In this document: positions 1-39,701 of the stretch, in pieces
Layout: every line of letters starts with the position of its first letter
Position numbering within the stretch: position 1 is the first letter of the stretch
Source of the DNA: Candidatus Yonathbacteria bacterium RIFOXYC2_FULL_47_9
GTDB lineage: Bacteria; Patescibacteriota; Minisyncoccia; Phycocordibacterales; UBA1550
Reading direction: 5' to 3'
Assembly (NCBI GenBank): GCA_001825115.1
Contig: MHUY01000016.1
Coordinates: forward strand, 13,792 to 53,492
Length of the DNA stretch: 39,701 bases
Program-made: the position numbers and the translations under genes
The notes under the pieces: generated by a model
Database searches by the model: none
Seen by the model: the letters and a program-made list of their open reading frames with translations, nothing else
What the model was told of the DNA's origin: nothing

Positions 1-756
1 CATAGCTGTGGACTCATTCGCACACCCGAGCACGGTGAGCACGAGACGTGTCCTACGTGTGCGGGGTGGCGCCTCGAGCCATTAGGCATCGGCATTGAAC
101 GCATAGAAGAAGAAGTCGCAAAACTTTTTCCTGACGCGCCCCGCTTCGTCTTTGACGGTGACCGTGTAAGGACCCGCGCGCAAGCGCGCAAACTCATTGC
201 CCAATTTGAGAAGTCTATCGGAGGTATCCTCATCGGCACCCCTATGGCCGTTTCCTATCTTTTCTCAGTACCGCGCACCGCGATCATTTCCATTGACTCC
301 CTTTTTGCAATTCCTGACTTTCGTATGAACGAACGCATCTTTGCGCTCATTCTCGCACTTCGCGAAAAAACAACCAAGGCTCTTCTCGTGCAAACACGCA
401 TGGACGACACGACCCTTCTCGAGCAGGCGCTCAAAGGCGACTTGCTCGCATTTACCGAAGACGAGCTTGGTCTCCGTAAAGCCTTTTCATACCCACCCTA
501 CGGCACCATCATCAAGATCACCCTTCGCGGTAAACGCGCCGAGCTTCCTCAAGAAGTTGAGCGCCTCAAAGCTTATCTCCTTGAGTACACCCCTATCTCT
601 CCTCAAACCATAACGCGTGAACCTAAGAATATGTTTCGTATGCACCTCATTCTAAAACTTGCCGAAACAGTATGGCCCAACGATAAGCTACTCGCCAAAC
701 TCCGCGCCCTCCCCCCACAATTCACCATTGAGGTAAACCCCGATCACTTGTTATAA
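1..756 (+). CDS. priA: Primosomal protein N' (PriA helicase), C-terminal fragment entering from the left edge
   Basis: Frame 1 is open from base 1 into ORF 244..756. My translation of 1-243 is HSCGLIRTPEHGEHETCPTCAGWRLEPLGIGIERIEEEVAKLFPDAP...ILIGTPM. That is a Cys-cluster zinc module, then G-x-G-x-E-R-x-EEE...FP, then ILIGT, which is the layout of the PriA C-terminal half. It is followed by def-fmt. Confidence 0.7.
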   Translation, partial: HSCGLIRTPEHGEHETCPTCAGWRLEPLGIGIERIEEEVAKLFPDAPRFVFDGDRVRTRAQARKLIAQFEKSIGGILIGTPMAVSYLFSVPRTAIISIDSLFAIPDFRMNERIFALILALREKTTKALLVQTRMDDTTLLEQALKGDLLAFTEDELGLRKAFSYPPYGTIIKITLRGKRAELPQEVERLKAYLLEYTPISPQTITREPKNMFRMHLILKLAETVWPNDKLLAKLRALPPQFTIEVNPDHLL

Positions 757-794
757 CTTCAAAAACGTATCTAAATGTGTTATGGTTTCCCCAT

Positions 795-1394
795 ATGGTA
801 ACGATCGTTCAAAAAGAAGCGCCGGTACTGCGTGCACACGCGGAACCCGTCAATCCAAAAGACTTTGATTCTCCACGCTTAAAAAAGATCCTTGACGACA
901 TGAAGGCTGCCCTCGAAAAAGAAGAGGACGGCGTCGCGATAGCTGCACCGCAGATTGGCGTGCCCCTCCGTATTTTTGTCGTCTCACATCGCGCTTTTGA
1001 GTTTATCGAGGACGATATTCATGCCGAAGATATGCATAACACCACCTCGAGACCCATAGCGGCGCATAAAAAATCTCCCGCGCACGACATGGTCTTTATT
1101 AACCCGGAGATTACCAAGCTCTCGCGCAAAAAAGTGTGGGTCCCCGAGGGTTGCCTCTCGGTCCGCTGGCTCTATGGCGAGACCTCACGCGCCGACAAAG
1201 CGACCGTGCGCGCCTACGATGAGCATGGTAAACTTTTTACTCGTGGTGGCAGCGGCCTTATGGCGCAAATATTCCAGCACGAGACTGACCACCTAAACGG
1301 CATCCTCTTTATTGACCACGCACGCAATGTCGAAAAGATTACTAAAGAAGAAATGGAGCGTCAGCGTCTCGAACACGAAGGACACGGTCACTAA
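795..1394 (+). CDS. def: Peptide deformylase
   Basis: The three deformylase motifs occur in order: GVAIAAPQIG, EGCLSV, QHETDHLNG. The ORF-track start at 777 is GTG; the first ATG at 795 gives MVTIVQKEAPVLR. There is roughly a 20-aa insertion between motifs 1 and 2. Confidence 0.9.
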   Translation: MVTIVQKEAPVLRAHAEPVNPKDFDSPRLKKILDDMKAALEKEEDGVAIAAPQIGVPLRIFVVSHRAFEFIEDDIHAEDMHNTTSRPIAAHKKSPAHDMVFINPEITKLSRKKVWVPEGCLSVRWLYGETSRADKATVRAYDEHGKLFTRGGSGLMAQIFQHETDHLNGILFIDHARNVEKITKEEMERQRLEHEGHGH

Positions 1395-1397
1395 AAT

Positions 1398-2273
1398 ATG
1401 AATACTTCAAATCTCCACATCGCCTTTTGGGGCACTTCGCGCTTTTCGATAATCGTCCTTGAAGAAATGGCGCGCGAGGGCTTCCTCCCATCCCTCATCA
1501 TCACCGCACCCGCAAAGCCAAAAGGACGCGGACTCGAGCTCACCCCGAGTGAGGTAAAAGTATGGGCGGATGCACACAATATCCCAACTCTTGAACCATC
1601 TGATATTCGTACTGAGGAATTTGCAAAATCTCTTGGCACCGACTGGGACCTTTTTCTTGTTGTCTCGTATGGCAAGATTATTCCCCGTACAATCCTTGAC
1701 ATGCCTCACCACGGTACCCTGAATGTACACCCTTCGCTCCTTCCAAAGCTCCGTGGCGCATCCCCCATCCAAGGCGCGATCTTAGAAGACTGCCCCGTAG
1801 GCCAACCTCACGAAGCGGGTGTAACCATTATGCAGATTGACGAAGAAGTCGACCATGGCCCTATTGTCGCACAAGAAAAAATGGTGATTGAAAACTGGCC
1901 ACCAAAGGCGAGCGAGCTCGAGGAGATCCTGGGGACCTTCGGTGGCAAGCTTCTCGTAAAAACAATTCCTGAATGGATTGCAGGAAAGATAACCCTACAG
2001 GAACAAGATCACGACAAGGCGTCGTACATAAAAAAAATTACCAAACAGAGCGGGCACATCGACCTCAGCGATGACCCCGAGCGTATGTATCGAAAGATCC
2101 GCGCCTTTAATATTTGGCCGCGTGCATATCTCCTTACGGAGCACGGCGGTAAAGAGATTCGTGTCATTGTGACCGAAGCACACATGGAAGAAAGTAAGCT
2201 CATTATCGACCGCGTCATCCCTGAAGGTAAGCGTGAAATGACCTACGCCGATTTTTTACGAGGACAGAGGTAA
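1398..2273 (+). CDS. fmt: Methionyl-tRNA formyltransferase
   Basis: The gene starts 4 nt after the def stop. It has the HPSLLPKLRGASPIQ formyltransferase motif, an N-terminal IAFWGTSRFS start and a C-terminal domain of the expected length. This is the classic def-fmt pair. Confidence 0.9.
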   Translation: MNTSNLHIAFWGTSRFSIIVLEEMAREGFLPSLIITAPAKPKGRGLELTPSEVKVWADAHNIPTLEPSDIRTEEFAKSLGTDWDLFLVVSYGKIIPRTILDMPHHGTLNVHPSLLPKLRGASPIQGAILEDCPVGQPHEAGVTIMQIDEEVDHGPIVAQEKMVIENWPPKASELEEILGTFGGKLLVKTIPEWIAGKITLQEQDHDKASYIKKITKQSGHIDLSDDPERMYRKIRAFNIWPRAYLLTEHGGKEIRVIVTEAHMEESKLIIDRVIPEGKREMTYADFLRGQR

Positions 2274-2280
2274 AAGAAAA

Positions 2281-2313
2281 AACCGGACAGTGTCTCACGA
2301 CATGTGTCCGGTT
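2281..2313. terminator. GC-rich hairpin, bidirectional terminator candidate
   Basis: AACCGGACA (2281-2289) pairs with TGTCCGGTT (2305-2313). It is flanked by an A-run on the left, so read on the minus strand it is followed by TTTTTTT. It lies directly after the fmt stop. Confidence 0.5.
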
Positions 2314-2600
2314 TGCGTTAAAAGATTTTTTTCGCACAGGGATTTCTCTAGTTTTATCCACACAACCTATTAAGTGTCTTCTGTGACATCAGGATAGTCA
2401 GAGGGTATGCTGAGCCTCGTCAGTAGATGAAACTATCTTTCAACAACCTGCCGCTCCTTTGGCTTAAGGGTGGAGCGCCACCCCAATTAAAGAACCCTCA
2501 TACTTCTCTCCCCTTTCTTTTTGATACTGAATTAACCTGAATCAATCATAGCACTTTTTACATATTTTGTCAATACGTACTGCACTGAGATGCGAGCTCC

Positions 2601-4346
2601 CTACCAGCTTCCCCCTCCACCACCGCCACCTCCACCACCCGACGATCCGCCTCCACCACTGCCTCCAGGCGCAGATGATAATGACGTTGTGGCAAAAGCA
2701 CCAAAACTTGCAAGAGAATTACTCAAAGTCCGCGCACTGAAATGTGAACTTGCGGGCCCCGAATACCACGATGGTGGCGTCGTATAGATACCCTCGAATT
2801 CTTTTGCCCATGCATTTTCAACCCCCAGCACCATCGCGTACGGCAAAAGTTTTTCAAATATCTCCGGTTTCTTTTCTGGCGCACTATGAAATGCTAACCG
2901 ATCTTTTTCAGCAATCTGTAAATACATTTTAAGACCAAGAAGCTGTTCTTTTGTTGCGACACCAATTTCCGTCTTTGCAGGACTCAATCGGTATATAATC
3001 AAAAATATTCCGATCGAAACAATAAGGCCAATAACGACGGGGGACAAAACCATTTGAGGGTAGACACTTGAAACAACATCAAAAATCCATATACCTGCAA
3101 AAGAAAGGAATACGGCAACCCCCACTGCCTTACCACCCTTCCCCATCCTTCCTAAATTTTTATAATACCCCTTCTTCAAAAGTAAGTTTGCTGTCGAATT
3201 CTTAAGAATAGGTATCTGTTTATAAAAAACATTCTTTAGTTTAGAAAGTGTCACCGATTCTGAATGACCGCTTGAAAATAGAGACGCGAGAAGTTCACTG
3301 TCGAAAGTATTTGCAACATCAGAAAAATCTTTCAACTTCTCAAGCTTATAGTCAGACAAATTAAATATGCCGAGAATCTTATTTTCAAGGTATACAATCT
3401 TGAGATACCCCTTTGTAGCGAGATACACGATCTCAGCTGAAATACTCCCCGCGGAGATATCTTCGTGGAGAATTCCTACGACCTCCATAGGAGTCAGGTC
3501 GCCGGGTACATCATAGTACGGAACGATAACTCCTGCCCCTTTGGGGTCACGCCCCTTTTGACACCAATACCGAAACGAGAAGAAAAAAGTGCCAATAATC
3601 ATCAATATTGAAATAACCCACGGCAAATAAACAAGGAACATATCCGTAACGATACTCAACGGTTGATAGGGTACGACGGTCCCTTTTGGGAAACCAACAG
3701 CCACCGTAAGGCCTTCCCCGGGGTTGAGGACACTAGGCACAGCAAACACAACAGACGTATTGCTTTCGATAGACGACGAACACTTGTTTGTACTTCCTTT
3801 TATCCCAACGTAACAAGCCTCTTGAATTATCGACGGGGTTATCGACGGAGGCAGGGTAACTCTTGCGCGGGCGGCGTATATCGGCATACCCCACTCATTG
3901 CCGGTAACATTCCAATAGACCTCATCTAGGTCCTCCAGTTTAGCAACTGCATTTGTTCCATGATAGGTGACGAGGTATGTTTTTTCACCCCTGAATGTTG
4001 TGTTTGGGTCGCCTATTTTTATGCGAATGTTTTTCCCAACATTTGAAACCTGGAATTGATATGGGGCTCCGCTCTCATCCACAACCACCACATCCTTGAT
4101 GATCATTTTTTTACCCTCAGAAGAGTACGGGTATATGTCACGATAAATACCATGATGTTCAGCGGGTCCTGTTTGGTAGATGATTTTTTCTGTAACATCG
4201 ATAGAGTTATCAGTATTAACGATGATATCTGCATCAAAAAAAGTAATGGCTTCTTGGTTTTGACCAATCATTTGTGCCGACACAAAGAACGGAAACCCGA
4301 GAGCAAATATGACACCTGTTGCAAGCGTATTCCAAAAAATTTTCAT
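2601..4346 (-). CDS. DUF2207-family membrane protein
   Basis: The protein has a signal peptide (MKIFWNTLATGVIFALGFPFFVSAQ) and a DUF2207-like N-domain (DVTEKIIYQTGPAEHHGIYRDI). It also has several TM helices and the typical Gly/Ser tail ending GGGGGGGGGGSW. Confidence 0.75.
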   Translation of the reverse strand: MKIFWNTLATGVIFALGFPFFVSAQMIGQNQEAITFFDADIIVNTDNSIDVTEKIIYQTGPAEHHGIYRDIYPYSSEGKKMIIKDVVVVDESGAPYQFQVSNVGKNIRIKIGDPNTTFRGEKTYLVTYHGTNAVAKLEDLDEVYWNVTGNEWGMPIYAARARVTLPPSITPSIIQEACYVGIKGSTNKCSSSIESNTSVVFAVPSVLNPGEGLTVAVGFPKGTVVPYQPLSIVTDMFLVYLPWVISILMIIGTFFFSFRYWCQKGRDPKGAGVIVPYYDVPGDLTPMEVVGILHEDISAGSISAEIVYLATKGYLKIVYLENKILGIFNLSDYKLEKLKDFSDVANTFDSELLASLFSSGHSESVTLSKLKNVFYKQIPILKNSTANLLLKKGYYKNLGRMGKGGKAVGVAVFLSFAGIWIFDVVSSVYPQMVLSPVVIGLIVSIGIFLIIYRLSPAKTEIGVATKEQLLGLKMYLQIAEKDRLAFHSAPEKKPEIFEKLLPYAMVLGVENAWAKEFEGIYTTPPSWYSGPASSHFSARTLSNSLASFGAFATTSLSSAPGGSGGGGSSGGGGGGGGGGSW

Positions 4347-4388
4347 ACTTCATATTATATACCACGAACAATCTATCTGCCATGTAGT

Positions 4389-4430
4389 ACTACAAAAAAC
4401 ACCCCATTTTCGTGGGGTGTTTTTTGTAGT
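4389..4430 (-). terminator. Rho-independent terminator downstream of the PPIase gene
   Basis: ACTACAAAAAACACCCCA (4389-4406) pairs with TGGGGTGTTTTTTGTAGT (4413-4430). On the minus strand the GC core stem is followed by TTTTTT. Confidence 0.65.
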
Positions 4431-4441
4431 AGATTTTGGAA

Positions 4442-5089
4442 CTATTTGATTTCGATCTTCTCGATAATCATATCCTCTACAGGACGATCACCGGGCATAG
4501 TCTTGGTATTCTCAATTGCGGTCACCACATCCATCCCTGCTGCAACACGACCAAAGACGGTGTGTTTAGTATCAAGGAAGTTGTTGTTTGCCGTGTTGAT
4601 GAAGAACTGACTGCCATTGGTATTAGGGCCAGCGTTTGCCATAGAGATGGTGCCGATATCATTTCTGTTCTCAGCATGAATCTCGTCAGCAAACTGGTAT
4701 CCAGGACCACCTGTCCCCCAGCCCGCCTGCTTTGCGGTGTCTTTTGAGAGTGGGTCACCACCCTGAATCATAAAGCCTTTAATCACGCGATGGAAGCGCG
4801 TACCGTTGTAAAATCCTTCATTTGAAAGTTTTACAAAGTTCTCAACAGTCTTTGGTGCCTTGTCGGCAAAGAGTTCGAGCGTAACAACGCCTTTATTGGT
4901 AGTAACGATTGCAGTAGTCATAGTTTTAATTGAATTGGCTTCTAATTTAGTGGTTGTGGTGGTTGTGGGTTCTGTAACTACGGGGATTTGCTCTATTGGC
5001 TGCAGAGTTTTCTGTGAGCCACTAACCCATACCACAAACCCGATAATAGCAACAGCAACAACGATAAGAATCATATTGGTTGTCTTCAT
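4442..5089 (-). CDS. Cyclophilin-type peptidyl-prolyl cis-trans isomerase, membrane anchored
   Basis: Cyclophilin blocks FHRVIKGFMIQGGDP and GTISMANAGPNTNGSQFFI are present. There is an N-terminal TM helix plus a Thr-rich linker. The 5119 start is TTG and overlaps hpf, so the ATG at 5089 is preferred. Confidence 0.9.
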   Translation of the reverse strand: MKTTNMILIVVAVAIIGFVVWVSGSQKTLQPIEQIPVVTEPTTTTTTKLEANSIKTMTTAIVTTNKGVVTLELFADKAPKTVENFVKLSNEGFYNGTRFHRVIKGFMIQGGDPLSKDTAKQAGWGTGGPGYQFADEIHAENRNDIGTISMANAGPNTNGSQFFINTANNNFLDTKHTVFGRVAAGMDVVTAIENTKTMPGDRPVEDMIIEKIEIK

Positions 5090-5102
5090 AATACTTGTTG
5101 GA

Positions 5103-5474
5103 TTATTTCTCGCGTCCAAAACGGAGAAGGTTCTTGATCATGCCCGCACCGCGGCGTGCAAGACTGCGTTCTTTTGTCTTGTAGGAAGTGAGCTCTCTCA
5201 TGAGCTCGGCACGCATATCATCAATGGCCGCGTAAAGGTCGTCTTTTTTAGAGACCGCACGAAATTGTTTACCGCGTACCGTCATTGATACTTCAGCACG
5301 GAAAATATCACCTGACTGATGATGATTGGTTGTCTTTCCGATCTCAACATACAGAAGTGGGTTTTCCTCATCGTGTGGAATCGCAAACTTTTCGAGACTC
5401 TGAAGCTTTTCTTCGACATACGAAGATATCGCATCCGTCATCTCAATATTAATTGTTTTTATTTTGATCTGCAT
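5103..5474 (-). CDS. hpf: Ribosome hibernation promoting factor (short HPF/RaiA type)
   Basis: The protein is 123 aa. MQIKIKTINIEMTDAISSYVEEKL and the overall pattern match the HPF/sigma-54 modulation protein family. Confidence 0.85.
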   Translation of the reverse strand: MQIKIKTINIEMTDAISSYVEEKLQSLEKFAIPHDEENPLLYVEIGKTTNHHQSGDIFRAEVSMTVRGKQFRAVSKKDDLYAAIDDMRAELMRELTSYKTKERSLARRGAGMIKNLLRFGREK

Positions 5475-5566
5475 AGATCTATTATATCGTCAAACGAAGA
5501 GCGGTGCAAACAAAAAATGTTTTGTTTATTCCGTCCGAGTGCCGACGATATATAGTACTCTATATA

Positions 5567-5794
5567 TCACTTCGAATCAGGAATCGACAAGATTTTCCCC
5601 GGACTGTGGTGCCCAGAAATAATCCGTATCTGCTTTGGATTGATGCTGAAGTACGCCGCAACAAGCTCGAGAACCCGCCTATTGGCAAGGTTTTGTTCTG
5701 CGGGATCTTTGACCGATACCAAAAAGGAATCCTCCGAGACTTTCTCGAGTGATTCCTTTTTGGCTCCTGCCGCTACGCGGACCCTGATATACAT
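5567..5794 (-). CDS. DUF167 (YggU-like) family protein
   Basis: The protein is 75 aa. IRVRVAAGAKKESL...VSVKDPAEQNLANRRVLELVA...IISGHHSPGKIL fits the DUF167 pattern (AN-x-x-h-x-x-h-h, G-x-x-S-x-x-K). Confidence 0.7.
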   Translation of the reverse strand: MYIRVRVAAGAKKESLEKVSEDSFLVSVKDPAEQNLANRRVLELVAAYFSINPKQIRIISGHHSPGKILSIPDSK

Positions 5795-5801
5795 TCCTAG
5801 A

Positions 5802-7235
5802 TTAGATTACCTCCACAAGAGACATGTTGGTGCCGCCCGTACGACCAAAGGGTACTCCTGCAGCAATGACCACCTTGTCACCCTTTTTCGCAAATTTGTT
5901 TTTAAGAACGTACGCACGAACAGTCTTCATTACCTCATCAATCGTGGTGAGCTTTTCAATGTGTACGGGGTAACAACCGAACGAGAGTGCCACTTGCTCT
6001 ATGACGTGACGTTTTGGACTCATTACGATTATTGGTTGTTCTGGACGATAGCGAGAGATCATGCGCGCGGTGAGTCCGGACTCAGTAAGAGCAATAATTG
6101 CCTTTGCACCTATCGTTGATGCGGTAGAAACTGCCGCAAAGGTCACGGCATCTACAATATCCTTGTAGCTACTGTCGGTGCCACTTTCTGCCGAAAAAAT
6201 ATCACCGTAGAGGGCTTCGCGATGAGGATAGTTTTGCTCCACCATATTGGCAACCTTTGCCATCATCGCAACCGCCTCCGTAGGATATTCTCCAAGAGCG
6301 GACTCCTCCGAAAGCATTACGGCATCTGCCCCATCAAGAATAGAGTTTGCAACATCTGAAACCTCGGCGCGTGTTGGCACCGGCGACTTGATCATCGACT
6401 CCATCATTTGTGTTGCCACAATAACTGGCTTACCCGCAGCATTACATTTTTCAATGATCATCTTTTGCAAAATAGGTACTTGCTCTGCAGGCACCTCAAC
6501 CGCAAGGTCTCCACGAGCAACCATTACCCCATCCGCCTCGGCAATAATTGCATCAATATTTTCAATTGCCTCTTCTGTTTCGATCTTTGCAATAATCTTT
6601 CCTGTTGCTTTAGCTTTCGTCAAAATACCGCGAAGCTCGGTTACATCCGAAGGTCGGCGCACAAACGAAAGCGCAAAGAAATCAACCTTGTGCGCTACAC
6701 CAAAGAGAAGGTCTGTTTTGTCTTTTGCCGTCAAACAACTGATCTTGAGCGAGACACCAGGGAGATTCACGCCACGGCGGCCCTTGGTCTCTCCTCCTAC
6801 GATGACACGACATTTAATTTCTTCTCCTTTTACCTCAAGCACCTCGAGACGCTTCTTTCCGTCATCAAGAAGGATTGGGTCGCCTTTTTTGATTTCTTGA
6901 GGAAGCGCTTTGTAACTTACGAATGCTTTCGTCTCATCGCCCACGCATGCCTTGGTAGTGAGCGTAAAGATAGAACCATTTTTGAGCATAACGCGCTCCT
7001 GATAAAAATCACCAATACGAATCTTGGGACCCGAGAGATCTTGTAAAATAGAGATTGGCGCGCCAAGTTTTGTTGCCACCGCCTGAATGTTTTTCACTCG
7101 TACCGCATGCTCCTCATGAGTACCATGCGAAAAGTTTAGACGACATACATTCATTCCTGCCTTCACCAGGTTGGTAAGCATAATTTCACTTTCCGATGCG
7201 GGGCCGATCGTTGCTACAATTTTTGTCTTTTTCAT
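5802..7235 (-). CDS. pyk: Pyruvate kinase
   Basis: Signature blocks are KKTKIVATIGPAS, MNVCRLNFSHG and MVARGDLAVE, and the length fits the three-domain enzyme. The ORF-track start at 7265 is GTG, so the ATG at 7235 is preferred. Confidence 0.92.
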   Translation of the reverse strand: MKKTKIVATIGPASESEIMLTNLVKAGMNVCRLNFSHGTHEEHAVRVKNIQAVATKLGAPISILQDLSGPKIRIGDFYQERVMLKNGSIFTLTTKACVGDETKAFVSYKALPQEIKKGDPILLDDGKKRLEVLEVKGEEIKCRVIVGGETKGRRGVNLPGVSLKISCLTAKDKTDLLFGVAHKVDFFALSFVRRPSDVTELRGILTKAKATGKIIAKIETEEAIENIDAIIAEADGVMVARGDLAVEVPAEQVPILQKMIIEKCNAAGKPVIVATQMMESMIKSPVPTRAEVSDVANSILDGADAVMLSEESALGEYPTEAVAMMAKVANMVEQNYPHREALYGDIFSAESGTDSSYKDIVDAVTFAAVSTASTIGAKAIIALTESGLTARMISRYRPEQPIIVMSPKRHVIEQVALSFGCYPVHIEKLTTIDEVMKTVRAYVLKNKFAKKGDKVVIAAGVPFGRTGGTNMSLVEVI

Positions 7236-7317
7236 GGATGGGTTGCTTATAGTTAATGAGCCCACATTATATCAGAAAACGCTAGTCTCCGCAAAATAAG
7301 GCTCTATTCAGATATCT

Positions 7318-7345
7318 TTGCTTTTTTCGTCCATTTTGCTATGAT
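7318..7345 (+). promoter_or_regulatory. Candidate sigma70-type promoter for tRNA-Asn
   Basis: TTGCTT (7318-7323), a 16-nt spacer, then TGcTATGAT (extended -10, hexamer 7340-7345). The -10 hexamer ends 11 nt before the tRNA 5' end. Confidence 0.35.
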
Positions 7346-7356
7346 GCAAATTGTAT

Positions 7357-7428
7357 TCCGCGGTAGCTCAGTGGTAGAGCAAGCGACTGTTAATCGCTTG
7401 GTCGTAGGTTCGATCCCTACCCGCGGAG
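7357..7428 (+). tRNA. tRNA-Asn (anticodon GTT), no encoded CCA
   Basis: Hand-folded cloverleaf. Acceptor TCCGCGG/CCGCGGA; D arm GCTC-AGTGGTA-GAGC; anticodon arm AGCGA-CTGTTAA-TCGCT; variable loop TGGTC; T arm GTAGG-TTCGATC-CCTAC; discriminator G. Confidence 0.9.
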
Positions 7429-9105
7429 CATAGTAGAAAAAACAGGCTTTAAACGGTCTGTTTTTTCATTTAAGCCTTTAAATACAACGTAGTTTTTAGG
7501 TTCGAACTCTCCGTTTATTGCCTTCGCACATTTGATGCCTTCTACGAGTTTGTTTACCGCAATATCGTTATAAATACTAAGGTTTTCATCATCCCAGACT
7601 AGGTTCGAACCTAGTCTTGAGAGTATGTTTCTTTTTGCCTGCATACTCCCCTTCTCAAGTACTTCTTTCGTACAAAGAGTAAGGTCTACAATCTCGTTCA
7701 TCCGAGAAAACCAATCAACCCTACCTTTTCCATCACCAGCAACTGCATACTGTTTATTCAGCGCCAGTAAATCATCTTTGTATTCACCGTCAGTAATCTG
7801 TTCGTCGCGAAGCATGGCTCGCAAGCGAGTCTTCTTTGCTTCATATTTACTTTTATCTGCCTCCACCTTTTGCGCGATAAACACACTGTCGTTAATTTCC
7901 TTATCCTTTAATTCAACAATGTATTTTTTTGACCACTCAGCAAACTCCTTCGAAAAAGTCAGGTTGTCGTCGACAAACTTCACTAACTCTTCAGTAATCC
8001 TTGCCTCAGAAAGTGCTTTGTACGGTTGAGCAGCCTTCTTTTTCTTTACATTGTAATAGTAGGTAAAAGTGAGGTACTTTGGATTTTCCAGCTTTTCTAT
8101 TTCCCTCTCGCATTTAGGGCAATGGGTTCTATCCAAGTATGCAAACTTGTTCTTGCAATCACATATAACCTGGCACTTTACATCTTGCCCCATAAACGCT
8201 CCCTCGTCTGACTGAACAAACCCAGCGAAGGTCGTCTCATGACGTTGAGATTTTGGTATGTTTTTCTTCGAAAGAAGAGCTCTAACTTTCTCGTGCTCGC
8301 CCTCGGTAATAAGTCGAGGGAGCGAAGAATCAAGCTCGTATCGTTCACCGCCGTATGTGAAAAATCCAGCATAAGTAGGGTCCTTCAAAATCTCATATAT
8401 TCGCGAGAGAGTAATCGGTGCACCGCCAATTCTCTTTCTCTTCACCGTGGTCAATTTTAGCTCTTTTATGGCATACCTATGCAGCTTGCCTGCCGAGTAT
8501 GTCCCCGTTAAAAACATTTCAAACAACGTTTTTATTGCCTTGAGCCTCAGGTCATCAACAATCCACCTACGATTGCCCTTTTCCTCTGTTTTATCATTCA
8601 AGAACCCTAGTGTGGCAACTCCGTGCGGTACACCCATACTTGCCTTTTTCGTCTGCCCTCGCTTTACGTTCACCGAGAGGTCTTTAACAAACTGTTTCCC
8701 CTGACTGAACTCGACGGACATCACAATCACGTTATCCCAAGGGTAAAAAACTTTATCATGCGTGATGATTGCTTTTATAACCCCAGAACTCAGAAGGTCG
8801 ATGATCTGTCCCCCTTCGGTCATATTTCTTGCAAGGCGATCGAGCTTCCAGCAAACAATGGAGTCAATCTTTCCTGAAAAAACCATTTCCATCATTCTTG
8901 AAAACTCTTTTCGCTCGTGCTCTTTTTTAGCAGACTTACTTTCCTTAAAAACTTCAACAAACTTTGGGAGATTGTAGAAACTGGAAATCCTCGCTGCTTC
9001 ATCAATCTGACTATCAACAGAAAGCATCTGACGATCCTCCGCCTCCGAAGACTTACGGTTGTAATTCCCCACCTTCAACTTCGTGAAATCTATAGTGTTG
9101 TTCAT
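7417..9105 (-). CDS. Large serine recombinase (integrase)
   Basis: The N-terminal resolvase-type catalytic motif is YNRKSSEAEDRQ...SVDSQ. A central recombinase domain follows, then a zinc ribbon (CDCKNKFAYLDRTHCPKCE) and a coiled-coil tail. At about 560 aa it has the large serine recombinase architecture. Position 9111 is TTG and the ATG is at 9105. The stop codon (7417-7419) lies inside the tRNA T-stem. Confidence 0.85.
   Translation of the reverse strand: MNNTIDFTKLKVGNYNRKSSEAEDRQMLSVDSQIDEAARISSFYNLPKFVEVFKESKSAKKEHERKEFSRMMEMVFSGKIDSIVCWKLDRLARNMTEGGQIIDLLSSGVIKAIITHDKVFYPWDNVIVMSVEFSQGKQFVKDLSVNVKRGQTKKASMGVPHGVATLGFLNDKTEEKGNRRWIVDDLRLKAIKTLFEMFLTGTYSAGKLHRYAIKELKLTTVKRKRIGGAPITLSRIYEILKDPTYAGFFTYGGERYELDSSLPRLITEGEHEKVRALLSKKNIPKSQRHETTFAGFVQSDEGAFMGQDVKCQVICDCKNKFAYLDRTHCPKCEREIEKLENPKYLTFTYYYNVKKKKAAQPYKALSEARITEELVKFVDDNLTFSKEFAEWSKKYIVELKDKEINDSVFIAQKVEADKSKYEAKKTRLRAMLRDEQITDGEYKDDLLALNKQYAVAGDGKGRVDWFSRMNEIVDLTLCTKEVLEKGSMQAKRNILSRLGSNLVWDDENLSIYNDIAVNKLVEGIKCAKAINGEFEPKNYVVFKGLNEKTDRLKPVFSTMLRG
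7437..7466 (+). terminator. Hairpin plus T-run after tRNA-Asn
   Basis: AAAAAACAG (7437-7445) pairs with CTGTTTTTT (7458-7466). It lies inside the last codons of the recombinase ORF on the other strand. Confidence 0.45.
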
Positions 9106-9135
9106 AAACAAAAATGAGGTAACGACATTTAACTT

Positions 9136-9366
9136 TTAGTTGCTACACCAAGAGAACGTCATTACCTCGTTTTTATTTACAAAATACTCATAGTTTCCTT
9201 GGGTATTCTTGTAATTCTCTTGGTGTAGCTTTTGTATTTTAGCACATTTTTCTGGCAATACGCCACACTTATCCTTTAGATAGCATCTACTGGAACTTGA
9301 TGGTGGGAGTTTTAAGGGCTCTGTATATGACTCAAGTAATGCATACGCAAATTTGAGCATTTTCAC
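9136..9366 (-). CDS. Hypothetical small protein
   Basis: A 76-aa ORF lies directly upstream of, and co-oriented with, the recombinase gene. No motif was recognised. Confidence 0.3.
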   Translation of the reverse strand: MKMLKFAYALLESYTEPLKLPPSSSSRCYLKDKCGVLPEKCAKIQKLHQENYKNTQGNYEYFVNKNEVMTFSWCSN

Positions 9367-9496
9367 CAGTTTTTATGTAGCCACGGTATTTGAGATGCAC
9401 AATGCAAGCCCTTTGGGTAAAAACTAGTTTCTATTTTTATAAAAACTCGGTATTTCATTTTTACTTGTATACTTCATTCGCATCTGGAGATACTAC

Positions 9497-9560
9497 GGCA
9501 CAGATCAGACGGCAGGGTGGTAAGCGTGACAACCATTTCCCCTGCTTTCGCATCTGTGCC
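9497..9560. other. Extended imperfect hairpin in a 320-bp non-coding gap
   Basis: Three nested pairings: GGCACAGAT (9497-9505) with ATCTGTGCC (9552-9560), GCAGGG (9512-9517) with CCCTGC (9540-9545), and TGGT (9518-9521) with ACCA (9532-9535). Confidence 0.45.
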
Positions 9561-9688
9561 TTAACACCCCTTTTGATTTGCCACGACTGCTTACCTGCAT
9601 TCATGGTTTTGTTGGAGCTTCTTTCTACTCTCTGCCCCAAAAAGAGTTTATTGTGACATTTTCTTAGGACCTTTTTACAGACCCTGCA

Positions 9689-9877
9689 TTACCTGCGCAC
9701 TTGCGTAGACAATTCAGGATTAGCAACTTTCATCTTCAAACCCTCCGCTAAAATGTTCAGAAAAAGCAAACCAAGTTTGTTTAATTCATCTTCAGAAAAA
9801 GCATTGGCTTTCTCTTCGCCAACTTCTTTAATGAGCACCTTCTTCAAATCCGTTTTTGCCTTTTCGCTTAGCTCCAT
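9689..9877 (-). CDS. Hypothetical small helical protein
   Basis: A 62-aa charged, helical-looking ORF with no competing ORF. No motif was recognised. Confidence 0.35.
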   Translation of the reverse strand: MELSEKAKTDLKKVLIKEVGEEKANAFSEDELNKLGLLFLNILAEGLKMKVANPELSTQVRR

Positions 9878-9946
9878 CCACTAATCAGAACATTTCCAGG
9901 GAAACAAATCGCCGTAAATCCTTGTAAAAGACGATTTTGGCATTAT

Positions 9947-9978
9947 TAAAAATACCCTTTATATTAAAGGGTATTTTT
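9947..9978 (-). terminator. Hairpin terminator after ORF 10000..10848
   Basis: AAAAATACCCTTTA / TAAAGGGTATTTTT forms a perfect palindromic stem with flanking A/T runs. It lies about 20 nt past the stop codon. Confidence 0.55.
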
Positions 9979-9999
9979 AAGTACTATTAAGTTTTCCAC

Positions 10000-10848
10000 T
10001 CATTTACCAGGTTTTACCTGTTGTTTCTTTTTAACGTACGTATCCTTGCTGATGCGACTAATTTTAATCCTGCAAATGTAACGTCCATCCTTTCTGATAA
10101 TAATTGTAGTAGGCTTATATTTTAACTTGCTGTAAAGTGGGTTTACTTTGACACAATTCCAGTACTTATCTGCCTGATCTACATAATTTTCAACATAAAT
10201 ACAGTCATTATTTTTTGTATCAGATAAATCATATAATAGCTGCCCGCTACTCCCGTTAGACATCTTTTTTTCAATTGGTTGCCCGTAAACCTTATTAACA
10301 ATCAGTGTGTACGTACCCTGCCCATCTATTACCCCTACTACCGTGAGTTCGCTCACGCCTCCTTCACTAGGGGTTTCTGGGTATAACCTACCTATTTTCG
10401 CCCTAGCATCGCGTAAAATAGGTAATTTTAAGCGTATCTCAGTAGCAATATCTCGAAGCATTTCGTTGCTTACTGAATTATAAGTCTCATCAGTTTTTTC
10501 TACATGTATTGATAATGGGATAGAGTCGCTCTCTGAAAAGATCTCATATTCATTCTGAAAGTTTTTTGTATCCATCTTAAAAAACTTCCTGCACTGTACT
10601 TTCCATGCAATATAGAGTTCTCGAACTTCGTGATAATACAATGAGTCCGAAGCAATGTTTCTTTCAGCAATATGGCTTGGAGTACATGCCGTTATAAAAG
10701 CACCGACATCAATAAGTTCCTCAATTTTATTTGTTTGGTCTTCTAGTGGGAACTTTCCCAAGAATTCTGACAAGTCCATAAATCGCGGACGGACTAGTCC
10801 CCTATTTACAGTATTTTTCTCTTCCCCTTTGTTCCCCGCTTTTTTCAT
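10000..10848 (-). CDS. Hypothetical protein
   Basis: A 282-aa ORF with an ATG start and its own terminator. No motif was recognised. Confidence 0.55.
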   Translation of the reverse strand: MKKAGNKGEEKNTVNRGLVRPRFMDLSEFLGKFPLEDQTNKIEELIDVGAFITACTPSHIAERNIASDSLYYHEVRELYIAWKVQCRKFFKMDTKNFQNEYEIFSESDSIPLSIHVEKTDETYNSVSNEMLRDIATEIRLKLPILRDARAKIGRLYPETPSEGGVSELTVVGVIDGQGTYTLIVNKVYGQPIEKKMSNGSSGQLLYDLSDTKNNDCIYVENYVDQADKYWNCVKVNPLYSKLKYKPTTIIIRKDGRYICRIKISRISKDTYVKKKQQVKPGK

Positions 10849-11073
10849 AAATATGGTAATATACTAGCACAACTGAATAAAGAAGTAGCCTAAACTATTG
10901 AGCAATCGGTGGCATGGCGAAAAAGTCCTGACAGACATAAAAAACCCATCATGTGGGGTTGTCTGTCAGGCCATACAGGGAAACTTGTATGAACGGCTTC
11001 GGTCGTTGACCACGTGGTGGGCTTTTTGTTGTTAAGCCACACCACAATTTTATAAAAAATAATCTTGCTGGAT

Positions 11074-12384
11074 ATGGGAAACACACATAAAAAAATCGCT
11101 GGTGTAACACTCTTTCTTTTCATAATCACGCCATCGATAGCACTTGCCTCGTGGTGGAATCCATTCTCGTGGTTCAAGCAAAGCAACTCCAATCCACAGA
11201 CTAAGGCACAATCAACGGTGGTGCGCGACAATACCGTTGTTGCCTCCATAGAAACTCCTCGTGTAGCACAGAAAGAAACTAAAGTGTCAGCGACCCAGCC
11301 CTCACTCACAACACTCTCAAACAAAAAGATTATCTCAAAAATGAAGCCGGCTGTCGTTTATATCGAAACAACTGATAGTGCTGGGAGCGGTATGATTTTG
11401 AGCCAAGATGGATATATTCTCACGAATGCTCATGTGGTATACGACACCTCTACCGCAAAAATTAAACTTTCAGACGGCAGAGTTTTTACTGCTTCAGTAG
11501 TCGGTAGGGATGAAAATATTGATTTAGCCGTTTTAAAAATTGACGGCAGTAATTTCCCTAACGTTAAATTAGGAGATTCTGATAATGTTGCTCAAGGGGA
11601 CGAAGTCTTCACTCTTGGCTATCCTTTTGGACTCGAAGGAGATGTAAGTTTTAAGGAGGGAACAATTTCAAGAACAATTTCGGACAAAAGCGCCACATAC
11701 TTAGAGACTTCTGCTGAAATTCATCCAGGGAACAGCGGCGGACCACTAGTCAATAAGTATGGGGAAGTTATCGGGATAAATACTGCATCATTAGGTAGTT
11801 CAATAAAGGGAGTAGTTATTGGAGAAACTATAAAGTTAGCTATACCAGTAAATGTTGCGATTTCTCTCATTCCTGATTTAAAAAGGGGCAGAAATGTTGT
11901 TATTAAACACGAAAAACCCACAACGGTAGCGGCTTCTGGAGGCTCCAGTTCTACTGAAGGAAACTCCACTGCTGTAACATTTGCAATGAAAGCACAGTGT
12001 GCTTCATACAAGGACAAAATTGAAGATGAAATTTCTAGTATAAATTATTCTTCAAAAACCCGAGCTGAGACTAAAGATGGGGCAGGGGCAGGAATGACCG
12101 TTCGTTTTGGAGAAATCTTCTACAGTCCTGTTACTAACAGCTGTCTGTACACAGAAACAGTCTTTATGGATAACACATGGATGATCGGTACTCAGTTCGC
12201 CTATGCCATTCCTGGACTAACTGCAGAACACCACACAAGTGTCACATACAGAATTATAGACGTCCTGGAAAACAACGGATTATACGCGATTGTGCTAAAT
12301 CCGGGCGAGTGGGCAAAAATACTTAGCGGTTCCCCAAAAGTTACCGAATTTCACAACAAGGTTGATTATTATAAGGGAAAATAG
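11074..12384 (+). CDS. Secreted trypsin-like (S1C/HtrA-like) serine protease with a non-PDZ C-terminal domain
   Basis: The catalytic triad context is TNAHVV, DLAVLKI and GNSGGPLV. There is an N-terminal signal/TM segment (KIAGVTLFLFIITPSIALA). The last ~150 aa do not look like a PDZ domain. Position 11065 is TTG and the ATG is at 11074. Confidence 0.85.
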   Translation: MGNTHKKIAGVTLFLFIITPSIALASWWNPFSWFKQSNSNPQTKAQSTVVRDNTVVASIETPRVAQKETKVSATQPSLTTLSNKKIISKMKPAVVYIETTDSAGSGMILSQDGYILTNAHVVYDTSTAKIKLSDGRVFTASVVGRDENIDLAVLKIDGSNFPNVKLGDSDNVAQGDEVFTLGYPFGLEGDVSFKEGTISRTISDKSATYLETSAEIHPGNSGGPLVNKYGEVIGINTASLGSSIKGVVIGETIKLAIPVNVAISLIPDLKRGRNVVIKHEKPTTVAASGGSSSTEGNSTAVTFAMKAQCASYKDKIEDEISSINYSSKTRAETKDGAGAGMTVRFGEIFYSPVTNSCLYTETVFMDNTWMIGTQFAYAIPGLTAEHHTSVTYRIIDVLENNGLYAIVLNPGEWAKILSGSPKVTEFHNKVDYYKGK

Positions 12385-12390
12385 AATTCT

Positions 12391-12657
12391 ATGAATACAC
12401 CCGACACAAAAGACATGCAGCAACGGATTGATGAAGAAGTTTCAGAAAGTCATTTTTACGGCTGGAATCTTCTTATTAACGGACTTGTCGCCATGGCCCC
12501 TGCAGGCGTAGTTATTCAGATCCTAAAAGAGCTAGGCGTGCGTGGTGGCTTAGTGATTGCAGGTATTTTCTTCGGATTTATTTACTTAGTAGGGCTTGCT
12601 AGAGAAAAAATTAGTAGTAGGAAAAATAAAACATTCACGGAGGGCGACAATCGGTAA
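12391..12657 (+). CDS. Small membrane protein
   Basis: An 88-aa ORF starting 7 nt after the protease stop, with two hydrophobic helices. Confidence 0.5.
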   Translation: MNTPDTKDMQQRIDEEVSESHFYGWNLLINGLVAMAPAGVVIQILKELGVRGGLVIAGIFFGFIYLVGLAREKISSRKNKTFTEGDNR

Positions 12658-12678
12658 CGAAGTTTCCATAATTTGCAC

Positions 12679-12945
12679 ATGAAAACCTTTGCAAAAAACA
12701 TCCTAAAATTTCTTAGGCTATACCTTTATGCACTTTGGATAGGGCTACTTAATTTACCGCGCCTTATTCTTGGAATGGCACTTTTCTTTTTACCAATTTA
12801 TATACTAGGGAATGCTACATTTTTCATTCTTCCAAAAAATGAACTCTTCAGCCTCTTTAGCTCTATATCTGCAATTCTGGCAGGCCTTTACATTTTAGAG
12901 GAAACTCGGTACGGGGATTTTGTTAAACGTATCTTTCCTTTTTAA
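12679..12945 (+). CDS. Small membrane protein
   Basis: An ~88-aa protein with three hydrophobic segments. The ORF-track start at 12673 is TTG; the ATG is at 12679. Confidence 0.5.
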   Translation: MKTFAKNILKFLRLYLYALWIGLLNLPRLILGMALFFLPIYILGNATFFILPKNELFSLFSSISAILAGLYILEETRYGDFVKRIFPF

Positions 12946-12982
12946 TACCGACTTTTCTTAAACATAATTTACTATAAAAAAC

Positions 12983-13168
12983 ATGAACGAAAAATTCACA
13001 ATCCTCGGCGAAGTATTCGAACGTAAACATTTTCCCAATATAGCCAGAATGTTCGATAGAGACCCATCTAACACCGAGCAACAAATTCAGTCTATCGCAA
13101 ATGCCTGGCATGAAGGCAGCATCGTGTCCGCAGCAATAGCATTTGAAAGCGATTTAGGATATAAATAA
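12983..13168 (+). CDS. Hypothetical small protein
   Basis: A 61-aa ORF in the same orientation as its neighbours. No motif was recognised. Confidence 0.3.
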   Translation: MNEKFTILGEVFERKHFPNIARMFDRDPSNTEQQIQSIANAWHEGSIVSAAIAFESDLGYK

Positions 13169-13180
13169 CAATCAAAAATC

Positions 13181-13354
13181 ATGACATCCTTAGTTATTTA
13201 TGAGTATCAATGTAATAATTGCAGAAATGGGTTTAACAAAGAGAAAAGGCGCGCAGTGTGCCCATATTGCAGGACAAAACCACCAATCTCAGGTCACTTC
13301 AGGGCTTGGTGCATAAGGAACGTAATACCGCGTCTTAGGAAATTCCTTCCATAA
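13181..13354 (+). CDS. Zinc-ribbon small protein (FmdB-like CxxC...CxxC), below the ORF-track size cut-off
   Basis: My translation is MTSLVIYEYQCNNCRNGFNKEKRRAVCPYCRTKPPISGHFRAWCIRNVIPRLRKFLP (57 aa). YEYxCxxC...CPxC is the FmdB-type zinc-ribbon signature. Confidence 0.5.
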   Translation: MTSLVIYEYQCNNCRNGFNKEKRRAVCPYCRTKPPISGHFRAWCIRNVIPRLRKFLP

Positions 13355-13372
13355 AAACAAGACTCCTTAGGT

Positions 13373-13708
13373 ATGCCAAAAACTATACAAATACAACTCC
13401 CCGACAACCTAAGCCATTGGTTTGGACAACAAGTGTATTTAACACGTGGCCTCAATAATTCTGTACGCGTAGCCTCTGTTGAGAAACACAAGGAAACAGA
13501 AAAACTTATTGGGAAATATGCCCACGAACAAATGCCCGACCAACCAAGAATGGCAGAATTCCTGCTTGCCGGCACGACAGAAGCAACCATCACCAATGAT
13601 GGCATAATATCCCTCCATGAAGGCTTGAGCCGTCACCTGGGAAGTGCTAGCTACCAAACAGTGGAAACGCCAGAAGGTCTCGTCATAAAGCGCCTAGAGT
13701 CATTTTAG
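13373..13708 (+). CDS. Hypothetical protein
   Basis: A 111-aa ORF. It shows only a vague AbrB/SpoVT-like feel (ITNDGIISLHEGLSRHLG), which is not enough for a call. Confidence 0.4.
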   Translation: MPKTIQIQLPDNLSHWFGQQVYLTRGLNNSVRVASVEKHKETEKLIGKYAHEQMPDQPRMAEFLLAGTTEATITNDGIISLHEGLSRHLGSASYQTVETPEGLVIKRLESF

Positions 13709-13778
13709 GCCGCACCTTTCCTGGAAGGCCCCAAAAAGGTTAGGTTTGGTTAAGTCACCTTCCCCTTTATTGGCTTCA

Positions 13779-14360
13779 CTACATACCACTATAGACATGT
13801 TTAACAATCCCCAGCATTTCTTGCGGGGAATTGTTTTTACCTCCAATGCGCCCCTTTAAAGTATTGTAGAAATTAACAGCACTAAGTTTTACCTTAAAAT
13901 CTACATTCTGCATCGCCAGAAACATTAACTGCTTTTCCATAAACTTATCGTTGAAACCATCCGCCTCAATCAACTGATTGATTCTACGTAAAATGTTAGG
14001 TTTGGTTAGGAGATCGCTTGCCATCACTCTACATGTGCCGTAACTCGTTTGCCCAACCTTTTTATCGTTCCCAACATTAATTCCATAGGCCTTAATGTAA
14101 CTCTGCGTCCCGTTTGAAAAATAACCAACCTTTCTTGTGAACAACTCACAAAATAACTCTTGCTGAGCATTTAAGCCGTCTTTGTTTACCATTCTGTTTC
14201 CACGCGCCCCACCTTTACTCAAGAGGGCATCCGTTACTCTCTCTTTAAGTTCTGGCAACTCGAAGTTCACGCCAATAGGCTTATTCGCCTTTTCTTGTAG
14301 GGAGGATTGTTCCTTGTTTTTTGCGCGATGCATACAATTCATTATCACATGAATCGCCAT
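13779..14360 (-). CDS. Phage terminase small subunit-like protein
   Basis: LNAQQELFCELFTRK...NGTQSYIKAYG...ASDLLTKPNILRRINQL follows the pattern of Terminase_2-type TerS proteins (L-x-x-x-Q-x-x-F-C, N-x-T-Q-[AS]-Y-I-x-A-[GY], L-L-x-K-P-x-I). Confidence 0.6.
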   Translation of the reverse strand: MAIHVIMNCMHRAKNKEQSSLQEKANKPIGVNFELPELKERVTDALLSKGGARGNRMVNKDGLNAQQELFCELFTRKVGYFSNGTQSYIKAYGINVGNDKKVGQTSYGTCRVMASDLLTKPNILRRINQLIEADGFNDKFMEKQLMFLAMQNVDFKVKLSAVNFYNTLKGRIGGKNNSPQEMLGIVKHVYSGM

Positions 14361-14450
14361 ATATTAGGAGCCTCAACCTGCTGTTTCCACAGTTTCTTGA
14401 AAAGCTCCATCAAGGGACACGGAATCCTAAGAAATCCTAAGATATATAAA

Positions 14451-15032
14451 CTATCTTTTAGTTAAGAAATTAAGCAATTCAGCTCTATTTACATACCTTT
14501 TACCTCCGATGTTTACTTCCTTTAGACTCCCTGAAATCACCAACTTCTCTAGCTTGGCAGTTGATATAATCTTTTTCCCAGAGATGTCCTTAAATGAGAC
14601 ATATTTTTGATCAATTTCCTTTTGTGTGTCTTTTTTATATTTTTTAAACGAAACTTTTTCCCCAGAGGCAATGTCGGTGACGGTGGCCCTGGACATAATA
14701 CGTTTCATTTGGGGGGCGACAATAGCTAACATCGACAGCTCTTCCCCATTGAAATACTCTACCTTATTCAACCCAAAACGAAGTCCAATATCATTCCCGA
14801 TTCTCATGGCGTCATTCTTGTCCTCTACATAAACAATGCAATCCCCGCCTTCCAAATCGTGAGGCTGGCTATTTTTCGTCAGATAATGCTCCATGGACCT
14901 AAAAAGGCTCTCCTTTGACCGCCCCGAAGGGTGCCACAGAAAATCCGATGGTGAGATTCTAATATATTCTCTTTTGGTCTTTTCTTTCATTGTTTTATAA
15001 CCACTCTCTGAATGAACCCCGAGAAACCCCAT
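14451..15032 (-). CDS. Protein with a C-terminal excisionase/MerR-type helix-turn-helix
   Basis: The C-terminus LKEVNIGGKRYVNRAELLNFLTKR is the typical excisionase-family HTH ending. The N-terminal part is not recognised. Confidence 0.5.
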   Translation of the reverse strand: MGFLGVHSESGYKTMKEKTKREYIRISPSDFLWHPSGRSKESLFRSMEHYLTKNSQPHDLEGGDCIVYVEDKNDAMRIGNDIGLRFGLNKVEYFNGEELSMLAIVAPQMKRIMSRATVTDIASGEKVSFKKYKKDTQKEIDQKYVSFKDISGKKIISTAKLEKLVISGSLKEVNIGGKRYVNRAELLNFLTKR

Positions 15033-15053
15033 CTGCTTTCGTTAAGGTGAAGA

Positions 15054-18035
15054 CTACTTCGCCCCACTCCCCGCCCCAACTTTCCGCACCACGTATTCAA
15101 ACACACGCTCTTGCACGAACTTCTTGAGCTCGGGACTCTGGTCGAGTTTTTGATAGAGACTAAAGTGGCTATCGAGGACACCCACAAGTTCATCTTGGAA
15201 AAGTGTATCGAACTTAAGCTTAGCCGAGTCTTTACTGTTATTCTTGATCGAACCTTGTAAAACATCACTTTTCAAAAGTCGCATACTTAGGTCATTCAAA
15301 ATAACACGATCGGCATCATTAAAGTTTGTCCCGTACCGCTCGTTGATCTCCTTAATGATTTTCGACAACGCATCAATTTCTTCTTCACTTCCACCACGTT
15401 CGCTTCCACCGCCACCCATGGGGTCAATCTCTCCGTCTTTGTTTTCCAGAGCGACATTCACTTCTCCTTTCTTCTCAACCTTGTATGATTCCATATCAAT
15501 TGCTTCGAGCACTTCGTATGGAAGAGGATTCTCGCGGCGGGGAAGTTTTTTCAACAAGTACTTTAGGAAAATATATAGCTTCTCGAGTTGTGGATCCTCA
15601 AAGGTTACAATCTGCGAAATGAATGCGTACTTCTTGAGATAATCGGCAACAACCGACTTGAAATCCTCCATTTCTTCCTCAGTAAGATTTTCTGAAGTAA
15701 TGCGTGCAATCACCTCATCAATAATATGATTGAGCTTATCTGGTGTTGCCCCCGCAAAAAGCTCATCCACGAAACCATTCACCTCAAAATCGCTAAAAAA
15801 TTTAAATCCGCGCACATCACGCTCAAGGTCATGCAAGATATTAGGGTTTGTGGCCTCTGAAAGAATGGTTGTTGTATAGTAGGGCTGAAATGCTTCCTTT
15901 ATTTCATCAGTGTCGTTCACAAAGTCGAGGACAAATGTTTCATTCTTACCGTATGTCGTACGATTAAGGCGTGAGAGTGTCTGCACTGCATTCACCCCCC
16001 CCAATTTTTTATCAACATACATCACCGAAAGAAGTGGCTGGTCAAACCCTGTCTGAAACTTTTCTGCGACAATCAAAAATTTATACTCATCCTTTTTAAA
16101 CTCTTCTGCCGTTAAACTTTCCGAGACACCATTCATTTGTGTTTCAGTGTATTCAAGCTTTGTATCAGGGTCTTTGACAGTACCCGAAAATGCCACGAGT
16201 GCTCTATGTGCATAACCATGCTCTTTAAAATACTTATCTATCACAAGCTTGTAGCGTACCGCGTGAAGTCTCGACTTGGTAACTACCATTGCTTTTGCCT
16301 TCCCTCCAATCAATCGCTCAATCTTTTCCTCAAAATGCTCTGTCATAATAGCAACCTTCTTCTCGATTGCATGCTCATGTCGCTCTACATATCCTACCAA
16401 AAGTCGCTGAGCTTTCTTCTTGTCAAATTCTGGGTCATCCTCAACTTTCTTCAGGAGCCCGAAATATGTTTCGTACATCGTATAGTTTTTGAGAACATCG
16501 AGAATGAATTTTTCCTCAATCGCCTGCTTCATAGAGTACAAAGAAAACGGCACAAACTTTCCTGTTAGTGCATCTTCGGTACCGAAAAGCTCCAATGTCT
16601 TTTGTTTTGGCGTAGCAGTAAAAGCAAAAAAGCTGAGGTGTGGCGCTGACACCTTTCGTGCCTTCATGCGTTCAATAAGCTGGTCCTCGACAGTCTTGAA
16701 AGCACTCTCGGCTTTCTCTTCGTCCGTCTCCGCCTCGTCCAGAGATAGCACCTGACGCAAATCAGCAGCCGATTCCCCCGACTGAGAAGAGTGGGCTTCA
16801 TCAACAATGACAGCAAAGCGTTTCCCTTCGATGTTCTCCACTGCGTCAACAATTACAGGGAATTTCTGAAGCGTGCTTGTGATGATCCGCACACCGCTTT
16901 CAAGAGCTTCCTTGAGCTCCTTTGAGCCGTTTTCAATATGTCTCACCAGCCCAACTACCTGGCTAAAACTTTTGACGGTATCCGAAAGTTGCTTATCGAG
17001 TACACGGCGGTCAGTAATCACAATCACCCCATCAAATACATTTTCTCCTTTGTCGTTGTGAAGCGAGGCAAGTCTGTGCGCAGTCCATGCGATGGTATTG
17101 GACTTTCCAGACCCTGCACTATGTTGAATAAGGTAATTCTTCCCAGCACCATGCTCTTCAGCATCTCTTACTATTCTTCGCACTGTTTCGAGCTGGTGAT
17201 AGCGAGGGAAGATGATTTTATTCTCTCTTCTTTTCTTTCCATTCTTATCTTCTTTTTCCTCAGTAACTTCCTGAATAAAATTGTGAACAAGGTCAAAGAT
17301 ACTATCCTTCGCCCATACCTCCCCCCAAAGATAATGCGTCTTGTACTTCCCTTCTGGTGCTGCTGGATTCTCTGACGATCCCTTGTTCCCCTTATTGAAT
17401 GGCAAGAAATATGTAGTAAGCCCTGATAGTCGTGTCGTCATATACACCTGCTCGGTATCAACAGCAAAGTGCGTGAGGCAACGCTTGAATGAAAGTAGTT
17501 TCTCCTTCTGGTCACGGTCAGTTTTATACTGCGCGACCGCGTTGATAACATTCTGCCCTGTAAATTGATTCTTGAGTTCAGTAGTAAAAAGTGGAAGCCC
17601 GTTCACAAAAAGCACCATGTCAATCGAGTTTTCATTTTGTGCGCTGTATTTTACTTGGCGCATCACACTCAAGATATTTCCCGTATAGTCAGCTACGGTC
17701 TCAGGGTTTTTATCGTTCTCTGGCTGGCGAAACGCCATCGTGACACGCACTCCACGGTCGGTAATACCGCCACGGAGCACATCAAGGAGCCCGCGCTCTA
17801 CAATTTCTTCATCAAGACGTTTCAAAAATTGTGCAGAAGCATCATCACCATATTGTTCTACAATTTTCGCCCACGCATCACTTTGAGTTTTCTGAACGAA
17901 CTCAAGTACAAGTTCTGAGTCCATCGCAAGCGATTTGTTGTACATGCTTGCTGTTCGTGAGCGATAGCCATGAAGCCCCGCGAGCTCCTGCTCGATGAAT
18001 TCTTCAAACCCTGATTCTCTTGTGTTTGTTTTCAT
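15054..18035 (-). CDS. hsdR: Type I restriction enzyme, R subunit
   Basis: The protein is 993 aa. It has helicase motif I (HSAGSGKSNTIAW), a DEAH box (VIVDEAHSSQSG) and an N-terminal nuclease-region layout. It is the last gene of an hsdM-hsdS-hsdR operon. Confidence 0.92.
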   Translation of the reverse strand: MKTNTRESGFEEFIEQELAGLHGYRSRTASMYNKSLAMDSELVLEFVQKTQSDAWAKIVEQYGDDASAQFLKRLDEEIVERGLLDVLRGGITDRGVRVTMAFRQPENDKNPETVADYTGNILSVMRQVKYSAQNENSIDMVLFVNGLPLFTTELKNQFTGQNVINAVAQYKTDRDQKEKLLSFKRCLTHFAVDTEQVYMTTRLSGLTTYFLPFNKGNKGSSENPAAPEGKYKTHYLWGEVWAKDSIFDLVHNFIQEVTEEKEDKNGKKRRENKIIFPRYHQLETVRRIVRDAEEHGAGKNYLIQHSAGSGKSNTIAWTAHRLASLHNDKGENVFDGVIVITDRRVLDKQLSDTVKSFSQVVGLVRHIENGSKELKEALESGVRIITSTLQKFPVIVDAVENIEGKRFAVIVDEAHSSQSGESAADLRQVLSLDEAETDEEKAESAFKTVEDQLIERMKARKVSAPHLSFFAFTATPKQKTLELFGTEDALTGKFVPFSLYSMKQAIEEKFILDVLKNYTMYETYFGLLKKVEDDPEFDKKKAQRLLVGYVERHEHAIEKKVAIMTEHFEEKIERLIGGKAKAMVVTKSRLHAVRYKLVIDKYFKEHGYAHRALVAFSGTVKDPDTKLEYTETQMNGVSESLTAEEFKKDEYKFLIVAEKFQTGFDQPLLSVMYVDKKLGGVNAVQTLSRLNRTTYGKNETFVLDFVNDTDEIKEAFQPYYTTTILSEATNPNILHDLERDVRGFKFFSDFEVNGFVDELFAGATPDKLNHIIDEVIARITSENLTEEEMEDFKSVVADYLKKYAFISQIVTFEDPQLEKLYIFLKYLLKKLPRRENPLPYEVLEAIDMESYKVEKKGEVNVALENKDGEIDPMGGGGSERGGSEEEIDALSKIIKEINERYGTNFNDADRVILNDLSMRLLKSDVLQGSIKNNSKDSAKLKFDTLFQDELVGVLDSHFSLYQKLDQSPELKKFVQERVFEYVVRKVGAGSGAK

Positions 18036-18044
18036 ATTTTGTGT

Positions 18045-19118
18045 TTAAACAATTGGGCTTATCTTTACAACAGGTTCTACTTTTATTTCTGCGCCTTGCG
18101 CTGGCTTCTTTGTGAACATTTCTACTATTGGTGTGGCAAATTGTGCTAGCATCCCGCTTTCAGCTTTTTCCTCCTCGGGAAGATGCCCGTCAAGCGATGG
18201 GTGTCGATAAATTGTTTCCATCGAATAAAGCACAAAATCAAGTATATTCTTTTGATAAACATTATCACTAAATCTTTTTGACAAAACATCTGTATAACTC
18301 TCAAGTGCCTTTGCGGTAGCTGATTTAAAAGCATAACTTTCAAGTAAGCGACGCTCTCTAGAATATTGAACTGCTGAATACCAAACTGCAAAAAGCCCTG
18401 GAGCTGAATAACTTATCTTATACAGGAAAAATGTCCATGAAAAAACGTCCGGCATTTTTACAAAGTATGCAATTAGTCCAATGTTTGCACCCCAAAGGAT
18501 AACACTTAGGCCGAGAAGCCATCTCCACAATTTCGCATTCCCTTGAAGGATTGTTTGCCTTTCTCGAAACGAATGCGCCAGTCCTGCACCAGTAAGGAAA
18601 CCATACGCATCAACAATTTCTTTTTGATAACCCGTTGCTTCGTCTTTGATTCTGGAGATGTGTTGCACGTCCTCACCTGCAGAACTTTTTAACATATCTA
18701 TTTCTTCCCGTGATTTTGTTATTTCAGACAATAACGCATCGCTCGTGCTCTTGTGCCCCTTTATTTGCTCAAAAACAGCGAGAACACCTTCGTCTTCATC
18801 TTCCACAGATTCTTTTGTCGACTCGAATTTTTGAACATACGCGTCAAACGAGGCAACAAGCTGTGCGATTTTGGAGTTAGCCTCGGTAGCAGAAGTTACC
18901 AATTTTGAGATAACCTCTCCCTTGGTGGAGGTTAAAGATTCCTGCGCTGTGACATTTTGAGCTGATGTGGCAACATTAGTCTTGTGTTTCTTGATCTCGT
19001 TTTTAATATCAACGATATCAGCGACAAGCGCTTTTGCCTCAATGAGGCTCTGTTTGATTTCTGATAACGTCATCTCAACCTTTGTTGGCGTTACACTTTG
19101 TGTATTTTCATTTTCCAT
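18045..19118 (-). CDS. Coiled-coil / two-TM membrane protein embedded between hsdS and hsdR
   Basis: The protein is 357 aa. The N-terminal ~170 aa are heptad-like and charged. Two hydrophobic helices follow (LWRWLLGLSVILWGANIGLIAYFV and FFLYKISYSAPGLFAVWYSAV), then a soluble tail. The gaps to both hsd neighbours are 7-9 nt. Confidence 0.65.
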   Translation of the reverse strand: MENENTQSVTPTKVEMTLSEIKQSLIEAKALVADIVDIKNEIKKHKTNVATSAQNVTAQESLTSTKGEVISKLVTSATEANSKIAQLVASFDAYVQKFESTKESVEDEDEGVLAVFEQIKGHKSTSDALLSEITKSREEIDMLKSSAGEDVQHISRIKDEATGYQKEIVDAYGFLTGAGLAHSFRERQTILQGNAKLWRWLLGLSVILWGANIGLIAYFVKMPDVFSWTFFLYKISYSAPGLFAVWYSAVQYSRERRLLESYAFKSATAKALESYTDVLSKRFSDNVYQKNILDFVLYSMETIYRHPSLDGHLPEEEKAESGMLAQFATPIVEMFTKKPAQGAEIKVEPVVKISPIV

Positions 19119-19125
19119 ATTGTTG

Positions 19126-20358
19126 TTAATTAATTTTAATTTTCCCTGTTACCGCATGCGAGATGAGGGAATATTTATATTCCTCAAGAAGCTTAATTGA
19201 TGTTTTAATATTACTCCTTACTAAGTTCATTTTTTTTAATAACGATTCAATTTTTTCTTCAACATCCTTTGATGGAACTCTAATTTTCTCTGATAATAAT
19301 ATTTTTATATTCAGCGGTTTATTACGTCCTGCGGAACCCCTTGAAGATTCGTTAAGTAAGTGGTCACCAAATTTTGTCATTAACAGTGCTAATAAGTATT
19401 CTGTTTTTATGACACCATCTCTTATTAAATGATATCTGTGAGACACAACGCATTCACTTTCATCCTTGCTCGCAAGCGCAACCGCACCTTCCCATGCAAA
19501 TTGTCCACTTATAATAAGATCTCTTGGAACTACTATATAAAAATCAGATTCCTTTATTTCTTTACCTAACTGAGGATCTTTATGGAAAAGCCCTCTACCT
19601 CTATTGTATAAACCTAAGGCGATATACTCTGAGTTATCTTCGATATTTATAGGTTTTTCGGCAAAGTTAAATAAGTTTTTAATCCTTATAATTTCTCCTT
19701 TACCATTTTTCTGCTCATCCATTGCGATCGAAACCACTTCTTCTTTTAATAGTTCAATTTGTCTTTCCTTTTTTGCTATAATATGATCAATAAATGCAAG
19801 TTTATGATCCAGATATTTTACTATTTCGTTTTGTTTATCGGTAGGAATTTTTATAACCGGAAAATTCATTAAAATTTCATTTTTTAATGTCCATCGATGG
19901 TCTGCAGAAACACCAACTCCATAAGGATGAAAAATTTTCTCAAAATAATGTTTTTGAAAAAAATAGTTATAAAATTGTGAGTTGGTGTCAAAATCTTTTT
20001 TTCTAAGAGTTGAGTAGGCAGGGCTTATGATGCCTTCGTATTTTGACGCATCTACAAAACCTCTCAGGAGATCCATTGGATTTAACACAATGTCTCCTTT
20101 GTATATGTGTCTGTATCCCTCGTAACTAGACGCAATTTGTCCTTCGTTATTAGAAATATTTCTCTTCTTAATACCGCTAAGTGTTAAAGAAAGGACATCT
20201 GCTTCAGAGTTGTCAAAAGACTTTTCCTTAATAAGATTAAAGACTTCCTTAACTTTTGCTAACTCCCAATCTTTCGGAATCATTCCCAACCACTCAACAC
20301 CCGAATCTTTATATTCAGGGTAGTGTTCGTATTTTTTTGTGAGCTTTAGTGTTTGCAT
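19126..20358 (-). CDS. hsdS: Type I restriction enzyme, S (specificity) subunit
   Basis: The protein is 410 aa with two target-recognition halves. These are separated and followed by conserved helical spacers (KKERQIELLKEEV and IKLLEEYKYSLISHAVTGKI). Confidence 0.85.
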   Translation of the reverse strand: MQTLKLTKKYEHYPEYKDSGVEWLGMIPKDWELAKVKEVFNLIKEKSFDNSEADVLSLTLSGIKKRNISNNEGQIASSYEGYRHIYKGDIVLNPMDLLRGFVDASKYEGIISPAYSTLRKKDFDTNSQFYNYFFQKHYFEKIFHPYGVGVSADHRWTLKNEILMNFPVIKIPTDKQNEIVKYLDHKLAFIDHIIAKKERQIELLKEEVVSIAMDEQKNGKGEIIRIKNLFNFAEKPINIEDNSEYIALGLYNRGRGLFHKDPQLGKEIKESDFYIVVPRDLIISGQFAWEGAVALASKDESECVVSHRYHLIRDGVIKTEYLLALLMTKFGDHLLNESSRGSAGRNKPLNIKILLSEKIRVPSKDVEEKIESLLKKMNLVRSNIKTSIKLLEEYKYSLISHAVTGKIKIN

Positions 20359-20363
20359 ATGTG

Positions 20364-21569
20364 TTATTTCTCTTTGTCAGTTTTTGGAGCAGGAAGCTCA
20401 AGTGACTCAATTTTTTGTAGCTGTACAACACCACTTAGGTCACCATAGATACCAACAGTATTTTTGATAACCTTTTGAATCTGCTTTTCTTTTTCCGCCC
20501 AAGATTTCTCGAAGTAAATTCGCTCTTTATCCAGAGATGATTTCATGTTTGAAAAAGTTTCTACGATAACCTCTATCTTTTGCTTGAATTCGTTACCAGA
20601 CAGATAGCTGTACAAGATTTCCATCTTGTCATTCTTCCCTACGGACATCAATTTTTCTCTGGAAACAAGCTCAAGTGTGTGTCGAAGGGCTGTTGCTATC
20701 GATACGGCCAACTTAATATCACATATCCACACACCGTCACGCTGAACGATACCCTCTACACCATTAGGCAGCACAGAAGATACGATAATCGCTATATCAG
20801 CTTTAACACTACGTTGATCTTCCTTTAACTTTGGAATCCATCCTTCAGTCCAAGACTTTGTTTTCTTTGACTCCCAGATTATTTTCCCACACTCAACACC
20901 CGCTTTAGTTTTTACGGTTTGTATCACATCAGCACCAGTAACACCCTTAGGGACTGGCGAAATATCATCGTGGATAAATTCTGCCTTCAAGAGCTCTTCG
21001 AGTTTTATCTCTTGTACTTCTCCTTGGGTTTGTTGTGAACCTTGTTCTAGTTTTCTTGCTAGCTCATCCTTTGCTTTTGTAACATCTGATAGTTTTTTGT
21101 TGATCTGATCTATTTCAGATTGTTTTGCATCTGTCGCTTTTTTAGATGCCTCCTCTTCGATTTGTTTCCTTTCTTCAGCAAGTTGGCGTGTTTTTTCTAG
21201 CTCGAATGACTCTTGGTCATCTTTTAGTTTCTGATTTCCTTTTATGAGAACAAGCTCATTTTGACGAGCCTCTTTTAATTTTGCATCCTTCTCAGCAAGT
21301 TGTTCCTCAAGAAGGAGGTTCTTCTCTTCTGATGCTACTTTTTCTGCCTCAGCATCTTTTAAAATCTGAGCCTTAAGCTTTTTCTCAAGTCCCGCTTTCT
21401 CTTTCTCTAGCTTTTCAGAGGACTCTTTTTCAATTGACGCCCTCATATCCTTTTCTTTTTCTTCAAAATCTTTCTTGAGTTTATTTTCTATTTGGTGCGT
21501 CAAAACATCATCAATCGATATTGACTCTCCGCAGTTAGGACACTTTATGTTTTTGATATCGTCTTTCAT
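20364..21569 (-). CDS. DUF2130-family protein (zinc ribbon, long coiled coil, C-terminal nuclease-like domain)
   Basis: The N-terminus has CPNCGESI. A Lys/Glu coiled coil follows. The C-terminal block GKIIWESKKTKSWTEGWIPKLKEDQRSVKADIAIIVSSVLP matches my memory of the DUF2130 core. The ATG at 21569 lies 4 nt after the hsdM stop. Confidence 0.7.
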   Translation of the reverse strand: MKDDIKNIKCPNCGESISIDDVLTHQIENKLKKDFEEKEKDMRASIEKESSEKLEKEKAGLEKKLKAQILKDAEAEKVASEEKNLLLEEQLAEKDAKLKEARQNELVLIKGNQKLKDDQESFELEKTRQLAEERKQIEEEASKKATDAKQSEIDQINKKLSDVTKAKDELARKLEQGSQQTQGEVQEIKLEELLKAEFIHDDISPVPKGVTGADVIQTVKTKAGVECGKIIWESKKTKSWTEGWIPKLKEDQRSVKADIAIIVSSVLPNGVEGIVQRDGVWICDIKLAVSIATALRHTLELVSREKLMSVGKNDKMEILYSYLSGNEFKQKIEVIVETFSNMKSSLDKERIYFEKSWAEKEKQIQKVIKNTVGIYGDLSGVVQLQKIESLELPAPKTDKEK

Positions 21570-21573
21570 AATT

Positions 21574-23562
21574 TTACAGTTGCTTAAGTAGCACAAGAAG
21601 CTCATTCTCGACTTTTTCAATATCTGTCTCTATTGCCTCTAAGCTTCGTGGTGCCTCGTACTTGTAGAAGTAGCGTGTGAACGGAATCTCGTAGCCAACA
21701 ATACCAACCTTGCCATCTTTTGCATCACACACAGACTCATTTATCCATGCATCAGAAACATACGGTTTCACCTCTTTTGAAAGGTACTCATTTACGTCTA
21801 TCCCCCACGGCACGTTCTCGTGGTCGCGGAGTTCGCTGTCTGCTTCAGGTTTACCACTAGCATCAAGACAAACATCAGCATCTTCAGATCGCTCGCTCAA
21901 AGCATCGAGAATTGCTTTCTTTATAGGCGCCTTCATTTTGAGCTCCTTGAAATGCGAGTCAAATACCTCTAGGAATTTTGCCTGATTTTTAAAGAGTTCT
22001 TTGTTGGGGAATGATGCAAGGTACGCGAGAATTGCTTCTCGTTCCTTGTCATTTAATTTCTCAACTGCTTTTTGTGTTTTGAATATCTCAATATGTGCAT
22101 CGGATACTTGAAAACTCAAACGAAGAGGGCGTTCAACTTGAATCTGTCGATACGCAAATTCGGTTGTATTGAAAACTTTTGAATACTCACTTTCCTCATA
22201 CTTGGTATAGAGGTCAAAAATCTTCTTTTTCGATTCCGTGTCTATCTCATGACGCTTACTCCCCAGGCTCTTGCGCGTCTTCTTGAAAAACGTTCGTCCA
22301 TCAATGAGCTGCACTTTGCCTTTGCGTTCCTTTGGCTTTCTGTTGGAAATGAACCACAAGTAGGTATTGATGCCTGTGTTGTAGAAAAGCTGGTCAGGCA
22401 AAGCGACAATTGCCTCAAGCAAATCTTTCTCAAGCAACCAGCGACGAATTTCGCTTTCTCCACTTCCTGCATCTCCTGTAAAAAGTGGCGAACCATTGTG
22501 AACAATAGCGATGCGTGAGCCACCGTCTTTCTCTGGTTTCATTTTAGATACAAGGTGCTCAAGGAAAAGTAACTGTCCGTCTGAGATACGTGGAAGCCCC
22601 GCACCGAAGCGCCCTGCGTGCCCACGTGAAGCCTCACGCTCTACCGCTTCTTTGTCTTTCTTCCAGTCTACTCCGTAGGGAGGATTTGAAATTCCATAGT
22701 CGAATACTTCCCCCAAAAACTGGTCGTTTGATAGTGTGCTTGCCTTTGTCGTGTCTTTTTCGCCACCACGAATGAGATCAGGGTTTTCCCCTTTGATAAG
22801 CATGTCAGACTTTGCCATTGCATAGGTGACCGAGTTAAGCTCTTGCCCGTAAAGATATATGTCGGCTTCTTTGTTGATGTGCTCGAGAATGTAGTCCTTT
22901 GCCACCGTAAGCATCCCCCCTGTACCGCACGCAGGATCGTAAATCTTTTTAATCACATGGGGACGCTTGAGGTCAGCCTTGTCTGGTTCAAGAAGAAGTT
23001 CTGCCATAAGACTAATTACATCGCGAGGCGTATAGTGCTCTCCAGCGGTTTCGTTCGACATTTCAGAAAACTTACGCAATAGCTCTTCAAAGATATGTCC
23101 CATCGCATAGTTGTCTACCGCTTTTGGATGCAAGTCTACTTTGTTGAGCTCTTGAATGATATGGAAAAGCAGGTTGCCCCCCTCGAGTCGTTCAAGTTGA
23201 TTGTTGAATTCGAACTTTTCAAAAATATCCTGAATGTTTTGACTATATCCAGCAATATACTTTTTAAAATTCTTTCCCATAAGAGCAGGCTCTCCCAAGA
23301 GTGTCTTGAAGTCGTAATCGGAGATATTGTAGAAGGCCACACCTGAAGTGCGTTTCAAAATTGGATCAAGGTCATTAACTTTCCCTTTGTACTCATTATG
23401 TTTTTCGAGAACCTTTGCTTTTGTATCAACAAGGATTGAATCAAGGCGCTTTAATACCACGAGAGGAAGAATGACATCTTGGTATTCGTGTTGTTTCCAA
23501 CCGCCACGCAAAATGTCGGCGATATTCCAAATCATTGATGTCTTTTGATTGAAGTTTTCCAT
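21574..23562 (-). CDS. hsdM: Type I restriction enzyme, M subunit (N6-adenine DNA methyltransferase)
   Basis: It has the SAM motif DPACGTGGML, the catalytic motif NPPYG (ISNPPYGVDW) and an HsdM N-terminal domain (IWNIADILRG). Confidence 0.92.
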   Translation of the reverse strand: MENFNQKTSMIWNIADILRGGWKQHEYQDVILPLVVLKRLDSILVDTKAKVLEKHNEYKGKVNDLDPILKRTSGVAFYNISDYDFKTLLGEPALMGKNFKKYIAGYSQNIQDIFEKFEFNNQLERLEGGNLLFHIIQELNKVDLHPKAVDNYAMGHIFEELLRKFSEMSNETAGEHYTPRDVISLMAELLLEPDKADLKRPHVIKKIYDPACGTGGMLTVAKDYILEHINKEADIYLYGQELNSVTYAMAKSDMLIKGENPDLIRGGEKDTTKASTLSNDQFLGEVFDYGISNPPYGVDWKKDKEAVEREASRGHAGRFGAGLPRISDGQLLFLEHLVSKMKPEKDGGSRIAIVHNGSPLFTGDAGSGESEIRRWLLEKDLLEAIVALPDQLFYNTGINTYLWFISNRKPKERKGKVQLIDGRTFFKKTRKSLGSKRHEIDTESKKKIFDLYTKYEESEYSKVFNTTEFAYRQIQVERPLRLSFQVSDAHIEIFKTQKAVEKLNDKEREAILAYLASFPNKELFKNQAKFLEVFDSHFKELKMKAPIKKAILDALSERSEDADVCLDASGKPEADSELRDHENVPWGIDVNEYLSKEVKPYVSDAWINESVCDAKDGKVGIVGYEIPFTRYFYKYEAPRSLEAIETDIEKVENELLVLLKQL

Positions 23563-23573
23563 AGTGATTGATA

Positions 23574-24710
23574 TTAACGATTAAAAAGTTGCATGTATTC
23601 CTTGAGGTAGAAGATCCTATCTTTCTTCAGTCCTGTTTTTTCCGTGAACAATCCAAGCTTCTGAAAGTCTCCAGCAAGAGCTGACGCCGTGGGGAAAGTA
23701 ACCGAAAGCATTGACTCAATATCCCTGATACTCACCACGGGCTGAGAGAACAACTTTTTCAAAAGATCCTTACCAAGCTTCTGCCGACGAATACTCATCC
23801 CATCCTCAATTGCTGTTTCGTACTTCTTACGCAGGTCAATTATTCTTCTAAGTGTCTCTCGCGAGTCTTTTGCCGTCTCTACAACTCCTGTGAGAAAAAA
23901 TCTCAACCAGTGCTCAATATCACCTGACTCCCTCACGCGTGAAAGTCCGTCGTAGTATTCAGGACGATTCTTTTCAAAGAAGTCTGAGAGGTAGAGTGTT
24001 GGCTTTGTGAGTATACCGAGACTTACGAGATGCAGAGTTATCATAAGCCGACCTATACGACCATTACCATCAAGAAACGGGTGGATAGTTTCAAATTGAT
24101 AGTGAGAGATAGCGATCTTAATCAAATCTGGCACGCTGATGTCTTTATTGTGCCAAAATAGCTCAAGGTCACCAAGAAGCTCTGCGAGCTCAGTGTGATG
24201 AGGTGGAATAAAGGACGCGTCGTTCAACGTCGCTCCACCAATCCAGTTTTGACTACGACGAATTTCTCCAGGCAGTTTTGTGTACCCACGAACACTAGAC
24301 AGGAGTACTCGGTGAGTATCCTTAACGAGTCGCATAGAGAGTGGCAAGGTCTCGAGTTGTCCAATTGAATAATTGATTGCCCTGACGTAGTTTTGTACTT
24401 CCTCCCAGTCATTTCTTTTTTCTGGATTGATTTCAAGTTCAGGCAGCAGTGCCTCATCAAAGCTTGTTTGAGTTCCCTCAATTTTACTTGAGACCGTCGC
24501 CTCTTTCGTAATGTGCATTTTGATGAAAAAGTCGACATCAGGAATAAGCTTTGAATATGCATTAAGTTCGCCAAGGTAGCGCATCGCATCAGCGAGCAAA
24601 ATATCGATGCGCTTGTCAGACCACTCAAAAGGAATGTTTGCAGATGATGGCTGAAAACTCTTATATCCCTCCTGTTGTTTTAGTGTCCCCGCCTTGAATT
24701 TCTTTATCAT
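23574..24710 (-). CDS. Fic family protein (AMPylase type with N-terminal inhibitory helix)
   Basis: The Fic motif is [12 protein letters not shown]. The N-terminal SSKIEG fits the (S/T)xxxE(G/N) auto-inhibition motif. It is the first gene of the R-M operon, 11 nt upstream of hsdM. Confidence 0.9.
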
Positions 24711-24912
24711 CCATCAAGCCTAGCACTTTAATATATAATATGCAAATTAAAAGTTTACCTACCATATTTTAATACGTCAGAGCCGTATTAAAGGCTGAGA
24801 ACACCCTTCTGAAGCTCTTTTTCTTGTATTTCACAAAAGCGATGACTTTGTATCAAATGTGAAATGCCCTATTAACACTATCCGAATCGATGGTGACCTC
24901 AAATGGACTAGA

Positions 24913-24950
24913 AACGAAAAATCGCCACCAGTTGGTGACGATATTTCGTT
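24913..24950. promoter_or_regulatory. 18-bp-arm inverted repeat in the intergenic region upstream of fic and ORF 25051
   Basis: AACGAAAAATCGCCACCA (24913-24930), a GT loop, then TGGTGACGATATTTCGTT (24933-24950). There are two mismatches in 18 bp. Confidence 0.4.
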
Positions 24951-25050
24951 GGCACTTGGCTACGGTTTATGATTTAACCGTGGGAGAACTAGGTCCTCAC
25001 AAATGCCTACAAACAGCATACACGATATACTTTAAAATGCACTCATTTGC

Positions 25051-25368
25051 ATGACTCTCTACGCTATAGTCCAAAAATATGCAATACTGCATAAACATAT
25101 GACTACAAAATATAGCGAAGAGTTTAAGGCCGACAATCCGGTACTCCCTCAATTACGTGAGGTGGTAGAAGAATCTGTAAAAGGCTCCAACCTCTCTCAG
25201 GAGCAAATTGATGCTATTTGTAAGAATGTTGGTGCTTTAATACTGGAAACAGTCCCAGAGCTTGTTTTTACAAACATGTCCGATTCGTTCCTTTTTGAAG
25301 GAGGCTTTGAAGAATGCACAAAACAGTCTTTCATTAACCTAAAAAATATCGGCATTGAGAAGAAATGA
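25051..25368 (+). CDS. Hypothetical protein
   Basis: A 105-aa ORF, the only plausible plus-strand gene here. No motif was recognised. Confidence 0.4.
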   Translation: MTLYAIVQKYAILHKHMTTKYSEEFKADNPVLPQLREVVEESVKGSNLSQEQIDAICKNVGALILETVPELVFTNMSDSFLFEGGFEECTKQSFINLKNIGIEKK

Positions 25369-25415
25369 AGTGGCCACCGCTTGATCCATCTTTTCTTGCA
25401 GAGAAACTCGGGGGG

Positions 25416-26306
25416 TTATTTTTGCTCCCAATACTGCGTTCCATATTCTGCTTGCAAATCACTAAAATTCACGATTGGTGCATTATATGTACTATCGGGA
25501 GGTATAAAATCAATTGACTCCATAAATACTTCTCCTGCTTTCCGTATCTCGGCGGTGTCAGCATACAGTAGGGCTATATTGTTTGTAATAGTCGAATACC
25601 AAACGTTGCTCTTAAGCCCCTCTGCAAATGTATTAAAATATGCTGGAAGAAGATACCGGGTCTTCCCTTCATCGTAAAAGACACGTCCTACTAGCGGATT
25701 TTGTTGAACGAGCTTTACTGCTGTTTCTGCAGTTGGGAACAATGCCTTTTCAAAACCTTCTTGCGCTGAATTCTTTATTGCAATCTGCATCGCCAAATCT
25801 ATCCAGGAAGTCGAGGTTGGGTGAGTATCAGGTGGCTCGCCGACCTCCTGAATAGGGCTAGACTTGACCCAGTCATACAGTTCTTGAACGAGCGTTTCTA
25901 AGGCTATGTTGTAATATTTAAATGCGTTATCTGTGTCTTTTGCTTTTTTATAGGTAAGAGCCAAACTGTTTAGAACGTCCATCCTTTCGAAGAAAGTCGT
26001 GTCATTTGAAAATCCATCAACATTTTTTTTGAGGTACTCTGTAGCTTTTCTATAGTCACCTTTTATTTGATAAATAACCCCGAGTTCAAAATTGAGGTCG
26101 TTTGAATCTGGGTATAAAGTAATCGCTTTTTTGCAAAATTCCTCGGCTCCATCTAAGTCTTCTATTTTTCTTGCAACATACGCCGAATAGTACCAATAAT
26201 CTAGGTCTTTTTGAGCTTCTTGCGTTCCAGACAAAATGTTTTGTGCAGAAGAATAGTCACCAACTCTGAGAAAAGCTTGGATTTGCTTATGTTGTTCTTC
26301 TTGCAT
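25416..26306 (-). CDS. TPR-repeat protein
   Basis: The N-terminal half contains successive 34-aa TPR-like units (W/Y-x-x-A-x-x-x-x-x-x-x-x-x-A-x-x-x-F-x-K-A, for example DLDYWYYSAYVARKIEDLDGAEEFCKKAITLYP). It lies 55 nt downstream of the GmrSD-like gene. Confidence 0.75.
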   Translation of the reverse strand: MQEEQHKQIQAFLRVGDYSSAQNILSGTQEAQKDLDYWYYSAYVARKIEDLDGAEEFCKKAITLYPDSNDLNFELGVIYQIKGDYRKATEYLKKNVDGFSNDTTFFERMDVLNSLALTYKKAKDTDNAFKYYNIALETLVQELYDWVKSSPIQEVGEPPDTHPTSTSWIDLAMQIAIKNSAQEGFEKALFPTAETAVKLVQQNPLVGRVFYDEGKTRYLLPAYFNTFAEGLKSNVWYSTITNNIALLYADTAEIRKAGEVFMESIDFIPPDSTYNAPIVNFSDLQAEYGTQYWEQK

Positions 26307-26360
26307 AATTTATTAATTGTTTGTGGGAGAATTCTTTATTCCAATTACCTCAACACATGA

Positions 26361-28502
26361 TCAAGCATCAGCATCTTGTCCCATCTGCTTCTCAAAAGCT
26401 TGCCTAACCAACCCCATTACGTAAGGTAGTTCCTCCATCTTTGAAAGACTAACTTCAACATCGCCATTACCCCAGCGACCAAGCGTTGAGACGTCTTTAC
26501 ACATTCCTTTTGGATCATCGACGTCAGCAAACTCAACATTCAATGAGAGTCGTAAGCGTTTTGCTTGAGGAACTACATCAACAAAATTAGTATCTGCTTT
26601 GTACGCAACATACAACTTCAGGAATGTTTCCGTAACACAGGGGTCGAGGGTAAGCACTTCCTTTCGGAAGGCCTCAAAAAGATTTCTCACCTCATCCCCA
26701 TACATTTCACTGCCTTTTGCCAAATAAGGATGGTCATCGATGGAGTATTCTGTCTTGATTTCAACTTTTGGATAATATTCGTCTAGGATTTCTTGAGGTA
26801 GTACCGGGGCCTGCCAAACACCAACCGCTATACCAGCAAGCTTACTAGCACGGGCTTTAATTGTGGCCTCATTCCATGATTCTAATGCCCCAAGTCCAAT
26901 ATTAAGCTTTAAGGGGCTTTGCTTTAATCCCTTCTCTGGAGCATTTGGCATGTCACGCTTATCTGCAAAAGGACGATCACTGTATTCAGAATTATATGCG
27001 GTGAGAGTTAAGTTACCGAGTGTGTGCAGCCATGTTTGTTGAACCCGTTGCCATTCTCCGCCTAGGGCATCAATCCATTCAGGTGAAAGATTTTTGTTTT
27101 GTGGCATGAGATGCTCAATAGTAAACTCATTTACTATTGCTCGTTCTTGGCGACCATGATTCTCCAGGCGACGCAGCCAGTAGCTACAACTACGGAAGTT
27201 GTAGAGATCGCGTGTTTGTAAGTCTCGGTGGAATTCTTCGTCTGTAGGAAATCGATGGAATGTTTGTAGCCCGAGAAAATGCGCTTGAATGCTTTCGAAA
27301 TACCGGTCCTTTCTCAGAGCCTTAGCAAACGATGCAAATGTCTTATTCATTGAGTTGGTTGGGATGGCACATATTGCACGGCGAAATACGTACGCCTCAA
27401 TCAACCGCACGCTCGCCAGCAAGTCTGACTTGGATAACATGCCTGCTTTGTAGTCATGGTACAACTCCAATAGAAACGGGTAGGCTACATCAACTTTTAG
27501 TTCCCTTAAGTCCTGGAAGGCAAGCTTCAGGTCGGCATCTGGCTCAGCGCCTAACGCCATTGTACAAAAATACCGTGCATAGTCACGTATATCACGAGTC
27601 AAATCTTCTACATGACTTTCATCATTAGTGGCATTTATTCTTGAAACTCGAGCATGTTCCTTGAAAGCATCGTAAACAGCATTAATATTAGGAATCTCCC
27701 TTGTTTTAACAGTAAGGTAGTGACGCATAAAAGCATCAAAGTGTGTACCATAGGCTTCCTGCCCAAAAGCAACTTCCATTGGCCTCCAGTACTGTTCATA
27801 GAGCCGAGTCTGAAGCTCTGGCTCGAGTCCCATTAAGATATAATTACGGATTAAATCAGCCTCACTCAATTCCTTACCAAGTGAGTTCATGCTCTCGAAA
27901 ATAAGCTGTGGGTTATCCTCCCCACGCTTGAGCTTGACGTCTACCATCAAAAGCTTTGCGAGTCCTTTGCAGACTACAGATAAGTCTCCTTTTTGACTTG
28001 AAATCAAGTCCTCGAACAATTTGAAGTTCTGCGTAATTCGTAGTGAATACTCGCTGGGTTGGTCTTGATTACCTATAATCGCAACAAGTGAGGTCTTATC
28101 GGTCTGCGAGAGAATTAATTTGAAGTATCGTTCTCCTTGTTCTAGTCGGTTGCATAAGTAATATTCACGTATCATCTCTGCGGAAAAACCTTCTATTAAA
28201 CTGGTCGAATCCTCTACCTTAGACAAAGCTGCCAGGAGTAACGTCACGGTAGTCAGACGCTGTTGCCCATCAATCACGAGTAATGGTTCCCACATTGCCA
28301 CATTAGCATCAGCCCTATCAATATAGACAACAGAACCAATAAAATGCACTACAATGTTGTCGTCGGCACCAGCTCGGAGGATATCATCCCAAAGCTGAAG
28401 ACATTCCTTCTCAGTCCAACAGTATGTACGCTGGTAAATAGGGATAACAAACTGAGGAGCATTCTTCAGGAAATTAAGGAGTTTTGTTTCAGATGCTTTC
28501 AT
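26361..28502 (-). CDS. GmrSD-like type IV (modification-dependent) restriction enzyme: DUF262 plus DUF1524 plus C-terminal extension
   Basis: DUF262 motifs are IPIYQRTYCW and DGQQRLTT. The DUF1524 His-Me finger block is FTIEHLMPQN...LGNLTLTAYNSEYSDRPFADK. There are an extra ~150 aa at the C-terminus. Confidence 0.85.
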   Translation of the reverse strand: MKASETKLLNFLKNAPQFVIPIYQRTYCWTEKECLQLWDDILRAGADDNIVVHFIGSVVYIDRADANVAMWEPLLVIDGQQRLTTVTLLLAALSKVEDSTSLIEGFSAEMIREYYLCNRLEQGERYFKLILSQTDKTSLVAIIGNQDQPSEYSLRITQNFKLFEDLISSQKGDLSVVCKGLAKLLMVDVKLKRGEDNPQLIFESMNSLGKELSEADLIRNYILMGLEPELQTRLYEQYWRPMEVAFGQEAYGTHFDAFMRHYLTVKTREIPNINAVYDAFKEHARVSRINATNDESHVEDLTRDIRDYARYFCTMALGAEPDADLKLAFQDLRELKVDVAYPFLLELYHDYKAGMLSKSDLLASVRLIEAYVFRRAICAIPTNSMNKTFASFAKALRKDRYFESIQAHFLGLQTFHRFPTDEEFHRDLQTRDLYNFRSCSYWLRRLENHGRQERAIVNEFTIEHLMPQNKNLSPEWIDALGGEWQRVQQTWLHTLGNLTLTAYNSEYSDRPFADKRDMPNAPEKGLKQSPLKLNIGLGALESWNEATIKARASKLAGIAVGVWQAPVLPQEILDEYYPKVEIKTEYSIDDHPYLAKGSEMYGDEVRNLFEAFRKEVLTLDPCVTETFLKLYVAYKADTNFVDVVPQAKRLRLSLNVEFADVDDPKGMCKDVSTLGRWGNGDVEVSLSKMEELPYVMGLVRQAFEKQMGQDADA

Positions 28503-28926
28503 GTGATTCTATGGTAGTAAGATTGTACAACGAAACTATATTTTTCACTATTGTTATCTTCTTTTTCCAATACCATACATAGAGGTAGAAATTCAGTACA
28601 GTTACTGTTGCGTGATAGCCTCGCGGACATCGTCCCGAATGCGAAGTAAAAAAAGTCTTGACTAAAAGGTGCTTGAGCCCTTAACCTACATATAATATTC
28701 CTCTGACTTGTTATCTTCATTCAAACACGATTCGTCAGTTCCGTTATCTATTCTCCTCTGACGAAGGATTTCTTCCTGTTCTCTATCCTCATCTCCATAC
28801 TTCTCATCTTCCAATTCACGTATTATTGCATTTAGTTTGTCGTCTACATCTTTTATTGCTTCTTCATTTCCACCTAGCCCCAGAAGTGGTGCCCGCTTAG
28901 CATTTAGAGTATGGCTACTGCAAGAA

Positions 28927-29433
28927 TTAGTTTTTAATAACCTCCTCAGTCATGGATAATATTTTTTTGAAAAATTCTAACCTCTCTTCTTCTGAGTCTA
29001 TTTGGCATAAAAATGACTGGAAGGTGTATACAAGAAATGCAATAATCTCATCGTTACTTAAATCGCCTGATGAAAGTACTTCTACACTCCTCTCTTTTTC
29101 TGCGTAGATGCACAGACAAAATTTATTTTTAAACAAAAGCAATAAATTTTCTAAATTTCGTTGGGTATTGTTTTCTTGAAAAATCTTTTTAACAAAAAAA
29201 CCGAGAAAATCCTTCCTGACACGAACATCCTCGCCCGCTTTTCTGGCGAAGTATCCGACAATGAGCGACAGACCAAATAATACTAATTGCTGCTGGTGCT
29301 CACTATTTTCATCCCATGAACATAGGTATCCTGAATTTTTATCAGAACCAATGGAAATAAAAAAGTAGTCATTTTCATTATTTATTAAGCTAGATTGTTT
29401 TTCTCTTGCTGAATTTAATTTATCTAAATGCAT
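28927..29433 (-). CDS. Hypothetical protein, possibly truncated by a frameshift (see findings)
   Basis: A 168-aa ORF. An 87-codon start-less open frame continues downstream in the +1 frame. Confidence 0.45.
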   Translation of the reverse strand: MHLDKLNSAREKQSSLINNENDYFFISIGSDKNSGYLCSWDENSEHQQQLVLFGLSLIVGYFARKAGEDVRVRKDFLGFFVKKIFQENNTQRNLENLLLLFKNKFCLCIYAEKERSVEVLSSGDLSNDEIIAFLVYTFQSFLCQIDSEEERLEFFKKILSMTEEVIKN

Positions 29434-29477
29434 ATTCTAGTGTAGTTATAGCGGTTTTTTATTAGCAATAATTATTT

Positions 29478-30326
29478 TTACTCACAAAATACCACCTCCT
29501 CTGTTGGTATCCCTAAATTCTCTGCAAACCACATGCGAGCAGCTTCTTGGTCGCCAAGAGCGTCGATGAGTTTGTTTTGAAGGGCAAGAGTTCCTGCCAT
29601 GGATGAACCGTCAGCAAGTTTTGCAACTTGTTCAATAGGTAGATTCCTGTTTTCTGCAACTTCTTTTACAAACTGCTCATGAAAGATTTTTAGATCCCTT
29701 TCAATTAACGCTCGTTCTGCTTGAGTAAGTGACTTATCAGGATTGCCATAATCCTTAAATTGAGCGGATGCCAATGGCACATACCGCAGACCATCCTTAA
29801 TGTTTTTTGCCGTGTTGTCCAAGTAAGACATCGTTATGCCGATACTGCCGACATCAGAGAATGCTGAGGCAATGATTGTGTCTGCTCCTGTTGCCGCAAG
29901 ATACGCACCAGAGGCCCCCGTCTCACGAATAAGCGCAACAGTTGGTAGCGATAGCCCTTTGATTTCATTCGCAATAATCTCCGAAGCAACCGGCACCCCA
30001 CCAGCGGAATCAATGGGTACAAGAACACCATGGATATTAGGGTCGTTTTCAGCCATACGAAGGGCAGCGAGCACATCGTCTGGGTTAGTAGATGGTGGCG
30101 GCGTAGCTCCACTACCATCCTCATTGGCACCACGATAAGGGATAATGTCTCCGACTATCGGTATCACTGCAATATTGCACGAGCCATCACTAACTGCATT
30201 TATCGCGTTATAGCCACTCCATTCGTCGTGCCAATTACCAAAAACCCATAGCCCGCTGGCAAAAACAAGAGTGCCCGCAGCGGACCATAATGCAATAGTT
30301 CTGATTTCTTGCTGGAGGGTTTTCAT
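29478..30326 (-). CDS. sppA: Signal peptide peptidase SppA (S49 family, 36K type)
   Basis: It has an N-terminal TM helix and S49 blocks VLVPIDSAGG and ETGASGAYLAATGADTIIA. The ORF-track start at 30374 is TTG. The ATG at 30326 (MKTLQQEIRTIALW) is preferred. Confidence 0.85.
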   Translation of the reverse strand: MKTLQQEIRTIALWSAAGTLVFASGLWVFGNWHDEWSGYNAINAVSDGSCNIAVIPIVGDIIPYRGANEDGSGATPPPSTNPDDVLAALRMAENDPNIHGVLVPIDSAGGVPVASEIIANEIKGLSLPTVALIRETGASGAYLAATGADTIIASAFSDVGSIGITMSYLDNTAKNIKDGLRYVPLASAQFKDYGNPDKSLTQAERALIERDLKIFHEQFVKEVAENRNLPIEQVAKLADGSSMAGTLALQNKLIDALGDQEAARMWFAENLGIPTEEVVFCE

Positions 30327-30370
30327 GCGAGGATTATACCATAATACTCGCTGTCTATTTACTATACTCG

Positions 30371-30475
30371 TCAATTATCACCCTTTGAACTTCATCCCAG
30401 GTGCGGAGCCAGCAAAATCACCCATATTTATATGGGTGATTTTCTTTACCACACTTAGGAGATCGAACCTACGGC
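30371..30475. repeat. tRNA-Asn 3'-half-like palindromic intergenic repeat, copy A
   Basis: The copy is 105 nt and has 9 mismatches to copy B by hand alignment. Its core is GAACTTCATCCCAGGTGCGGAGC (30387-30409). The central hairpin is AAAATCACCCATA/TATGGGTGATTTT (30414-30443). On the minus strand, 30461-30473 reads CGTAGGTTCGATC, identical to tRNA-Asn 7403-7415. Confidence 0.8.
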
Positions 30476-30488
30476 CGAATACTTTTCC

Positions 30489-31235
30489 CTACTTTGAATA
30501 TATAGCTAATTTTTGAGAAAAATCTTCTTCGAGTTCTTCAATACTCTTTCCTGTATGCTTTTGGTATTTCTTACGTATGGTCTCAGCGGTTTCTTCGCGA
30601 GTACATTCTGTATATAATTTCTTAAATACTTCTAATCCAAAAGTTTCTATAAGGTATTTAATCCATTCGCCCGCAAGCGCATAAAAATAAACCGCACCAT
30701 CCTGAGGAGTATCCAGCCAATCCTTTTCGGTAAGTATTTTTGATGGACTTAATTCATAGCCCTTAGCAATACCTTCTCTGACACACTCATCATGTGGCTC
30801 GCCATACCAATTGTGTCCCACCATATACTCTGCCAACCCCTCCTGTAGAAAATTAATTGAGATTCCCCAAGGAAGTGTCAGCAGATGAGTATCTTCATGT
30901 TCACCAATAGGCTTATCCTGTAGTGTGTATAAAACGTGAATACAAAATTCACCATAAATTGATTGTGCAAACCAATCATCTCCCATTAGTTCCGTTTTGA
31001 GTTCTGGGGTTGGATAAAAATAATATGTTATTTTCTGACCTAAGACAGGTACCTTGAGCTCGGTCACTATTTTTTGGAATGCTTGCTCTTGACGTTCTTT
31101 AATATGTTCGATATCTTTTTCTGCTTCAGAACCCTTAGTATAATAGAAAATATAATGTTCGGTTTCGACAGTAAGCCACCCCGAATACTCCTGAAATGTG
31201 TGGGAATAAGTTGGAAGATATTGTTTGTATTTCAT
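30489..31235 (-). CDS. Peptidase-MA-like zinc metalloprotease-domain protein
   Basis: An HExxH motif (GEHEDTHLL) is followed about 20 aa later by EGLAEY. That is the gluzincin arrangement seen in Peptidase_MA_2-type proteins. Confidence 0.6.
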   Translation of the reverse strand: MKYKQYLPTYSHTFQEYSGWLTVETEHYIFYYTKGSEAEKDIEHIKERQEQAFQKIVTELKVPVLGQKITYYFYPTPELKTELMGDDWFAQSIYGEFCIHVLYTLQDKPIGEHEDTHLLTLPWGISINFLQEGLAEYMVGHNWYGEPHDECVREGIAKGYELSPSKILTEKDWLDTPQDGAVYFYALAGEWIKYLIETFGLEVFKKLYTECTREETAETIRKKYQKHTGKSIEELEEDFSQKLAIYSK

Positions 31236-31280
31236 AAAAGGAAAGGTGGCTCTTAGAAGTTCAAGCCCCCCTTGACACTA

Positions 31281-31308
31281 TTGACATTAGCAAAGGGGTT
31301 GCTATAAT
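31281..31308 (+). promoter_or_regulatory. Near-consensus sigma70 promoter pointing antisense into the NYN gene
   Basis: TTGACA (31281-31286, with a second TTGACA at 31272-31277), a 16-nt spacer, then TGcTATAAT (hexamer 31303-31308). Confidence 0.45.
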
Positions 31309-31333
31309 ATGCATATCACTACGAAAGAGACCC

Positions 31334-31852
31334 TTATGCAGATACGTCTGCATCGGGGGCTTTTTCTTTTTGTCTCTCCGTAGAAAACTTATGGTAATGT
31401 TCATTCAAAAAAGTTATCTCTGTATTCTTATTTTTTAACAAGATAGAGCATTTCTTTTCGTCAGGAGAAACAACGCAATCAATCGCTTTGCTATTTTGCA
31501 AAAACTCCACCAAGCACCCGAAGTCACCATCTCCTGTTACCAAGATGCAGGAAGTAAATGCTTTTGTATAAAAATCTGATACGGTTTTAAGAACGAGCTC
31601 GGCATCACAATTACCTTTTATTGTTCCTCCAAATGATACCGTTTGCTTGAAGACAAGAATGAAGCCACATTCCTGGAGATGTTCATAGAATGATGTCCTG
31701 CTGGGCACAAGACCGATAAAAAGGTAGACGTTCGCAGGGCTGTATTTTTGACGGAGCCACCCACGAAACTTTTTATAATCTATTTCAAAACCTAGCTCTT
31801 TTGCAGAGCGATAAAGATTATTCCCATCGATGTAGATGTTTACTTTATTCAT
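31334..31852 (-). CDS. NYN-domain (LabA/DUF88-like, PIN-related) protein
   Basis: VNIYIDGNNLY near the N-terminus and LVTGDGDFGCLVEFL are the characteristic acidic NYN motifs. Confidence 0.8.
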   Translation of the reverse strand: MNKVNIYIDGNNLYRSAKELGFEIDYKKFRGWLRQKYSPANVYLFIGLVPSRTSFYEHLQECGFILVFKQTVSFGGTIKGNCDAELVLKTVSDFYTKAFTSCILVTGDGDFGCLVEFLQNSKAIDCVVSPDEKKCSILLKNKNTEITFLNEHYHKFSTERQKEKAPDADVSA

Positions 31853-31888
31853 AAAACTATTCTAACACACAAAATTTAATTGTTTTCC

Positions 31889-31993
31889 TCAATTATTACC
31901 CTCTGAACTTCATCCCAGGTGCGGAGCCAGCAAAATTACCCATATTTATATGGGTAATTTTTGTTACGACACTTAGGAGCTCGAACCTAAGGC
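31889..31993. repeat. tRNA-Asn 3'-half-like palindromic intergenic repeat, copy B
   Basis: The core is at 31905-31927. The hairpin is AAAATTACCCATA/TATGGGTAATTTT (31932-31961). The two hairpin differences from copy A (C to T, G to A) are compensatory. The T-arm-like CTTAGG-AGCTCGAA-CCTAAG is at 31972-31991. Confidence 0.8.
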
Positions 31994-32015
31994 GTGACTG
32001 CGATTCTACGACATA

Positions 32016-32044
32016 TTGCCTTATTCCTAAAACTAACCTAAAAT
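32016..32044 (+). promoter_or_regulatory. Candidate promoter giving a near-leaderless transcript for ORF 32054
   Basis: TTGCCT (32016-32021), a 17-nt spacer, then TAAAAT (32039-32044). The ATG at 32054 is only 9 nt past the -10 hexamer. Confidence 0.35.
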
Positions 32045-32053
32045 GTACATACT

Positions 32054-32662
32054 ATGAAATCAGGAACACTATTGCTTACCTCGATAGGACTATCTTCGCC
32101 AAATGTACTCAGTAGATTTCTTGAGATAGTTGGGGACACAAAGAATAAGCAGGTGGCGATTATCACGACTGCAGCCGAGGGGAAAGAAGTCAATAAGTAT
32201 TCTCAACTAGCCCACAAGCAGTTTGTAGACTTAGGCTTTTCAGGCGTAGATTTTGTTGACCTAGAAGCAGATCCGACGAAAGACCTTTCCCCATACGGTG
32301 TTATTTATGTTTGTGGTGGTAACACTTTTAAACTCCTTAAGTTTGCTCTAACAGCAAACTTTAAAAATTCCGTTGAATCATTGCTAAAAATGGGAGGTGT
32401 ATATATTGGCGTAAGCGCTGGAAGTATCATTGTTGGTCCATCGGTGAAAATTGCTGATGAAGTTCAGCCCGATCCCAACGAGGTTGGTATTAGTGATTTT
32501 TCAGGGCTTGGTATAATCAAAGAAATAGTCCTGCCACATTATTCTCCTGAGATTGAAGAGCAGGTAAAGATATTCGAAAATAAACACAATGTTATCATTG
32601 ATAGAATAGACAATTCCCAAGCTATTTTGGTGCAAGAAGGATATAAAACAATTATTGAATAA
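32054..32662 (+). CDS. Peptidase S51 (peptidase E-like) family protein
   Basis: VCGGNTFKLL and the nucleophile elbow GVSAGSII, plus a downstream LPHY, fit the S51 Ser-His layout. Confidence 0.75.
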   Translation: MKSGTLLLTSIGLSSPNVLSRFLEIVGDTKNKQVAIITTAAEGKEVNKYSQLAHKQFVDLGFSGVDFVDLEADPTKDLSPYGVIYVCGGNTFKLLKFALTANFKNSVESLLKMGGVYIGVSAGSIIVGPSVKIADEVQPDPNEVGISDFSGLGIIKEIVLPHYSPEIEEQVKIFENKHNVIIDRIDNSQAILVQEGYKTIIE

Positions 32663-32666
32663 AAAA

Positions 32667-32694
32667 ATAGAGGCATACAAAAGTATGCCTCTAT
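32667..32694. terminator. Bidirectional hairpin between convergent genes
   Basis: ATAGAGGCATAC, an AAAA loop, then GTATGCCTCTAT form a perfect 12-bp stem. It is preceded by an A-run and contains the stop codon of ORF 32691..33473. Confidence 0.6.
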
Positions 32695-33473
32695 AAAGCT
32701 AACAACTTACTAATTTCACTGATAATCACACTCACTTCTTCCATATCTTTTGGTGTGAACCGTGAAAGACGGAGAGCGAGCTTATATACAGGTAAACTGG
32801 AAGACTCAAGGAGGTGTGCCTGCTCAGCAAGCGATCTAAATCCTCGGAAATAGCAACGACTCCGAGCAAACGCGAGCCTGGTCAGCGAAGCCGTGATATC
32901 TGAGATGCATAAATTAAACTCAATCGAGCCCACACTTTCGTGAAGTTTCCCGAGTGTATTTAATTTCTGTTTAATCTCTTCTACACATAGTTCGCTGATT
33001 CCCTGTGAAAGCGATAGTGGGTATGGGATAATCAACTCCTTAATTTTGGAATGAATCCTTTTTGGATCATGCAGAGATTCTGCCGTGGCAAGATCCCCAC
33101 ACAACGCTTCAGGAACCCAATATCCAGTAGCCCAAGAACGATGTTGTCCATCGAGATCTTTCCTTTCTGTCCATTTTTGAATTTGTCCGACAAGCACAGA
33201 GGAGTTGCATACCGCAACCCCACCGCAACCTGTCGGTAACTCAAAACGAACACTATCATCACACACGGATAAATTTCCATTAGGCAAACAGTCTTTCAAG
33301 ATAGACTCGATAGTGGGGCCATATTTGTAAATATCCCCACCATCACATCCCACCAATAGATCAACGTGATTTTTTGGCAAATTCCTGTTTAACCCAACTA
33401 GCAAAAGTATTTCCATTCCTTGCATGTTGCGTAGTGCATGAGATAGCTCCGAAACAATCTGGCCTTTTTTCAT
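32691..33473 (-). CDS. Unknown protein, last gene of the AlaRS-like/radical SAM operon (nucleotidyltransferase fold only a weak guess)
   Basis: A 260-aa ORF. Its start overlaps the upstream stop as ATGA, preceded by AAAGGAG. LLLVGLNRNLPKNHVDLLVGCDGGD vaguely resembles an hG[GS]...D-x-D nucleotidyltransferase segment, but the motif is degenerate. Confidence 0.6.
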   Translation of the reverse strand: MKKGQIVSELSHALRNMQGMEILLLVGLNRNLPKNHVDLLVGCDGGDIYKYGPTIESILKDCLPNGNLSVCDDSVRFELPTGCGGVAVCNSSVLVGQIQKWTERKDLDGQHRSWATGYWVPEALCGDLATAESLHDPKRIHSKIKELIIPYPLSLSQGISELCVEEIKQKLNTLGKLHESVGSIEFNLCISDITASLTRLAFARSRCYFRGFRSLAEQAHLLESSSLPVYKLALRLSRFTPKDMEEVSVIISEISKLLAL

Positions 33474-34600
33474 ACCGACTCCTTTCTGTCAGAACATTCA
33501 TCAAGCTCAATGAGAACCGCTGAATATCCAAACGTAGATGCAAGATATTTGATATCATGTTCGTTAAGCAATCCTGTTTTTTGAGATTTGAGTTTTATGT
33601 ACTCCCTCCTCCCTCGTACAAGACTTTGTTCGAACTTTGATACCTCTTTCGTAAGTACCTGCAGAACGGTGTTCCGAGTAGCTTCTACTGAAACCCAGTA
33701 ATTGATTGATATCACACAGAACTCCTTGAATGGCAGCGAAATCTGCTGGCAAGTTACGTACGCTTCCCGAATGATTTTTCGGAGCACATATTCTGCCGCC
33801 TTATTGCCTGGGACAAGCCCTTGAGAAACCAACAAAGTTGACGCCTTACCTAAATCAGCAAGCCGACATACTTTTGTGTAGCTATGGTTTGAAGAACATT
33901 TCTCAAGAGATTGCACAACCTGTTTCCATAAGGAATTTTCATAGTTGTTGCTACAGTGTTCAATTACCGTAACAATGCGATCAATACTTGCCCCAGAATC
34001 TGCTGCGATTTTCTCCATTGGAGAACAAAAAAGAGTGTTGCCCTGGAATTGTGTAAAAACTAAATTCCAGAGCTCAGTCAATTTCATTGTTTCTGGATTT
34101 TGCCACACAATTTCTGTTCGCAATCCGCACAGTGTTTTAGAAGGAGTAAAAGCCACATTCTCGTTATTCGAGATTGTTTCAACCCCTAACCCATCCCAAA
34201 CTTTTTGTGATACATCATCTTGCGGATGAACCGTTGCTAAAAGGTTGCGCGAATTTATCCCCGCGCAATCAGTTAAAAATTGCCAAGCACTTTCAATCAT
34301 CAAGCTCTTTACCGCCTGCTCGTCATTTTCGTAAAGTGAAAAATGGCCAAGCATGTCGAACGCAAGATGATGTCTTCCAGAAATACCAATCTTTTCCCAT
34401 CCATCAGTTCTCAAGCAGGTCTGAATCGAGGATATTCGTGGAACGTTCGCGGTTAACCCGCGAGCTATCGCGTCCTCGAATACAACCCCGCCTGAGATAT
34501 TAAACAGAAGTTTCTGGTTGAGACTAATGATTGGGTCACTTTCTTTCCATCGGAAACCGTAGTTTCCAAAATGGTTTTTGATATCATTTCGCAATTTCAT
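33470..34600 (-). CDS. Stand-alone AlaRS-like protein (aminoacylation plus tRNA-recognition region only; no editing or C-Ala domains)
   Basis: Block-by-block resemblance to AlaRS: GRHHLAFDMLGHFSL (RHHTFFEMLGNFSF), LTELWNLVFTQFQ (IEIWNIVFMQFN), ADSGASIDRIVTVIEHCSNNYE ([22 protein letters not shown]) and AAEYVLRKIIREA (RGYVLRRIIRRA). The ATG at 34600 gives MKLRNDIKNHFGNYGF. Confidence 0.8.
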   Translation of the reverse strand: MKLRNDIKNHFGNYGFRWKESDPIISLNQKLLFNISGGVVFEDAIARGLTANVPRISSIQTCLRTDGWEKIGISGRHHLAFDMLGHFSLYENDEQAVKSLMIESAWQFLTDCAGINSRNLLATVHPQDDVSQKVWDGLGVETISNNENVAFTPSKTLCGLRTEIVWQNPETMKLTELWNLVFTQFQGNTLFCSPMEKIAADSGASIDRIVTVIEHCSNNYENSLWKQVVQSLEKCSSNHSYTKVCRLADLGKASTLLVSQGLVPGNKAAEYVLRKIIREAYVTCQQISLPFKEFCVISINYWVSVEATRNTVLQVLTKEVSKFEQSLVRGRREYIKLKSQKTGLLNEHDIKYLASTFGYSAVLIELDECSDRKESV

Positions 34601-35823
34601 GGAGAACCTCCTTTCGCTAGATGTTTGAATACCGTCTGTCTGATGGCATAAGTGAATGTGCTCATATCTGGATGAGTGACAAGTCCATAATTTTGATCCC
34701 ACCTGACAACGTGAGCAGAAATACCCAAATTGTCTAGGATGATCTGCGCGTGTTCAGTTGTCATGCTACAAGAGGATTTTTGAGCACAGATTTGTCGCTG
34801 AGCGAGGGGGCAATGAGATGACTCACATTCCTCTCGTGCAAAGATTTGGACCGAAGTAATACTTGGTAATCCGAGCATCTTTGTTAATGCGCATGAAGAC
34901 TTGAGGTACACGGGGACTCCAGGGAAGTGCTCCTCGCTTAAAGAAAGAATGGTATCCACTAAATCTTTAGGCAAGGACTTCACATTGTCGTCACGAGGAA
35001 TGTTTGGCATAGGGAGCTTATGAATTTCCACAAGACCATTTTCTATGCCTTCAGTCCAACGTAACCCTCCGGGGACAATCATGTCAATAACGTTTCCATA
35101 ATGTTTCTTAACCCACAGCATCATCATCTCAATTCTGTCCGGATTTCCACTCCACTCTGGAACAATCGGGCGCATATACCATGCAATAATAACTCCCGCT
35201 TCCTTTGCTTCTTCGACACTAAGAAAGCGATTATTACGAACAGGCTCAATCGTGTCAGGATTATCTGCCCAACATATCGAAATCATGAGCCCGCGAGTTG
35301 CTCTGGTAATTCTTGCCAGATCGAGTTTCCTCCCTTTAGGGATTCCACCCTTAGTGACAATCCAGAAAGGGTTTTTGAATCCCCTCCTCACGAACGATTC
35401 CATAATCTCGAAAGTGCTGTCAGTCACCTGTCCTGGGGCAAATGGCTCCGTACTCGCTGTCCCAATGCTGATCACCGTTTCATCAACAATGAAAAACGGA
35501 TGCTTCACTAATTCATCAATGATCTGATCAACAGTAAAAGAATTGCGCCGCTGAGGCTTCCTCGGCATCATTCCGTGTTCGACAAGATCTTGATGCGTGC
35601 CCTGCACATGACAATATCTGCATTGCCATGCACAACCAGCCCACAAGTCTATACTCAGTGAGTTGTTGGACACACTTACCGACGAAAGAGGATGTTTGCA
35701 GTCGGGAACAAGAACTCCGTATGTATATTCACGCAAAGAGAACTCTTGCCCAGTAGTCATTCCCTTAATTTGAACGATGGGCTCCGAATTTGCAGCCGTA
35801 AAGTAGTCCCGTTTAGATTTCAT
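34597..35823 (-). CDS. Radical SAM protein, SPL/COG1533-like
   Basis: The CxxxCxxC motif sits in SIDLWAGCAWQCRYCHV, the context typical of the spore-photoproduct-lyase-like radical SAM group. The protein is 408 aa with a C-terminal Cys cluster (CESSHCPLAQRQICAQKSSC). Confidence 0.75.
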   Translation of the reverse strand: MKSKRDYFTAANSEPIVQIKGMTTGQEFSLREYTYGVLVPDCKHPLSSVSVSNNSLSIDLWAGCAWQCRYCHVQGTHQDLVEHGMMPRKPQRRNSFTVDQIIDELVKHPFFIVDETVISIGTASTEPFAPGQVTDSTFEIMESFVRRGFKNPFWIVTKGGIPKGRKLDLARITRATRGLMISICWADNPDTIEPVRNNRFLSVEEAKEAGVIIAWYMRPIVPEWSGNPDRIEMMMLWVKKHYGNVIDMIVPGGLRWTEGIENGLVEIHKLPMPNIPRDDNVKSLPKDLVDTILSLSEEHFPGVPVYLKSSCALTKMLGLPSITSVQIFAREECESSHCPLAQRQICAQKSSCSMTTEHAQIILDNLGISAHVVRWDQNYGLVTHPDMSTFTYAIRQTVFKHLAKGGSP

Positions 35824-36569
35824 ATGGCTGCTCCTTTCAAGTAGTTGATATTCTGAACTATTTGGTCTGTAGTTGTCATGCCGACAACTACAGATGTTTC
35901 TAGTTTCAGAGTACGCGTTAAGATTTCCATCGCCGATACGTCAGCTTGTCGTTCGTCGCTCATCAAAATCTTTCCTTGCAGAAAGAGACTTCTGAGTAAT
36001 ACTTCCTTCCCTAACCTCTTTAGCTGTGGGAGCTGATAAACTATCCACTGCTCGTGAAGATTGTACGGTGCTTCAATTACATCAATATGTTCAAGAACAC
36101 TTTCATCAATGTAATCAGAAAAACCATTGGGAAGAGAGATGCCAACTTTCCTAACGACACCAATTTCTTTTAGCTCATTTAGGGCTTTAAGAATATGGGT
36201 AGCATTTTTTTGCCATAATGGTATCCAGTTGTGTAGCAATAAGATATCAATCGAATTTCGCCCGAGCCTACTTAAAGACTGCTCTGCGCTTCGATGAATG
36301 TTGTCACGTGAGTAACATTTATCGATAGGCATTTTGGTGTCGGGCTTCAAGATTGCAGGGATCTTTGTGAGGATCACCGCTTCTTGCGACAGACATGCTC
36401 CGAGTATTTTCTCGACATTTCCTTGCCCATAGACTGCTGCTGTGTCAAACTTGTAGATTCCGTGAGATAGTGCGAGCTGAATCAAATTCTCAATCTGTGT
36501 ATTCGTAAGATCTTTGAACTGCCCAGATAATTGCCATGTGCCAAAATAGAGGCGATCGTTCCATTTCAT
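35820..36569 (-). CDS. Aldo/keto reductase family protein (short form)
   Basis: FGTWQLSG...FDTAAVYGQGNVEKILG carries the Asp and Tyr of the tetrad. LTKIP carries the Lys and IDILLLHNW the His. AAGGAGG lies 7 nt upstream of the ATG. Confidence 0.85.
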   Translation of the reverse strand: MKWNDRLYFGTWQLSGQFKDLTNTQIENLIQLALSHGIYKFDTAAVYGQGNVEKILGACLSQEAVILTKIPAILKPDTKMPIDKCYSRDNIHRSAEQSLSRLGRNSIDILLLHNWIPLWQKNATHILKALNELKEIGVVRKVGISLPNGFSDYIDESVLEHIDVIEAPYNLHEQWIVYQLPQLKRLGKEVLLRSLFLQGKILMSDERQADVSAMEILTRTLKLETSVVVGMTTTDQIVQNINYLKGAAI

Positions 36570-36733
36570 GATATTTCCTCCTTGTAATGTCTAAAGTTGT
36601 AAATGAACAAATGGTTCGTCTGCCATAAATCTACAACATACATCGCCGCTCGTCAAGCTTTGACTAAAATCGCAATGTGTATTACTGTGCAGTAAGTCTC
36701 GATCTTTAAAATCTACGATAAGGAGTATATGAA

Positions 36734-37657
36734 ATGAAAATTATTGCCGTGAGTTCTTCTACGTATTCACAAATTGAAGCAAGTCTATGGAAAGATGACA
36801 GATTTCAGCCGGTCGGTGACCACAAGGTAAAGATAGAGCTGGATGATGGCTCAATCGTGGAAGCAGGTGTTTTTGAGGTAACGAAGGGTCACAAAAAAGA
36901 ATTTCATGCATGCATATCCACGCAGGCCGGCTGTAAATTCAAATGCTCGTTTTGTTCTTCTGGTGCTAGGGGTTTTGAGAGAGATTTATCTTGTGATGAA
37001 ATCCTCGAAGAAATTTCAATTCTGGCAAAGTTGGCAAAGATAGAATCATTTGATCGCCTGATGTATATGGGAATAGGTGAGCCGATGGATAATTTTGACA
37101 ATGTTGTTGGAAGCATACAACAACTTCTTGAAATTAATCCCGCGTATGTTGGCAGAATTTCTTTAGCAACAATTGGTATACTGCCAAAGTTGCATAAATT
37201 AGCATTGCTCAAGCTTCCCTTAAGAAGGATCTGGGTGTCTCTGCATGCAGCCTCTGACGAAAAAAGGTTGCAGATTATGCCCATCAGCAAAGTATATAAA
37301 GCTAAGGAACTTGTAGTCGCAGCAAAAGCCTTTGCTGAAGTCTCTGGTACAGAAACATGGCTTAACTATATGATCTTTCAAGGCTTCAATGATTCTCTGG
37401 AAGATGCTTCGAAGTTGGTTGAGTTGCTTAAAGACACCGAAGACGATTTGTCTGTGGTAATCACTGTTCCCAATGGCGAGAGGTCTGGCTATGTTGGGGG
37501 CAGTTTGGAAGATGTGCATAGATTCCAAAATTATCTCATAGAGCTGGGAATGAAGAATCGTACAGAGCACTTTTTTTCTGTCGGACGCTCTTCAAACGCG
37601 GGCTGTGGGGAATTCGTTTTCTACCCCAGCAGTACAAAAATAGCTGTTTGTAGTTAA
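36734..37657 (+). CDS. RlmN/Cfr-family radical SAM methyl synthase, N-terminally truncated
   Basis: HACISTQAGCKFKCSFCSSGARGFERDLSCDEI aligns to [33 protein letters not shown]. Other matching blocks are MGIGEPMDNFDNVV, ISLATIGILPKL, VSLHAASDE and a C-terminal NAGCGEF (AACGQL). AAGGAG lies 8 nt upstream of the ATG. Confidence 0.85.
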   Translation: MKIIAVSSSTYSQIEASLWKDDRFQPVGDHKVKIELDDGSIVEAGVFEVTKGHKKEFHACISTQAGCKFKCSFCSSGARGFERDLSCDEILEEISILAKLAKIESFDRLMYMGIGEPMDNFDNVVGSIQQLLEINPAYVGRISLATIGILPKLHKLALLKLPLRRIWVSLHAASDEKRLQIMPISKVYKAKELVVAAKAFAEVSGTETWLNYMIFQGFNDSLEDASKLVELLKDTEDDLSVVITVPNGERSGYVGGSLEDVHRFQNYLIELGMKNRTEHFFSVGRSSNAGCGEFVFYPSSTKIAVCS

Positions 37658-37684
37658 ATAAAATTGTATATATTTTAGAACTGA

Positions 37685-37713
37685 GGGGTTCACTGTGTGG
37701 ACCCCTTTTTTTT
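37685..37713 (+). terminator. Rho-independent terminator after the RlmN/Cfr-like gene
   Basis: GGGGTTCA, a CTGTG loop, then TGGACCCC, followed by TTTTTTTT. Confidence 0.65.
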
Positions 37714-37745
37714 ATTACCTCTCTTCCTTGCTTAGTGGTTTTCTT

Positions 37746-37863
37746 CAATAATTATTTGCTGAACTTCATCCCAGGTGCGGAGCAATAAAAGAAATGGCCC
37801 TCTTCTGAGGGTCTTTTCTTTTATCTAGCTTCCGCGAGTGTGGGGACCGAACCGTAGGCTCCC
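37746..37863. repeat. tRNA-Asn 3'-half-like repeat, copy C (diverged outside the core)
   Basis: Bases 37759-37783 (CTGAACTTCATCCCAGGTGCGGAGC) are identical over 25 nt to copy B 31903-31927. A different hairpin plus T-run follows at 37796-37820. A minus-strand GGTTCGGTCCCC T-loop-like segment lies at about 37842-37855. Confidence 0.7.
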
Positions 37864-37897
37864 GATTTCTTAAGTTGTAATCAACTTGTTGAAATCG
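37863..37897. other. Two-tier hairpin in a 380-bp non-coding region
   Basis: CGATTTC/GAAATCG (7 bp) and AAGTTG/CAACTT (6 bp) stems, with a TT/GTT internal loop and a 4-nt apical loop. Confidence 0.5.
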
Positions 37898-38039
37898 CAG
37901 TGTCCTAGATTTATCATGGCCCCACCATTTTGGGAATGAGAGTAATCTCGAAGACCTACAAAATGGATGGTCTCGACCGCAAGGAGAGGCGTTCATACCA
38001 GTATGCATGTTTTTATGGAACTATTGTATTATTTAATGT

Positions 38040-38495
38040 ATGGAAATTAGAGACTATAATAAAAAGGACAAAGAAGCGGTGCAAAATATTTTTACCAAGT
38101 ACTGGACTGACGAGGAATTCTTGAGCGAGCTCTCAGAAAATATAGATAGTGGCAAGATGCATTTTTATGTTGCAGAAAAAGATGGAGAAGTGATTGGTGT
38201 TGCTGGGTTTAGAGAAGCACCAGAATACCTTCATGATTATGCGGAAACAAAAAATCCCGCAGAGTTGTATGTAGTAGCTTCTCAATTACAAAATGAAGGT
38301 ATTGGGAGCATGCTTGTACAAAAAGTAATTGATGAAGCAAAGAATTTATATTTTACAGAAATAGAATGCTATAGCCCTGAAACCCATAGTAGCTCATGGA
38401 AATTCTATGAGAAACTTGGGTTTACGAGACACGGAATTATCAAGGATCCTGACGATGGATACCCCGGAATGCTCTGGAGAAAAATTATTTTATAG
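38040..38495 (+). CDS. GNAT family N-acetyltransferase
   Basis: The protein is 151 aa. The acetyl-CoA binding motif A is LQNEGIGSMLVQKVIDEA, and FYEKLGF is present near the C-terminus. Confidence 0.85.
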   Translation: MEIRDYNKKDKEAVQNIFTKYWTDEEFLSELSENIDSGKMHFYVAEKDGEVIGVAGFREAPEYLHDYAETKNPAELYVVASQLQNEGIGSMLVQKVIDEAKNLYFTEIECYSPETHSSSWKFYEKLGFTRHGIIKDPDDGYPGMLWRKIIL

Positions 38496-38592
38496 CAACC
38501 GACTAAGGTAAATTTTTATCTCCCTTGGCGCTCGAACATCTTTAGTCCCCTCTCAGTCCCGTTCCAGCTCAAAGCACTGACCTATTTACAAA

Positions 38593-38640
38593 CGCGGAGC
38601 CAACAAGAAAAATCAGAGATATGGAATCTCCGGTTTTTTC
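38593..38640 (+). repeat. Possible fourth, partial copy of the tRNA-3'-end-plus-hairpin module (copy D)
   Basis: CGCGGAGCCAACAAGAAAAATCAGAG resembles GTGCGGAGCCAGCAAAATCACCC of copies A and B, and CCGCGGAGCA of the tRNA. A hairpin and TTTTTT follow. There is no similarity upstream of it. Confidence 0.35.
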
Positions 38641-38671
38641 TTTTTATTTTAATCCTTGATATAGTTCTTAT

Positions 38672-39118
38672 ATGAAAGACATCACCCTCCATGCCAAGTG
38701 GCTTATCAAGGCTCCTCTAACTGAGGTGTTTAACGTAATGACTGACTTTGAAAAATGGCCTGACTATTTTCCAAAAGTTGCGGAATCTATACAAGTCGTG
38801 AAGCGCGACGGAAATAATTTAGAAATGATTGCGACCGTAAAATCGTTTGGTAAAAAGTTTCCCGTAAAAATGAAATACCAAATCCTCCCAGGGAAAGGGT
38901 ACATTTCCGATAATGAAAACCCTGAATTTGGAACTTCTGGCCACGAAGAATTTTTACTCTCTGAACACCCCGAAGGAACGATAATCGATTACACGTATCA
39001 AGTTGCCATTCATCGACGCTTACTTCGCATAATTGCACGTCCACTCATTGGTTGGTTTTCCATGAAGTACTGGCAGAAAGCTGTCATAGATGAACTAAGA
39101 AAAAGACTCGAGAAATAA
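38672..39118 (+). CDS. SRPBCC (START/polyketide cyclase-like) family protein
   Basis: The protein is 148 aa. APLTEVFNVMTDFEKWPDYFP is the typical N-terminal beta-alpha signature of this fold family. Confidence 0.7.
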   Translation: MKDITLHAKWLIKAPLTEVFNVMTDFEKWPDYFPKVAESIQVVKRDGNNLEMIATVKSFGKKFPVKMKYQILPGKGYISDNENPEFGTSGHEEFLLSEHPEGTIIDYTYQVAIHRRLLRIIARPLIGWFSMKYWQKAVIDELRKRLEK

Positions 39119-39135
39119 AACCCCCATCAGAATGT

Positions 39136-39501
39136 ATGAATATCCCCAGGAAAAAATTTGTTATCCTCTTCATCATTTCTGGATTCGCTTTTCTTTTTAT
39201 CTCTACCTCGCTTTTAGGGACAACAGGGCCCCAAGGTTTTCCTCAGTCGCCCGACTCTATCCTCAGAACTGGTAGCGACTCGGGGGTAACCTGGAAGAGC
39301 GCCGCCTCCACAATTATATTACCTATCAAAATTGTTTTGATAGGACCTTTGGCTCTGCCGCAGATTAATTTTTTAAAAGAAGATCCACCACCACCTTTTA
39401 TTGGCATCTACTTTATTTTCTACTGGACTATTCTTGCCTCAATTATTCATTATTTCCTTGGGAACGTCCAAGAGTCTACGGCCGAGCCGCGAATCTACTG
39501 A
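39136..39501 (+). CDS. Hypothetical membrane protein
   Basis: The protein is 121 aa with an N-terminal TM helix and two further hydrophobic segments. No motif was recognised. Confidence 0.45.
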   Translation: MNIPRKKFVILFIISGFAFLFISTSLLGTTGPQGFPQSPDSILRTGSDSGVTWKSAASTIILPIKIVLIGPLALPQINFLKEDPPPPFIGIYFIFYWTILASIIHYFLGNVQESTAEPRIY

Positions 39502-39542
39502 TTCGGAACCAGCTGATTCGAAAACGCTCTTAGGCATATTTG

Positions 39543-39701
39543 CTACTGAGCAGCAGATGGGGCTATGAACGTTACTACTTCTGAAGCGAACGAAGCCTGG
39601 TCCTCTGTTTGGCTGGCATTATGTGAGCGGCCGTATATCCAAACAGAATATTCTTTGTTGGGAATTAACGCAGCACTGTCATACACTTTAGAAATTTCAG
39701 G
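39543..39701 (-). CDS. 3' end of an unidentified ORF entering from the right edge
   Basis: My translation of the minus strand from 39701 gives 52 codons without a stop (PEISKVYDSAALIPNKEYSVWIYGRSHNASQ...APSAAQ), ending at TAG 39543-39545. It is not in the ORF track because there is no start in the window. Confidence 0.25.
   Translation of the reverse strand, partial: PEISKVYDSAALIPNKEYSVWIYGRSHNASQTEDQASFASEVVTFIAPSAAQ

Follow-up and report, generated by a model that had tools for sequence, protein, structure and literature searches.

The DNA analyzed here, a 39,701-nt window of contig MHUY01000016.1 from Candidatus Yonathbacteria bacterium RIFOXYC2_FULL_47_9 whose positions serve as coordinates throughout, carries a tRNA-Asn (GTT) gene at 7357-7429 on the plus strand (ARAGORN; Rfam tRNA, 72 bits), which is the attB-bearing target of a genomic island. 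On the minus strand, a large serine recombinase (LSR) of 562 aa, P0001, with Pfam Resolvase and Recombinase domains, is encoded at 7417-9105. In translation, its ORF crosses the left attachment site, attL, and then ends with FSTML-RG and a stop; the stop comes early because the ORF runs antisense into the tRNA gene. P0001 has 1492 homologues, and those with source names are annotated as Parcubacteria, Paceibacterota, or Nomurabacteria. The 3' end of the tRNA gene is the B arm of attL, and a comparison of attB, attL, and attR breakpoints places the crossover core, GCGGAGC(A), at 7423-7430 (plus strand). It is followed by the P' segment (7431-7466, plus strand), which consists of the spacer ATAGTAG, an A-run, a hairpin, and a T-run, and which lies antisense within the recombinase ORF, where it encodes NEKTDRLKPVFS. 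To judge from their sequence, the P' hairpin and T-run serve as the terminator of the tRNA. Five homologous genes retain the hairpin with differing stems; in four of these it is more stable on the tRNA strand, and in the fifth (L023) the two strands are about equal.

As delimited by gene content and junction positions, the whole integrated array spans 7431-37783 (30.35 kb) and comprises four modules. Module 1 (7431 to about 28601) holds the recombinase, a LOOT RNA and protease, a type I R-M system, Fic, and GmrSD. Module 2 (about 28662-30354) encodes a 168-aa protein and an S49 peptidase, module 3 (30477-31875) a 248-aa protein and an NYN protein, and module 4 (31995-37731) an S51 peptidase and an AlaRS-like/radical-SAM operon.

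Between and beyond these modules lies a repeat family, of which copies A (30355-30476), B (31876-31994), and C (37732-37863) were confirmed. An earlier note on this DNA had described the copies as two convergent tRNA-Asn-like arms around a terminator hairpin, and its alignments were reproduced exactly: A and B (30371-30475 and 31889-31993) mismatch at 9 of 105 positions (91% identity over 108 nt with a repeat tool), the central hairpin carries a compensatory pair of changes (30419 C>T with 30438 G>A), the 25-mer CTGAACTTCATCCCAGGTGCGGAGC is identical in B and C, and CGTAGGTTCGATC in the minus arm of A is identical to tRNA positions 7403-7415. The proposed likeness to tRNA held for one arm only. 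The minus arms are far more similar to the 3' part of tRNA-Asn than shuffled sequence is, the observed score being reached by 0, 5, and 3 of 2000 shuffles for A, B, and C, respectively, whereas the plus arm, beyond the common GCGGAGC, is no better than chance (256 of 2000 shuffles). A site at 38.6 kb, formerly counted as a member, was rejected (nhmmer E=120).

Read on the minus strand, the plus arms encode short peptides, each followed by a stop codon: LRTWDEVQRVIIDEYSK in A and variants ending EENN and EENH in the other copies, with MLRTWDEVQRAIIEGK in the related locus L012. Differences between the copies are mostly synonymous or conservative, and the one difference in length is exactly 3 nt, a codon-like conservation based on five sequences. 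The plus-arm peptide LRTWDEVQRVIIEENN matches the C-terminal tail of full-length P0001 homologues. Among 120 homologues, nine carry an xTWDxVRxxI tail after FS(T/M)(M/L)L (e.g., P0041, ...FSMLLQTWDEVRQIVINN), about 70 end two residues past this motif, and about 13 continue through an antisense tRNA T-arm. With a tail HMM built solely from the nine database tails, C, B, A, and a further site, Z, were matches 1 to 4 among the 2302 six-frame fragments of the window. Moreover, in L022 and L024 the recombinase ORF is continuous with the tail and no tRNA lies nearby, which is the unrecombined state. Because the plus arm encodes a recombinase C-terminal tail, it is best read as the element-borne half-site (P) and not, as had been proposed, as a displaced tRNA 3' end. 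The segment GCGGAGC(A), common to attL, junctions A, B, and C, and the attB of locus L035, is the crossover core; with the crossover at the very 3' end of the tRNA, only this segment is duplicated.

The individual junctions can be described in these terms. In copy A, the P arm (30355-30409, minus strand; LRTWDEVQRVIIDEYSK; tail HMM E=3.4e-3) ends in the core (30403-30409) and is followed by a B'-type half (30410-30476, plus strand) comprising CA, an A-run, a hairpin (30414-30443), a T-run, and an inverted tRNA-Asn T-arm-like arm (30448-30476). Copy B has the same layout, with a P arm at 31876-31927 (minus strand; LRTWDEVQRVIIEENN; E=1.1e-3) and a B'-type half at 31928-31994 (plus strand; hairpin 31932-31961, inverted tRNA-like arm 31966-31994); right halves of the A/B type read CAGCAAAATCACCC...TAGGAGATCGAACC. 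The copy B tail ends at a stop codon 23 nt before the start of the NYN gene, and the same order of tail and NYN gene recurs in L035. The P arm of copy C (37732-37783, minus strand; LRTWDEVQQIIIEENH; core 37777-37783; E=1.7e-5), 55.6% identical to P0041 over 27 aa by tblastn, is the distal end of the island. Z (28605-28661, minus strand) is a diverged copy, matched at the protein level only (E=0.04); with its diverged tail LLRIRDDVREAITQQ, a weak hairpin, and a GTAGGTT remnant seen upstream by eye, it is probably a fourth junction (approximately 28602-28700, minus strand), though a marginal one.

The right side of copy C could be compared with a locus that has no recombinase. In L035, the tRNA-Asn gene ends ...CCCGCGGAGC and passes directly into AATAAAAGTAATGACCCTC...GCTTCCGCGTGTGTAGGGATCGAACCGTAGG...TGGATGGTCTCGAC, which is colinear and near-identical with window positions 37784-37999; on the left side of the core, the tRNA of L035 is replaced in the window by the P arm. 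This stretch (plus strand) contains a spacer, a terminator hairpin (37796-37813), an inverted tRNA-Asn 3'-like arm (37828-37863), and a conserved block (37956-37999) that is 93% identical to L031 positions 2000-2043, the distal edge of the L031 island. By this comparison, the hairpin and inverted arm of copy C are native chromosomal flank (B'), and copy C is the true attR, at 37777-37784. From the plus-arm and flank identities, the window can thus be resolved into attL (7423-7430), attR, and internal junctions Z, A, and B. The earlier note's module borders at 30.4, 31.9, and 37.8 kb are real junctions; its further module at 37.9-38.6 kb is unsupported, the island ending at 37783.

The same tRNA-Asn is the target in L023, L029, L031, L032, and L035. 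In L023, a recombinase of the same family is inserted there. Accretion is seen directly in L029, where an element with a 500-aa LSR lies between tRNA-Asn and an older element with the recombinase P0002, whose ORF now ends in the P arm of the newer element (PLYDEIRTHFEKNGDNAD and a stop). L031 has a near-identical P arm (PLYDEIRTYFELNPNAD and a stop) at the distal end of a related island. Among contigs that share an identical pyruvate kinase, the islands of L031, L033, and L034 differ from that of L032; L025 and L035 have no recombinase at the locus. Related Parcubacteria thus show both tandem accretion and strain-level polymorphism at this tRNA-Asn, and the insertion/deletion check suggested earlier comes out in favor of the first proposal. 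Against this, the source population (23 contigs with the NYN protein; 10 loci, L001-L010, retrieved) is not polymorphic at any of the four repeats Z, A, B, and C.

Taken as a whole, the repeats are very probably att junctions of integrative elements inserted by an LSR family at the extreme 3' end of tRNA-Asn; that they bound DNA integrated at this gene, all in direct orientation with it, agrees with the first proposal. The crossover would fall within the ORF of the recombinase itself, some 15 codons ahead of the natural stop. Before integration, in the circular (attP) state, this ORF would read ...PVFSTML-RTWDEVxxxIIxxx and stop, and attP, on this model P-GCGGAGCA-P', would recombine with the tRNA-Asn attB. 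Integration would join the ORF to the antisense tRNA, with a stop after RG, and move the detached tail-coding segment (the P arm) to the far end of the element, where GCGGAGC(A) would connect it to the former downstream neighbor of the tRNA. This native B' consists of the tRNA terminator hairpin and, after it, a partial, inverted copy of the 3' end of the tRNA, and it is because B' has these two parts that each repeat resembles a pair of convergent tRNA-like arms flanking a hairpin. The tail may be functional, and nested excision may be possible. Against this model, neither the attP of this exact element nor any circular junction was seen, and a tandem-tail peptide query (E<=10) had no match among 5.8 billion proteins; that collection therefore holds no assembled full-length P0001 with its tail.

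The origin of the internal junctions requires an extra step, since simple accretion in situ predicts P-core-P' junctions that have the 3' end of a recombinase gene to their right, as in L029, and A and B have B'-type right halves. Z, A, and B are probably internal junctions of the P-core-B' type, which separate modules gained by accretion or co-mobilization. It is possible, though unlikely, that they are instead tandem-element junctions (a newer P with an older P') whose older recombinase genes were deleted down to the hairpin, rather than attR sites with a foreign B'. L029 shows that P-core-P' junctions form in relatives, copy C in the tail frame reads IKEKTLRRGPFLLLL-RTWDEV, similar to LNEKTDRLKPVFSTML, and the post-core right halves of C and L012 are P'-like (AATAAAAG and ATATAAAAG vs. 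ATAGTAGAAAAAAC). However, the right half of C is demonstrably native flank, so the EKT..F..L likeness is whatever an A-run, hairpin, and T-run yield in that frame. In a visual, unscored alignment, moreover, A, B, and L012 have the native B' hairpin and inverted T-arm-like arm in their right halves, and an additional hairpin even occupies the same position in L012 and L025. No recombinase remnant was detected in the right halves of A and B, nor any beyond 27 codons.

A reading of the plus arms as tRNA-Asn 3' ends displaced in a series of integrations, as classical tyrosine-integrase islands show, would fit their orientation, which is that of the tRNA, the shared GCGGAGC, a loose TTC.ATCCC likeness, and the genuine displaced ends found in relatives (CCCTACCCGCGGAACC in L031 and CCCTACCCGCGGAGCC in L025); it is nevertheless highly improbable, as the arm is not significantly tRNA-like past 7-8 nt, is homologous to recombinase tails, and is continuous with the recombinase ORF in the unrecombined genes of L022 and L024. 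Hardly credible, too, is a lineage-specific REP/MITE-like palindromic terminator repeat that spread by transposition and mimics tRNA ends, the alternative offered originally. The copies are imperfect palindromes some 105 nt long, centered on a terminator-like hairpin (fold z-scores -2.6 to -7) with compensatory changes between A and B, but only three or four exist, every one inside one island, and half of copy C is native flank that at attB is joined directly to the tRNA. The exact core matched none of 185,579 species genomes and no viral contig, a scan of 241 million metagenome records gave a single true relative, and in the genome collection a codon-degenerate pattern gave only chance coding matches; the genome-wide search proposed earlier thus speaks against a generic REP. 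There were no mutually matching terminal inverted repeats, no target-site duplication on reading the flanks, and no matching Rfam family. That the arm is an independent gene, whether for a peptide of 16-17 aa or for a small RNA whose end is the hairpin terminator, is scarcely plausible despite an ATG (L012) or TTG (C) directly before LRTWDEV, an aligned plus-strand -10-like hexamer in all copies, and a T-run that reads better on the plus strand, since A and B lack a start codon and are preceded, at a distance of four codons, by an in-frame TGA, no conserved promoter was found, and homology to recombinase C-termini accounts for the peptide.

The att-junction reading makes this an ordinary kind of genomic island with one twist, a recombinase gene split by integration. 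SCCmec composite islands (CcrAB) and ICE/CIME accretion likewise involve serial LSR-mediated integration at one chromosomal site, with direct repeats at the borders and recombinase-free internal modules mobilizable in cis; the present island differs in its target (a tRNA vs. rlmH), its one recombinase gene vs. a ccrA/ccrB pair, and a repeat that carries a recombinase tail. In mycobacteriophage integration-dependent immunity, attP also lies within an ORF and integration alters the C-terminus of an element-encoded protein, but that protein is a repressor, the integrase is a tyrosine recombinase, and the removed tail is a degradation tag, a role not shown for the tail here. Tycheposons of Prochlorococcus, as described in the available part of the source, are tRNA-targeting cargo elements in which newcomers push older elements inward, so that degenerate elements remain together with att repeats that are only partial (Hackl et al., bioRxiv 10.1101/2020.12.28.424599). 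They share the tRNA target, cargo, and serial arrival, and a minority have LSRs; most, unlike the present island, use tyrosine recombinases with partial-tRNA repeats, and that part of the source does not describe splitting of an integrase tail.

The closest precedent is provided by the ssrA-specific islands of Dehalococcoides, which encode the CcrB-like serine integrase DsiB (McMurdie et al., 2011, PMC3146451). In both systems an LSR gene adjoins attL, which lies where the gene for a small stable RNA has its 3' end, and tandem islands are separated by direct repeats, a likeness of layout; modules without an integrase were interpreted there as cis-mobilizable elements or accretion (PMC3146451). 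The systems differ in target (tRNA-Asn here, tmRNA there), in crossover (the extreme 3' end with a 7-8-nt core vs. the T-loop with a 20-bp repeat), in the hosts, which here are CPR/Parcubacteria, and in the overlapping tail, conserved here in 9 of 120 homologues and judged there unlikely to be functional (PMC3146451). SSV-type ("suicidal") integrases of archaeal viruses and plasmids, so far as the available part of the source describes them, also have the site inside the integrase ORF, so that the gene is cut in two on integration and a detached piece of it comes to lie at the element's distal end (Badel et al., 2020, PMC7253208). Those enzymes are tyrosine recombinases inactivated by the split, whereas the enzyme here is a serine recombinase in which the swap covers only about 14-16 C-terminal codons and all recognized domains are kept, and most database homologues of P0001 are in the truncated state.

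The repeats at 30355-30476 (copy A), 31876-31994 (copy B), and 37732-37863 (copy C) very probably stem from tandem islands driven by a large serine recombinase (LSR) at a stable-RNA gene, with a self-splitting recombinase tail and a palindromic native attB. ARAGORN finds a single tRNA in the window, Asn-GTT at 7357-7429, and the LSR gene for P0001 (7417-9105, minus strand; 562 aa), with Resolvase (PF00239) and Recombinase (PF07508) domains, follows it directly. The protein terminates in ...KPVFSTMLRG*, where the closing codons of its gene (CTC CGC GGG TAG) run antisense to the acceptor and T-stem of the tRNA, and at the crossover the 3' end of the gene reads ...TCTACTATGCTCC. To solved structures, P0001 is only distantly related by sequence. 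Parcubacteria are rich in recombinases of its family (1492 homologues at E≤1e-20), and C-terminal ends were classified for 120 listed homologues. All 120 share ...FEPKN..LNEKT....PVFS(T/M)(M/L)L and then diverge: approximately 70 stop two residues past the shared end (RG, GR, RE, and others), approximately 13 continue through an antisense T-arm (QGSNLRPIA...), and nine carry xTWDxVRxxI tails, for example FSMLLQTWDEVRQIVINN in P0041, FSTMLRTWDDVRTDILERK in P0083, and FSTLLRTWDNVRKEVKNDK in P0033.

The conserved plus arm of each repeat, read on the minus strand, encodes such a tail: LRTWDEVQRVIIDEYSK in A, LRTWDEVQRVIIEENN in B, LRTWDEVQQIIIEENH in C, and MLRTWDEVQRAIIEGK in L012, the sole metagenomic relative. 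Changes among these four tails are mainly synonymous or conservative, and the one length difference is exactly 3 nt. A hidden Markov model (HMM) built from the nine database tails only and searched against 2302 stop-to-stop fragments of the window ranked C first (E=1.7e-5), followed by B (1.1e-3) and A (3.4e-3). Ranked fourth was a site not seen earlier, Z (28605-28661, minus strand; LLRIRDDVREAITQQ*), with a marginal E-value of 0.04. Tail homology and HMM ranking together argue that the plus arm is the detached 3' end of the recombinase gene, i.e., the P half of attP. P0001 would have two end forms, FSTMLRG and the tail-bearing FSTML+RTWDEVQRVIIDEYSK.

When the breakpoints are laid out, attL consists of B+P', attR of P+B', attB of B+B', and attP of P+P', where P' is the recombinase-gene side and B' the chromosomal flank, with only a short core in common. 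The crossover falls within GCGGAGC(A), to which the core was narrowed. At one junction, attL (7423-7430), the adjoining recombinase ORF crosses the site, and the island extends from 7431 to 37783. The attP state was seen only in two homologous elements, L022 and L024, which are unrecombined: the ORF reads ...TTTTTTCTATGCTGCTCC|AAACATGGGATGAAGTTCGG... and continues without a break as the tail, and no tRNA lies close by. For the element in the window itself, no attP or circular junction was seen.

The empty attB state is found at L035 (GCA_964642305.1), a locus in which a real tRNA-Asn is followed directly by GCGGAGC|AATAAAAGTAATGACCCTCTTCCTGAGGGTCATTACTTTTATCTAGCTTCCGCGTGTGTAGGGATCGAACCGTAGGCCC...TGGATGGTCTCGACTGACAAGGAGAGGCG; the flank joined to the tRNA there begins AATAAAAGAAATGG. 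Window positions 37777-37999 are colinear and near-identical with L035 from the core onward, whereas to its left the P arm of the window takes the place of the L035 tRNA. The same hairpin and inverted-arm architecture adjoins the real tRNA of another locus, L025, and 37956-37999 is 93% identical to the distal edge of the island at L031. The colinearity and the replacement of the tRNA by the P arm identify copy C, as judged from sequence, as an attR (P-core-B') and indicate that the terminator hairpin and inverted tRNA-like arm are native to the chromosomal attB region rather than products of integration. An inversion or fold-back origin of the palindrome is needless, as L035 shows the palindrome to be native. 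The candidate att set comprises a core of GCGGAGCA, a P arm of approximately 25 nt, and an attB formed by the tRNA-Asn 3' end and terminator: attB, CCCTACCCGCGGAGC|AATAAAAG; attL, ...GCGGAGC|ATAGTAGAAAAAAC; and attR, CCCAGGTGCGGAGC|AATAAAAG.

The description of the repeats in the earlier note was partly borne out, and its numbers hold. The repeat tool returned a three-member family at 30358-30416, 31876-31934, and 37732-37790; A and B share 91% identity across 108 nt. Their differences do amount to 9 of 105 positions, including a compensatory pair within the hairpin (30419 C>T and 30438 G>A); B and C have an exact 25-mer in common; and tRNA positions 7403-7415 recur as CGTAGGTTCGATC on the minus strand of A. 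The site at 38.6 kb, taken there as the end of the last module, scores E=120 with the conserved-arm profile, which matches only A, B, and C within the window, and does not belong to the family. Separately, at 38590-38640, CGCGGAGCCA precedes the terminator of a GNAT gene and exactly matches the 3' end of tRNA-Asn with CCA added; this may be a coincidence or a very old scar.

One rival was the proposal that the plus arms are tRNA 3' ends displaced by successive integrations. In Islander-type integration, the distal direct repeat is a copy of the tRNA 3' segment, typically at least 15 nt long. The minus arms do significantly resemble the tRNA-Asn 3' end, with 0, 5, and 3 of 2000 shuffles scoring as well for A, B, and C, respectively; their extension into a full pseudo-tRNA is not significant. 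For the plus arm, 256 of 2000 shuffles score as well, because only GCGGAGC aligns. With GCGGAGC(A) alone shared and the arms matching recombinase tails, the displaced-fragment reading was abandoned in favor of a detached recombinase end.

A REP/MITE-like repeat is also unlikely. REP/BIME elements and MITEs occur in many dispersed copies per genome, and MITEs have terminal inverted repeats and target-site duplications. Here, three to four copies lie in a single island, and the rest of the 39.7-kb window holds none; scans of genome, viral, and metagenome collections were near-empty, and exact and codon-degenerate DNA scans gave, L012 excepted, chance coding matches only. The two arms of the repeat are not significantly alike (score 9), and Rfam at gathering and E-value thresholds places no family over the repeats. 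Integron attC sites are recognized by R''/R' cores (RYYYAAC / GTTRRRY) and an associated IntI tyrosine recombinase; by reading, no such cores occur at the repeat ends, and the 20 window ORFs that were run against Pfam include neither IntI nor any other tyrosine integrase. The succession of a T-loop-like motif, a hairpin, and an ORF without a start codon prompted the idea of a tmRNA with a tag peptide. ARAGORN finds only the tRNA-Asn and Rfam E-value scans nothing relevant to a tmRNA or permuted tRNA-like gene, and the tag-ORF reading was dropped because the recombinase-tail homology accounts for the ORF. Also rejected were an independent mini-ORF (MKFKG) or sRNA, for which neither a start codon nor a promoter is conserved; a remnant of a widespread host gene, as a tandem-tail peptide query matched no protein at E≤10; and DGR VR/TR repeats, group IIC intron ends, and IS200/IS605 ends, as the scanned ORFs hold no reverse transcriptase, intron domains, or transposase.

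Related genomes hold the same tRNA-Asn site in several states. In the window, priA, def, fmt, a PPIase gene, and pyk precede the tRNA; at L023, an integrated locus neighbored by hpf, fmt, def, and priA, the recombinase (74% identical) runs into antisense tRNA-Asn and terminates as FSTMLRG*. At L029, a different LSR of 500 aa (...WLRG*) lies between tRNA-Asn and an older element, and the recombinase of the latter, P0002, has acquired the end FSMML|PLYDEIRTHFEKNGDNAD. The distal edge of a related 500-aa-LSR island, that of L031, bears an almost identical P arm, PLYDEIRTYFELNPNAD. This tandem and the L031 arm demonstrate that elements have accreted at the site in these relatives. L032 has an LSR of a third lineage (556 aa), which stops at that very point with ...SMLRG*, and L031, L033, and L034 differ from L032 in their islands beside an identical pyruvate kinase; in L025 and L035 the locus lacks a recombinase. 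These differences make the site polymorphic, which the reading in the earlier note required of related genomes. Within the source population, 23 contigs with the NYN protein and 10 loci showed no polymorphism at the repeats.

At least three distinct LSR lineages (500, 556, and 562 aa) integrate at one tRNA-Asn point (L029 18247-19749; L031 8230-9732; L032 8062-9732; window 7417-9105), and the ORF of each extends across the junction to an MLRG or WLRG end. A conserved block, TGGATGGTCTCGAC..CAAGGAGAGGCG, recurs in several species at the distal edge of the tRNA-Asn locus: in the window (37956-37999), L031 (2000-2043), L035 (~5525-5490), and L025 (~9320-9290). A genuine displaced tRNA end, CCCTACCCGCGGA, comes after the block in L031 and L025. 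This block is probably an older attR of another element type.

The internal junctions, the probable Z (~28602-28700), A, and B, have the layout of C, namely P-core-(spacer, hairpin, inverted T-arm-like arm). Their right halves differ from that of C in sequence, those of A and B being 91% alike. No recombinase 3' end is detectable to their right, though simple accretion of the L029 type would put one there, and a decayed recombinase gene to the right of C was rejected, as nothing is detectable beyond 27 codons. By visual alignment, the right halves resemble the native B' architecture, and L012 and L025 have an extra hairpin in common at the same position. On account of the resemblance to B', the favored origin is that these junctions are attR sites formed elsewhere and imported with composite elements, or cassettes swapped via the ~105-nt homologies.

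Integration would exchange the conserved ~15-aa tail for RG, and a full-length ORF would be regained by excision to any one of the four P arms (Z, A, B, and C); activity or directionality may be influenced by the tail. The ORF also holds an intrinsic-terminator-like hairpin for the tRNA at 7437-7466, antisense to the coding sequence and encoded as NEKT....PVFS. Across five homologues, the stem sequences of this P' hairpin differ yet still pair, and its stability favors the tRNA strand by 3-7 kcal/mol in four of them and is about equal in the fifth (L023), which fits a replacement terminator for the tRNA.

A bolder reading, which we consider unlikely, treats the tail swap as a built-in switch and the four P arms as sites for nested excisions, making the island an LSR-based, integron-like cassette platform. 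The chromosomal copy would always be the truncated FSTMLRG form and production of the tail-bearing recombinase would be confined to the circular form or to a tandem junction, the two differing in activity, stability, or directionality. Alternative excisions of approximately 21, 23, 24.5, or 30 kb would each restore the full-length ORF, providing a platform for defense genes in CPR bacteria. The convergence of three unrelated-looking LSR lineages on one crossover, with MLRG or WLRG ends, fits this reading.

The closest precedent is the Dehalococcoides ssrA islands (DsiB; PMC3146451), likened by layout, in which an LSR ORF likewise overlaps attL and islands lie in tandem at one stable-RNA gene. 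There, however, the target is ssrA, and the six-gene integration module includes DsiA, whereas no second small serine recombinase was seen next to the LSR here. SSV-type integrases are described as tyrosine enzymes with att inside the ORF that integration inactivates (PMC7253208). The ORF is likewise cut here, at FSTML|, with the tail at C, B, A, and Z; in contrast, P0001 is a serine recombinase and loses only ~15 codons, a state found in approximately 70 of the 120 listed homologues. In Tycheposons, too, new arrivals push older elements along at tRNAs (bioRxiv 10.1101/2020.12.28.424599). No description of this tail-splitting tRNA-Asn system was found in the literature for CPR bacteria.

What had appeared to be a tRNA-mimicking palindrome is now parsed as attL, attR, and attB of a previously uncharacterized LSR family. 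Mobile elements of CPR bacteria are poorly described, and tRNA-Asn emerges as an exchange hot spot for their defense genes (type I R-M, GmrSD, Fic, Gabija-like, and others). The detached conserved tail is a marker for delimiting these islands in metagenomes, and the att sites could be of use as a new integrase/landing-pad pair.

Beyond the recombinase, the window, which comes from a Yonathbacteria-like member of the Parcubacteria from groundwater, holds a lower-GC island with type I R-M, SoFic, GmrSD, and other genes; on its small modules, PADLOC named no system, an NYN match excepted. After each tail comes same-strand cargo whose ATG lies exactly 6 nt downstream of an extended -10 promoter; the cargo is S49 for A, NYN for B, and, in L012, a NUDIX-like gene (called by motifs). 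The order of tail then NYN recurs in L035. The boxes (TGnTAtAAT, without a Shine-Dalgarno sequence; 30318-30340 and 31846-31870, minus strand; L012 ~226-250) suggest leaderless mRNAs for the genes downstream of the junctions.

Further features were noted at related loci. The unrecombined elements carry a Phage_rep_O-like gene divergent from the recombinase (L022 9029-9574; L024 194-700), and L024 also has ArdC and Gabija-like genes (AAA_15/21-TOPRIM and UvrD helicase), which hints at replicative plasmid- or phage-like forms. In L025, two 57-nt palindromic units (~9485-9425 and ~8810-8755), GCGGAGC AAAACAACAAC TGGCCCTTTTGGGGCC TTTTGTTTT GCTCCGC, flank ~650 nt with a TTGACA/TATGCT promoter-like site and no Rfam match; this segment may be a tiny integrated element at a recombinase-less locus. 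In L035, identical direct repeats of at least ~90 nt (~3430-3520 and ~5293-5383), each a hairpin plus a tRNA-like scar (GCTCCGCGGG...GGTCGAAA), flank 1.86 kb with an NYN gene, a tail relic, and a DUF3800-V RNA (RF02964, 74 bits; 4432-4528).

Three different elements of the P0001 recombinase family have a LOOT RNA (RF03000) directly in front of a Trypsin_2-type protease gene (window 10887-11007, plus strand, 86 bits; L023 5025-5140, 72 bits; L029 2723-2848, 61 bits). This recurrence gives LOOT the look of a conserved leader or sRNA belonging to a cargo module in these mobile elements. Finally, the cargo at 32691-37657 includes a stand-alone AlaRS catalytic-domain homologue (376-410 aa), two radical-SAM-like proteins, an aldo-keto reductase fragment, a 260-aa protein without a family match, and an S51 peptidase; this cluster could constitute a tRNA-dependent or amino-acid-ligating pathway.

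Follow-up and report, generated by a model that had tools for sequence, protein, structure and literature searches.

The window, a stretch of 39,701 nucleotides from Candidatus Yonathbacteria bacterium RIFOXYC2_FULL_47_9, a member of the Patescibacteria, carries a four-gene operon on its minus strand. The gene for an aldo-keto reductase (AKR; 35820-36569, 249 aa) comes first and has its own SD sequence, AAGGAGG; it is followed by genes for a radical SAM enzyme (rSAM; 34597-35823, 408 aa), an AlaRS-like protein here called AlaL (33470-34600, ATG start, 376 aa) and a KNTase-fold nucleotidyltransferase-like protein (NTL; 32691-33473, 260 aa). As an earlier, sequence-only reading had proposed, the ORFs are chained by three ATGA stop/start overlaps (35820-35823, 34597-34600 and 33470-33473), and the AAAGGAG that it saw before each overlap is found 5-7 nt upstream of every ATG. 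Overlaps of 4 nt also occur in the related loci L009 and L007. With ORFs overlapping so tightly, there is no room in the operon for a precursor-peptide ORF. Convergent with the operon, on the plus strand, lies an S51 peptidase gene (32054-32662, 202 aa). An intrinsic terminator on the minus strand (32667-32694; a 12-bp stem with 5 GC pairs, then a T-run) ends the operon and is common to both transcription directions, serving the S51 gene as well. At the other end, the 164-bp divergent region that had been pointed out is confirmed at 36570-36733, between the operon and an RlmN/Cfr-like gene on the plus strand (36734-37657, 307 aa); a consensus scan finds there a promoter-like site for the operon (TTGACG-17-TAGATT, 36656-36628, minus), such sites being no more numerous than in shuffles. 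A direct repeat is present in three copies (at 30385, 31903 and 37759; none expected by chance), designated A (30358-30475), B (31876-31993, plus) and C (37732-37790, plus). Copies B and C bracket the S51 gene, the operon and the RlmN-like gene; measured start to start they are 5856 bp apart, matching the cassette of about 5.8 kb outlined before. The cluster had also been assigned to accessory DNA with restriction systems, and the region is indeed flanked by type I R-M, GmrSD and Fic genes.

The AKR belongs to PF00248 (profile search, E 3.7e-30), and the tetrad already visible by eye, D42/Y47/K69/H113, aligns with solved AKRs and is kept in alignment with L-galactose dehydrogenase, IolS and GSP69. 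No protein of the cassette is better conserved than the rSAM: the three cluster cysteines (C64/C68/C71) and an extra four-Cys set (C311/C333/C338/C346) are invariant across its 257 homologues. Its match to PF04055 is weak (19.5 bits), as are its only NCBIfam matches, Rv2578c and PA0069 (E 2.5e-6 for the Rv2578c family); a PDB profile search returned no sequence relative, and Foldseek with the structure model (pLDDT 93) retrieved generic rSAM barrels at a TM of 0.38 or less. Judged from sequence and model, the enzyme has no close characterised relative. Its previous description as a COG1533/SPL-like protein is a weak label, traceable only to the NCBIfam matches, and SPL was retrieved by neither the PDB profile search nor Foldseek.

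The 260-aa NTL, which the sequence-only reading could not place, has no Pfam or NCBIfam match; some of its homologues carry PF13228/DUF4037. Its structure model (pLDDT 88.8) assigns it to the kanamycin nucleotidyltransferase fold, with ANT(4') as the best Foldseek match (6nmk/1kan, E 1e-6, TM 0.57-0.60) and 3c18 and LinB as further ones. The active-site motif is degenerate (VGL...K-x-D compared with VGS...DxD), D38, D72 and D73 being conserved; motif comparison across lineages places the loss of hG[GS] and of the first Asp of DxD in the clade of the window. NTL looks catalytically competent in most lineages, and because the site has decayed in the window's clade, the protein probably serves there for substrate binding only. 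Gut Firmicutes and Bacteroidales carry the two as one fusion protein of about 485-493 aa, with NTL joined to the AKR N-terminus.

AlaL matches PF01411 (E 4.9e-46) over profile positions 5-401 of 552, which bears out its description as a 376-aa AlaRS fragment with the aminoacylation domain and part of the tRNA-recognition domain, and with no editing or C-Ala domain. It scores 159 bits against TIGR00344, for which the cutoff is 457. Among its 113 homologues, R64, H77, H78, E163, E176, W178, N179, V181, D201, G203 and R208 are invariant and supply the equivalents of E. coli R69, N212, D235, G237 and the motif-3 Arg. The W170 position holds Ala or Thr, and the motif-2 loop has a four-residue deletion. 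By this residue comparison the adenylation site of AlaL is intact, every adenylate-forming residue being kept. A second, near-canonical AlaRS paralog of 430-454 aa is present in 15 loci, including those of Muribaculaceae. One such protein, AlaL2 (430 aa), spans the same domains as AlaL, so the two are paralogs rather than complementary halves.

The S51 peptidase (PF03575, E 1.4e-26) has Ser121 in GVSAGS and His162 in LPHY and aligns with Lmo0363 and PepE. The RlmN-like protein finds its best family matches in RlmN and Cfr, at 156 bits against TIGR00048 (cutoff 290). As the match begins at model position 79, the N-terminal domain is missing. Its C60, C67/C71/C74 and C291 are in place, so that both catalytic Cys residues are conserved, and it belongs to a distinct, rare subfamily of about 300 aa with about 16 representative clusters.

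A gene-neighbourhood search, which the sequence-only reading had called for, recovered the cassette from 42 distinct loci in at least 42 genomes, with hosts among Patescibacteria, gut Firmicutes and Bacteroidales, Thermoactinomyces and Priestia. The AKR adjoins the rSAM in 41 of the 42; NTL is present in 37, a tRNA-synthetase paralog in 38 and a peptidase (S51, S66 or M55) in 35. When the set is restricted to the 25 loci that have 5 kb or more of sequence to each side, the counts are 24 for AKR, 24 for NTL, 23 for the synthetase-like protein and 22 for the peptidase. S66, of the MccF family, substitutes for S51 in 8 loci, and the S51 peptidase is a core cassette component. The synthetase slot varies: the paralog is AlaRS-like in 25 loci and class I LysRS-like in 7, some of the latter with a Metallophos phosphoesterase fusion. 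One locus (L018) has two proteins of the class II D/K/N type, one full-length and the other a 303-aa class II core that lacks an anticodon-binding domain; another (L041) has MetRS together with a truncated class I enzyme. What fills the slot in Thermoactinomyces, Priestia and a Lachnospiraceae MAG is a class II core of the aa:carrier-protein-ligase type, with an ATP-grasp ligase plus a condensation-like protein; the Thermoactinomyces and Priestia variants also have a carrier protein and an MFS transporter. A fixed trio of rSAM, AKR and NTL thus stands beside interchangeable synthetase paralogs. NUDIX, MazG or Metallophos genes lie within or next to several cassettes, a hint that nucleotides are among the intermediates.

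The RlmN-like gene adjoins the cassette only in the window and in L027 (2 of 42 loci), is absent from beside the cassette in L137, and is a lineage-specific accessory rather than a core gene. The GNAT gene, formerly proposed as a detoxifier, was found among the 42 loci in this species only; neither it nor the RlmN-like gene is a conserved part of the system. The proposal of a co-translated, undescribed functional unit fared better, since the neighbourhood is kept across several phyla: it is conserved in other genomes, AlaL is no half of a split AlaRS, and profile searches did not scatter the ORFs over unrelated families. The literature searched held no description of the cassette, and none of the five proteins had a convincing match to a PADLOC defence model, the lone hit being a 38-residue radical-SAM-motif stretch of the RlmN-like protein (E 7e-4). 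The cassette is horizontally spread and undescribed.

Our preferred interpretation, which we hold at about even chances, is that operon and S51 gene form a cassette that makes an aminoacylated antimetabolite, possibly derived from a nucleoside, and protects the cell from it. From gene families, the conservation of active sites and of the cassette, and the interchange of paralogs, we infer the chemical steps and the nature of the product. The rSAM, through 5'-deoxyadenosyl radical chemistry and its extra four-Cys site, and the NAD(P)H-dependent AKR would build a conserved scaffold. NTL would join this step, in most lineages nucleotidylating a hydroxyl made by the AKR and in the window's clade probably limited to binding the substrate. 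AlaL would activate alanine or a near-cognate small amino acid and pass it to the scaffold, either directly from Ala-AMP or via tRNA-Ala; in the window's cassette the amino acid is probably alanine, and the molecule may plausibly derive from a nucleoside or nucleotide and act as an antimetabolite. The cytoplasmic S51 peptidase would cleave the aminoacyl bond, in immunity or in recycling, a role like that of MccF towards microcin C and of AcmE towards ascamycin. The short RlmN-like methyl synthase would be optional, either C-methylating an adenine of the product or methylating rRNA or tRNA for self-resistance. Among three earlier hypotheses, that of an aminoacylated metabolite with a detoxifying peptidase is the best supported in this generalised form, given the S51 core, the S66 swap in 8 loci and the second AlaRS paralog in 15; its peptidase is kept as a core part, whereas its RlmN-like and GNAT parts are not conserved. 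Those of RNA modification or immunity and of base hypermodification are disfavoured by variants in which the synthetase paralog gives way to a carrier protein along with a ligase, a condensation-like protein and an MFS transporter. Several points speak against the preferred interpretation. Neither the window's cassette nor the other Patescibacteria loci contain an MFS or other exporter; the NTase motif has decayed exactly in the window's clade, which makes a universal nucleotidylation step doubtful; and a cytoplasmic peptidase that cut the amino acid off again would reverse the final biosynthetic step, unless it were regulated or acted only on a processed form. The suggestion of a nucleoside scaffold draws solely on accessory phosphohydrolases, the NTase fold and, by analogy, the putatively NikO/NikJ-like context of a distant rSAM relative. 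Several loci lie in defence islands, where a defence role fits equally well.

Hypermodification of RNA is unlikely, yet leads the alternatives: a nucleoside of tRNA or rRNA would be modified by rSAM, AKR and NTL, after which the synthetase paralog would recognise its cognate tRNA and aminoacylate the modified base, with a methyl group added by the RlmN-like enzyme. GluQRS/YadB aminoacylates the queuosine of tRNA-Asp in just this manner. AlaL retains an intact adenylation site and some of the tRNA-recognition domain, the synthetase type varies in the way expected of a system aimed at different tRNAs, and an RlmN-family enzyme again adjoins the cassette in L027. However, none of the proteins that take the paralog's place in the Firmicute variants (carrier protein, aa:CP-ligase core, ATP-grasp, condensation-like protein, MFS) binds tRNA, the 303-aa core of L018 has no anticodon-binding domain, and the fold of NTL is that of small-molecule O-nucleotidyltransferases. 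A dedicated peptidase is hard to fit, and the distribution of the cassette is patchy and island-like.

Next, and also improbable, comes anti-phage defence, in which infection would trigger a toxic or signalling nucleotide derivative, as with prokaryotic viperins, and the peptidase would be off-switch or antidote. The surroundings suit it: type I R-M, GmrSD, Fic and NYN genes in the window, a prophage and type I R-M system beside L013, NB-ARC/TPR and caspase-like genes beside L011, TA modules and an Apyc1-like gene beside L012, and a distant rSAM relative within an Agrobacterium defence island; the cassette, moreover, behaves like a discrete module bracketed by repeats. Genomic islands also commonly house accessory biosynthetic clusters, however, and the core proteins lack convincing PADLOC matches, a search of viral contigs found no relative, the cassette has no conserved sensor or regulator, and the MFS transporter and carrier-protein machinery of some variants point to a secreted metabolite.

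We give little credence to an uptake and salvage route, in which an environmental aminoacylated compound is imported and dismantled first by the peptidase and then by reductase and rSAM, with the paralog regulatory or re-charging. Patescibacteria depend on salvage, the peptidase is a core part and the MFS transporter could be an importer; but the intact adenylation site of AlaL and the ATP-grasp and condensation-like ligases of the variants are bond-forming, not catabolic, and pairs of near-canonical and truncated synthetases fit biosynthesis. Very improbable is protein modification in the manner of EpmA/EpmB on EF-P, where a truncated synthetase paralog works with a radical SAM enzyme. Here rSAM and AKR would make an unusual amino acid and the paralog would ligate it to a protein, and the core-only D/K/N paralog of L018 has an EpmA-like architecture. 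Yet the rSAM has no relation to KamA/EpmB-type enzymes (neither Foldseek nor NCBIfam gave such a match), one protein target is unlikely for paralogs of four or five synthetase families, the cassette has no conserved substrate-protein gene, and peptidase and NTL would be left without a role. A housekeeping AlaRS split in two, with the AlaRS-like ORF as one half in fortuitous company, would suit the PF01411 match alone and is hardly credible, being already contradicted by the shared domain coverage of AlaL and the 430-aa AlaL2, the altered Trp170 position, the TIGR00344 shortfall (159 bits versus 457), and an adjacency kept in 42 loci across phyla with other synthetase families in the same slot.

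Known systems share parts of the cassette. Like ANT(4'), LinB and DUF4037 proteins, NTL has two domains, first a Pol-beta NTase domain and then, at the C-terminus, a helical one that is HEPN-like, but at about 10% sequence identity and in a biosynthetic-type operon instead of a stand-alone resistance gene. The RlmN-like protein shares with RlmN and Cfr, which act on 23S rRNA A2503, the radical SAM motif and both cysteines (C60 and C291, equivalent to E. coli C118 and C355), yet falls below family cutoffs, lacks the N-terminal domain of roughly 60-80 aa and forms a separate subfamily of about 300 aa. SbzA (IleRS-like, SB-203208), aa:carrier-protein ligases (atypical SerRS type), GluQRS and EpmA are synthetase-paralog tailoring enzymes whose cores attach amino acids to targets other than the tRNA 3' end, and the Firmicute variants similarly pair a ligase-type core with a carrier protein; none of these systems, however, has an rSAM, AKR and NTL core or exchanges synthetases of four or five families around a common core. 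As in microcin C, a pathway predicted to yield an aminoacyl conjugate is accompanied by a gene for a cytoplasmic serine peptidase, S66 (the MccF/LdcA family) fills the S51 slot in 8 loci, and a GNAT, as in MccE, lies near the window's cassette; unlike microcin C, the cassette has no MccB-type adenylyltransferase or precursor peptide, and its GNAT is not conserved beyond this species. The ascamycin AcmD/AcmF/AcmE module of Streptomyces sp. 80H647 (Zheng et al., ACS Catal 2024, as summarised in PMC12945691) also places a truncated AlaRS-like protein, with aminoacylation and tRNA-recognition domains only, inside a biosynthetic cluster, sets AcmD beside AcmF much as many cassette relatives pair near-canonical and truncated AlaRS, and encodes an amino-acid-removing hydrolase, AcmE, alongside. 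According to that summary, AcmF has lost residues for ATP and alanine activation (N219Q, D232E; PMC12945691), all of which AlaL keeps; the hydrolase there is a secreted alpha/beta hydrolase, not an S51/S66 peptidase; and the review's account of the cluster (PMC12945691) gives rSAM, AKR and KNTase-fold protein no counterpart. The window's cassette has no AcmD-like copy, and across its family, unlike the ascamycin module as summarised, the synthetase type is interchangeable. By analogy, then, the cassette resembles both the ascamycin AcmD/AcmF/AcmE module and MccF immunity, and belongs to neither.

The four minus-strand ORFs lie where the sequence-only reading had placed them and encode an aldo-keto reductase (AKR, 35820-36569), a radical SAM enzyme (rSAM, 34597-35823), a 376-aa paralog of alanyl-tRNA synthetase (AlaL, 33470-34600) and a 260-aa protein (NTL, 32691-33473). 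The overlaps described for them are present as well: ATGA joins stop to start at every junction, and AAAGGAG can be read in the sequence 5-7 nt ahead of each internal ATG. AKR, the first gene of the operon, has its own site, AAGGAGG, and 4-nt gene overlaps recur in relatives of the operon. A terminator with a 12-bp stem (32667-32694) closes the operon, towards which a gene for an S51 peptidase runs from the other side (32054-32662, plus strand). A second terminator (37683-37707) lies 3' of the divergent gene for a short RlmN/Cfr-like methyl synthase (36734-37657, plus strand). Searches of the window and of 15 related loci gave no T-box and no riboswitch. At 10887-11007 on the plus strand, the window matches the LOOT RNA family (RF03000) over its full length, with 86 bits against a gathering score of 46; a tRNA-Asn lies at 7357-7429.

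Neighbourhoods in other genomes were mapped from AlaL and rSAM homologues and by a scan with an rSAM alignment over one genome per GTDB species, with tblastn applied to all loci. Conservation of the neighbourhood elsewhere, which had been left as a check, is borne out by 42 distinct loci. AKR is present in 41 of these, NTL in 37, a synthetase-like gene of any kind in 38 and a peptidase in 35 (S51 in 27, S66 in 8, M55 in 1). If only the 25 loci with 5 kb or more on each side are counted, the numbers are 24 for AKR, 24 for NTL, 23 for a synthetase-like gene and 22 for the peptidase. The hosts include many lineages of Patescibacteria (Paceibacteria-type groups, Saccharibacteria, Dojkabacteria and Peribacteria), gut MAGs of Bacilli, Clostridia, Lachnospiraceae and Erysipelotrichaceae, members of the Muribaculaceae, Bacteroidaceae and Paludibacteraceae, one Rickettsiales MAG, and the cultured Thermoactinomyces sp. 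DSM 45892 and Priestia megaterium. A Zambryskibacteria locus (L025:9998-11215; such handles denote related loci in other genomes) looks like the remnant of a decaying cassette, its rSAM being split into ORFs of 152 and 228 aa and the other cassette genes missing.

Across these loci, the amino-acid-activating component is swapped around a fixed core. AlaL occurs in 25 of the 42 loci, and a second, near-canonical AlaRS paralog, AlaL2 (430-454 aa, PF01411 341 bits), in 15, including Muribaculaceae; AlaL2 is absent from the window. In seven loci the slot is filled by a class I LysRS-like protein, either of 504-506 aa or of 771-780 aa with a Metallophos fusion, sometimes alongside a near-canonical LysRS-like copy of 528-557 aa. 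A Zambryskiibacteriota locus (L018) carries a class II D/K/N pair, consisting of a 435-aa protein with an OB domain and a 303-aa core-only protein, and locus L041 a MetRS with a truncated class I protein. The variants of Thermoactinomyces, Priestia and a Lachnospiraceae MAG have in this place a class II core of the amino acid:carrier-protein-ligase type, together with an ATP-grasp ligase and a condensation-like protein; those of Thermoactinomyces and Priestia also show a carrier protein and an MFS transporter. Several cassettes come with NUDIX, MazG or Metallophos genes. The long LysRS-like proteins reside in gut Firmicutes and Bacteroidales (L048:11196-13511, L049:4649-6988, L050:12833-15175); their C-terminal calcineurin-like (Metallophos) fusion was observed for the first and is deduced from length and similarity for the other two. 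Beside the gut LysRS-like genes lies a protein of about 331-346 aa that has no Pfam match and is possibly aminotransferase-like.

AlaL is indeed a truncated AlaRS, as had been claimed: its 376 residues cover PF01411 positions 5-401 of 552, with no PF07973 and no editing or C-Ala domain, and it scores 159 bits on the canonical alaS model TIGR00344 against a cutoff of 457. The adenylate-forming set, made up in E. coli of R69, N212, V214, D235, G237 and the motif-3 Arg, is invariant among 103 family members, with R64, N179, D201, G203 and R208 among the AlaL residues concerned. At the position of E. coli W170 the family has Ala or Thr, and its motif-2 loop is four residues shorter. A split housekeeping AlaRS is rejected: AlaL and AlaL2 are paralogs, not two parts that complement each other, and the same slot can be filled by members of other synthetase families.

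Of the operon's proteins, rSAM is the most strongly conserved; in a comparison of homologues, AlaL is about 62% identical where rSAM is about 80% identical. It carries the CX3CX2C motif of the superfamily, with C64, C68 and C71 invariant, on a partial TIM-barrel fold, and has four further invariant cysteines (C311, C333, C338 and C346). Its assignment to the SPL/COG1533 group was not upheld, the matches being confined to weak NCBIfam hits to Rv2578c (E 2.5e-6) and PA0069. With the predicted structure (pLDDT 93), Foldseek returned NifB, SkfB, BioB and LipA at probability 1.0, all as generic barrels with TM of at most 0.38; SPL is missing from the top 50, and a profile search of PDB sequences with rSAM gave nothing below E = 1. 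No relative was found among viral contigs, leaving a phage origin unsupported, and a plasmid search yielded only relatives of 22-25% identity. One of these, on a Streptomyces plasmid (L139:6625-10122; 22% identity, sharing the C-terminal CxxxxC...C motif), neighbours a class II aldolase and also a MurA paralog, and its pairing with the latter recalls NikO/PolA with NikJ/PolH; another, on an Agrobacterium vitis plasmid (L140:8923-11218), forms part of a defence island that also contains a 3'-5' exonuclease and an AAA ATPase.

The remaining core proteins can be placed by profile and fold. AKR matches PF00248 as expected (E 3.7e-30, 105 bits against a cutoff of 24), and its D42/Y47/K69/H113 tetrad aligns with that of AKRs of known structure, among them L-galactose dehydrogenase and IolS; at 249 aa the protein is short, and the Pfam profile matches only the N-terminal 145 residues. 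The 260-aa protein, which could not be placed by the sequence-only reading, is modelled (pLDDT 88.8) as a two-domain KNTase fold, with Foldseek matches to ANT(4') (6nmk/1kan, E 1e-6, TM 0.57-0.60), the nucleotidyltransferase-like protein 3c18 and LinB. NTL itself has no Pfam match; some homologues contain DUF4037, which Anantharaman et al. (PMC3710099) grouped with the aminoglycoside-nucleotidyltransferase C-terminal domain. The hG[GS]-x9-13-DxD signature is lacking in the window, which reads VGL...HVDLL. VGS...DxD...DD is intact in most lineages, including L027, the Thermoactinomyces locus L013 and the fused gut forms; the signature is VGL...K/H-x-D in the Paceibacteria clade of the window and has decayed further in Saccharibacteria. 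In gut lineages, NTL is fused to the AKR N-terminus (about 485-493 aa), an arrangement that links the two activities. The S51 peptidase matches PF03575 with 93.9 bits against a cutoff of 23.9, and its Ser121 (GVSAGS) and His162 (LPHY) align with Lmo0363.

The product of the divergent RlmN-like gene has the radical SAM motif and both mechanistic cysteines, and C60, C67/C71/C74 and C291 are conserved across a short subfamily. Its scores fall short of the family cutoffs, with 156 bits against 290 for RlmN and 122 against 530 for Cfr. The match begins at model position 79, and the N-terminal RNA-binding domain is missing. The subfamily, of about 300 aa, comprises roughly 16 representative clusters at 157-281 bits, with canonical RlmN and Cfr at 150 bits or less. 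A place in the core of the cassette did not hold up: the adjacency is repeated only in L027, at 47% identity, in another arrangement and with a LysRS-like ligase, and probably also on a 7101-bp JGI contig, as judged only from the equal sizes of matched contigs. Two further loci bear little on this, the L138 member lying at a contig edge and the L136 sequence being too short to show context. No cassette genes occur at 80 metagenome loci of relatives with 31-36% identity. Because these distant relatives lack the cassette and the adjacency is rare, the RlmN-like gene counts as an occasional accessory outside the core. At L137:8001-8942, a member of the short subfamily (45% identity) stands alone between IS-type transposases, without the cassette and near genes for an APH-family kinase and a giant NB-ARC/WD40 protein, a context typical of a mobile resistance-type gene. 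MccE-like immunity, which had been proposed for the nearby GNAT, fares no better, as GNAT is found only in the contigs of this species.

Anti-phage defence is the rival reading to which the surroundings speak. The window derives from a groundwater Patescibacteria genome; its rSAM shows 100% identity to a protein of Candidatus Yonathbacteria RIFOXYC2_FULL_47_9, and an identical contig was recovered in several groundwater assemblies. Its cassette does lie in accessory DNA, flanked by type I restriction-modification, GmrSD-type type IV restriction and Fic genes (GmrSD, Fic and HsdM at 26361-28502 and 21574-24710, from Pfam hits on the identical contig). An NYN-domain gene (31334-31852) matches the PADLOC NYN model. 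A prophage and type I restriction-modification genes flank the cassette of L013, NB-ARC and caspase-like genes that of L011, and TA modules that of L012. PADLOC-DB 2.0 gave no match for AKR, rSAM, AlaL, NTL or S51, and for the RlmN-like protein only a 38-residue match over the radical SAM motif (E 7e-4). The Thermoactinomyces cluster is closely preceded by group II intron domains (L013:4852-5176; RF02001, RF01998), which lie between it and a prophage lysis module.

The cassette looks like a discrete mobile unit, given the repeats in the window and the inverted-repeat flanks of L018. A direct repeat occurs in three copies in the window against none expected by chance (family of about 59-108 nt; 30358-30475, 31876-31993 and 37732-37790), and the stretch from S51 to the RlmN-like gene lies between the second and third, B and C, as described, whose starts are 5856 bp apart. 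The SppA-like and NYN genes, both on the minus strand, are directly preceded by copies A and B, and the family could therefore act as a recurring promoter or 5' leader; in the related loci examined, it is confined to contigs of this species. At L018:9573-16088, inverted repeats of 427 nt and 100% identity directly border the entire cassette on both sides. Next to it are a 550-aa ORF that resembles serine recombinases, going by its N-terminal sequence alone, and four tRNA genes; the arrangement may represent a module capable of inversion or movement, or else an artefact of the assembly.

We infer all of the chemistry of the cassette, which is best explained as making an aminoacylated small molecule together with self-protection, because the core is fixed, the ligase is swappable (often as a near-canonical and divergent pair) and the peptidase is dedicated. 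RNA hypermodification, anti-phage defence, protein modification and salvage are less likely rivals. The nucleotidyltransferase fold, the accessory nucleotide phosphohydrolases and the distant rSAM-MurA context suggest a nucleoside-like scaffold. A bolder and rather doubtful extension of the biosynthetic reading is that the cassettes form a mobile combinatorial antibiotic family, whose aminoacylated nucleoside-like warheads mimic aminoacyl-adenylates and are each aimed at the matching tRNA synthetase. The rSAM, AKR and nucleotidyltransferase would build the warhead, which Ala, Lys, Asp/Asn/Lys-type, Met or carrier-protein-type paralogs would aminoacylate; the near-canonical paralog would be either a resistant copy of the target or a tRNA charger, and the S51 or S66 peptidase as MccF-like immunity. 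If true, a specialised-metabolite pathway would have spread through Patescibacteria and would also occur in gut anaerobes, and a product acting as an antimetabolite would be a chemical weapon or defence for both these genome-reduced bacteria and the gut anaerobes. The hypothesis is directly testable, because two cultured bacteria have the cassette, Thermoactinomyces sp. DSM 45892 (FNPL01000003.1, about 42.7-51.6 kb) and Priestia megaterium (JARRUG010000135.1).

To our knowledge, only a few Streptomyces pathways are known to have recruited synthetase paralogs for making metabolites. In the present case, dozens of uncultured lineages combine one conserved three-enzyme core with a carrier-protein ligase or with paralogs from no fewer than four synthetase families, which would amount to a natural experiment in which the amino-acid 'address' is swapped on one scaffold. 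The cassette would belong to a known kind, that of synthetase-paralog-dependent aminoacylated metabolites; new are the uncharacterised core and the unusual way in which synthetase families are exchanged as modules. Neither the rSAM nor the NTase-like family has a name in Pfam or NCBIfam, and both the rSAM family with its four-Cys motif and the short RlmN-like subfamily represent uncharacterised enzymology. That no such pathway had been described agrees with the literature, where we found no description of the cassette and, as sole precedent, a review of ascamycin.

A RiPP or PEARL-type pathway is rejected, the overlapped operon having no precursor ORF and there being no LanB-like gene. The S66 enzymes of eight loci belong to the MccF/LdcA family and suggest immunity of the microcin C type, although, in contrast to microcin C, neither an MccB-type adenylyltransferase nor a precursor peptide ORF is present in the overlapped operon or its flanks. 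The closest precedent is ascamycin, in which AcmD, a canonical-type AlaRS, charges tRNA-Ala, the truncated AcmF moves Ala onto a nucleoside sulfamate and the hydrolase AcmE takes Ala off again (PMC12945691). The analogy to ascamycin and MccF drawn earlier holds for the truncated AlaRS, but not for the residue loss of the AcmF type; AlaL2, present in 15 of the 42 loci, may be the counterpart of AcmD. Like AcmF, AlaL is cut down to the aminoacylation and tRNA-recognition domains; whereas AcmF has lost activation residues (N219Q, D232E), the equivalents N179 and D201 of AlaL are invariant (PMC12945691 for AcmF). Because its adenylation residues are retained, unlike those of AcmF, AlaL may be able to ligate directly from Ala-AMP.

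Follow-up and report, generated by a model that had tools for sequence, protein, structure and literature searches.

Alanyl-tRNA synthetase (AlaRS) is known for a single architecture that is kept throughout life, and, to our knowledge, no paralog of its catalytic core with a different function had been described before AcmF in 2024. Truncated paralogs of other aminoacyl-tRNA synthetases (aaRSs) have established roles: MshC, GluQRS (YadB), and PoxA (EpmA), derived from CysRS, GluRS, and LysRS, use an aminoacyl-adenylate to modify a sugar amine, a modified nucleoside, and a protein lysine, respectively. GluQRS acts on queuosine, and PoxA acts on EF-P with the radical-SAM (rSAM) partner YjeK. The amino acid:[carrier protein] (aa:CP) ligases are also paralogs of an aaRS catalytic domain, here that of SerRS; they supply secondary pathways with an activated small amino acid and require a carrier protein. 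MccF, a Peptidase_S66 enzyme, cleaves aminoacyl-adenylate mimics in microcin C-type immunity. AcmF, from ascamycin biosynthesis in Streptomyces sp. 80H647, is a stand-alone AlaRS-like protein forming a clade of its own, and is encoded in this nucleoside-antibiotic pathway with a second, more canonical AlaRS (AcmD) and a hydrolase (AcmE) by which the aminoacyl group is cleaved off (PMC12945691). It has reportedly lost most ATP-binding residues, carries N219Q and D232E, and uses Ala-tRNA (PMC12945691).

The window analysed here is a stretch of 39,701 nucleotides from Candidatus Yonathbacteria bacterium RIFOXYC2_FULL_47_9 (MHUY01000016.1). Its minus strand encodes AlaL (33470..34600), a protein of 376 amino acids that was assigned as a stand-alone AlaRS aminoacylation and tRNA-recognition core from PF01411, TIGR00344, PDB AlaRS matches, and alignment. 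The preliminary description had placed the reading frame at exactly these positions, and the peptides that it quoted (LLFNISGGVVFED, CLRTDGWEKIGISGRHHLAFDMLGHF, LWNLVFTQF, ADSGAS, and ASTFGYS) were all found in the translation. AlaL starts at an ATG (MKLRND...) that overlaps the stop codon of the upstream gene by 4 nt, and all homologues start at the equivalent ATG. An alternative GTG start at 34702 would lengthen AlaL and run into the upstream gene. In the published literature on AlaRS-like paralogs, PF01411, clusters combining MccF or an aa:CP ligase with rSAM genes, and biosynthetic gene clusters of Patescibacteria, we found nothing on the AlaL family or its gene cassette, apart from the AcmF review.

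AlaL matched Pfam PF01411 (tRNA-synt_2c) at profile positions 5–401 of 552 with 157.8 bits (E 4.9e-46), above the gathering threshold of 30.3 bits, and Aquifex AlaRS (1riq) was found among the PDB sequence matches with an E value of 1.5e-25. The score against the alaS equivalog model TIGR00344 was 159.3 bits (model positions 3–398 of 847), which is about a third of the curated cutoff of 457 bits. Unlike canonical alaS products, AlaL was only approximately 25% identical to AlaRS and was encoded in a non-translational operon; neither the editing domain (tRNA_SAD, PF07973) nor the C-Ala domain was detected by profile searches, as had been noted before. In a neighbour-joining tree, AlaL formed a separate long-branch clade apart from AlaRS. 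The protein stops approximately 10 residues past the YDTYGF-equivalent block, in agreement with the preliminary description, which had estimated roughly the first 440 residues of AlaRS; the end lies near E. coli AlaRS residue 412. These comparisons put the homology of AlaL to AlaRS far beyond chance, and indicate that AlaL is a genuine AlaRS catalytic core, standing alone and strongly diverged.

Three simpler identities were rejected. A pseudogene or chance ORF was ruled out by the dN/dS of 0.15, indicating purifying selection, and by the homologues, the family comprising at least 113 protein clusters; the other genes of the operon are under purifying selection as well. A housekeeping or split alaS was dismissed as the main reading because the score was far under the cutoff, AlaL always occurred within a cassette, and the same family was present inside the same cassette in metagenome-assembled genomes (MAGs) of Bacilli and Clostridia, which makes a split alaS unlikely. 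AlaX, the free-standing AlaRS editing domain, does not apply, as AlaL is a catalytic core only and gave no PF07973 match.

Residues were compared in E. coli AlaRS numbering by MAFFT alignment, with the E. coli sequence checked against PDB 3HXU. AlaL shares with canonical AlaRS the fold, class II motifs 2 and 3, the helical tRNA-recognition domain, and R69, N212, V214, D235, and G237, which were invariant in 26 family members (29–66% identical to the window protein). H86, H87, F90, M92, E183, E209, W211, and R242 were also kept and invariant in these members, and R85 was nearly so (K in 4 of the 26). The ATP/adenylate-site residues of motifs 2 and 3 (R69, F90, E183, E209, and R242) are thus all invariant; in AlaL's own numbering, N179, D201, and R208 correspond to N212, D235, and R242, and these are invariant together with E163 and E176. 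Judging from these positions, the adenylation machinery of AlaL is intact.

The substrate pocket of E. coli AlaRS is formed by the six residues M43, R69, W170, N212, D235, and G237 (review, PMC12467997). Four of them are kept in AlaL, but M43 is replaced by an invariant Gly and W170 by Thr, Phe, His, or Ser. The earlier view that the pocket is retained accordingly holds for R69, N212, V214, D235, and G237 and fails at M43 and W170; because of these two changes, the earlier choice of Ala, Ser, or Gly as the substrate is insecure. Several loops of canonical AlaRS are deleted in AlaL. The replacement of GGKHNDLENVG by DGWEKIGISG had been read as a mark of divergence, but half of a small sample of canonical AlaRSs likewise lacked GGKH in this motif-2 loop, and its deletion is therefore not diagnostic. 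The retained tRNA-recognition domain carries a basic YVLRKxIRE helix. In AlaRS, N303 and D400 (Met = residue 1) are the residues recognizing G3:U70. The N303 equivalent was kept in 21 of the 26 family members, and the D400 equivalent was Ser in 18 of them, Asp in one, and Ser in AlaL itself. Since the domain, its basic helix, and mostly N303 are kept, an RNA acceptor or donor may be conceivable, which counts against the small-molecule role favoured below.

The operon runs from an aldo-keto reductase (AKR) through an rSAM gene to AlaL and ends with a gene for an ANT(4')-like protein of nucleotidyltransferase (NTase) fold. The AKR/rSAM, rSAM/AlaL, and AlaL/NTase-like junctions are 4-nt overlaps, so that the genes are translationally coupled. 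The short AKR (249 amino acids; 35820..36569, minus strand) was recognized by PF00248 (E 3.7e-30), had L-galactose dehydrogenase, IolS, and Gsp69 as its best PDB relatives, and was co-conserved across the cassette loci. The rSAM enzyme (408 amino acids; 34597..35823, minus strand) was assigned from weak Radical_SAM and Rv2578c/PA0069 matches, alignments, and an AF2 model. It has the CxxxCxxC motif at C64/C68/C71 and further invariant cysteines at C184, C311, C333, C338, and C346, which possibly bind an auxiliary cluster. It is the best-conserved protein of the cassette, being approximately 80% identical across candidate phyla, and the window protein is 100% identical to a Candidatus Yonathbacteria protein. 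Its model (pLDDT 92) gave only generic rSAM folds as PDB Foldseek matches (TM ≤ 0.40), so no function could be transferred; searches of the PDB by sequence gave no usable match for either the rSAM or the NTase-like family.

The NTase-like protein (260 amino acids; 32691..33473, minus strand) was identified by AF2 modelling with Foldseek and by alignment. The window protein had no Pfam match, and its relatives showed weak DUF4037 and NTP_transf_2 matches. The model (pLDDT 87) was most similar to kanamycin nucleotidyltransferase (TM approximately 0.6, E 8e-6), and predicts a small-molecule O-nucleotidyltransferase fold. Of the DxD motif, the patescibacterial proteins retain a single Asp; those of Firmicutes have the canonical form (GS...DxD) and precede the AKR as an N-terminal fusion. 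Convergent to the operon lies a gene for a PepE-like serine peptidase of Peptidase_S51 (32054..32662, plus strand; PF03575, E 1.4e-26), whose PDB relatives are peptidase E and which is co-conserved with the cassette. A G+C-rich palindromic hairpin with T-runs (32667..32694), found by consensus scan only between the two convergent stop codons, is likely a bidirectional terminator. The divergent intergenic region upstream of the AKR gene (36570..36733) contains a promoter-like site at 36656–36628 on the minus strand, a weak match likewise found by consensus scan only.

This gene context, absent from the preliminary description, is the main evidence for the function of AlaL. Because AlaL is encoded in a conserved uncharacterized operon with an rSAM enzyme, a reductase, an NTase-like protein, and a serine peptidase, a small-molecule role is likeliest: the amino acid activated by AlaL most likely enters a small-molecule pathway and not protein synthesis. 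We accordingly favour, with somewhat less than even confidence, the reading of AlaL as an ATP-dependent amino-acid ligase of an uncharacterized small-molecule pathway. The earlier proposal of a neofunctionalized, amino-acid-activating paralog that may use another acceptor fits the evidence, apart from the choice of amino acid; it is supported by the long-branch clade, the dN/dS, the retained adenylate-site residues, and the conserved non-translational operon.

The cassette was identified in more than 40 loci, which belong to Parcubacteria, to Saccharibacteria, and to MAGs of gut Bacilli and Clostridia. In the sister cassettes of Thermoactinomyces sp. DSM 45892 and Priestia megaterium, the NTase-like, AKR, rSAM, and S51 genes occur without AlaL and are joined by genes for a SerRS-like aa:CP ligase and its carrier protein, an HxxxDG condensation-like protein, an ATP-grasp ligase, and an MFS pump. 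Here the aa:CP ligase fills a role equivalent to that of AlaL; in loci L091 and L092, such a ligase and carrier-protein module stands in place of AlaL. AlaL differs from these ligases in its AlaRS origin, and no carrier-protein (PP-binding) ORF was found in the window cassette or near AlaL. In at least 16 metagenome loci, a class-I LysRS-type gene is translationally coupled to the AKR gene. The AlaL slot is therefore swappable, and the core of the cassette is constant. In addition, NUDIX, MazG, and FomD-like nucleotide hydrolases sporadically adjoin the cassette.

The homology, the conserved residues, the operon, the co-occurrence of its genes, and the swappable aaRS-type modules are observed; the chemistry, the type of amino acid, and the acceptor proposed in the following are inferred. 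AlaL would be the amino-acid-activating component of the AKR, rSAM, ANT-like NTase, and S51-or-S66 cassette. It would first form an aminoacyl-adenylate from ATP and a small α-amino acid, as suggested by the invariant motif-2, motif-3, and Mg/ATP residues. A pathway intermediate, and not tRNA-Ala for translation, would then receive the aminoacyl group on one of its hydroxyls or amines, a transfer suggested by the operon structure and by the module swapping in sister cassettes; the intermediate would be built by the NTase-like, AKR, and rSAM enzymes and is probably a nucleotide- or sugar-type small molecule. Finally, the co-conserved Ser-His-Glu hydrolase might target this aminoacyl linkage too, in a step serving immunity, unmasking, or transfer. 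The intact adenylation residues, the sub-cutoff alaS score, the separate clade, the coupled operon, the conserved cassette, and the swappable slot all count for a small-molecule ligase, as do the NTase-like fold, the sporadic nucleotide hydrolases, and the AcmD/AcmF/AcmE precedent. MshC, GluQRS, and PoxA differ in having no sequence relationship to AlaL and in their gene contexts.

Many cassettes include a second, more canonical AlaRS fragment, Ala430, which is 39% identical to E. coli AlaRS and keeps all six pocket residues. This arrangement bears on a mechanism like that of AcmF, in which AlaL would take Ala-tRNA-Ala from the housekeeping AlaRS or from the AcmD-like Ala430 and transfer the alanyl group to a nucleoside-like acceptor bound in the former ATP site. 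AlaL has the architecture of AcmF, with only the aminoacylation and tRNA-recognition domains (PMC12945691), the pairing of Ala430 with the divergent AlaL mirrors that of AcmD with AcmF, a hydrolase is co-encoded like AcmE, and the tRNA-recognition helix is conserved. However, the ATP- and alanine-activating residues lost from AcmF (N to Q and D to E) are all kept in AlaL, in which N212, D235, the motif-3 Arg, and the Mg/ATP glutamates are invariant, and D400, the presumed G3:U70 determinant, is Ser. The loop spacings also differ: R93–F104 of AcmF spans 11 residues versus 17 in AlaL, and Q219–E232 spans 13 versus 22, which suggests, with AcmF compared by its published residue numbers only, that AlaL is not an AcmF orthologue. 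Furthermore, Ala430 is missing from the window-type and Firmicutes-type cassettes, no remnant of it was detected in the window by tblastn, and the neighbours of AlaL (rSAM, AKR, ANT-like NTase, and S51/S66) and its hosts (Patescibacteria and gut Firmicutes) show no relation to those of the ascamycin cluster. We consider an AcmF-like transfer from aminoacyl-tRNA quite unlikely.

In the Firmicutes cassettes, S51 is replaced by a Peptidase_S66 protein of the MccF/LdcA family, encoded directly beside AlaL. In a reading as self-resistance or dedicated tRNA charging, the cassette product would be an aminoacyl-adenylate-like aaRS inhibitor, with AlaL as an insensitive minimal AlaRS charging tRNA-Ala and S51/S66 as an MccF-like immunity hydrolase. 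One Clostridia lineage keeps only S66 and AlaL, and another has a truncated rSAM gene; the pair thus persists where the core of rSAM, AKR, and NTase genes has been lost or truncated, and looks more like an immunity or resistance pair than an orphaned biosynthetic enzyme. The changes at M43 and W170 could shut out an inhibitor. In some sister cassettes, the class-I LysRS-type protein looks full length, with an anticodon-binding domain, which fits tRNA charging better than small-molecule ligation. N-terminal AlaRS fragments of approximately 441–461 residues can charge tRNA-Ala and minihelices. The Clostridia pattern and the LysRS-type protein count against the ligase reading, but self-resistance or dedicated charging has difficulties of its own: AlaL is shorter than the characterized active fragments, approximately 25% identical to AlaRS, and lacks D400, and near-identical cores would need to yield inhibitors that target unrelated enzymes, some of class I and some of class II. 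With AlaL serving resistance only, the window-type and Firmicutes-type cassettes would have no other aminoacyl-installing enzyme, and two AlaRS-type genes in one cassette would be redundant. Unlike the microcin C case, the window has S51 in place of S66 and encodes neither an MccB-like adenylyltransferase nor a precursor peptide. Self-resistance or dedicated tRNA charging is judged unlikely.

Divergent from the operon, the window encodes an RlmN/Cfr-like rSAM methyl-synthase paralog without the N-terminal domain (307 amino acids; 36734..37657, plus strand), which scored 156 bits against TIGR00048 (cutoff 290 bits; profile positions 79–341 of 355). It fills the slot held by Ala430 in other Parcubacteria and is at the same position in a 91%-identical relative (L090). 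No RlmN-like gene adjoined the cassette in loci L001–L027, and in metagenome locus L156 a weakly RlmN-like sequence (28% identity) lies approximately 1.8 kb downstream of the rSAM gene; membership of this gene in the cassette is uncertain. Elsewhere, a solitary rSAM gene lies next to genes for a tRNA U5-methyltransferase and Dus, which counts against the ligase reading, and MiaA and MiaB-like genes are near the cassette in L121. Such recurrent RNA-modification genes, together with the established roles of truncated aaRS paralogs, would suit a GluQRS- or PoxA-like reaction, in which an amino acid is attached to a protein or to a modified nucleoside of tRNA or rRNA, at a site prepared by the rSAM, AKR, and NTase-like proteins. 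The high conservation of the cassette in reduced candidate phyla radiation (CPR) genomes also agrees with this idea and is atypical for a sporadic antibiotic cluster. However, in genomes this small, housekeeping RNA genes are often close by in any case, the cassette occupies variable, island-like positions, and the carrier protein, condensation-like enzyme, ATP-grasp, and MFS of the cultured Firmicutes are a typical small-molecule pathway set. In addition, ARAGORN analysis of 21 loci found no cassette-linked tRNA or other RNA gene that could be a dedicated acceptor, and Rfam matches in the window were limited to tRNA-Asn and LOOT, both distant from the cassette. Modification of a macromolecule appears improbable.

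The cassette is horizontally mobile. In the window it lies downstream of tRNA-Asn and a serine recombinase and beside type I restriction-modification (R-M), GmrSD, Fic, and NYN genes; no repeat of the tRNA-Asn 3' end marking an island boundary was found within the window. In Thermoactinomyces, the cassette has prophage genes on one side and a type I R-M system on the other, and a distant rSAM relative on Labrenzia plasmids is accompanied by exonuclease, AAA, and HD genes. An anti-phage system, making a modified nucleotide or depleting a translation component, might be proposed from this company. Most other loci, however, are outside defence islands, PADLOC-DB 2.0 gave no match for AlaL, rSAM, AKR, the NTase-like protein, or S51, and no relatives were found on viral contigs. 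The plasmid database yielded only distant rSAM relatives (23–29% identity) in unrelated contexts. A defence function seems highly improbable.

The small-molecule ligase remains our preferred reading. A more specific version of it, somewhat doubtful to us, is a modular pathway of an aaRS core, a Ser-hydrolase, and the rSAM, AKR, and NTase enzymes. In this pathway, the adenylate-forming AlaRS core would aminoacylate a non-tRNA acceptor, namely an intermediate resembling a nucleotide or a sugar, and the product would be a metabolite of aminoacyl-nucleoside type or an aaRS-inhibitor mimic, with AlaRS-, class-I-LysRS-, and SerRS-derived modules being interchangeable. Since the core cassette, with a carrier-protein module replacing AlaL, occurs in the cultivable Thermoactinomyces and Priestia, its core chemistry is directly testable there.

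The prevailing view of CPR bacteria credits them with next to no secondary metabolism. If the ligase reading is true, these ultra-small bacteria would have a conserved pathway, possibly for an antibiotic or pro-drug, the repertoire of aaRS-derived ligases would be wider, and an uncharacterized rSAM subfamily would gain a functional context. If the modular pathway also holds, it would be the first defined specialized-metabolite pathway widespread in Patescibacteria, and AlaL would be the first AlaRS-derived ATP-dependent small-molecule ligase.

The preliminary description had placed a stand-alone AlaRS catalytic fragment at 33470–34600 of the window, and an ORF of 376 aa with the N-terminus MKLRND, termed AlaL, was present there on the minus strand. 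AlaL matched Pfam tRNA-synt_2c (PF01411; E-value 4.9e-46, profile positions 5–401 of 552) and bacterial AlaRS crystal structures (E-values 1e-25 to 1e-24). Its score against the NCBI alaS equivalog model was 159 bits, below the cutoff of 457, with only the first 398 of the 847 model positions aligned. All the peptide strings quoted in that description were found in the translation, and domain profile searches of the protein detected neither the editing domain (tRNA_SAD) nor the C-Ala domain, as had been stated. An alternative GTG start at 34702 would intrude 100 nt into the upstream gene; the ATG start is common to all AlaL homologues and overlaps the stop codon of the upstream gene by 4 nt.

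The active-site residues were compared in an alignment of E. coli AlaRS, whose N-terminal sequence was rebuilt and verified against PDB 3HXU, with 11 canonical AlaRSs from the relative loci, 26 AlaL members, and nine members of a second paralog family. R69, H86, H87, F90, M92, E183, E209, W211, N212, V214, D235, G237, and R242 (E. coli numbering) were invariant among the 26 AlaL members. By this alignment the whole adenylate site is retained in the family, and AlaL keeps every residue required for binding ATP and an amino acid through its α-amino and carboxyl groups. M43 was replaced by an invariant Gly, W170 by Thr, Phe, His, or Ser, and both T236 and G239 by Ser; the D400 equivalent is also Ser. 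Several surface loops were deleted, the C-terminal end lay near E. coli residue 412, and the helical tRNA-recognition domain was kept, including its basic helix. The substrate-binding residues of E. coli AlaRS are reported to be M43, R69, W170, N212, D235, and G237 (PMC12467997). The retained pocket residues named in the preliminary description were confirmed (R69, N212, V214, D235, and G237); M43 and W170, which it did not mention, are changed. With a pocket conserved only in part, AlaL should not be presumed specific for Ala, Ser, or Gly.

Among 5.8 billion proteins searched, at least 113 clusters of AlaL-type proteins of approximately 370–390 aa were identified, most of them unnamed and a few annotated as "alanine--tRNA ligase-related protein" or "hypothetical". 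Their sources were mainly Patescibacteria (Uhr-, Buchanan-, Nomura-, and Paceibacteria, and Saccharibacteria), with a branch at approximately 40% identity in gut Bacilli, Erysipelotrichaceae, and Clostridia MAGs. AlaL showed 25.6% identity with E. coli AlaRS and formed a separate long-branch clade in a neighbour-joining tree; its pairwise dN/dS with a 91%-identical relative was 0.15. The earlier proposal of a neofunctionalised paralog is supported and, through the gene context, much enriched. No description of the AlaL family or its cassette was found in full-text literature searches.

The gene context is the key evidence on AlaL. Four genes on the minus strand, joined by 4-nt start/stop overlaps, form an operon encoding an aldo-keto reductase (AKR; 35820–36569, 249 aa), a radical-SAM enzyme (rSAM; 34597–35823, 408 aa), AlaL, and an unannotated NTase-like protein (32691–33473, 260 aa). 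A predicted hairpin at the operon end is common to the operon and the convergent Peptidase_S51 gene (32054–32662, plus strand, 202 aa). The rSAM, the most conserved member of the cassette (approximately 80% identity across Parcubacteria), possesses a CxxxCxxC motif and five further invariant cysteines in alignments. Its AF2 model was confident (pLDDT 92), and its PDB matches were generic radical-SAM folds only (TM ≤ 0.40). The rSAM sequence was 100% identical to a protein of Candidatus Yonathbacteria bacterium RIFOXYC2_FULL_47_9, a match that establishes the lineage of origin. The window copy of the NTase-like protein had no Pfam match; its AF2 model (pLDDT 87) resembled kanamycin nucleotidyltransferase ANT(4′) with a TM of approximately 0.6, and its Firmicutes homologues have the GS...DxD motif in canonical form and make up the N-terminal part of a fusion with the AKR. 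The AKR relatives are sugar-dehydrogenase-like.

The same cassette was found throughout 27 loci in which ORFs were mapped by BLAST and in another 61 obtained by unbiased scanning of metagenomes with an rSAM profile. Judged from these sequences, AlaL and the core of the cassette are transcribed together and inherited together. In type A (Patescibacteria and locus L098), the AKR, rSAM, AlaL, NTase-like, and S51 genes are usually adjoined, in variable orientation, by a second stand-alone AlaRS fragment of approximately 430 aa, Ala430, which accompanies AlaL in most Patescibacteria cassettes (e.g., L001 6586–7878 and L098 12072–13331, and many other loci). Ala430 scored 345 bits against alaS, was 39% identical to E. 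coli AlaRS, and kept all six pocket residues but carried H87G, E91R, and F96W in motif 2. In the window and its 91%-identical relative L090, this slot is occupied by a divergently oriented RlmN/Cfr-like radical-SAM paralog (36734–37657; N-terminal domain absent, score of 156 bits for a cutoff of 290), which may confer resistance, have an accessory role, or just be a neighbour. Downstream of it, genes for a GNAT acetyltransferase (38040–38495) and an SRPBCC/polyketide-cyclase-like protein (38672–39118) were not conserved with the cassette elsewhere.

The gut-Firmicutes version consists of an NTase-AKR fusion, rSAM, Peptidase_S66 (MccF/LdcA family), and AlaL. In type B (at least 16 loci, including L121 7992–12293, L115, L118, L122–L125, L140, and L142), rSAM, AKR, and S51, with or without the NTase-like gene, occur without AlaL, and the gene in translational coupling with AKR is here one of class-I LysRS type. 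Some of these LysRS-type genes appeared full length with an anticodon-binding domain and others matched the catalytic half only; their KMSKS region is unusual (AMHSS or AIHGS). AlaL is also absent from the cultured Thermoactinomyces sp. DSM 45892 (L091 8415–17300, FNPL01000003.1) and Priestia megaterium (L092), in which a further module adjoins the core of NTase-like, AKR, rSAM, and S51 genes. This module encodes an 82-aa carrier protein, an amino acid:[carrier protein] ligase of the SerRS-like kind, a condensation-like protein with the motif HMLSDG, an MFS transporter, and an ATP-grasp ligase whose relatives are Ddl, DdaF, and BacD; Priestia has a MazG gene in addition. Nucleotide hydrolases (NUDIX, MazG, and FomD-like DUF402) sporadically flank the cassettes. 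These variants indicated that the core is almost always accompanied by an aaRS-derived amino-acid-activating enzyme whose aaRS family is interchangeable.

In a Clostridia MAG (L009/L024 9014–11149), only Peptidase_S66 and AlaL were left, and in another MAG (L022 8579–11134) they accompany a 150-aa C-terminal rSAM remnant; hence, the S66-AlaL pair outlives the core. This is the pattern expected of retained immunity or resistance genes, and AlaL as a resistance or dedicated tRNA-charging enzyme is a substantial alternative. The rSAM gene, in turn, can stand alone beside tRNA-modification genes: a solitary homologue (56% identity; L099 1814–4492) directly follows a tRNA (uracil-5)-methyltransferase-like gene near a Dus gene. 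A role of AlaL in modifying tRNA, rRNA, or protein is likewise a substantial alternative. On a plasmid of Streptomyces sp. NBC_00723 (L097 5529–9385), a distant rSAM relative (23% identity, covering 79% of its length) is preceded by a MurA-like enolpyruvyl transferase gene and followed by a NUDIX gene, an order resembling, in our view, the NikO/NikJ-type logic seen for nucleoside antibiotics.

A minor alternative is that the cassette is a defence system. In the window, the cassette is part of an island-like region rich in defence genes, downstream of tRNA-Asn and a serine recombinase; however, no PADLOC match and no viral relatives were found. The large serine recombinase gene (7417–9111, minus strand) immediately follows tRNA-Asn(GTT), its end overlapping the tRNA 3′ end, and G+C falls downstream from approximately 0.50 to 0.35–0.44. 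The segment 7357–9111 resembles the boundary of an integrated island; no repeat of the tRNA-Asn 3′ end was found within the window. A LOOT RNA (Rfam RF03000, 86 bits; 10887–11007) is located a short way upstream of an ORF for a trypsin-like protease (11065–12384). The defence-type block (15054–28502) comprises a type I R-M system (hsdR 15054–18035, hsdS 19126–20358, and hsdM 21574–23562) with an inserted DUF2130 gene (20364–21620), Fic (23574–24710) and GmrSD (26361–28502) genes, and a TPR protein gene. Between this block and the cassette (29478–31852) are genes for an S49 peptidase, an NYN-domain RNase, and a 248-aa protein that has an HEDTH (HExxH-like) motif and matched no family.

Here, we propose that AlaL forms an aminoacyl-adenylate and would hand the aminoacyl group to a core-made intermediate rather than provide translation with Ala-tRNA. 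Four features suggest that this intermediate or product is a small molecule linked to a nucleotide or sugar: the ANT-like fold of the NTase-like protein, its fusion to the AKR, the sugar-dehydrogenase-like relatives of the AKR, and the nucleotide hydrolases. The variant with carrier-protein, condensation, ATP-grasp, and MFS genes suggests a product that is exported and is aminoacylated or peptidyl. The probable target of the S51 or S66 hydrolase is the same aminoacyl bond. By analogy, the closest precedent is ascamycin biosynthesis, in which AcmD (a canonical-like AlaRS), AcmF (a cut-down AlaRS-like transferase), and AcmE (a hydrolase) between them attach alanine to a nucleoside sulfamate and take it off again (PMC12945691). 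AcmF and AlaL have the same domain architecture, but AcmF has lost the ATP and alanine residues whereas AlaL has not; AlaL may therefore work like the AcmF type, yet it is not a member. An AcmF-like aminoacyl-tRNA-dependent transferase is a third substantial alternative. All three were kept because of the S66-AlaL remnants, the solitary rSAM genes, the persisting tRNA-recognition domain of AlaL, the resemblance of some type B partners to complete LysRS, and the striking conservation of the cassette in very small genomes, which limit confidence in the proposed transfer to a core-made intermediate.

The AlaL finding is real, and AlaL would join a kind already known, the paralogs of aaRS catalytic cores that serve in pathways outside translation. 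The Thermoactinomyces and Priestia versions of the core are a cultivable, experimentally tractable form of the pathway; the core pathway is testable in such Firmicutes, and AlaL itself via heterologous expression.

Follow-up and report, generated by a model that had tools for sequence, protein, structure and literature searches.

A repeat-bounded cassette with a short RlmN homolog

A stretch of 39,701 nucleotides from Candidatus Yonathbacteria bacterium RIFOXYC2_FULL_47_9, a member of the Patescibacteriota, was analyzed (hereafter the window), and a cassette of six genes flanked on both sides by 59-nt repeats was found in it (Table 1). The open reading frame next to the right-hand repeat, which a first-pass annotation of the window had assigned to an RlmN/Cfr-type methyl synthase, is real and has the length described there; its product is named here RlmN-short. 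The same annotation had noted a divergent pairing of this gene with the AlaRS-like operon, and this was also correct; the operon encodes an aldo/keto reductase (AKR), a radical SAM protein and the AlaRS-like protein. The presence of an intrinsic terminator of its own indicates that RlmN-short is monocistronic. The repeat-bounded cassette adjoins a defence island. A generic tRNA T-loop motif search for att remnants gave no match. Membership of a known defence system was considered and rejected, PADLOC having returned no match for the cassette genes and a meaningless 16.5-bit match for RlmN-short.

Table 1. Features of the window cassette. Identities refer to the counterparts at related loci (L010, L205–L207).
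Feature	Position	Strand	Description
Repeat copy B (families D1/D2)	31876–31993		Left boundary of the six-gene cassette; repeat search
Peptidase S51 (PepE/cyanophycinase-like)	32054–32662	+	PF03575, E = 1.4e-26; 43.5% identity in L010
260-aa protein	32691–33473	-	28% identity to the L010 258-aa protein, 48–63% in L205–L207; conserved in type-B cassettes
Stand-alone AlaRS catalytic-core paralog	33470–34702	-	Likely start ATG at 34600; PF01411, E = 7e-46
408-aa SPL/Rv2578c-like radical SAM protein	34597–35823	-	Weak Radical_SAM and NF038135 matches; 62% identity in L010
AKR	35820–36569	-	First gene of the partner operon; PF00248, E = 3.7e-30; 46% identity to L010 counterpart
Divergent intergenic region, AKR operon/RlmN-short	36570–36733		164 bp; promoter-like matches weak only
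Ribosome-binding site AAGGAG	36720–36725	+	8 nt upstream of the RlmN-short ATG; read from sequence
RlmN-short	36734–37657	+	307-aa class-A radical SAM methyl synthase without N-terminal HhH2 domain
Intrinsic terminator	37683–37707	+	11-bp stem, 6 GC pairs, T-run; 26 nt past the RlmN-short stop; terminator scan
Repeat copy C (family D1)	37732–37790		Right cassette boundary; 81% identical to copy B; 75 nt past the RlmN-short stop

The best-conserved gene of the cassette is that of the 408-residue radical SAM protein, for which more than 250 homologs were found. The AlaRS-like protein scored 158.9 bits against TIGR00344, for which the cutoff is 457, and the true alaS of the genome lies on contig 7. 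The S51 peptidase likewise fell under the cutoff of the PepE model NF003642 (52.6 bits), and the 260-residue protein matched no Pfam or NCBIfam model.

Conserved catalytic residues and altered substrate contacts

To our knowledge, RlmN and Cfr are the only class-A radical SAM methylases; both act on the same adenine of rRNA, RlmN also acts on A37 of tRNA, and we know of no member acting on a non-RNA substrate. RlmN-short contains a Radical_SAM domain (PF04055, E = 2.6e-14) with the CxxxCxxC [4Fe-4S] motif and a partial TIM barrel. Its best-scoring family model was TIGR00048, with 156.5 bits (cutoff 290) over profile positions 79–341, followed by clear failures with the RlmN model NF008396 (106.5 versus 633 bits) and with the Cfr models of the NF000424/TIGR04432 set (122 versus 530, 118.6 versus 550 and 118 versus 468 bits). 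No NCBIfam model is dedicated to this protein. An AlphaFold model (pLDDT 86.5) was superimposed by Foldseek on RlmN structure 5hr7 with a TM score of 0.81 and an rmsd of 3.0 Å, whereas the TM score to Cfr (9p0p) was just 0.64. Thus, with an identity of 26–27%, RlmN-short shares the fold of E. coli RlmN, the enzyme that makes m2A2503 in 23S rRNA and m2A37 in tRNA.

The residues required for catalysis were examined in a phmmer alignment to E. coli RlmN (3rf9). Cys60 corresponds to C118, Cys67, Cys71 and Cys74 to the cluster ligands C125, C129 and C132, and Cys291, in the motif NAGCGEF, to C355. The mechanistic pair, consisting of the methyl carrier (C355/C338) and the resolving cysteine (C118/C105), is therefore retained as Cys291 and Cys60, as had been claimed, and all five cysteines are invariant among the 28 members of the subfamily to which RlmN-short belongs. 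Mutagenesis of Cfr identified E91, F118, S212 and H214 of the SAM site as essential (PMC2836569). The corresponding residues are widely kept across the subfamily (S169 and H171 in 28/28, F73 in 25/28 and E43 in 22/28 members); by comparison with Cfr, S189 is replaced by Ala in 27 of the 28. Judging from these conserved residues, RlmN-short is apparently a catalytically competent class-A methyl synthase, in agreement with the annotation. The reaction would involve a methyl-Cys291 intermediate and a 5'-deoxyadenosyl radical, with Cys60 as the resolving residue.

By contrast to the catalytic core, the N-terminal HhH2 domain of about 60 residues is absent from RlmN-short. Pfam detected Radical_SAM alone, with no match to RlmN_N (PF21016), and the start of the TIGR00048 match at profile position 79 bears out the earlier statement that most of the RNA-contacting domain is gone. 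The annotation had placed about 36 residues ahead of the first strand; the N terminus is indeed short, but the count is 30, the strand KVKIELDD beginning at K31. The alignment leaves 26 residues ahead of the beta-extension, versus a median of 64–78 in canonical enzymes. A mis-called start or a split gene was rejected as the cause: the frame stays open for only four codons upstream of the ATG (311 residues in all), so that the truncation does not arise from the choice of start, all 28 subfamily members are about 300 residues long, and a search of the 92.7%-complete genome revealed no separate RlmN_N domain. In Cfr this domain anchors the enzyme to the junction of H90/91/92 and has been termed crucial for rRNA binding (preprint 10.64898/2026.02.27.707579), and the point mutations R25A and Q28A within it lower activity (PMC2836569).

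RNA-contacting and pocket residues were compared by homologous positions, rather than by model geometry, between the 28 subfamily members and sets of 19 CPR and 36 other canonical sequences. R or N stands at the positions equivalent to Cfr R184, R249, N288 and R327 in 17–19 of the 19 CPR sequences and in 30–36 of the other 36. In the subfamily, these positions are occupied by G/N/K, T/I/V, S/G/K and A/V/E, respectively, the R327 column being uncertain by one or two residues; near this uncertain column, 19 of the 28 members carry a basic residue at position 279. Judged from the aligned positions, the RNA-backbone contacts common to RlmN and Cfr have thus been lost. Net charge has no discriminating power for RNA binding, E. 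coli RlmN (pI 6.6) being as neutral as the subfamily (pI about 6.5).

The substrate pocket also differs. Single substitutions of Y97, W101, S103, S151 or F330 impair the resistance conferred by Cfr; together with Q329, these are residues specific to the Cfr active site that C8 methylation and resistance require (PMC12887959). The subfamily carries L/V/I, E, H, H/R, A/S and A/V at the positions of Y97, W101, S103, S151, Q329 and F330. The U-turn residue R/W101 corresponds to E56 of RlmN-short, and H58, W167 and W209 are new residues invariant in the subfamily. Residues that hold the ribose and phosphate of A2503 (N288, R327 and S/T103) are changed, and the backbone positions that read N1 and N6 of the adenine sit in a conserved AGCGEF loop context. 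Taken together, E56, H58, W167, W209 and F47 would form a rebuilt pocket in an enzyme that has given up, with the HhH2 domain, the Arg/Asn contacts by which RlmN and Cfr dock on folded rRNA or tRNA.

The extent of this remodelling, with two new Trp, one His and one Glu, together with the changes in the ribose- and phosphate-holding residues, would also suit a substrate other than adenine. In such a case the class-A mechanism would be applied to an entirely new scaffold, for example another sp2 carbon of a cassette product or a residue in a protein or peptide. However, the conserved context of the adenine-reading loop argues against this, as does the finding that the gene has no constant partners other than adenylate-forming enzymes (see below), and we consider a substrate of this kind quite improbable.

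A rare clade of horizontally moving genes

In phylogenetic analysis RlmN-short was placed in a clade of its own (SH-aLRT 98), separate from housekeeping RlmN and with the Cfr references across that branch. Constraining the subfamily to form a clade with Cfr gave a tree 51.6 lnL units worse (p-AU 0.033), and this grouping was rejected. The subfamily is small and sharply bounded, comprising about 30 clusters among 5.8 billion, with scores dropping at its edge from 264 to 153 bits and from 227 to 211 bits. Apart from the window genome, six other species among about 185,000 carry the gene, and a match at the subfamily level was obtained in 1 of 401 genomes of the phylum. The 251 matching plasmid records were all below 60% identity and all canonical rlmN or cfr, and viral contigs contained no relative, for which reason a phage origin was discarded.

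The possibility that RlmN-short is a housekeeping RlmN that has degenerated, or been pared to a minimum, in a reduced genome was weighed against these data. The annotation had regarded a housekeeping origin as the outcome to be accepted if this were the only rlmN homolog, grouped with the RlmN of related organisms and were short throughout the lineage. It is indeed the sole rlmN homolog of its 828-kb genome, a second full-length gene having been sought in vain, and CPR genomes commonly shorten proteins. However, its place in the tree is outside housekeeping RlmN, and the short form is not found throughout the lineage: none of 40 relatives of the genus or order has RlmN-short or any other rlmN homolog, canonical CPR RlmNs keep both the N-terminal domain (median of 64 N-terminal residues) and the RNA contacts, and canonical RlmN coexists with the short form in three of five other carrier genomes. 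Its location between the cassette repeats, next to a defence island, and the failure to reach the family cutoffs point in the same direction, and a housekeeping role is barely credible. RlmN-short is thus a rare accessory gene that moves horizontally, in line with its earlier description as part of accessory DNA and in contrast to the vertical inheritance of rlmN. It is probably neither the housekeeping m2A2503/m2A37 enzyme nor a Cfr-type resistance enzyme.

Synthetase-like partners and candidate substrates

The neighbourhoods of the subfamily genes were compared across loci. A stand-alone aaRS-like paralog lies near the gene in 12 of 15 loci; among the rest, no recognisable one was found at L005 and L126, both well assembled, or on the 3-kb contig of L048. 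These partners belong to four families, AlaRS-like, class I LysRS, class IIb Asn/Lys-like and the PheS-related SrmL, and they are extra copies beside the genuine synthetases. An S66 or S51 peptidase usually accompanies them. The window and L010 have five orthologous cassette genes in common, with the aaRS alone swapped. At L125 the gene stands within a tight co-directional operon (aaRS, methyltransferase, S66 peptidase, RlmN-short, aaRS; 5-nt gap). Type-B cassettes, by contrast, usually do without RlmN-short, which indicates that the gene is dispensable there; in those of L205–L207 a second AlaRS-like gene takes its place next to the AKR gene. RlmN-short is thus portable between cassette types. 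In Thermoactinomyces, a relative of the cassette additionally encodes an MFS exporter, ATP-grasp ligases and a carrier protein, a layout typical of small-molecule biosynthesis.

Adenylate-forming enzymes related to aaRSs, serine peptidases and SAM-dependent methyltransferases are also combined in known pathways. In the microcin C system, MccF is an S66 immunity peptidase, and in that of ascamycin, whose adenine is modified at C2, the AlaRS-like AcmD/F are found together with AcmE. The likeness is confined to this logic: neither MccA/MccB-type nor sulfamate genes were observed, and RlmN-short has no homology to enzymes of these pathways. Literature searches retrieved nothing relevant on class-A enzymes in natural-product clusters, or on MccF, aaRSs and radical SAM enzymes in Patescibacteria.

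Gene context and the loss of RNA contacts led us to favour a small-molecule reading, to which we give a probability of roughly 45%: RlmN-short would be a C-methylase for tailoring or immunity that joins the synthetase-like enzymes in modifying an adenine nucleotide or the 3' end of tRNA. The synthetase-like partner would activate an amino acid with ATP, or load it onto an adenosine 3' end, and RlmN-short would then methylate that adenine at C2 or C8, whether it is part of a small molecule (adenosine or an aminoacyl-adenylate-like compound) or of an unstructured tRNA 3' end. Encoded in the same small cassettes, the serine peptidase (S66 of the MccF/LdcA type or S51 of the PepE type) could hydrolyse the aminoacyl bond as a step of self-protection or maturation, alongside other tailoring enzymes. 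A bolder and rather unlikely form of this proposal would make RlmN-short unprecedented among class-A methyl synthases in acting naturally on something other than folded RNA: an adenine nucleotide, a small molecule of the aminoacyl-adenylate type or the free 3' end of a tRNA, provided by a stand-alone aaRS paralog. The subfamily would then define modular cassettes (aaRS-like enzyme, C-methylase and peptidase) with which ultra-small bacteria make or neutralise an aminoacyl-nucleotide, the amino acid being set by exchange of the synthetase.

The usual absence of RlmN-short from type-B cassettes would suit a role in resistance or immunity no less than one in tailoring. The methylase could instead protect the ribosome of a producer, if the cassettes make an aminoacyl-nucleoside that targets translation and RlmN-short methylates A2503 or a nearby adenine of the peptidyl-transferase centre. 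Its monocistronic, divergent arrangement speaks for this, as does its optional and portable nature, which is often seen in resistance genes; the second AlaRS-like gene found in its place at L205–L207 is possibly an alternative immunity device, and the window genome offers no other rlmN. Against this stand the missing rRNA-anchoring domain, the loss of the RNA contacts shared by RlmN and Cfr, and the position of the gene in L125, in mid-operon between the genes for the S66 peptidase and an aaRS-like protein. Together they make protection of the ribosome improbable. Its Cfr-type version, proposed in the annotation, is not supported, given the scores far under the Cfr cutoffs, the different residues at positions needed for resistance and the rejected common clade. 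Cfr, which makes m8A2503 in 23S rRNA and confers PhLOPSA resistance, resembles RlmN-short in the residues of the class-A mechanism and in being a horizontally moving accessory gene, but it possesses the N-terminal domain. In resistome surveys, RlmN-short should not be annotated as a cfr-like determinant.

A folded tRNA was also considered as substrate. RlmN-short would then be a methyltransferase dedicated to an adenine (A37 or another) of the particular tRNA that its aaRS-like neighbours employ, and would tune or mark a pool of aminoacyl-tRNA for a tRNA-dependent pathway. RlmN is by nature dual-specific and methylates A37 in several tRNAs, including tRNA-Asp (PMC5130265). A tRNA is, moreover, a possible substrate common to the aaRS-like partners; at L005 the subfamily gene adjoins that of a CCA-adding enzyme, and at L007 there is a gene of the LPG_synthase_C type, a family which we take to comprise aminoacyl-tRNA-dependent transferases. 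However, canonical recognition of tRNA includes the reading of G29 by R206, and a 17-mer stem-loop is not a substrate, extended recognition being needed (PMC5130265), whereas the matching arginines and the N-terminal domain are lost in the subfamily. Several partners lack anticodon-binding parts, such as the AlaRS core of 410 residues and the AsnA-like proteins of 372–388 residues. A tRNA or structured RNA encoded in cis was rejected as the substrate, no tRNA gene being consistently present at the 12 other loci searched and Rfam yielding sub-threshold matches only near RlmN-short. On balance, the odds are clearly against a folded tRNA. Three genomes nevertheless have a gene of a separate short RlmN-like lineage in one operon with genuine aspS, which favours tRNA as a shared substrate and counts against the small-molecule reading.

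Irrespective of its substrate, the subfamily constitutes a third, deep class-A clade that appears to have kept the chemistry and discarded the apparatus for docking on RNA, and that is tied genomically to four families of synthetase paralogs. If the small-molecule reading is true, the substrate scope of class-A enzymes would widen beyond rRNA, pointing to secondary metabolism or immunity chemistry in Patescibacteria, usually seen as metabolically minimal. It would also provide a handle on uncharacterised cassettes of aaRS paralogs, including those with SrmL (NF051887, a 'PheS-related mystery ligase'), on which no paper was found. The window cassette has an AlaRS-like paralog instead, but at L007 the subfamily gene lies next to one for a bona fide SrmL (372 bits versus a cutoff of 300), so that at least one cassette type overlaps a curated, uncharacterised system.

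Gene structure and catalytic residues of RlmN-short

RlmN-short proved to be a real ORF of 307 amino acids, with a 164-bp spacer between it and the divergently transcribed minus-strand operon (AKR / radical SAM / AlaRS-like / 260-aa protein); its own ribosome-binding site and terminator (Table) make it a self-contained transcription unit. Radical_SAM was the only Pfam domain detected. The best NCBIfam model was RlmN TIGR00048, which scored 156.5 bits (cutoff 290) and matched from profile position 79 onwards, and the Cfr models ranked next (118–122 bits, cutoffs 468–550). A phmmer search of PDB sequences aligned the protein with E. coli RlmN (E = 4e-27), mapping C60 to C118, C67/71/74 to C125/129/132 and C291 to C355, which bore out the first-pass annotation as to the cysteine cluster and both mechanistic cysteines. 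An AlphaFold2 model generated from a 17-sequence subfamily alignment (pLDDT 86.5, pTM 0.87) had RlmN 5hr7_A as its top Foldseek match (TM 0.81, rmsd 3.0 Å), and matched Cfr 9p0p with a TM of 0.64.

Only four codons are open 5' of the ATG, the short N-terminus is conserved throughout the 17-sequence alignment, and no RlmN_N domain (PF21016) was found elsewhere in the window genome (92.7% complete, 828 kb). As read from the sequence, the N-terminal truncation is genuine; the earlier claim of a short N-terminus stood in this respect, although KVKIELDD is preceded by 30 residues, not about 36.

Alanine substitution at Cfr E91, C105, C112/C116/C119, F118, S212, H214 and C338 abolishes or lowers function (PMC2836569). 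The corresponding window residues S169, H171, C67/C71/C74 and the mechanistic pair C60 and C291 are each conserved in 28 of 28 subfamily members, F73 in 25 and E43 in 22. C60, C67, C71, C74 and C291 are likewise invariant in the 17-sequence alignment, as are the motifs GEP, SLHA and AGCGEF. By these residues, the class-A scaffold of RlmN-short is judged to be catalytically intact.

Rarity and mobility of the subfamily

A search of 5.8 billion proteins yielded 16 subfamily clusters (298–310 aa, 42–94% identity), all lacking PF21016; a score gap from 264 to 153 bits separated them from canonical RlmNs of 340–400 aa containing that domain. When 1.84 billion representatives were searched exhaustively with a profile, about 15 representative subfamily clusters scored 227–424 bits and canonical-length proteins 211 bits or less. 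Only six other species genomes among ca. 185,000 carried a member (loci L043–L048), and among 401 sampled genomes of the phylum the window genome was the single carrier (499 bits), RlmN-type matches in 88 of the 401 being mostly of canonical length and scoring at most 202 bits. Searches for members on viral contigs and on plasmids found none.

RlmN-short is accessory and mobile. The six-gene stretch that opens with the S51 peptidase and closes with RlmN-short is flanked on each side by a copy of a 59-nt repeat; a third copy completes a family 81–86% identical to the reference copy, and a defence island lies upstream (Table). At other loci, a tRNA-Asn gene borders the L003 cluster, an integrase fragment adjoins the RlmN-short relative of L008, and L010 lies beside prophage-like genes. 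The end of the repeat family (...CATCCCAGGTGCGGAGCCA) resembles a tRNA 3' half.

Table. Coordinates of features in the window and at compared loci
Feature	Position	Strand	Remark
HsdM, type I restriction-modification	21574-23562		defence island
Fic protein	23574-24710		defence island
TPR protein	25416-26306		defence island
GmrSD type IV restriction enzyme with DUF5655 tail	26361-28502		defence island
Whole defence island	21574-28502		upstream of cassette
59-nt repeat, third copy	30358-30416		
Repeat-delimited cassette	30476-31875		HExxH-like protein and NYN protein
59-nt repeat, left-hand copy	31876-31934		
Repeat-delimited cassette	31994-37731		six genes, with RlmN-short
Ribosome-binding site AAGGAG	8 nt upstream of RlmN-short start	+	
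RlmN-short	36734-37657	+	
Strong intrinsic terminator	37683-37707		26 nt downstream of RlmN-short
59-nt repeat, right-hand copy	37732-37790		
GNAT acetyltransferase	38040-38495		just outside right-hand repeat
SRPBCC/polyketide-cyclase-like protein	38672-39118		just outside right-hand repeat
SrmL-type ligase	L007:1242-2462	-	
Second AlaRS-like gene	L205:11815-13107		
Second AlaRS-like gene	L206:11664-13043		
Second AlaRS-like gene	L207:5781-7142		
Short RlmN-like gene at aspS	L209:8166-8990	+	genome G091
Short RlmN-like gene at aspS	L210:7943-8788	+	genome G064
Short RlmN-like gene at aspS	L211:7262-8086	-	genome G182

Phylogenetic position and RNA-contacting residues

A tree of 97 sequences (IQ-TREE, LG+C20, quick search) included 28 subfamily members, their nearest canonical matches, 19 canonical CPR RlmNs and, as references, E. 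coli and Bacillus RlmN, Cfr, Cfr(C) and Cfr(D). The subfamily formed one group on a long stem (SH-aLRT 98), with every RlmN and Cfr sequence across that branch. The suggested Cfr-like placement was not upheld: constraining the subfamily to group with Cfr was 51.6 lnL units worse (p-AU 0.033), in a test run after inspection of the tree on a hypothesis that itself came from the first-pass annotation. L036 (G204:C2:84671-88474), a 394-aa ORF from Patescibacteria, grouped with Cfr, Cfr(C) and Cfr(D) (SH-aLRT 99), all nested inside the canonical CPR clade, and may be an environmental representative of Cfr-like genes, carried by a CPR genome.

RlmN-family matches were found in 0 of 24 same-genus and 0 of 16 same-order genomes, indicating that the lineage lives without rlmN and that RlmN-short was acquired. 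This, with its own clade in the tree, agrees with the earlier view of an accessory gene and makes a degenerate housekeeping RlmN barely credible. Three of five other carrier genomes encode a canonical-length RlmN on another contig (256–273 bits), so that RlmN-short is a non-redundant paralog.

In a cryo-EM structure of Cfr with an 87-mer rRNA, the HhH2 N-terminal domain anchors the H90/H91/H92 junction, and contacts of the radical-SAM domain and C-terminus are also listed (preprint 10.64898/2026.02.27.707579). Mapped onto the alignment, Cfr R184, R249, N288 and R327 were almost always kept in canonical sequences (19 from CPR, 36 others); the subfamily has G/N/K, T/I/V, S/G/K and A/V/E, respectively, the R327 column being uncertain by 1–2 residues. 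By this comparison, both the N-terminal domain and the shared RNA contacts have been lost. Canonical RlmN is inactive on a 17-mer stem-loop, and its R206 reads G29 (PMC5130265). In place of the residue that RlmN (R) and Cfr (W101) insert into the RNA U-turn, 23 of 28 members have Glu; the S/T103 position is His in 27, the T210/A position is an invariant Trp (W167) and the Y252/T position is Trp in 23 (W209). Net charge is no more than suggestive: median pI is 6.5 for the subfamily and 9.2 for canonical CPR RlmNs, and E. coli RlmN has a pI of 6.6.

Single substitutions at Cfr Y97, W101, S103, S151, Q329 and F330 impair resistance (PMC12887959). At these sites the subfamily agrees with neither Cfr nor RlmN, which speaks against the Cfr-type role proposed earlier; a self-resistance rRNA methylase is decidedly unlikely.

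Gene neighbourhoods and candidate functions

Context was surveyed at 15 non-redundant subfamily loci, few and related. In type A (nine loci: L003/L044, L008, L012, L013, L043, L045, L046, L047 and L125), RlmN-short is found alongside an S66 peptidase of the MccF/LdcA family, class IIb aaRS-like proteins (one or two per locus) and, in most cases, a UbiE-type methyltransferase. Two kinds of aaRS-like protein occur, AsnRS/AsnA-like (372–388 aa, 119–152 bits) and LysRS-like (416–435 aa, 189–229 bits), and all score below cutoffs. The five genes of L125 are co-directional with gaps of 5–36 nt, 5 nt separating the S66 end from the RlmN-short start. L046 (G443) and L047 (G442) are labelled 'Bdellovibrionales' and 'Gammaproteobacteria', labels that may be unreliable since these MAGs are only about 0.9–1.0 Mb.

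Type B (the window and L010) combines RlmN-short, AKR, a ~408-aa radical SAM protein, a ~260-aa protein, an aaRS and an S51 peptidase. The two loci share five orthologous genes (28–62% identity) and differ in the aaRS alone: L010 has a class I LysRS (313 bits, cutoff 148), the window a class II AlaRS-like enzyme. At L007, the RlmN-short relative is convergent with a gene matching NF051887, 'PheS-related mystery ligase SrmL' (372 bits, cutoff 300), which by its score is a bona fide family member; an NTP_transf_2 protein, a PLP decarboxylase, a class IV aminotransferase and an LPG_synthase_C protein are encoded nearby. No recognisable aaRS-like gene was found at the remaining loci, L005, L126 and the 3-kb contig L048. 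RlmN-short is repeatedly and tightly linked to aaRS-like paralogs of four families and a serine peptidase. The synthetases in the clusters are supernumerary: contig 7 of the window genome carries the true alaS, and in all five type-A genomes tested a full LysRS (468–521 bits) and an Asn/Asp-type enzyme are encoded elsewhere.

The partner radical SAM family is much larger (>250 homologs). No RlmN-like gene was found within 8 kb of three close type-B operons (L205–L207; radical SAM 70–81% identical), indicating that RlmN-short is an optional, portable module. Its position beside AKR is taken there by a second, divergent AlaRS-like gene (430–459 aa, ~24% identical to the window protein). An SRPBCC gene related to that outside the window cassette lies near the L207 operon. 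A Firmicute version of the AKR and radical SAM cassette (L208, Thermoactinomyces sp. DSM 45892, FNPL01000003.1) adds a PP-binding carrier protein, a class II aaRS-like ligase, two ATP-grasp enzymes and an MFS exporter, a small-molecule pathway layout; it also has an S51 peptidase, and prophage lysis genes adjoin.

We favour, with a probability of roughly 0.45, the reading that the substrate of RlmN-short is an adenine, presented or produced by its synthetase-like partner, to which it adds a methyl group at C2 or C8 as a tailoring or immunity step. This adenine would belong to an aminoacyl-adenylate-like or adenosine compound, or to a tRNA 3' end. Another kind of substrate is very unlikely.

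A dedicated tRNA methylase, an unlikely alternative, draws support from another, independent lineage of short RlmN-like proteins, encoded in an operon with genuine aspS. These proteins (L209–L211; 274–281 aa, TIGR00048 141–148 bits) are separate from the RlmN-short subfamily. Their genes lie directly downstream of, and co-directional with, aspS (793–808 bits), overlapping it in L210. The C118-equivalent is replaced by Y or F, and two of the three proteins have a Cys three positions further on; the C355-equivalent is kept. Two of the genomes, G091 and G064, also encode a canonical RlmN.
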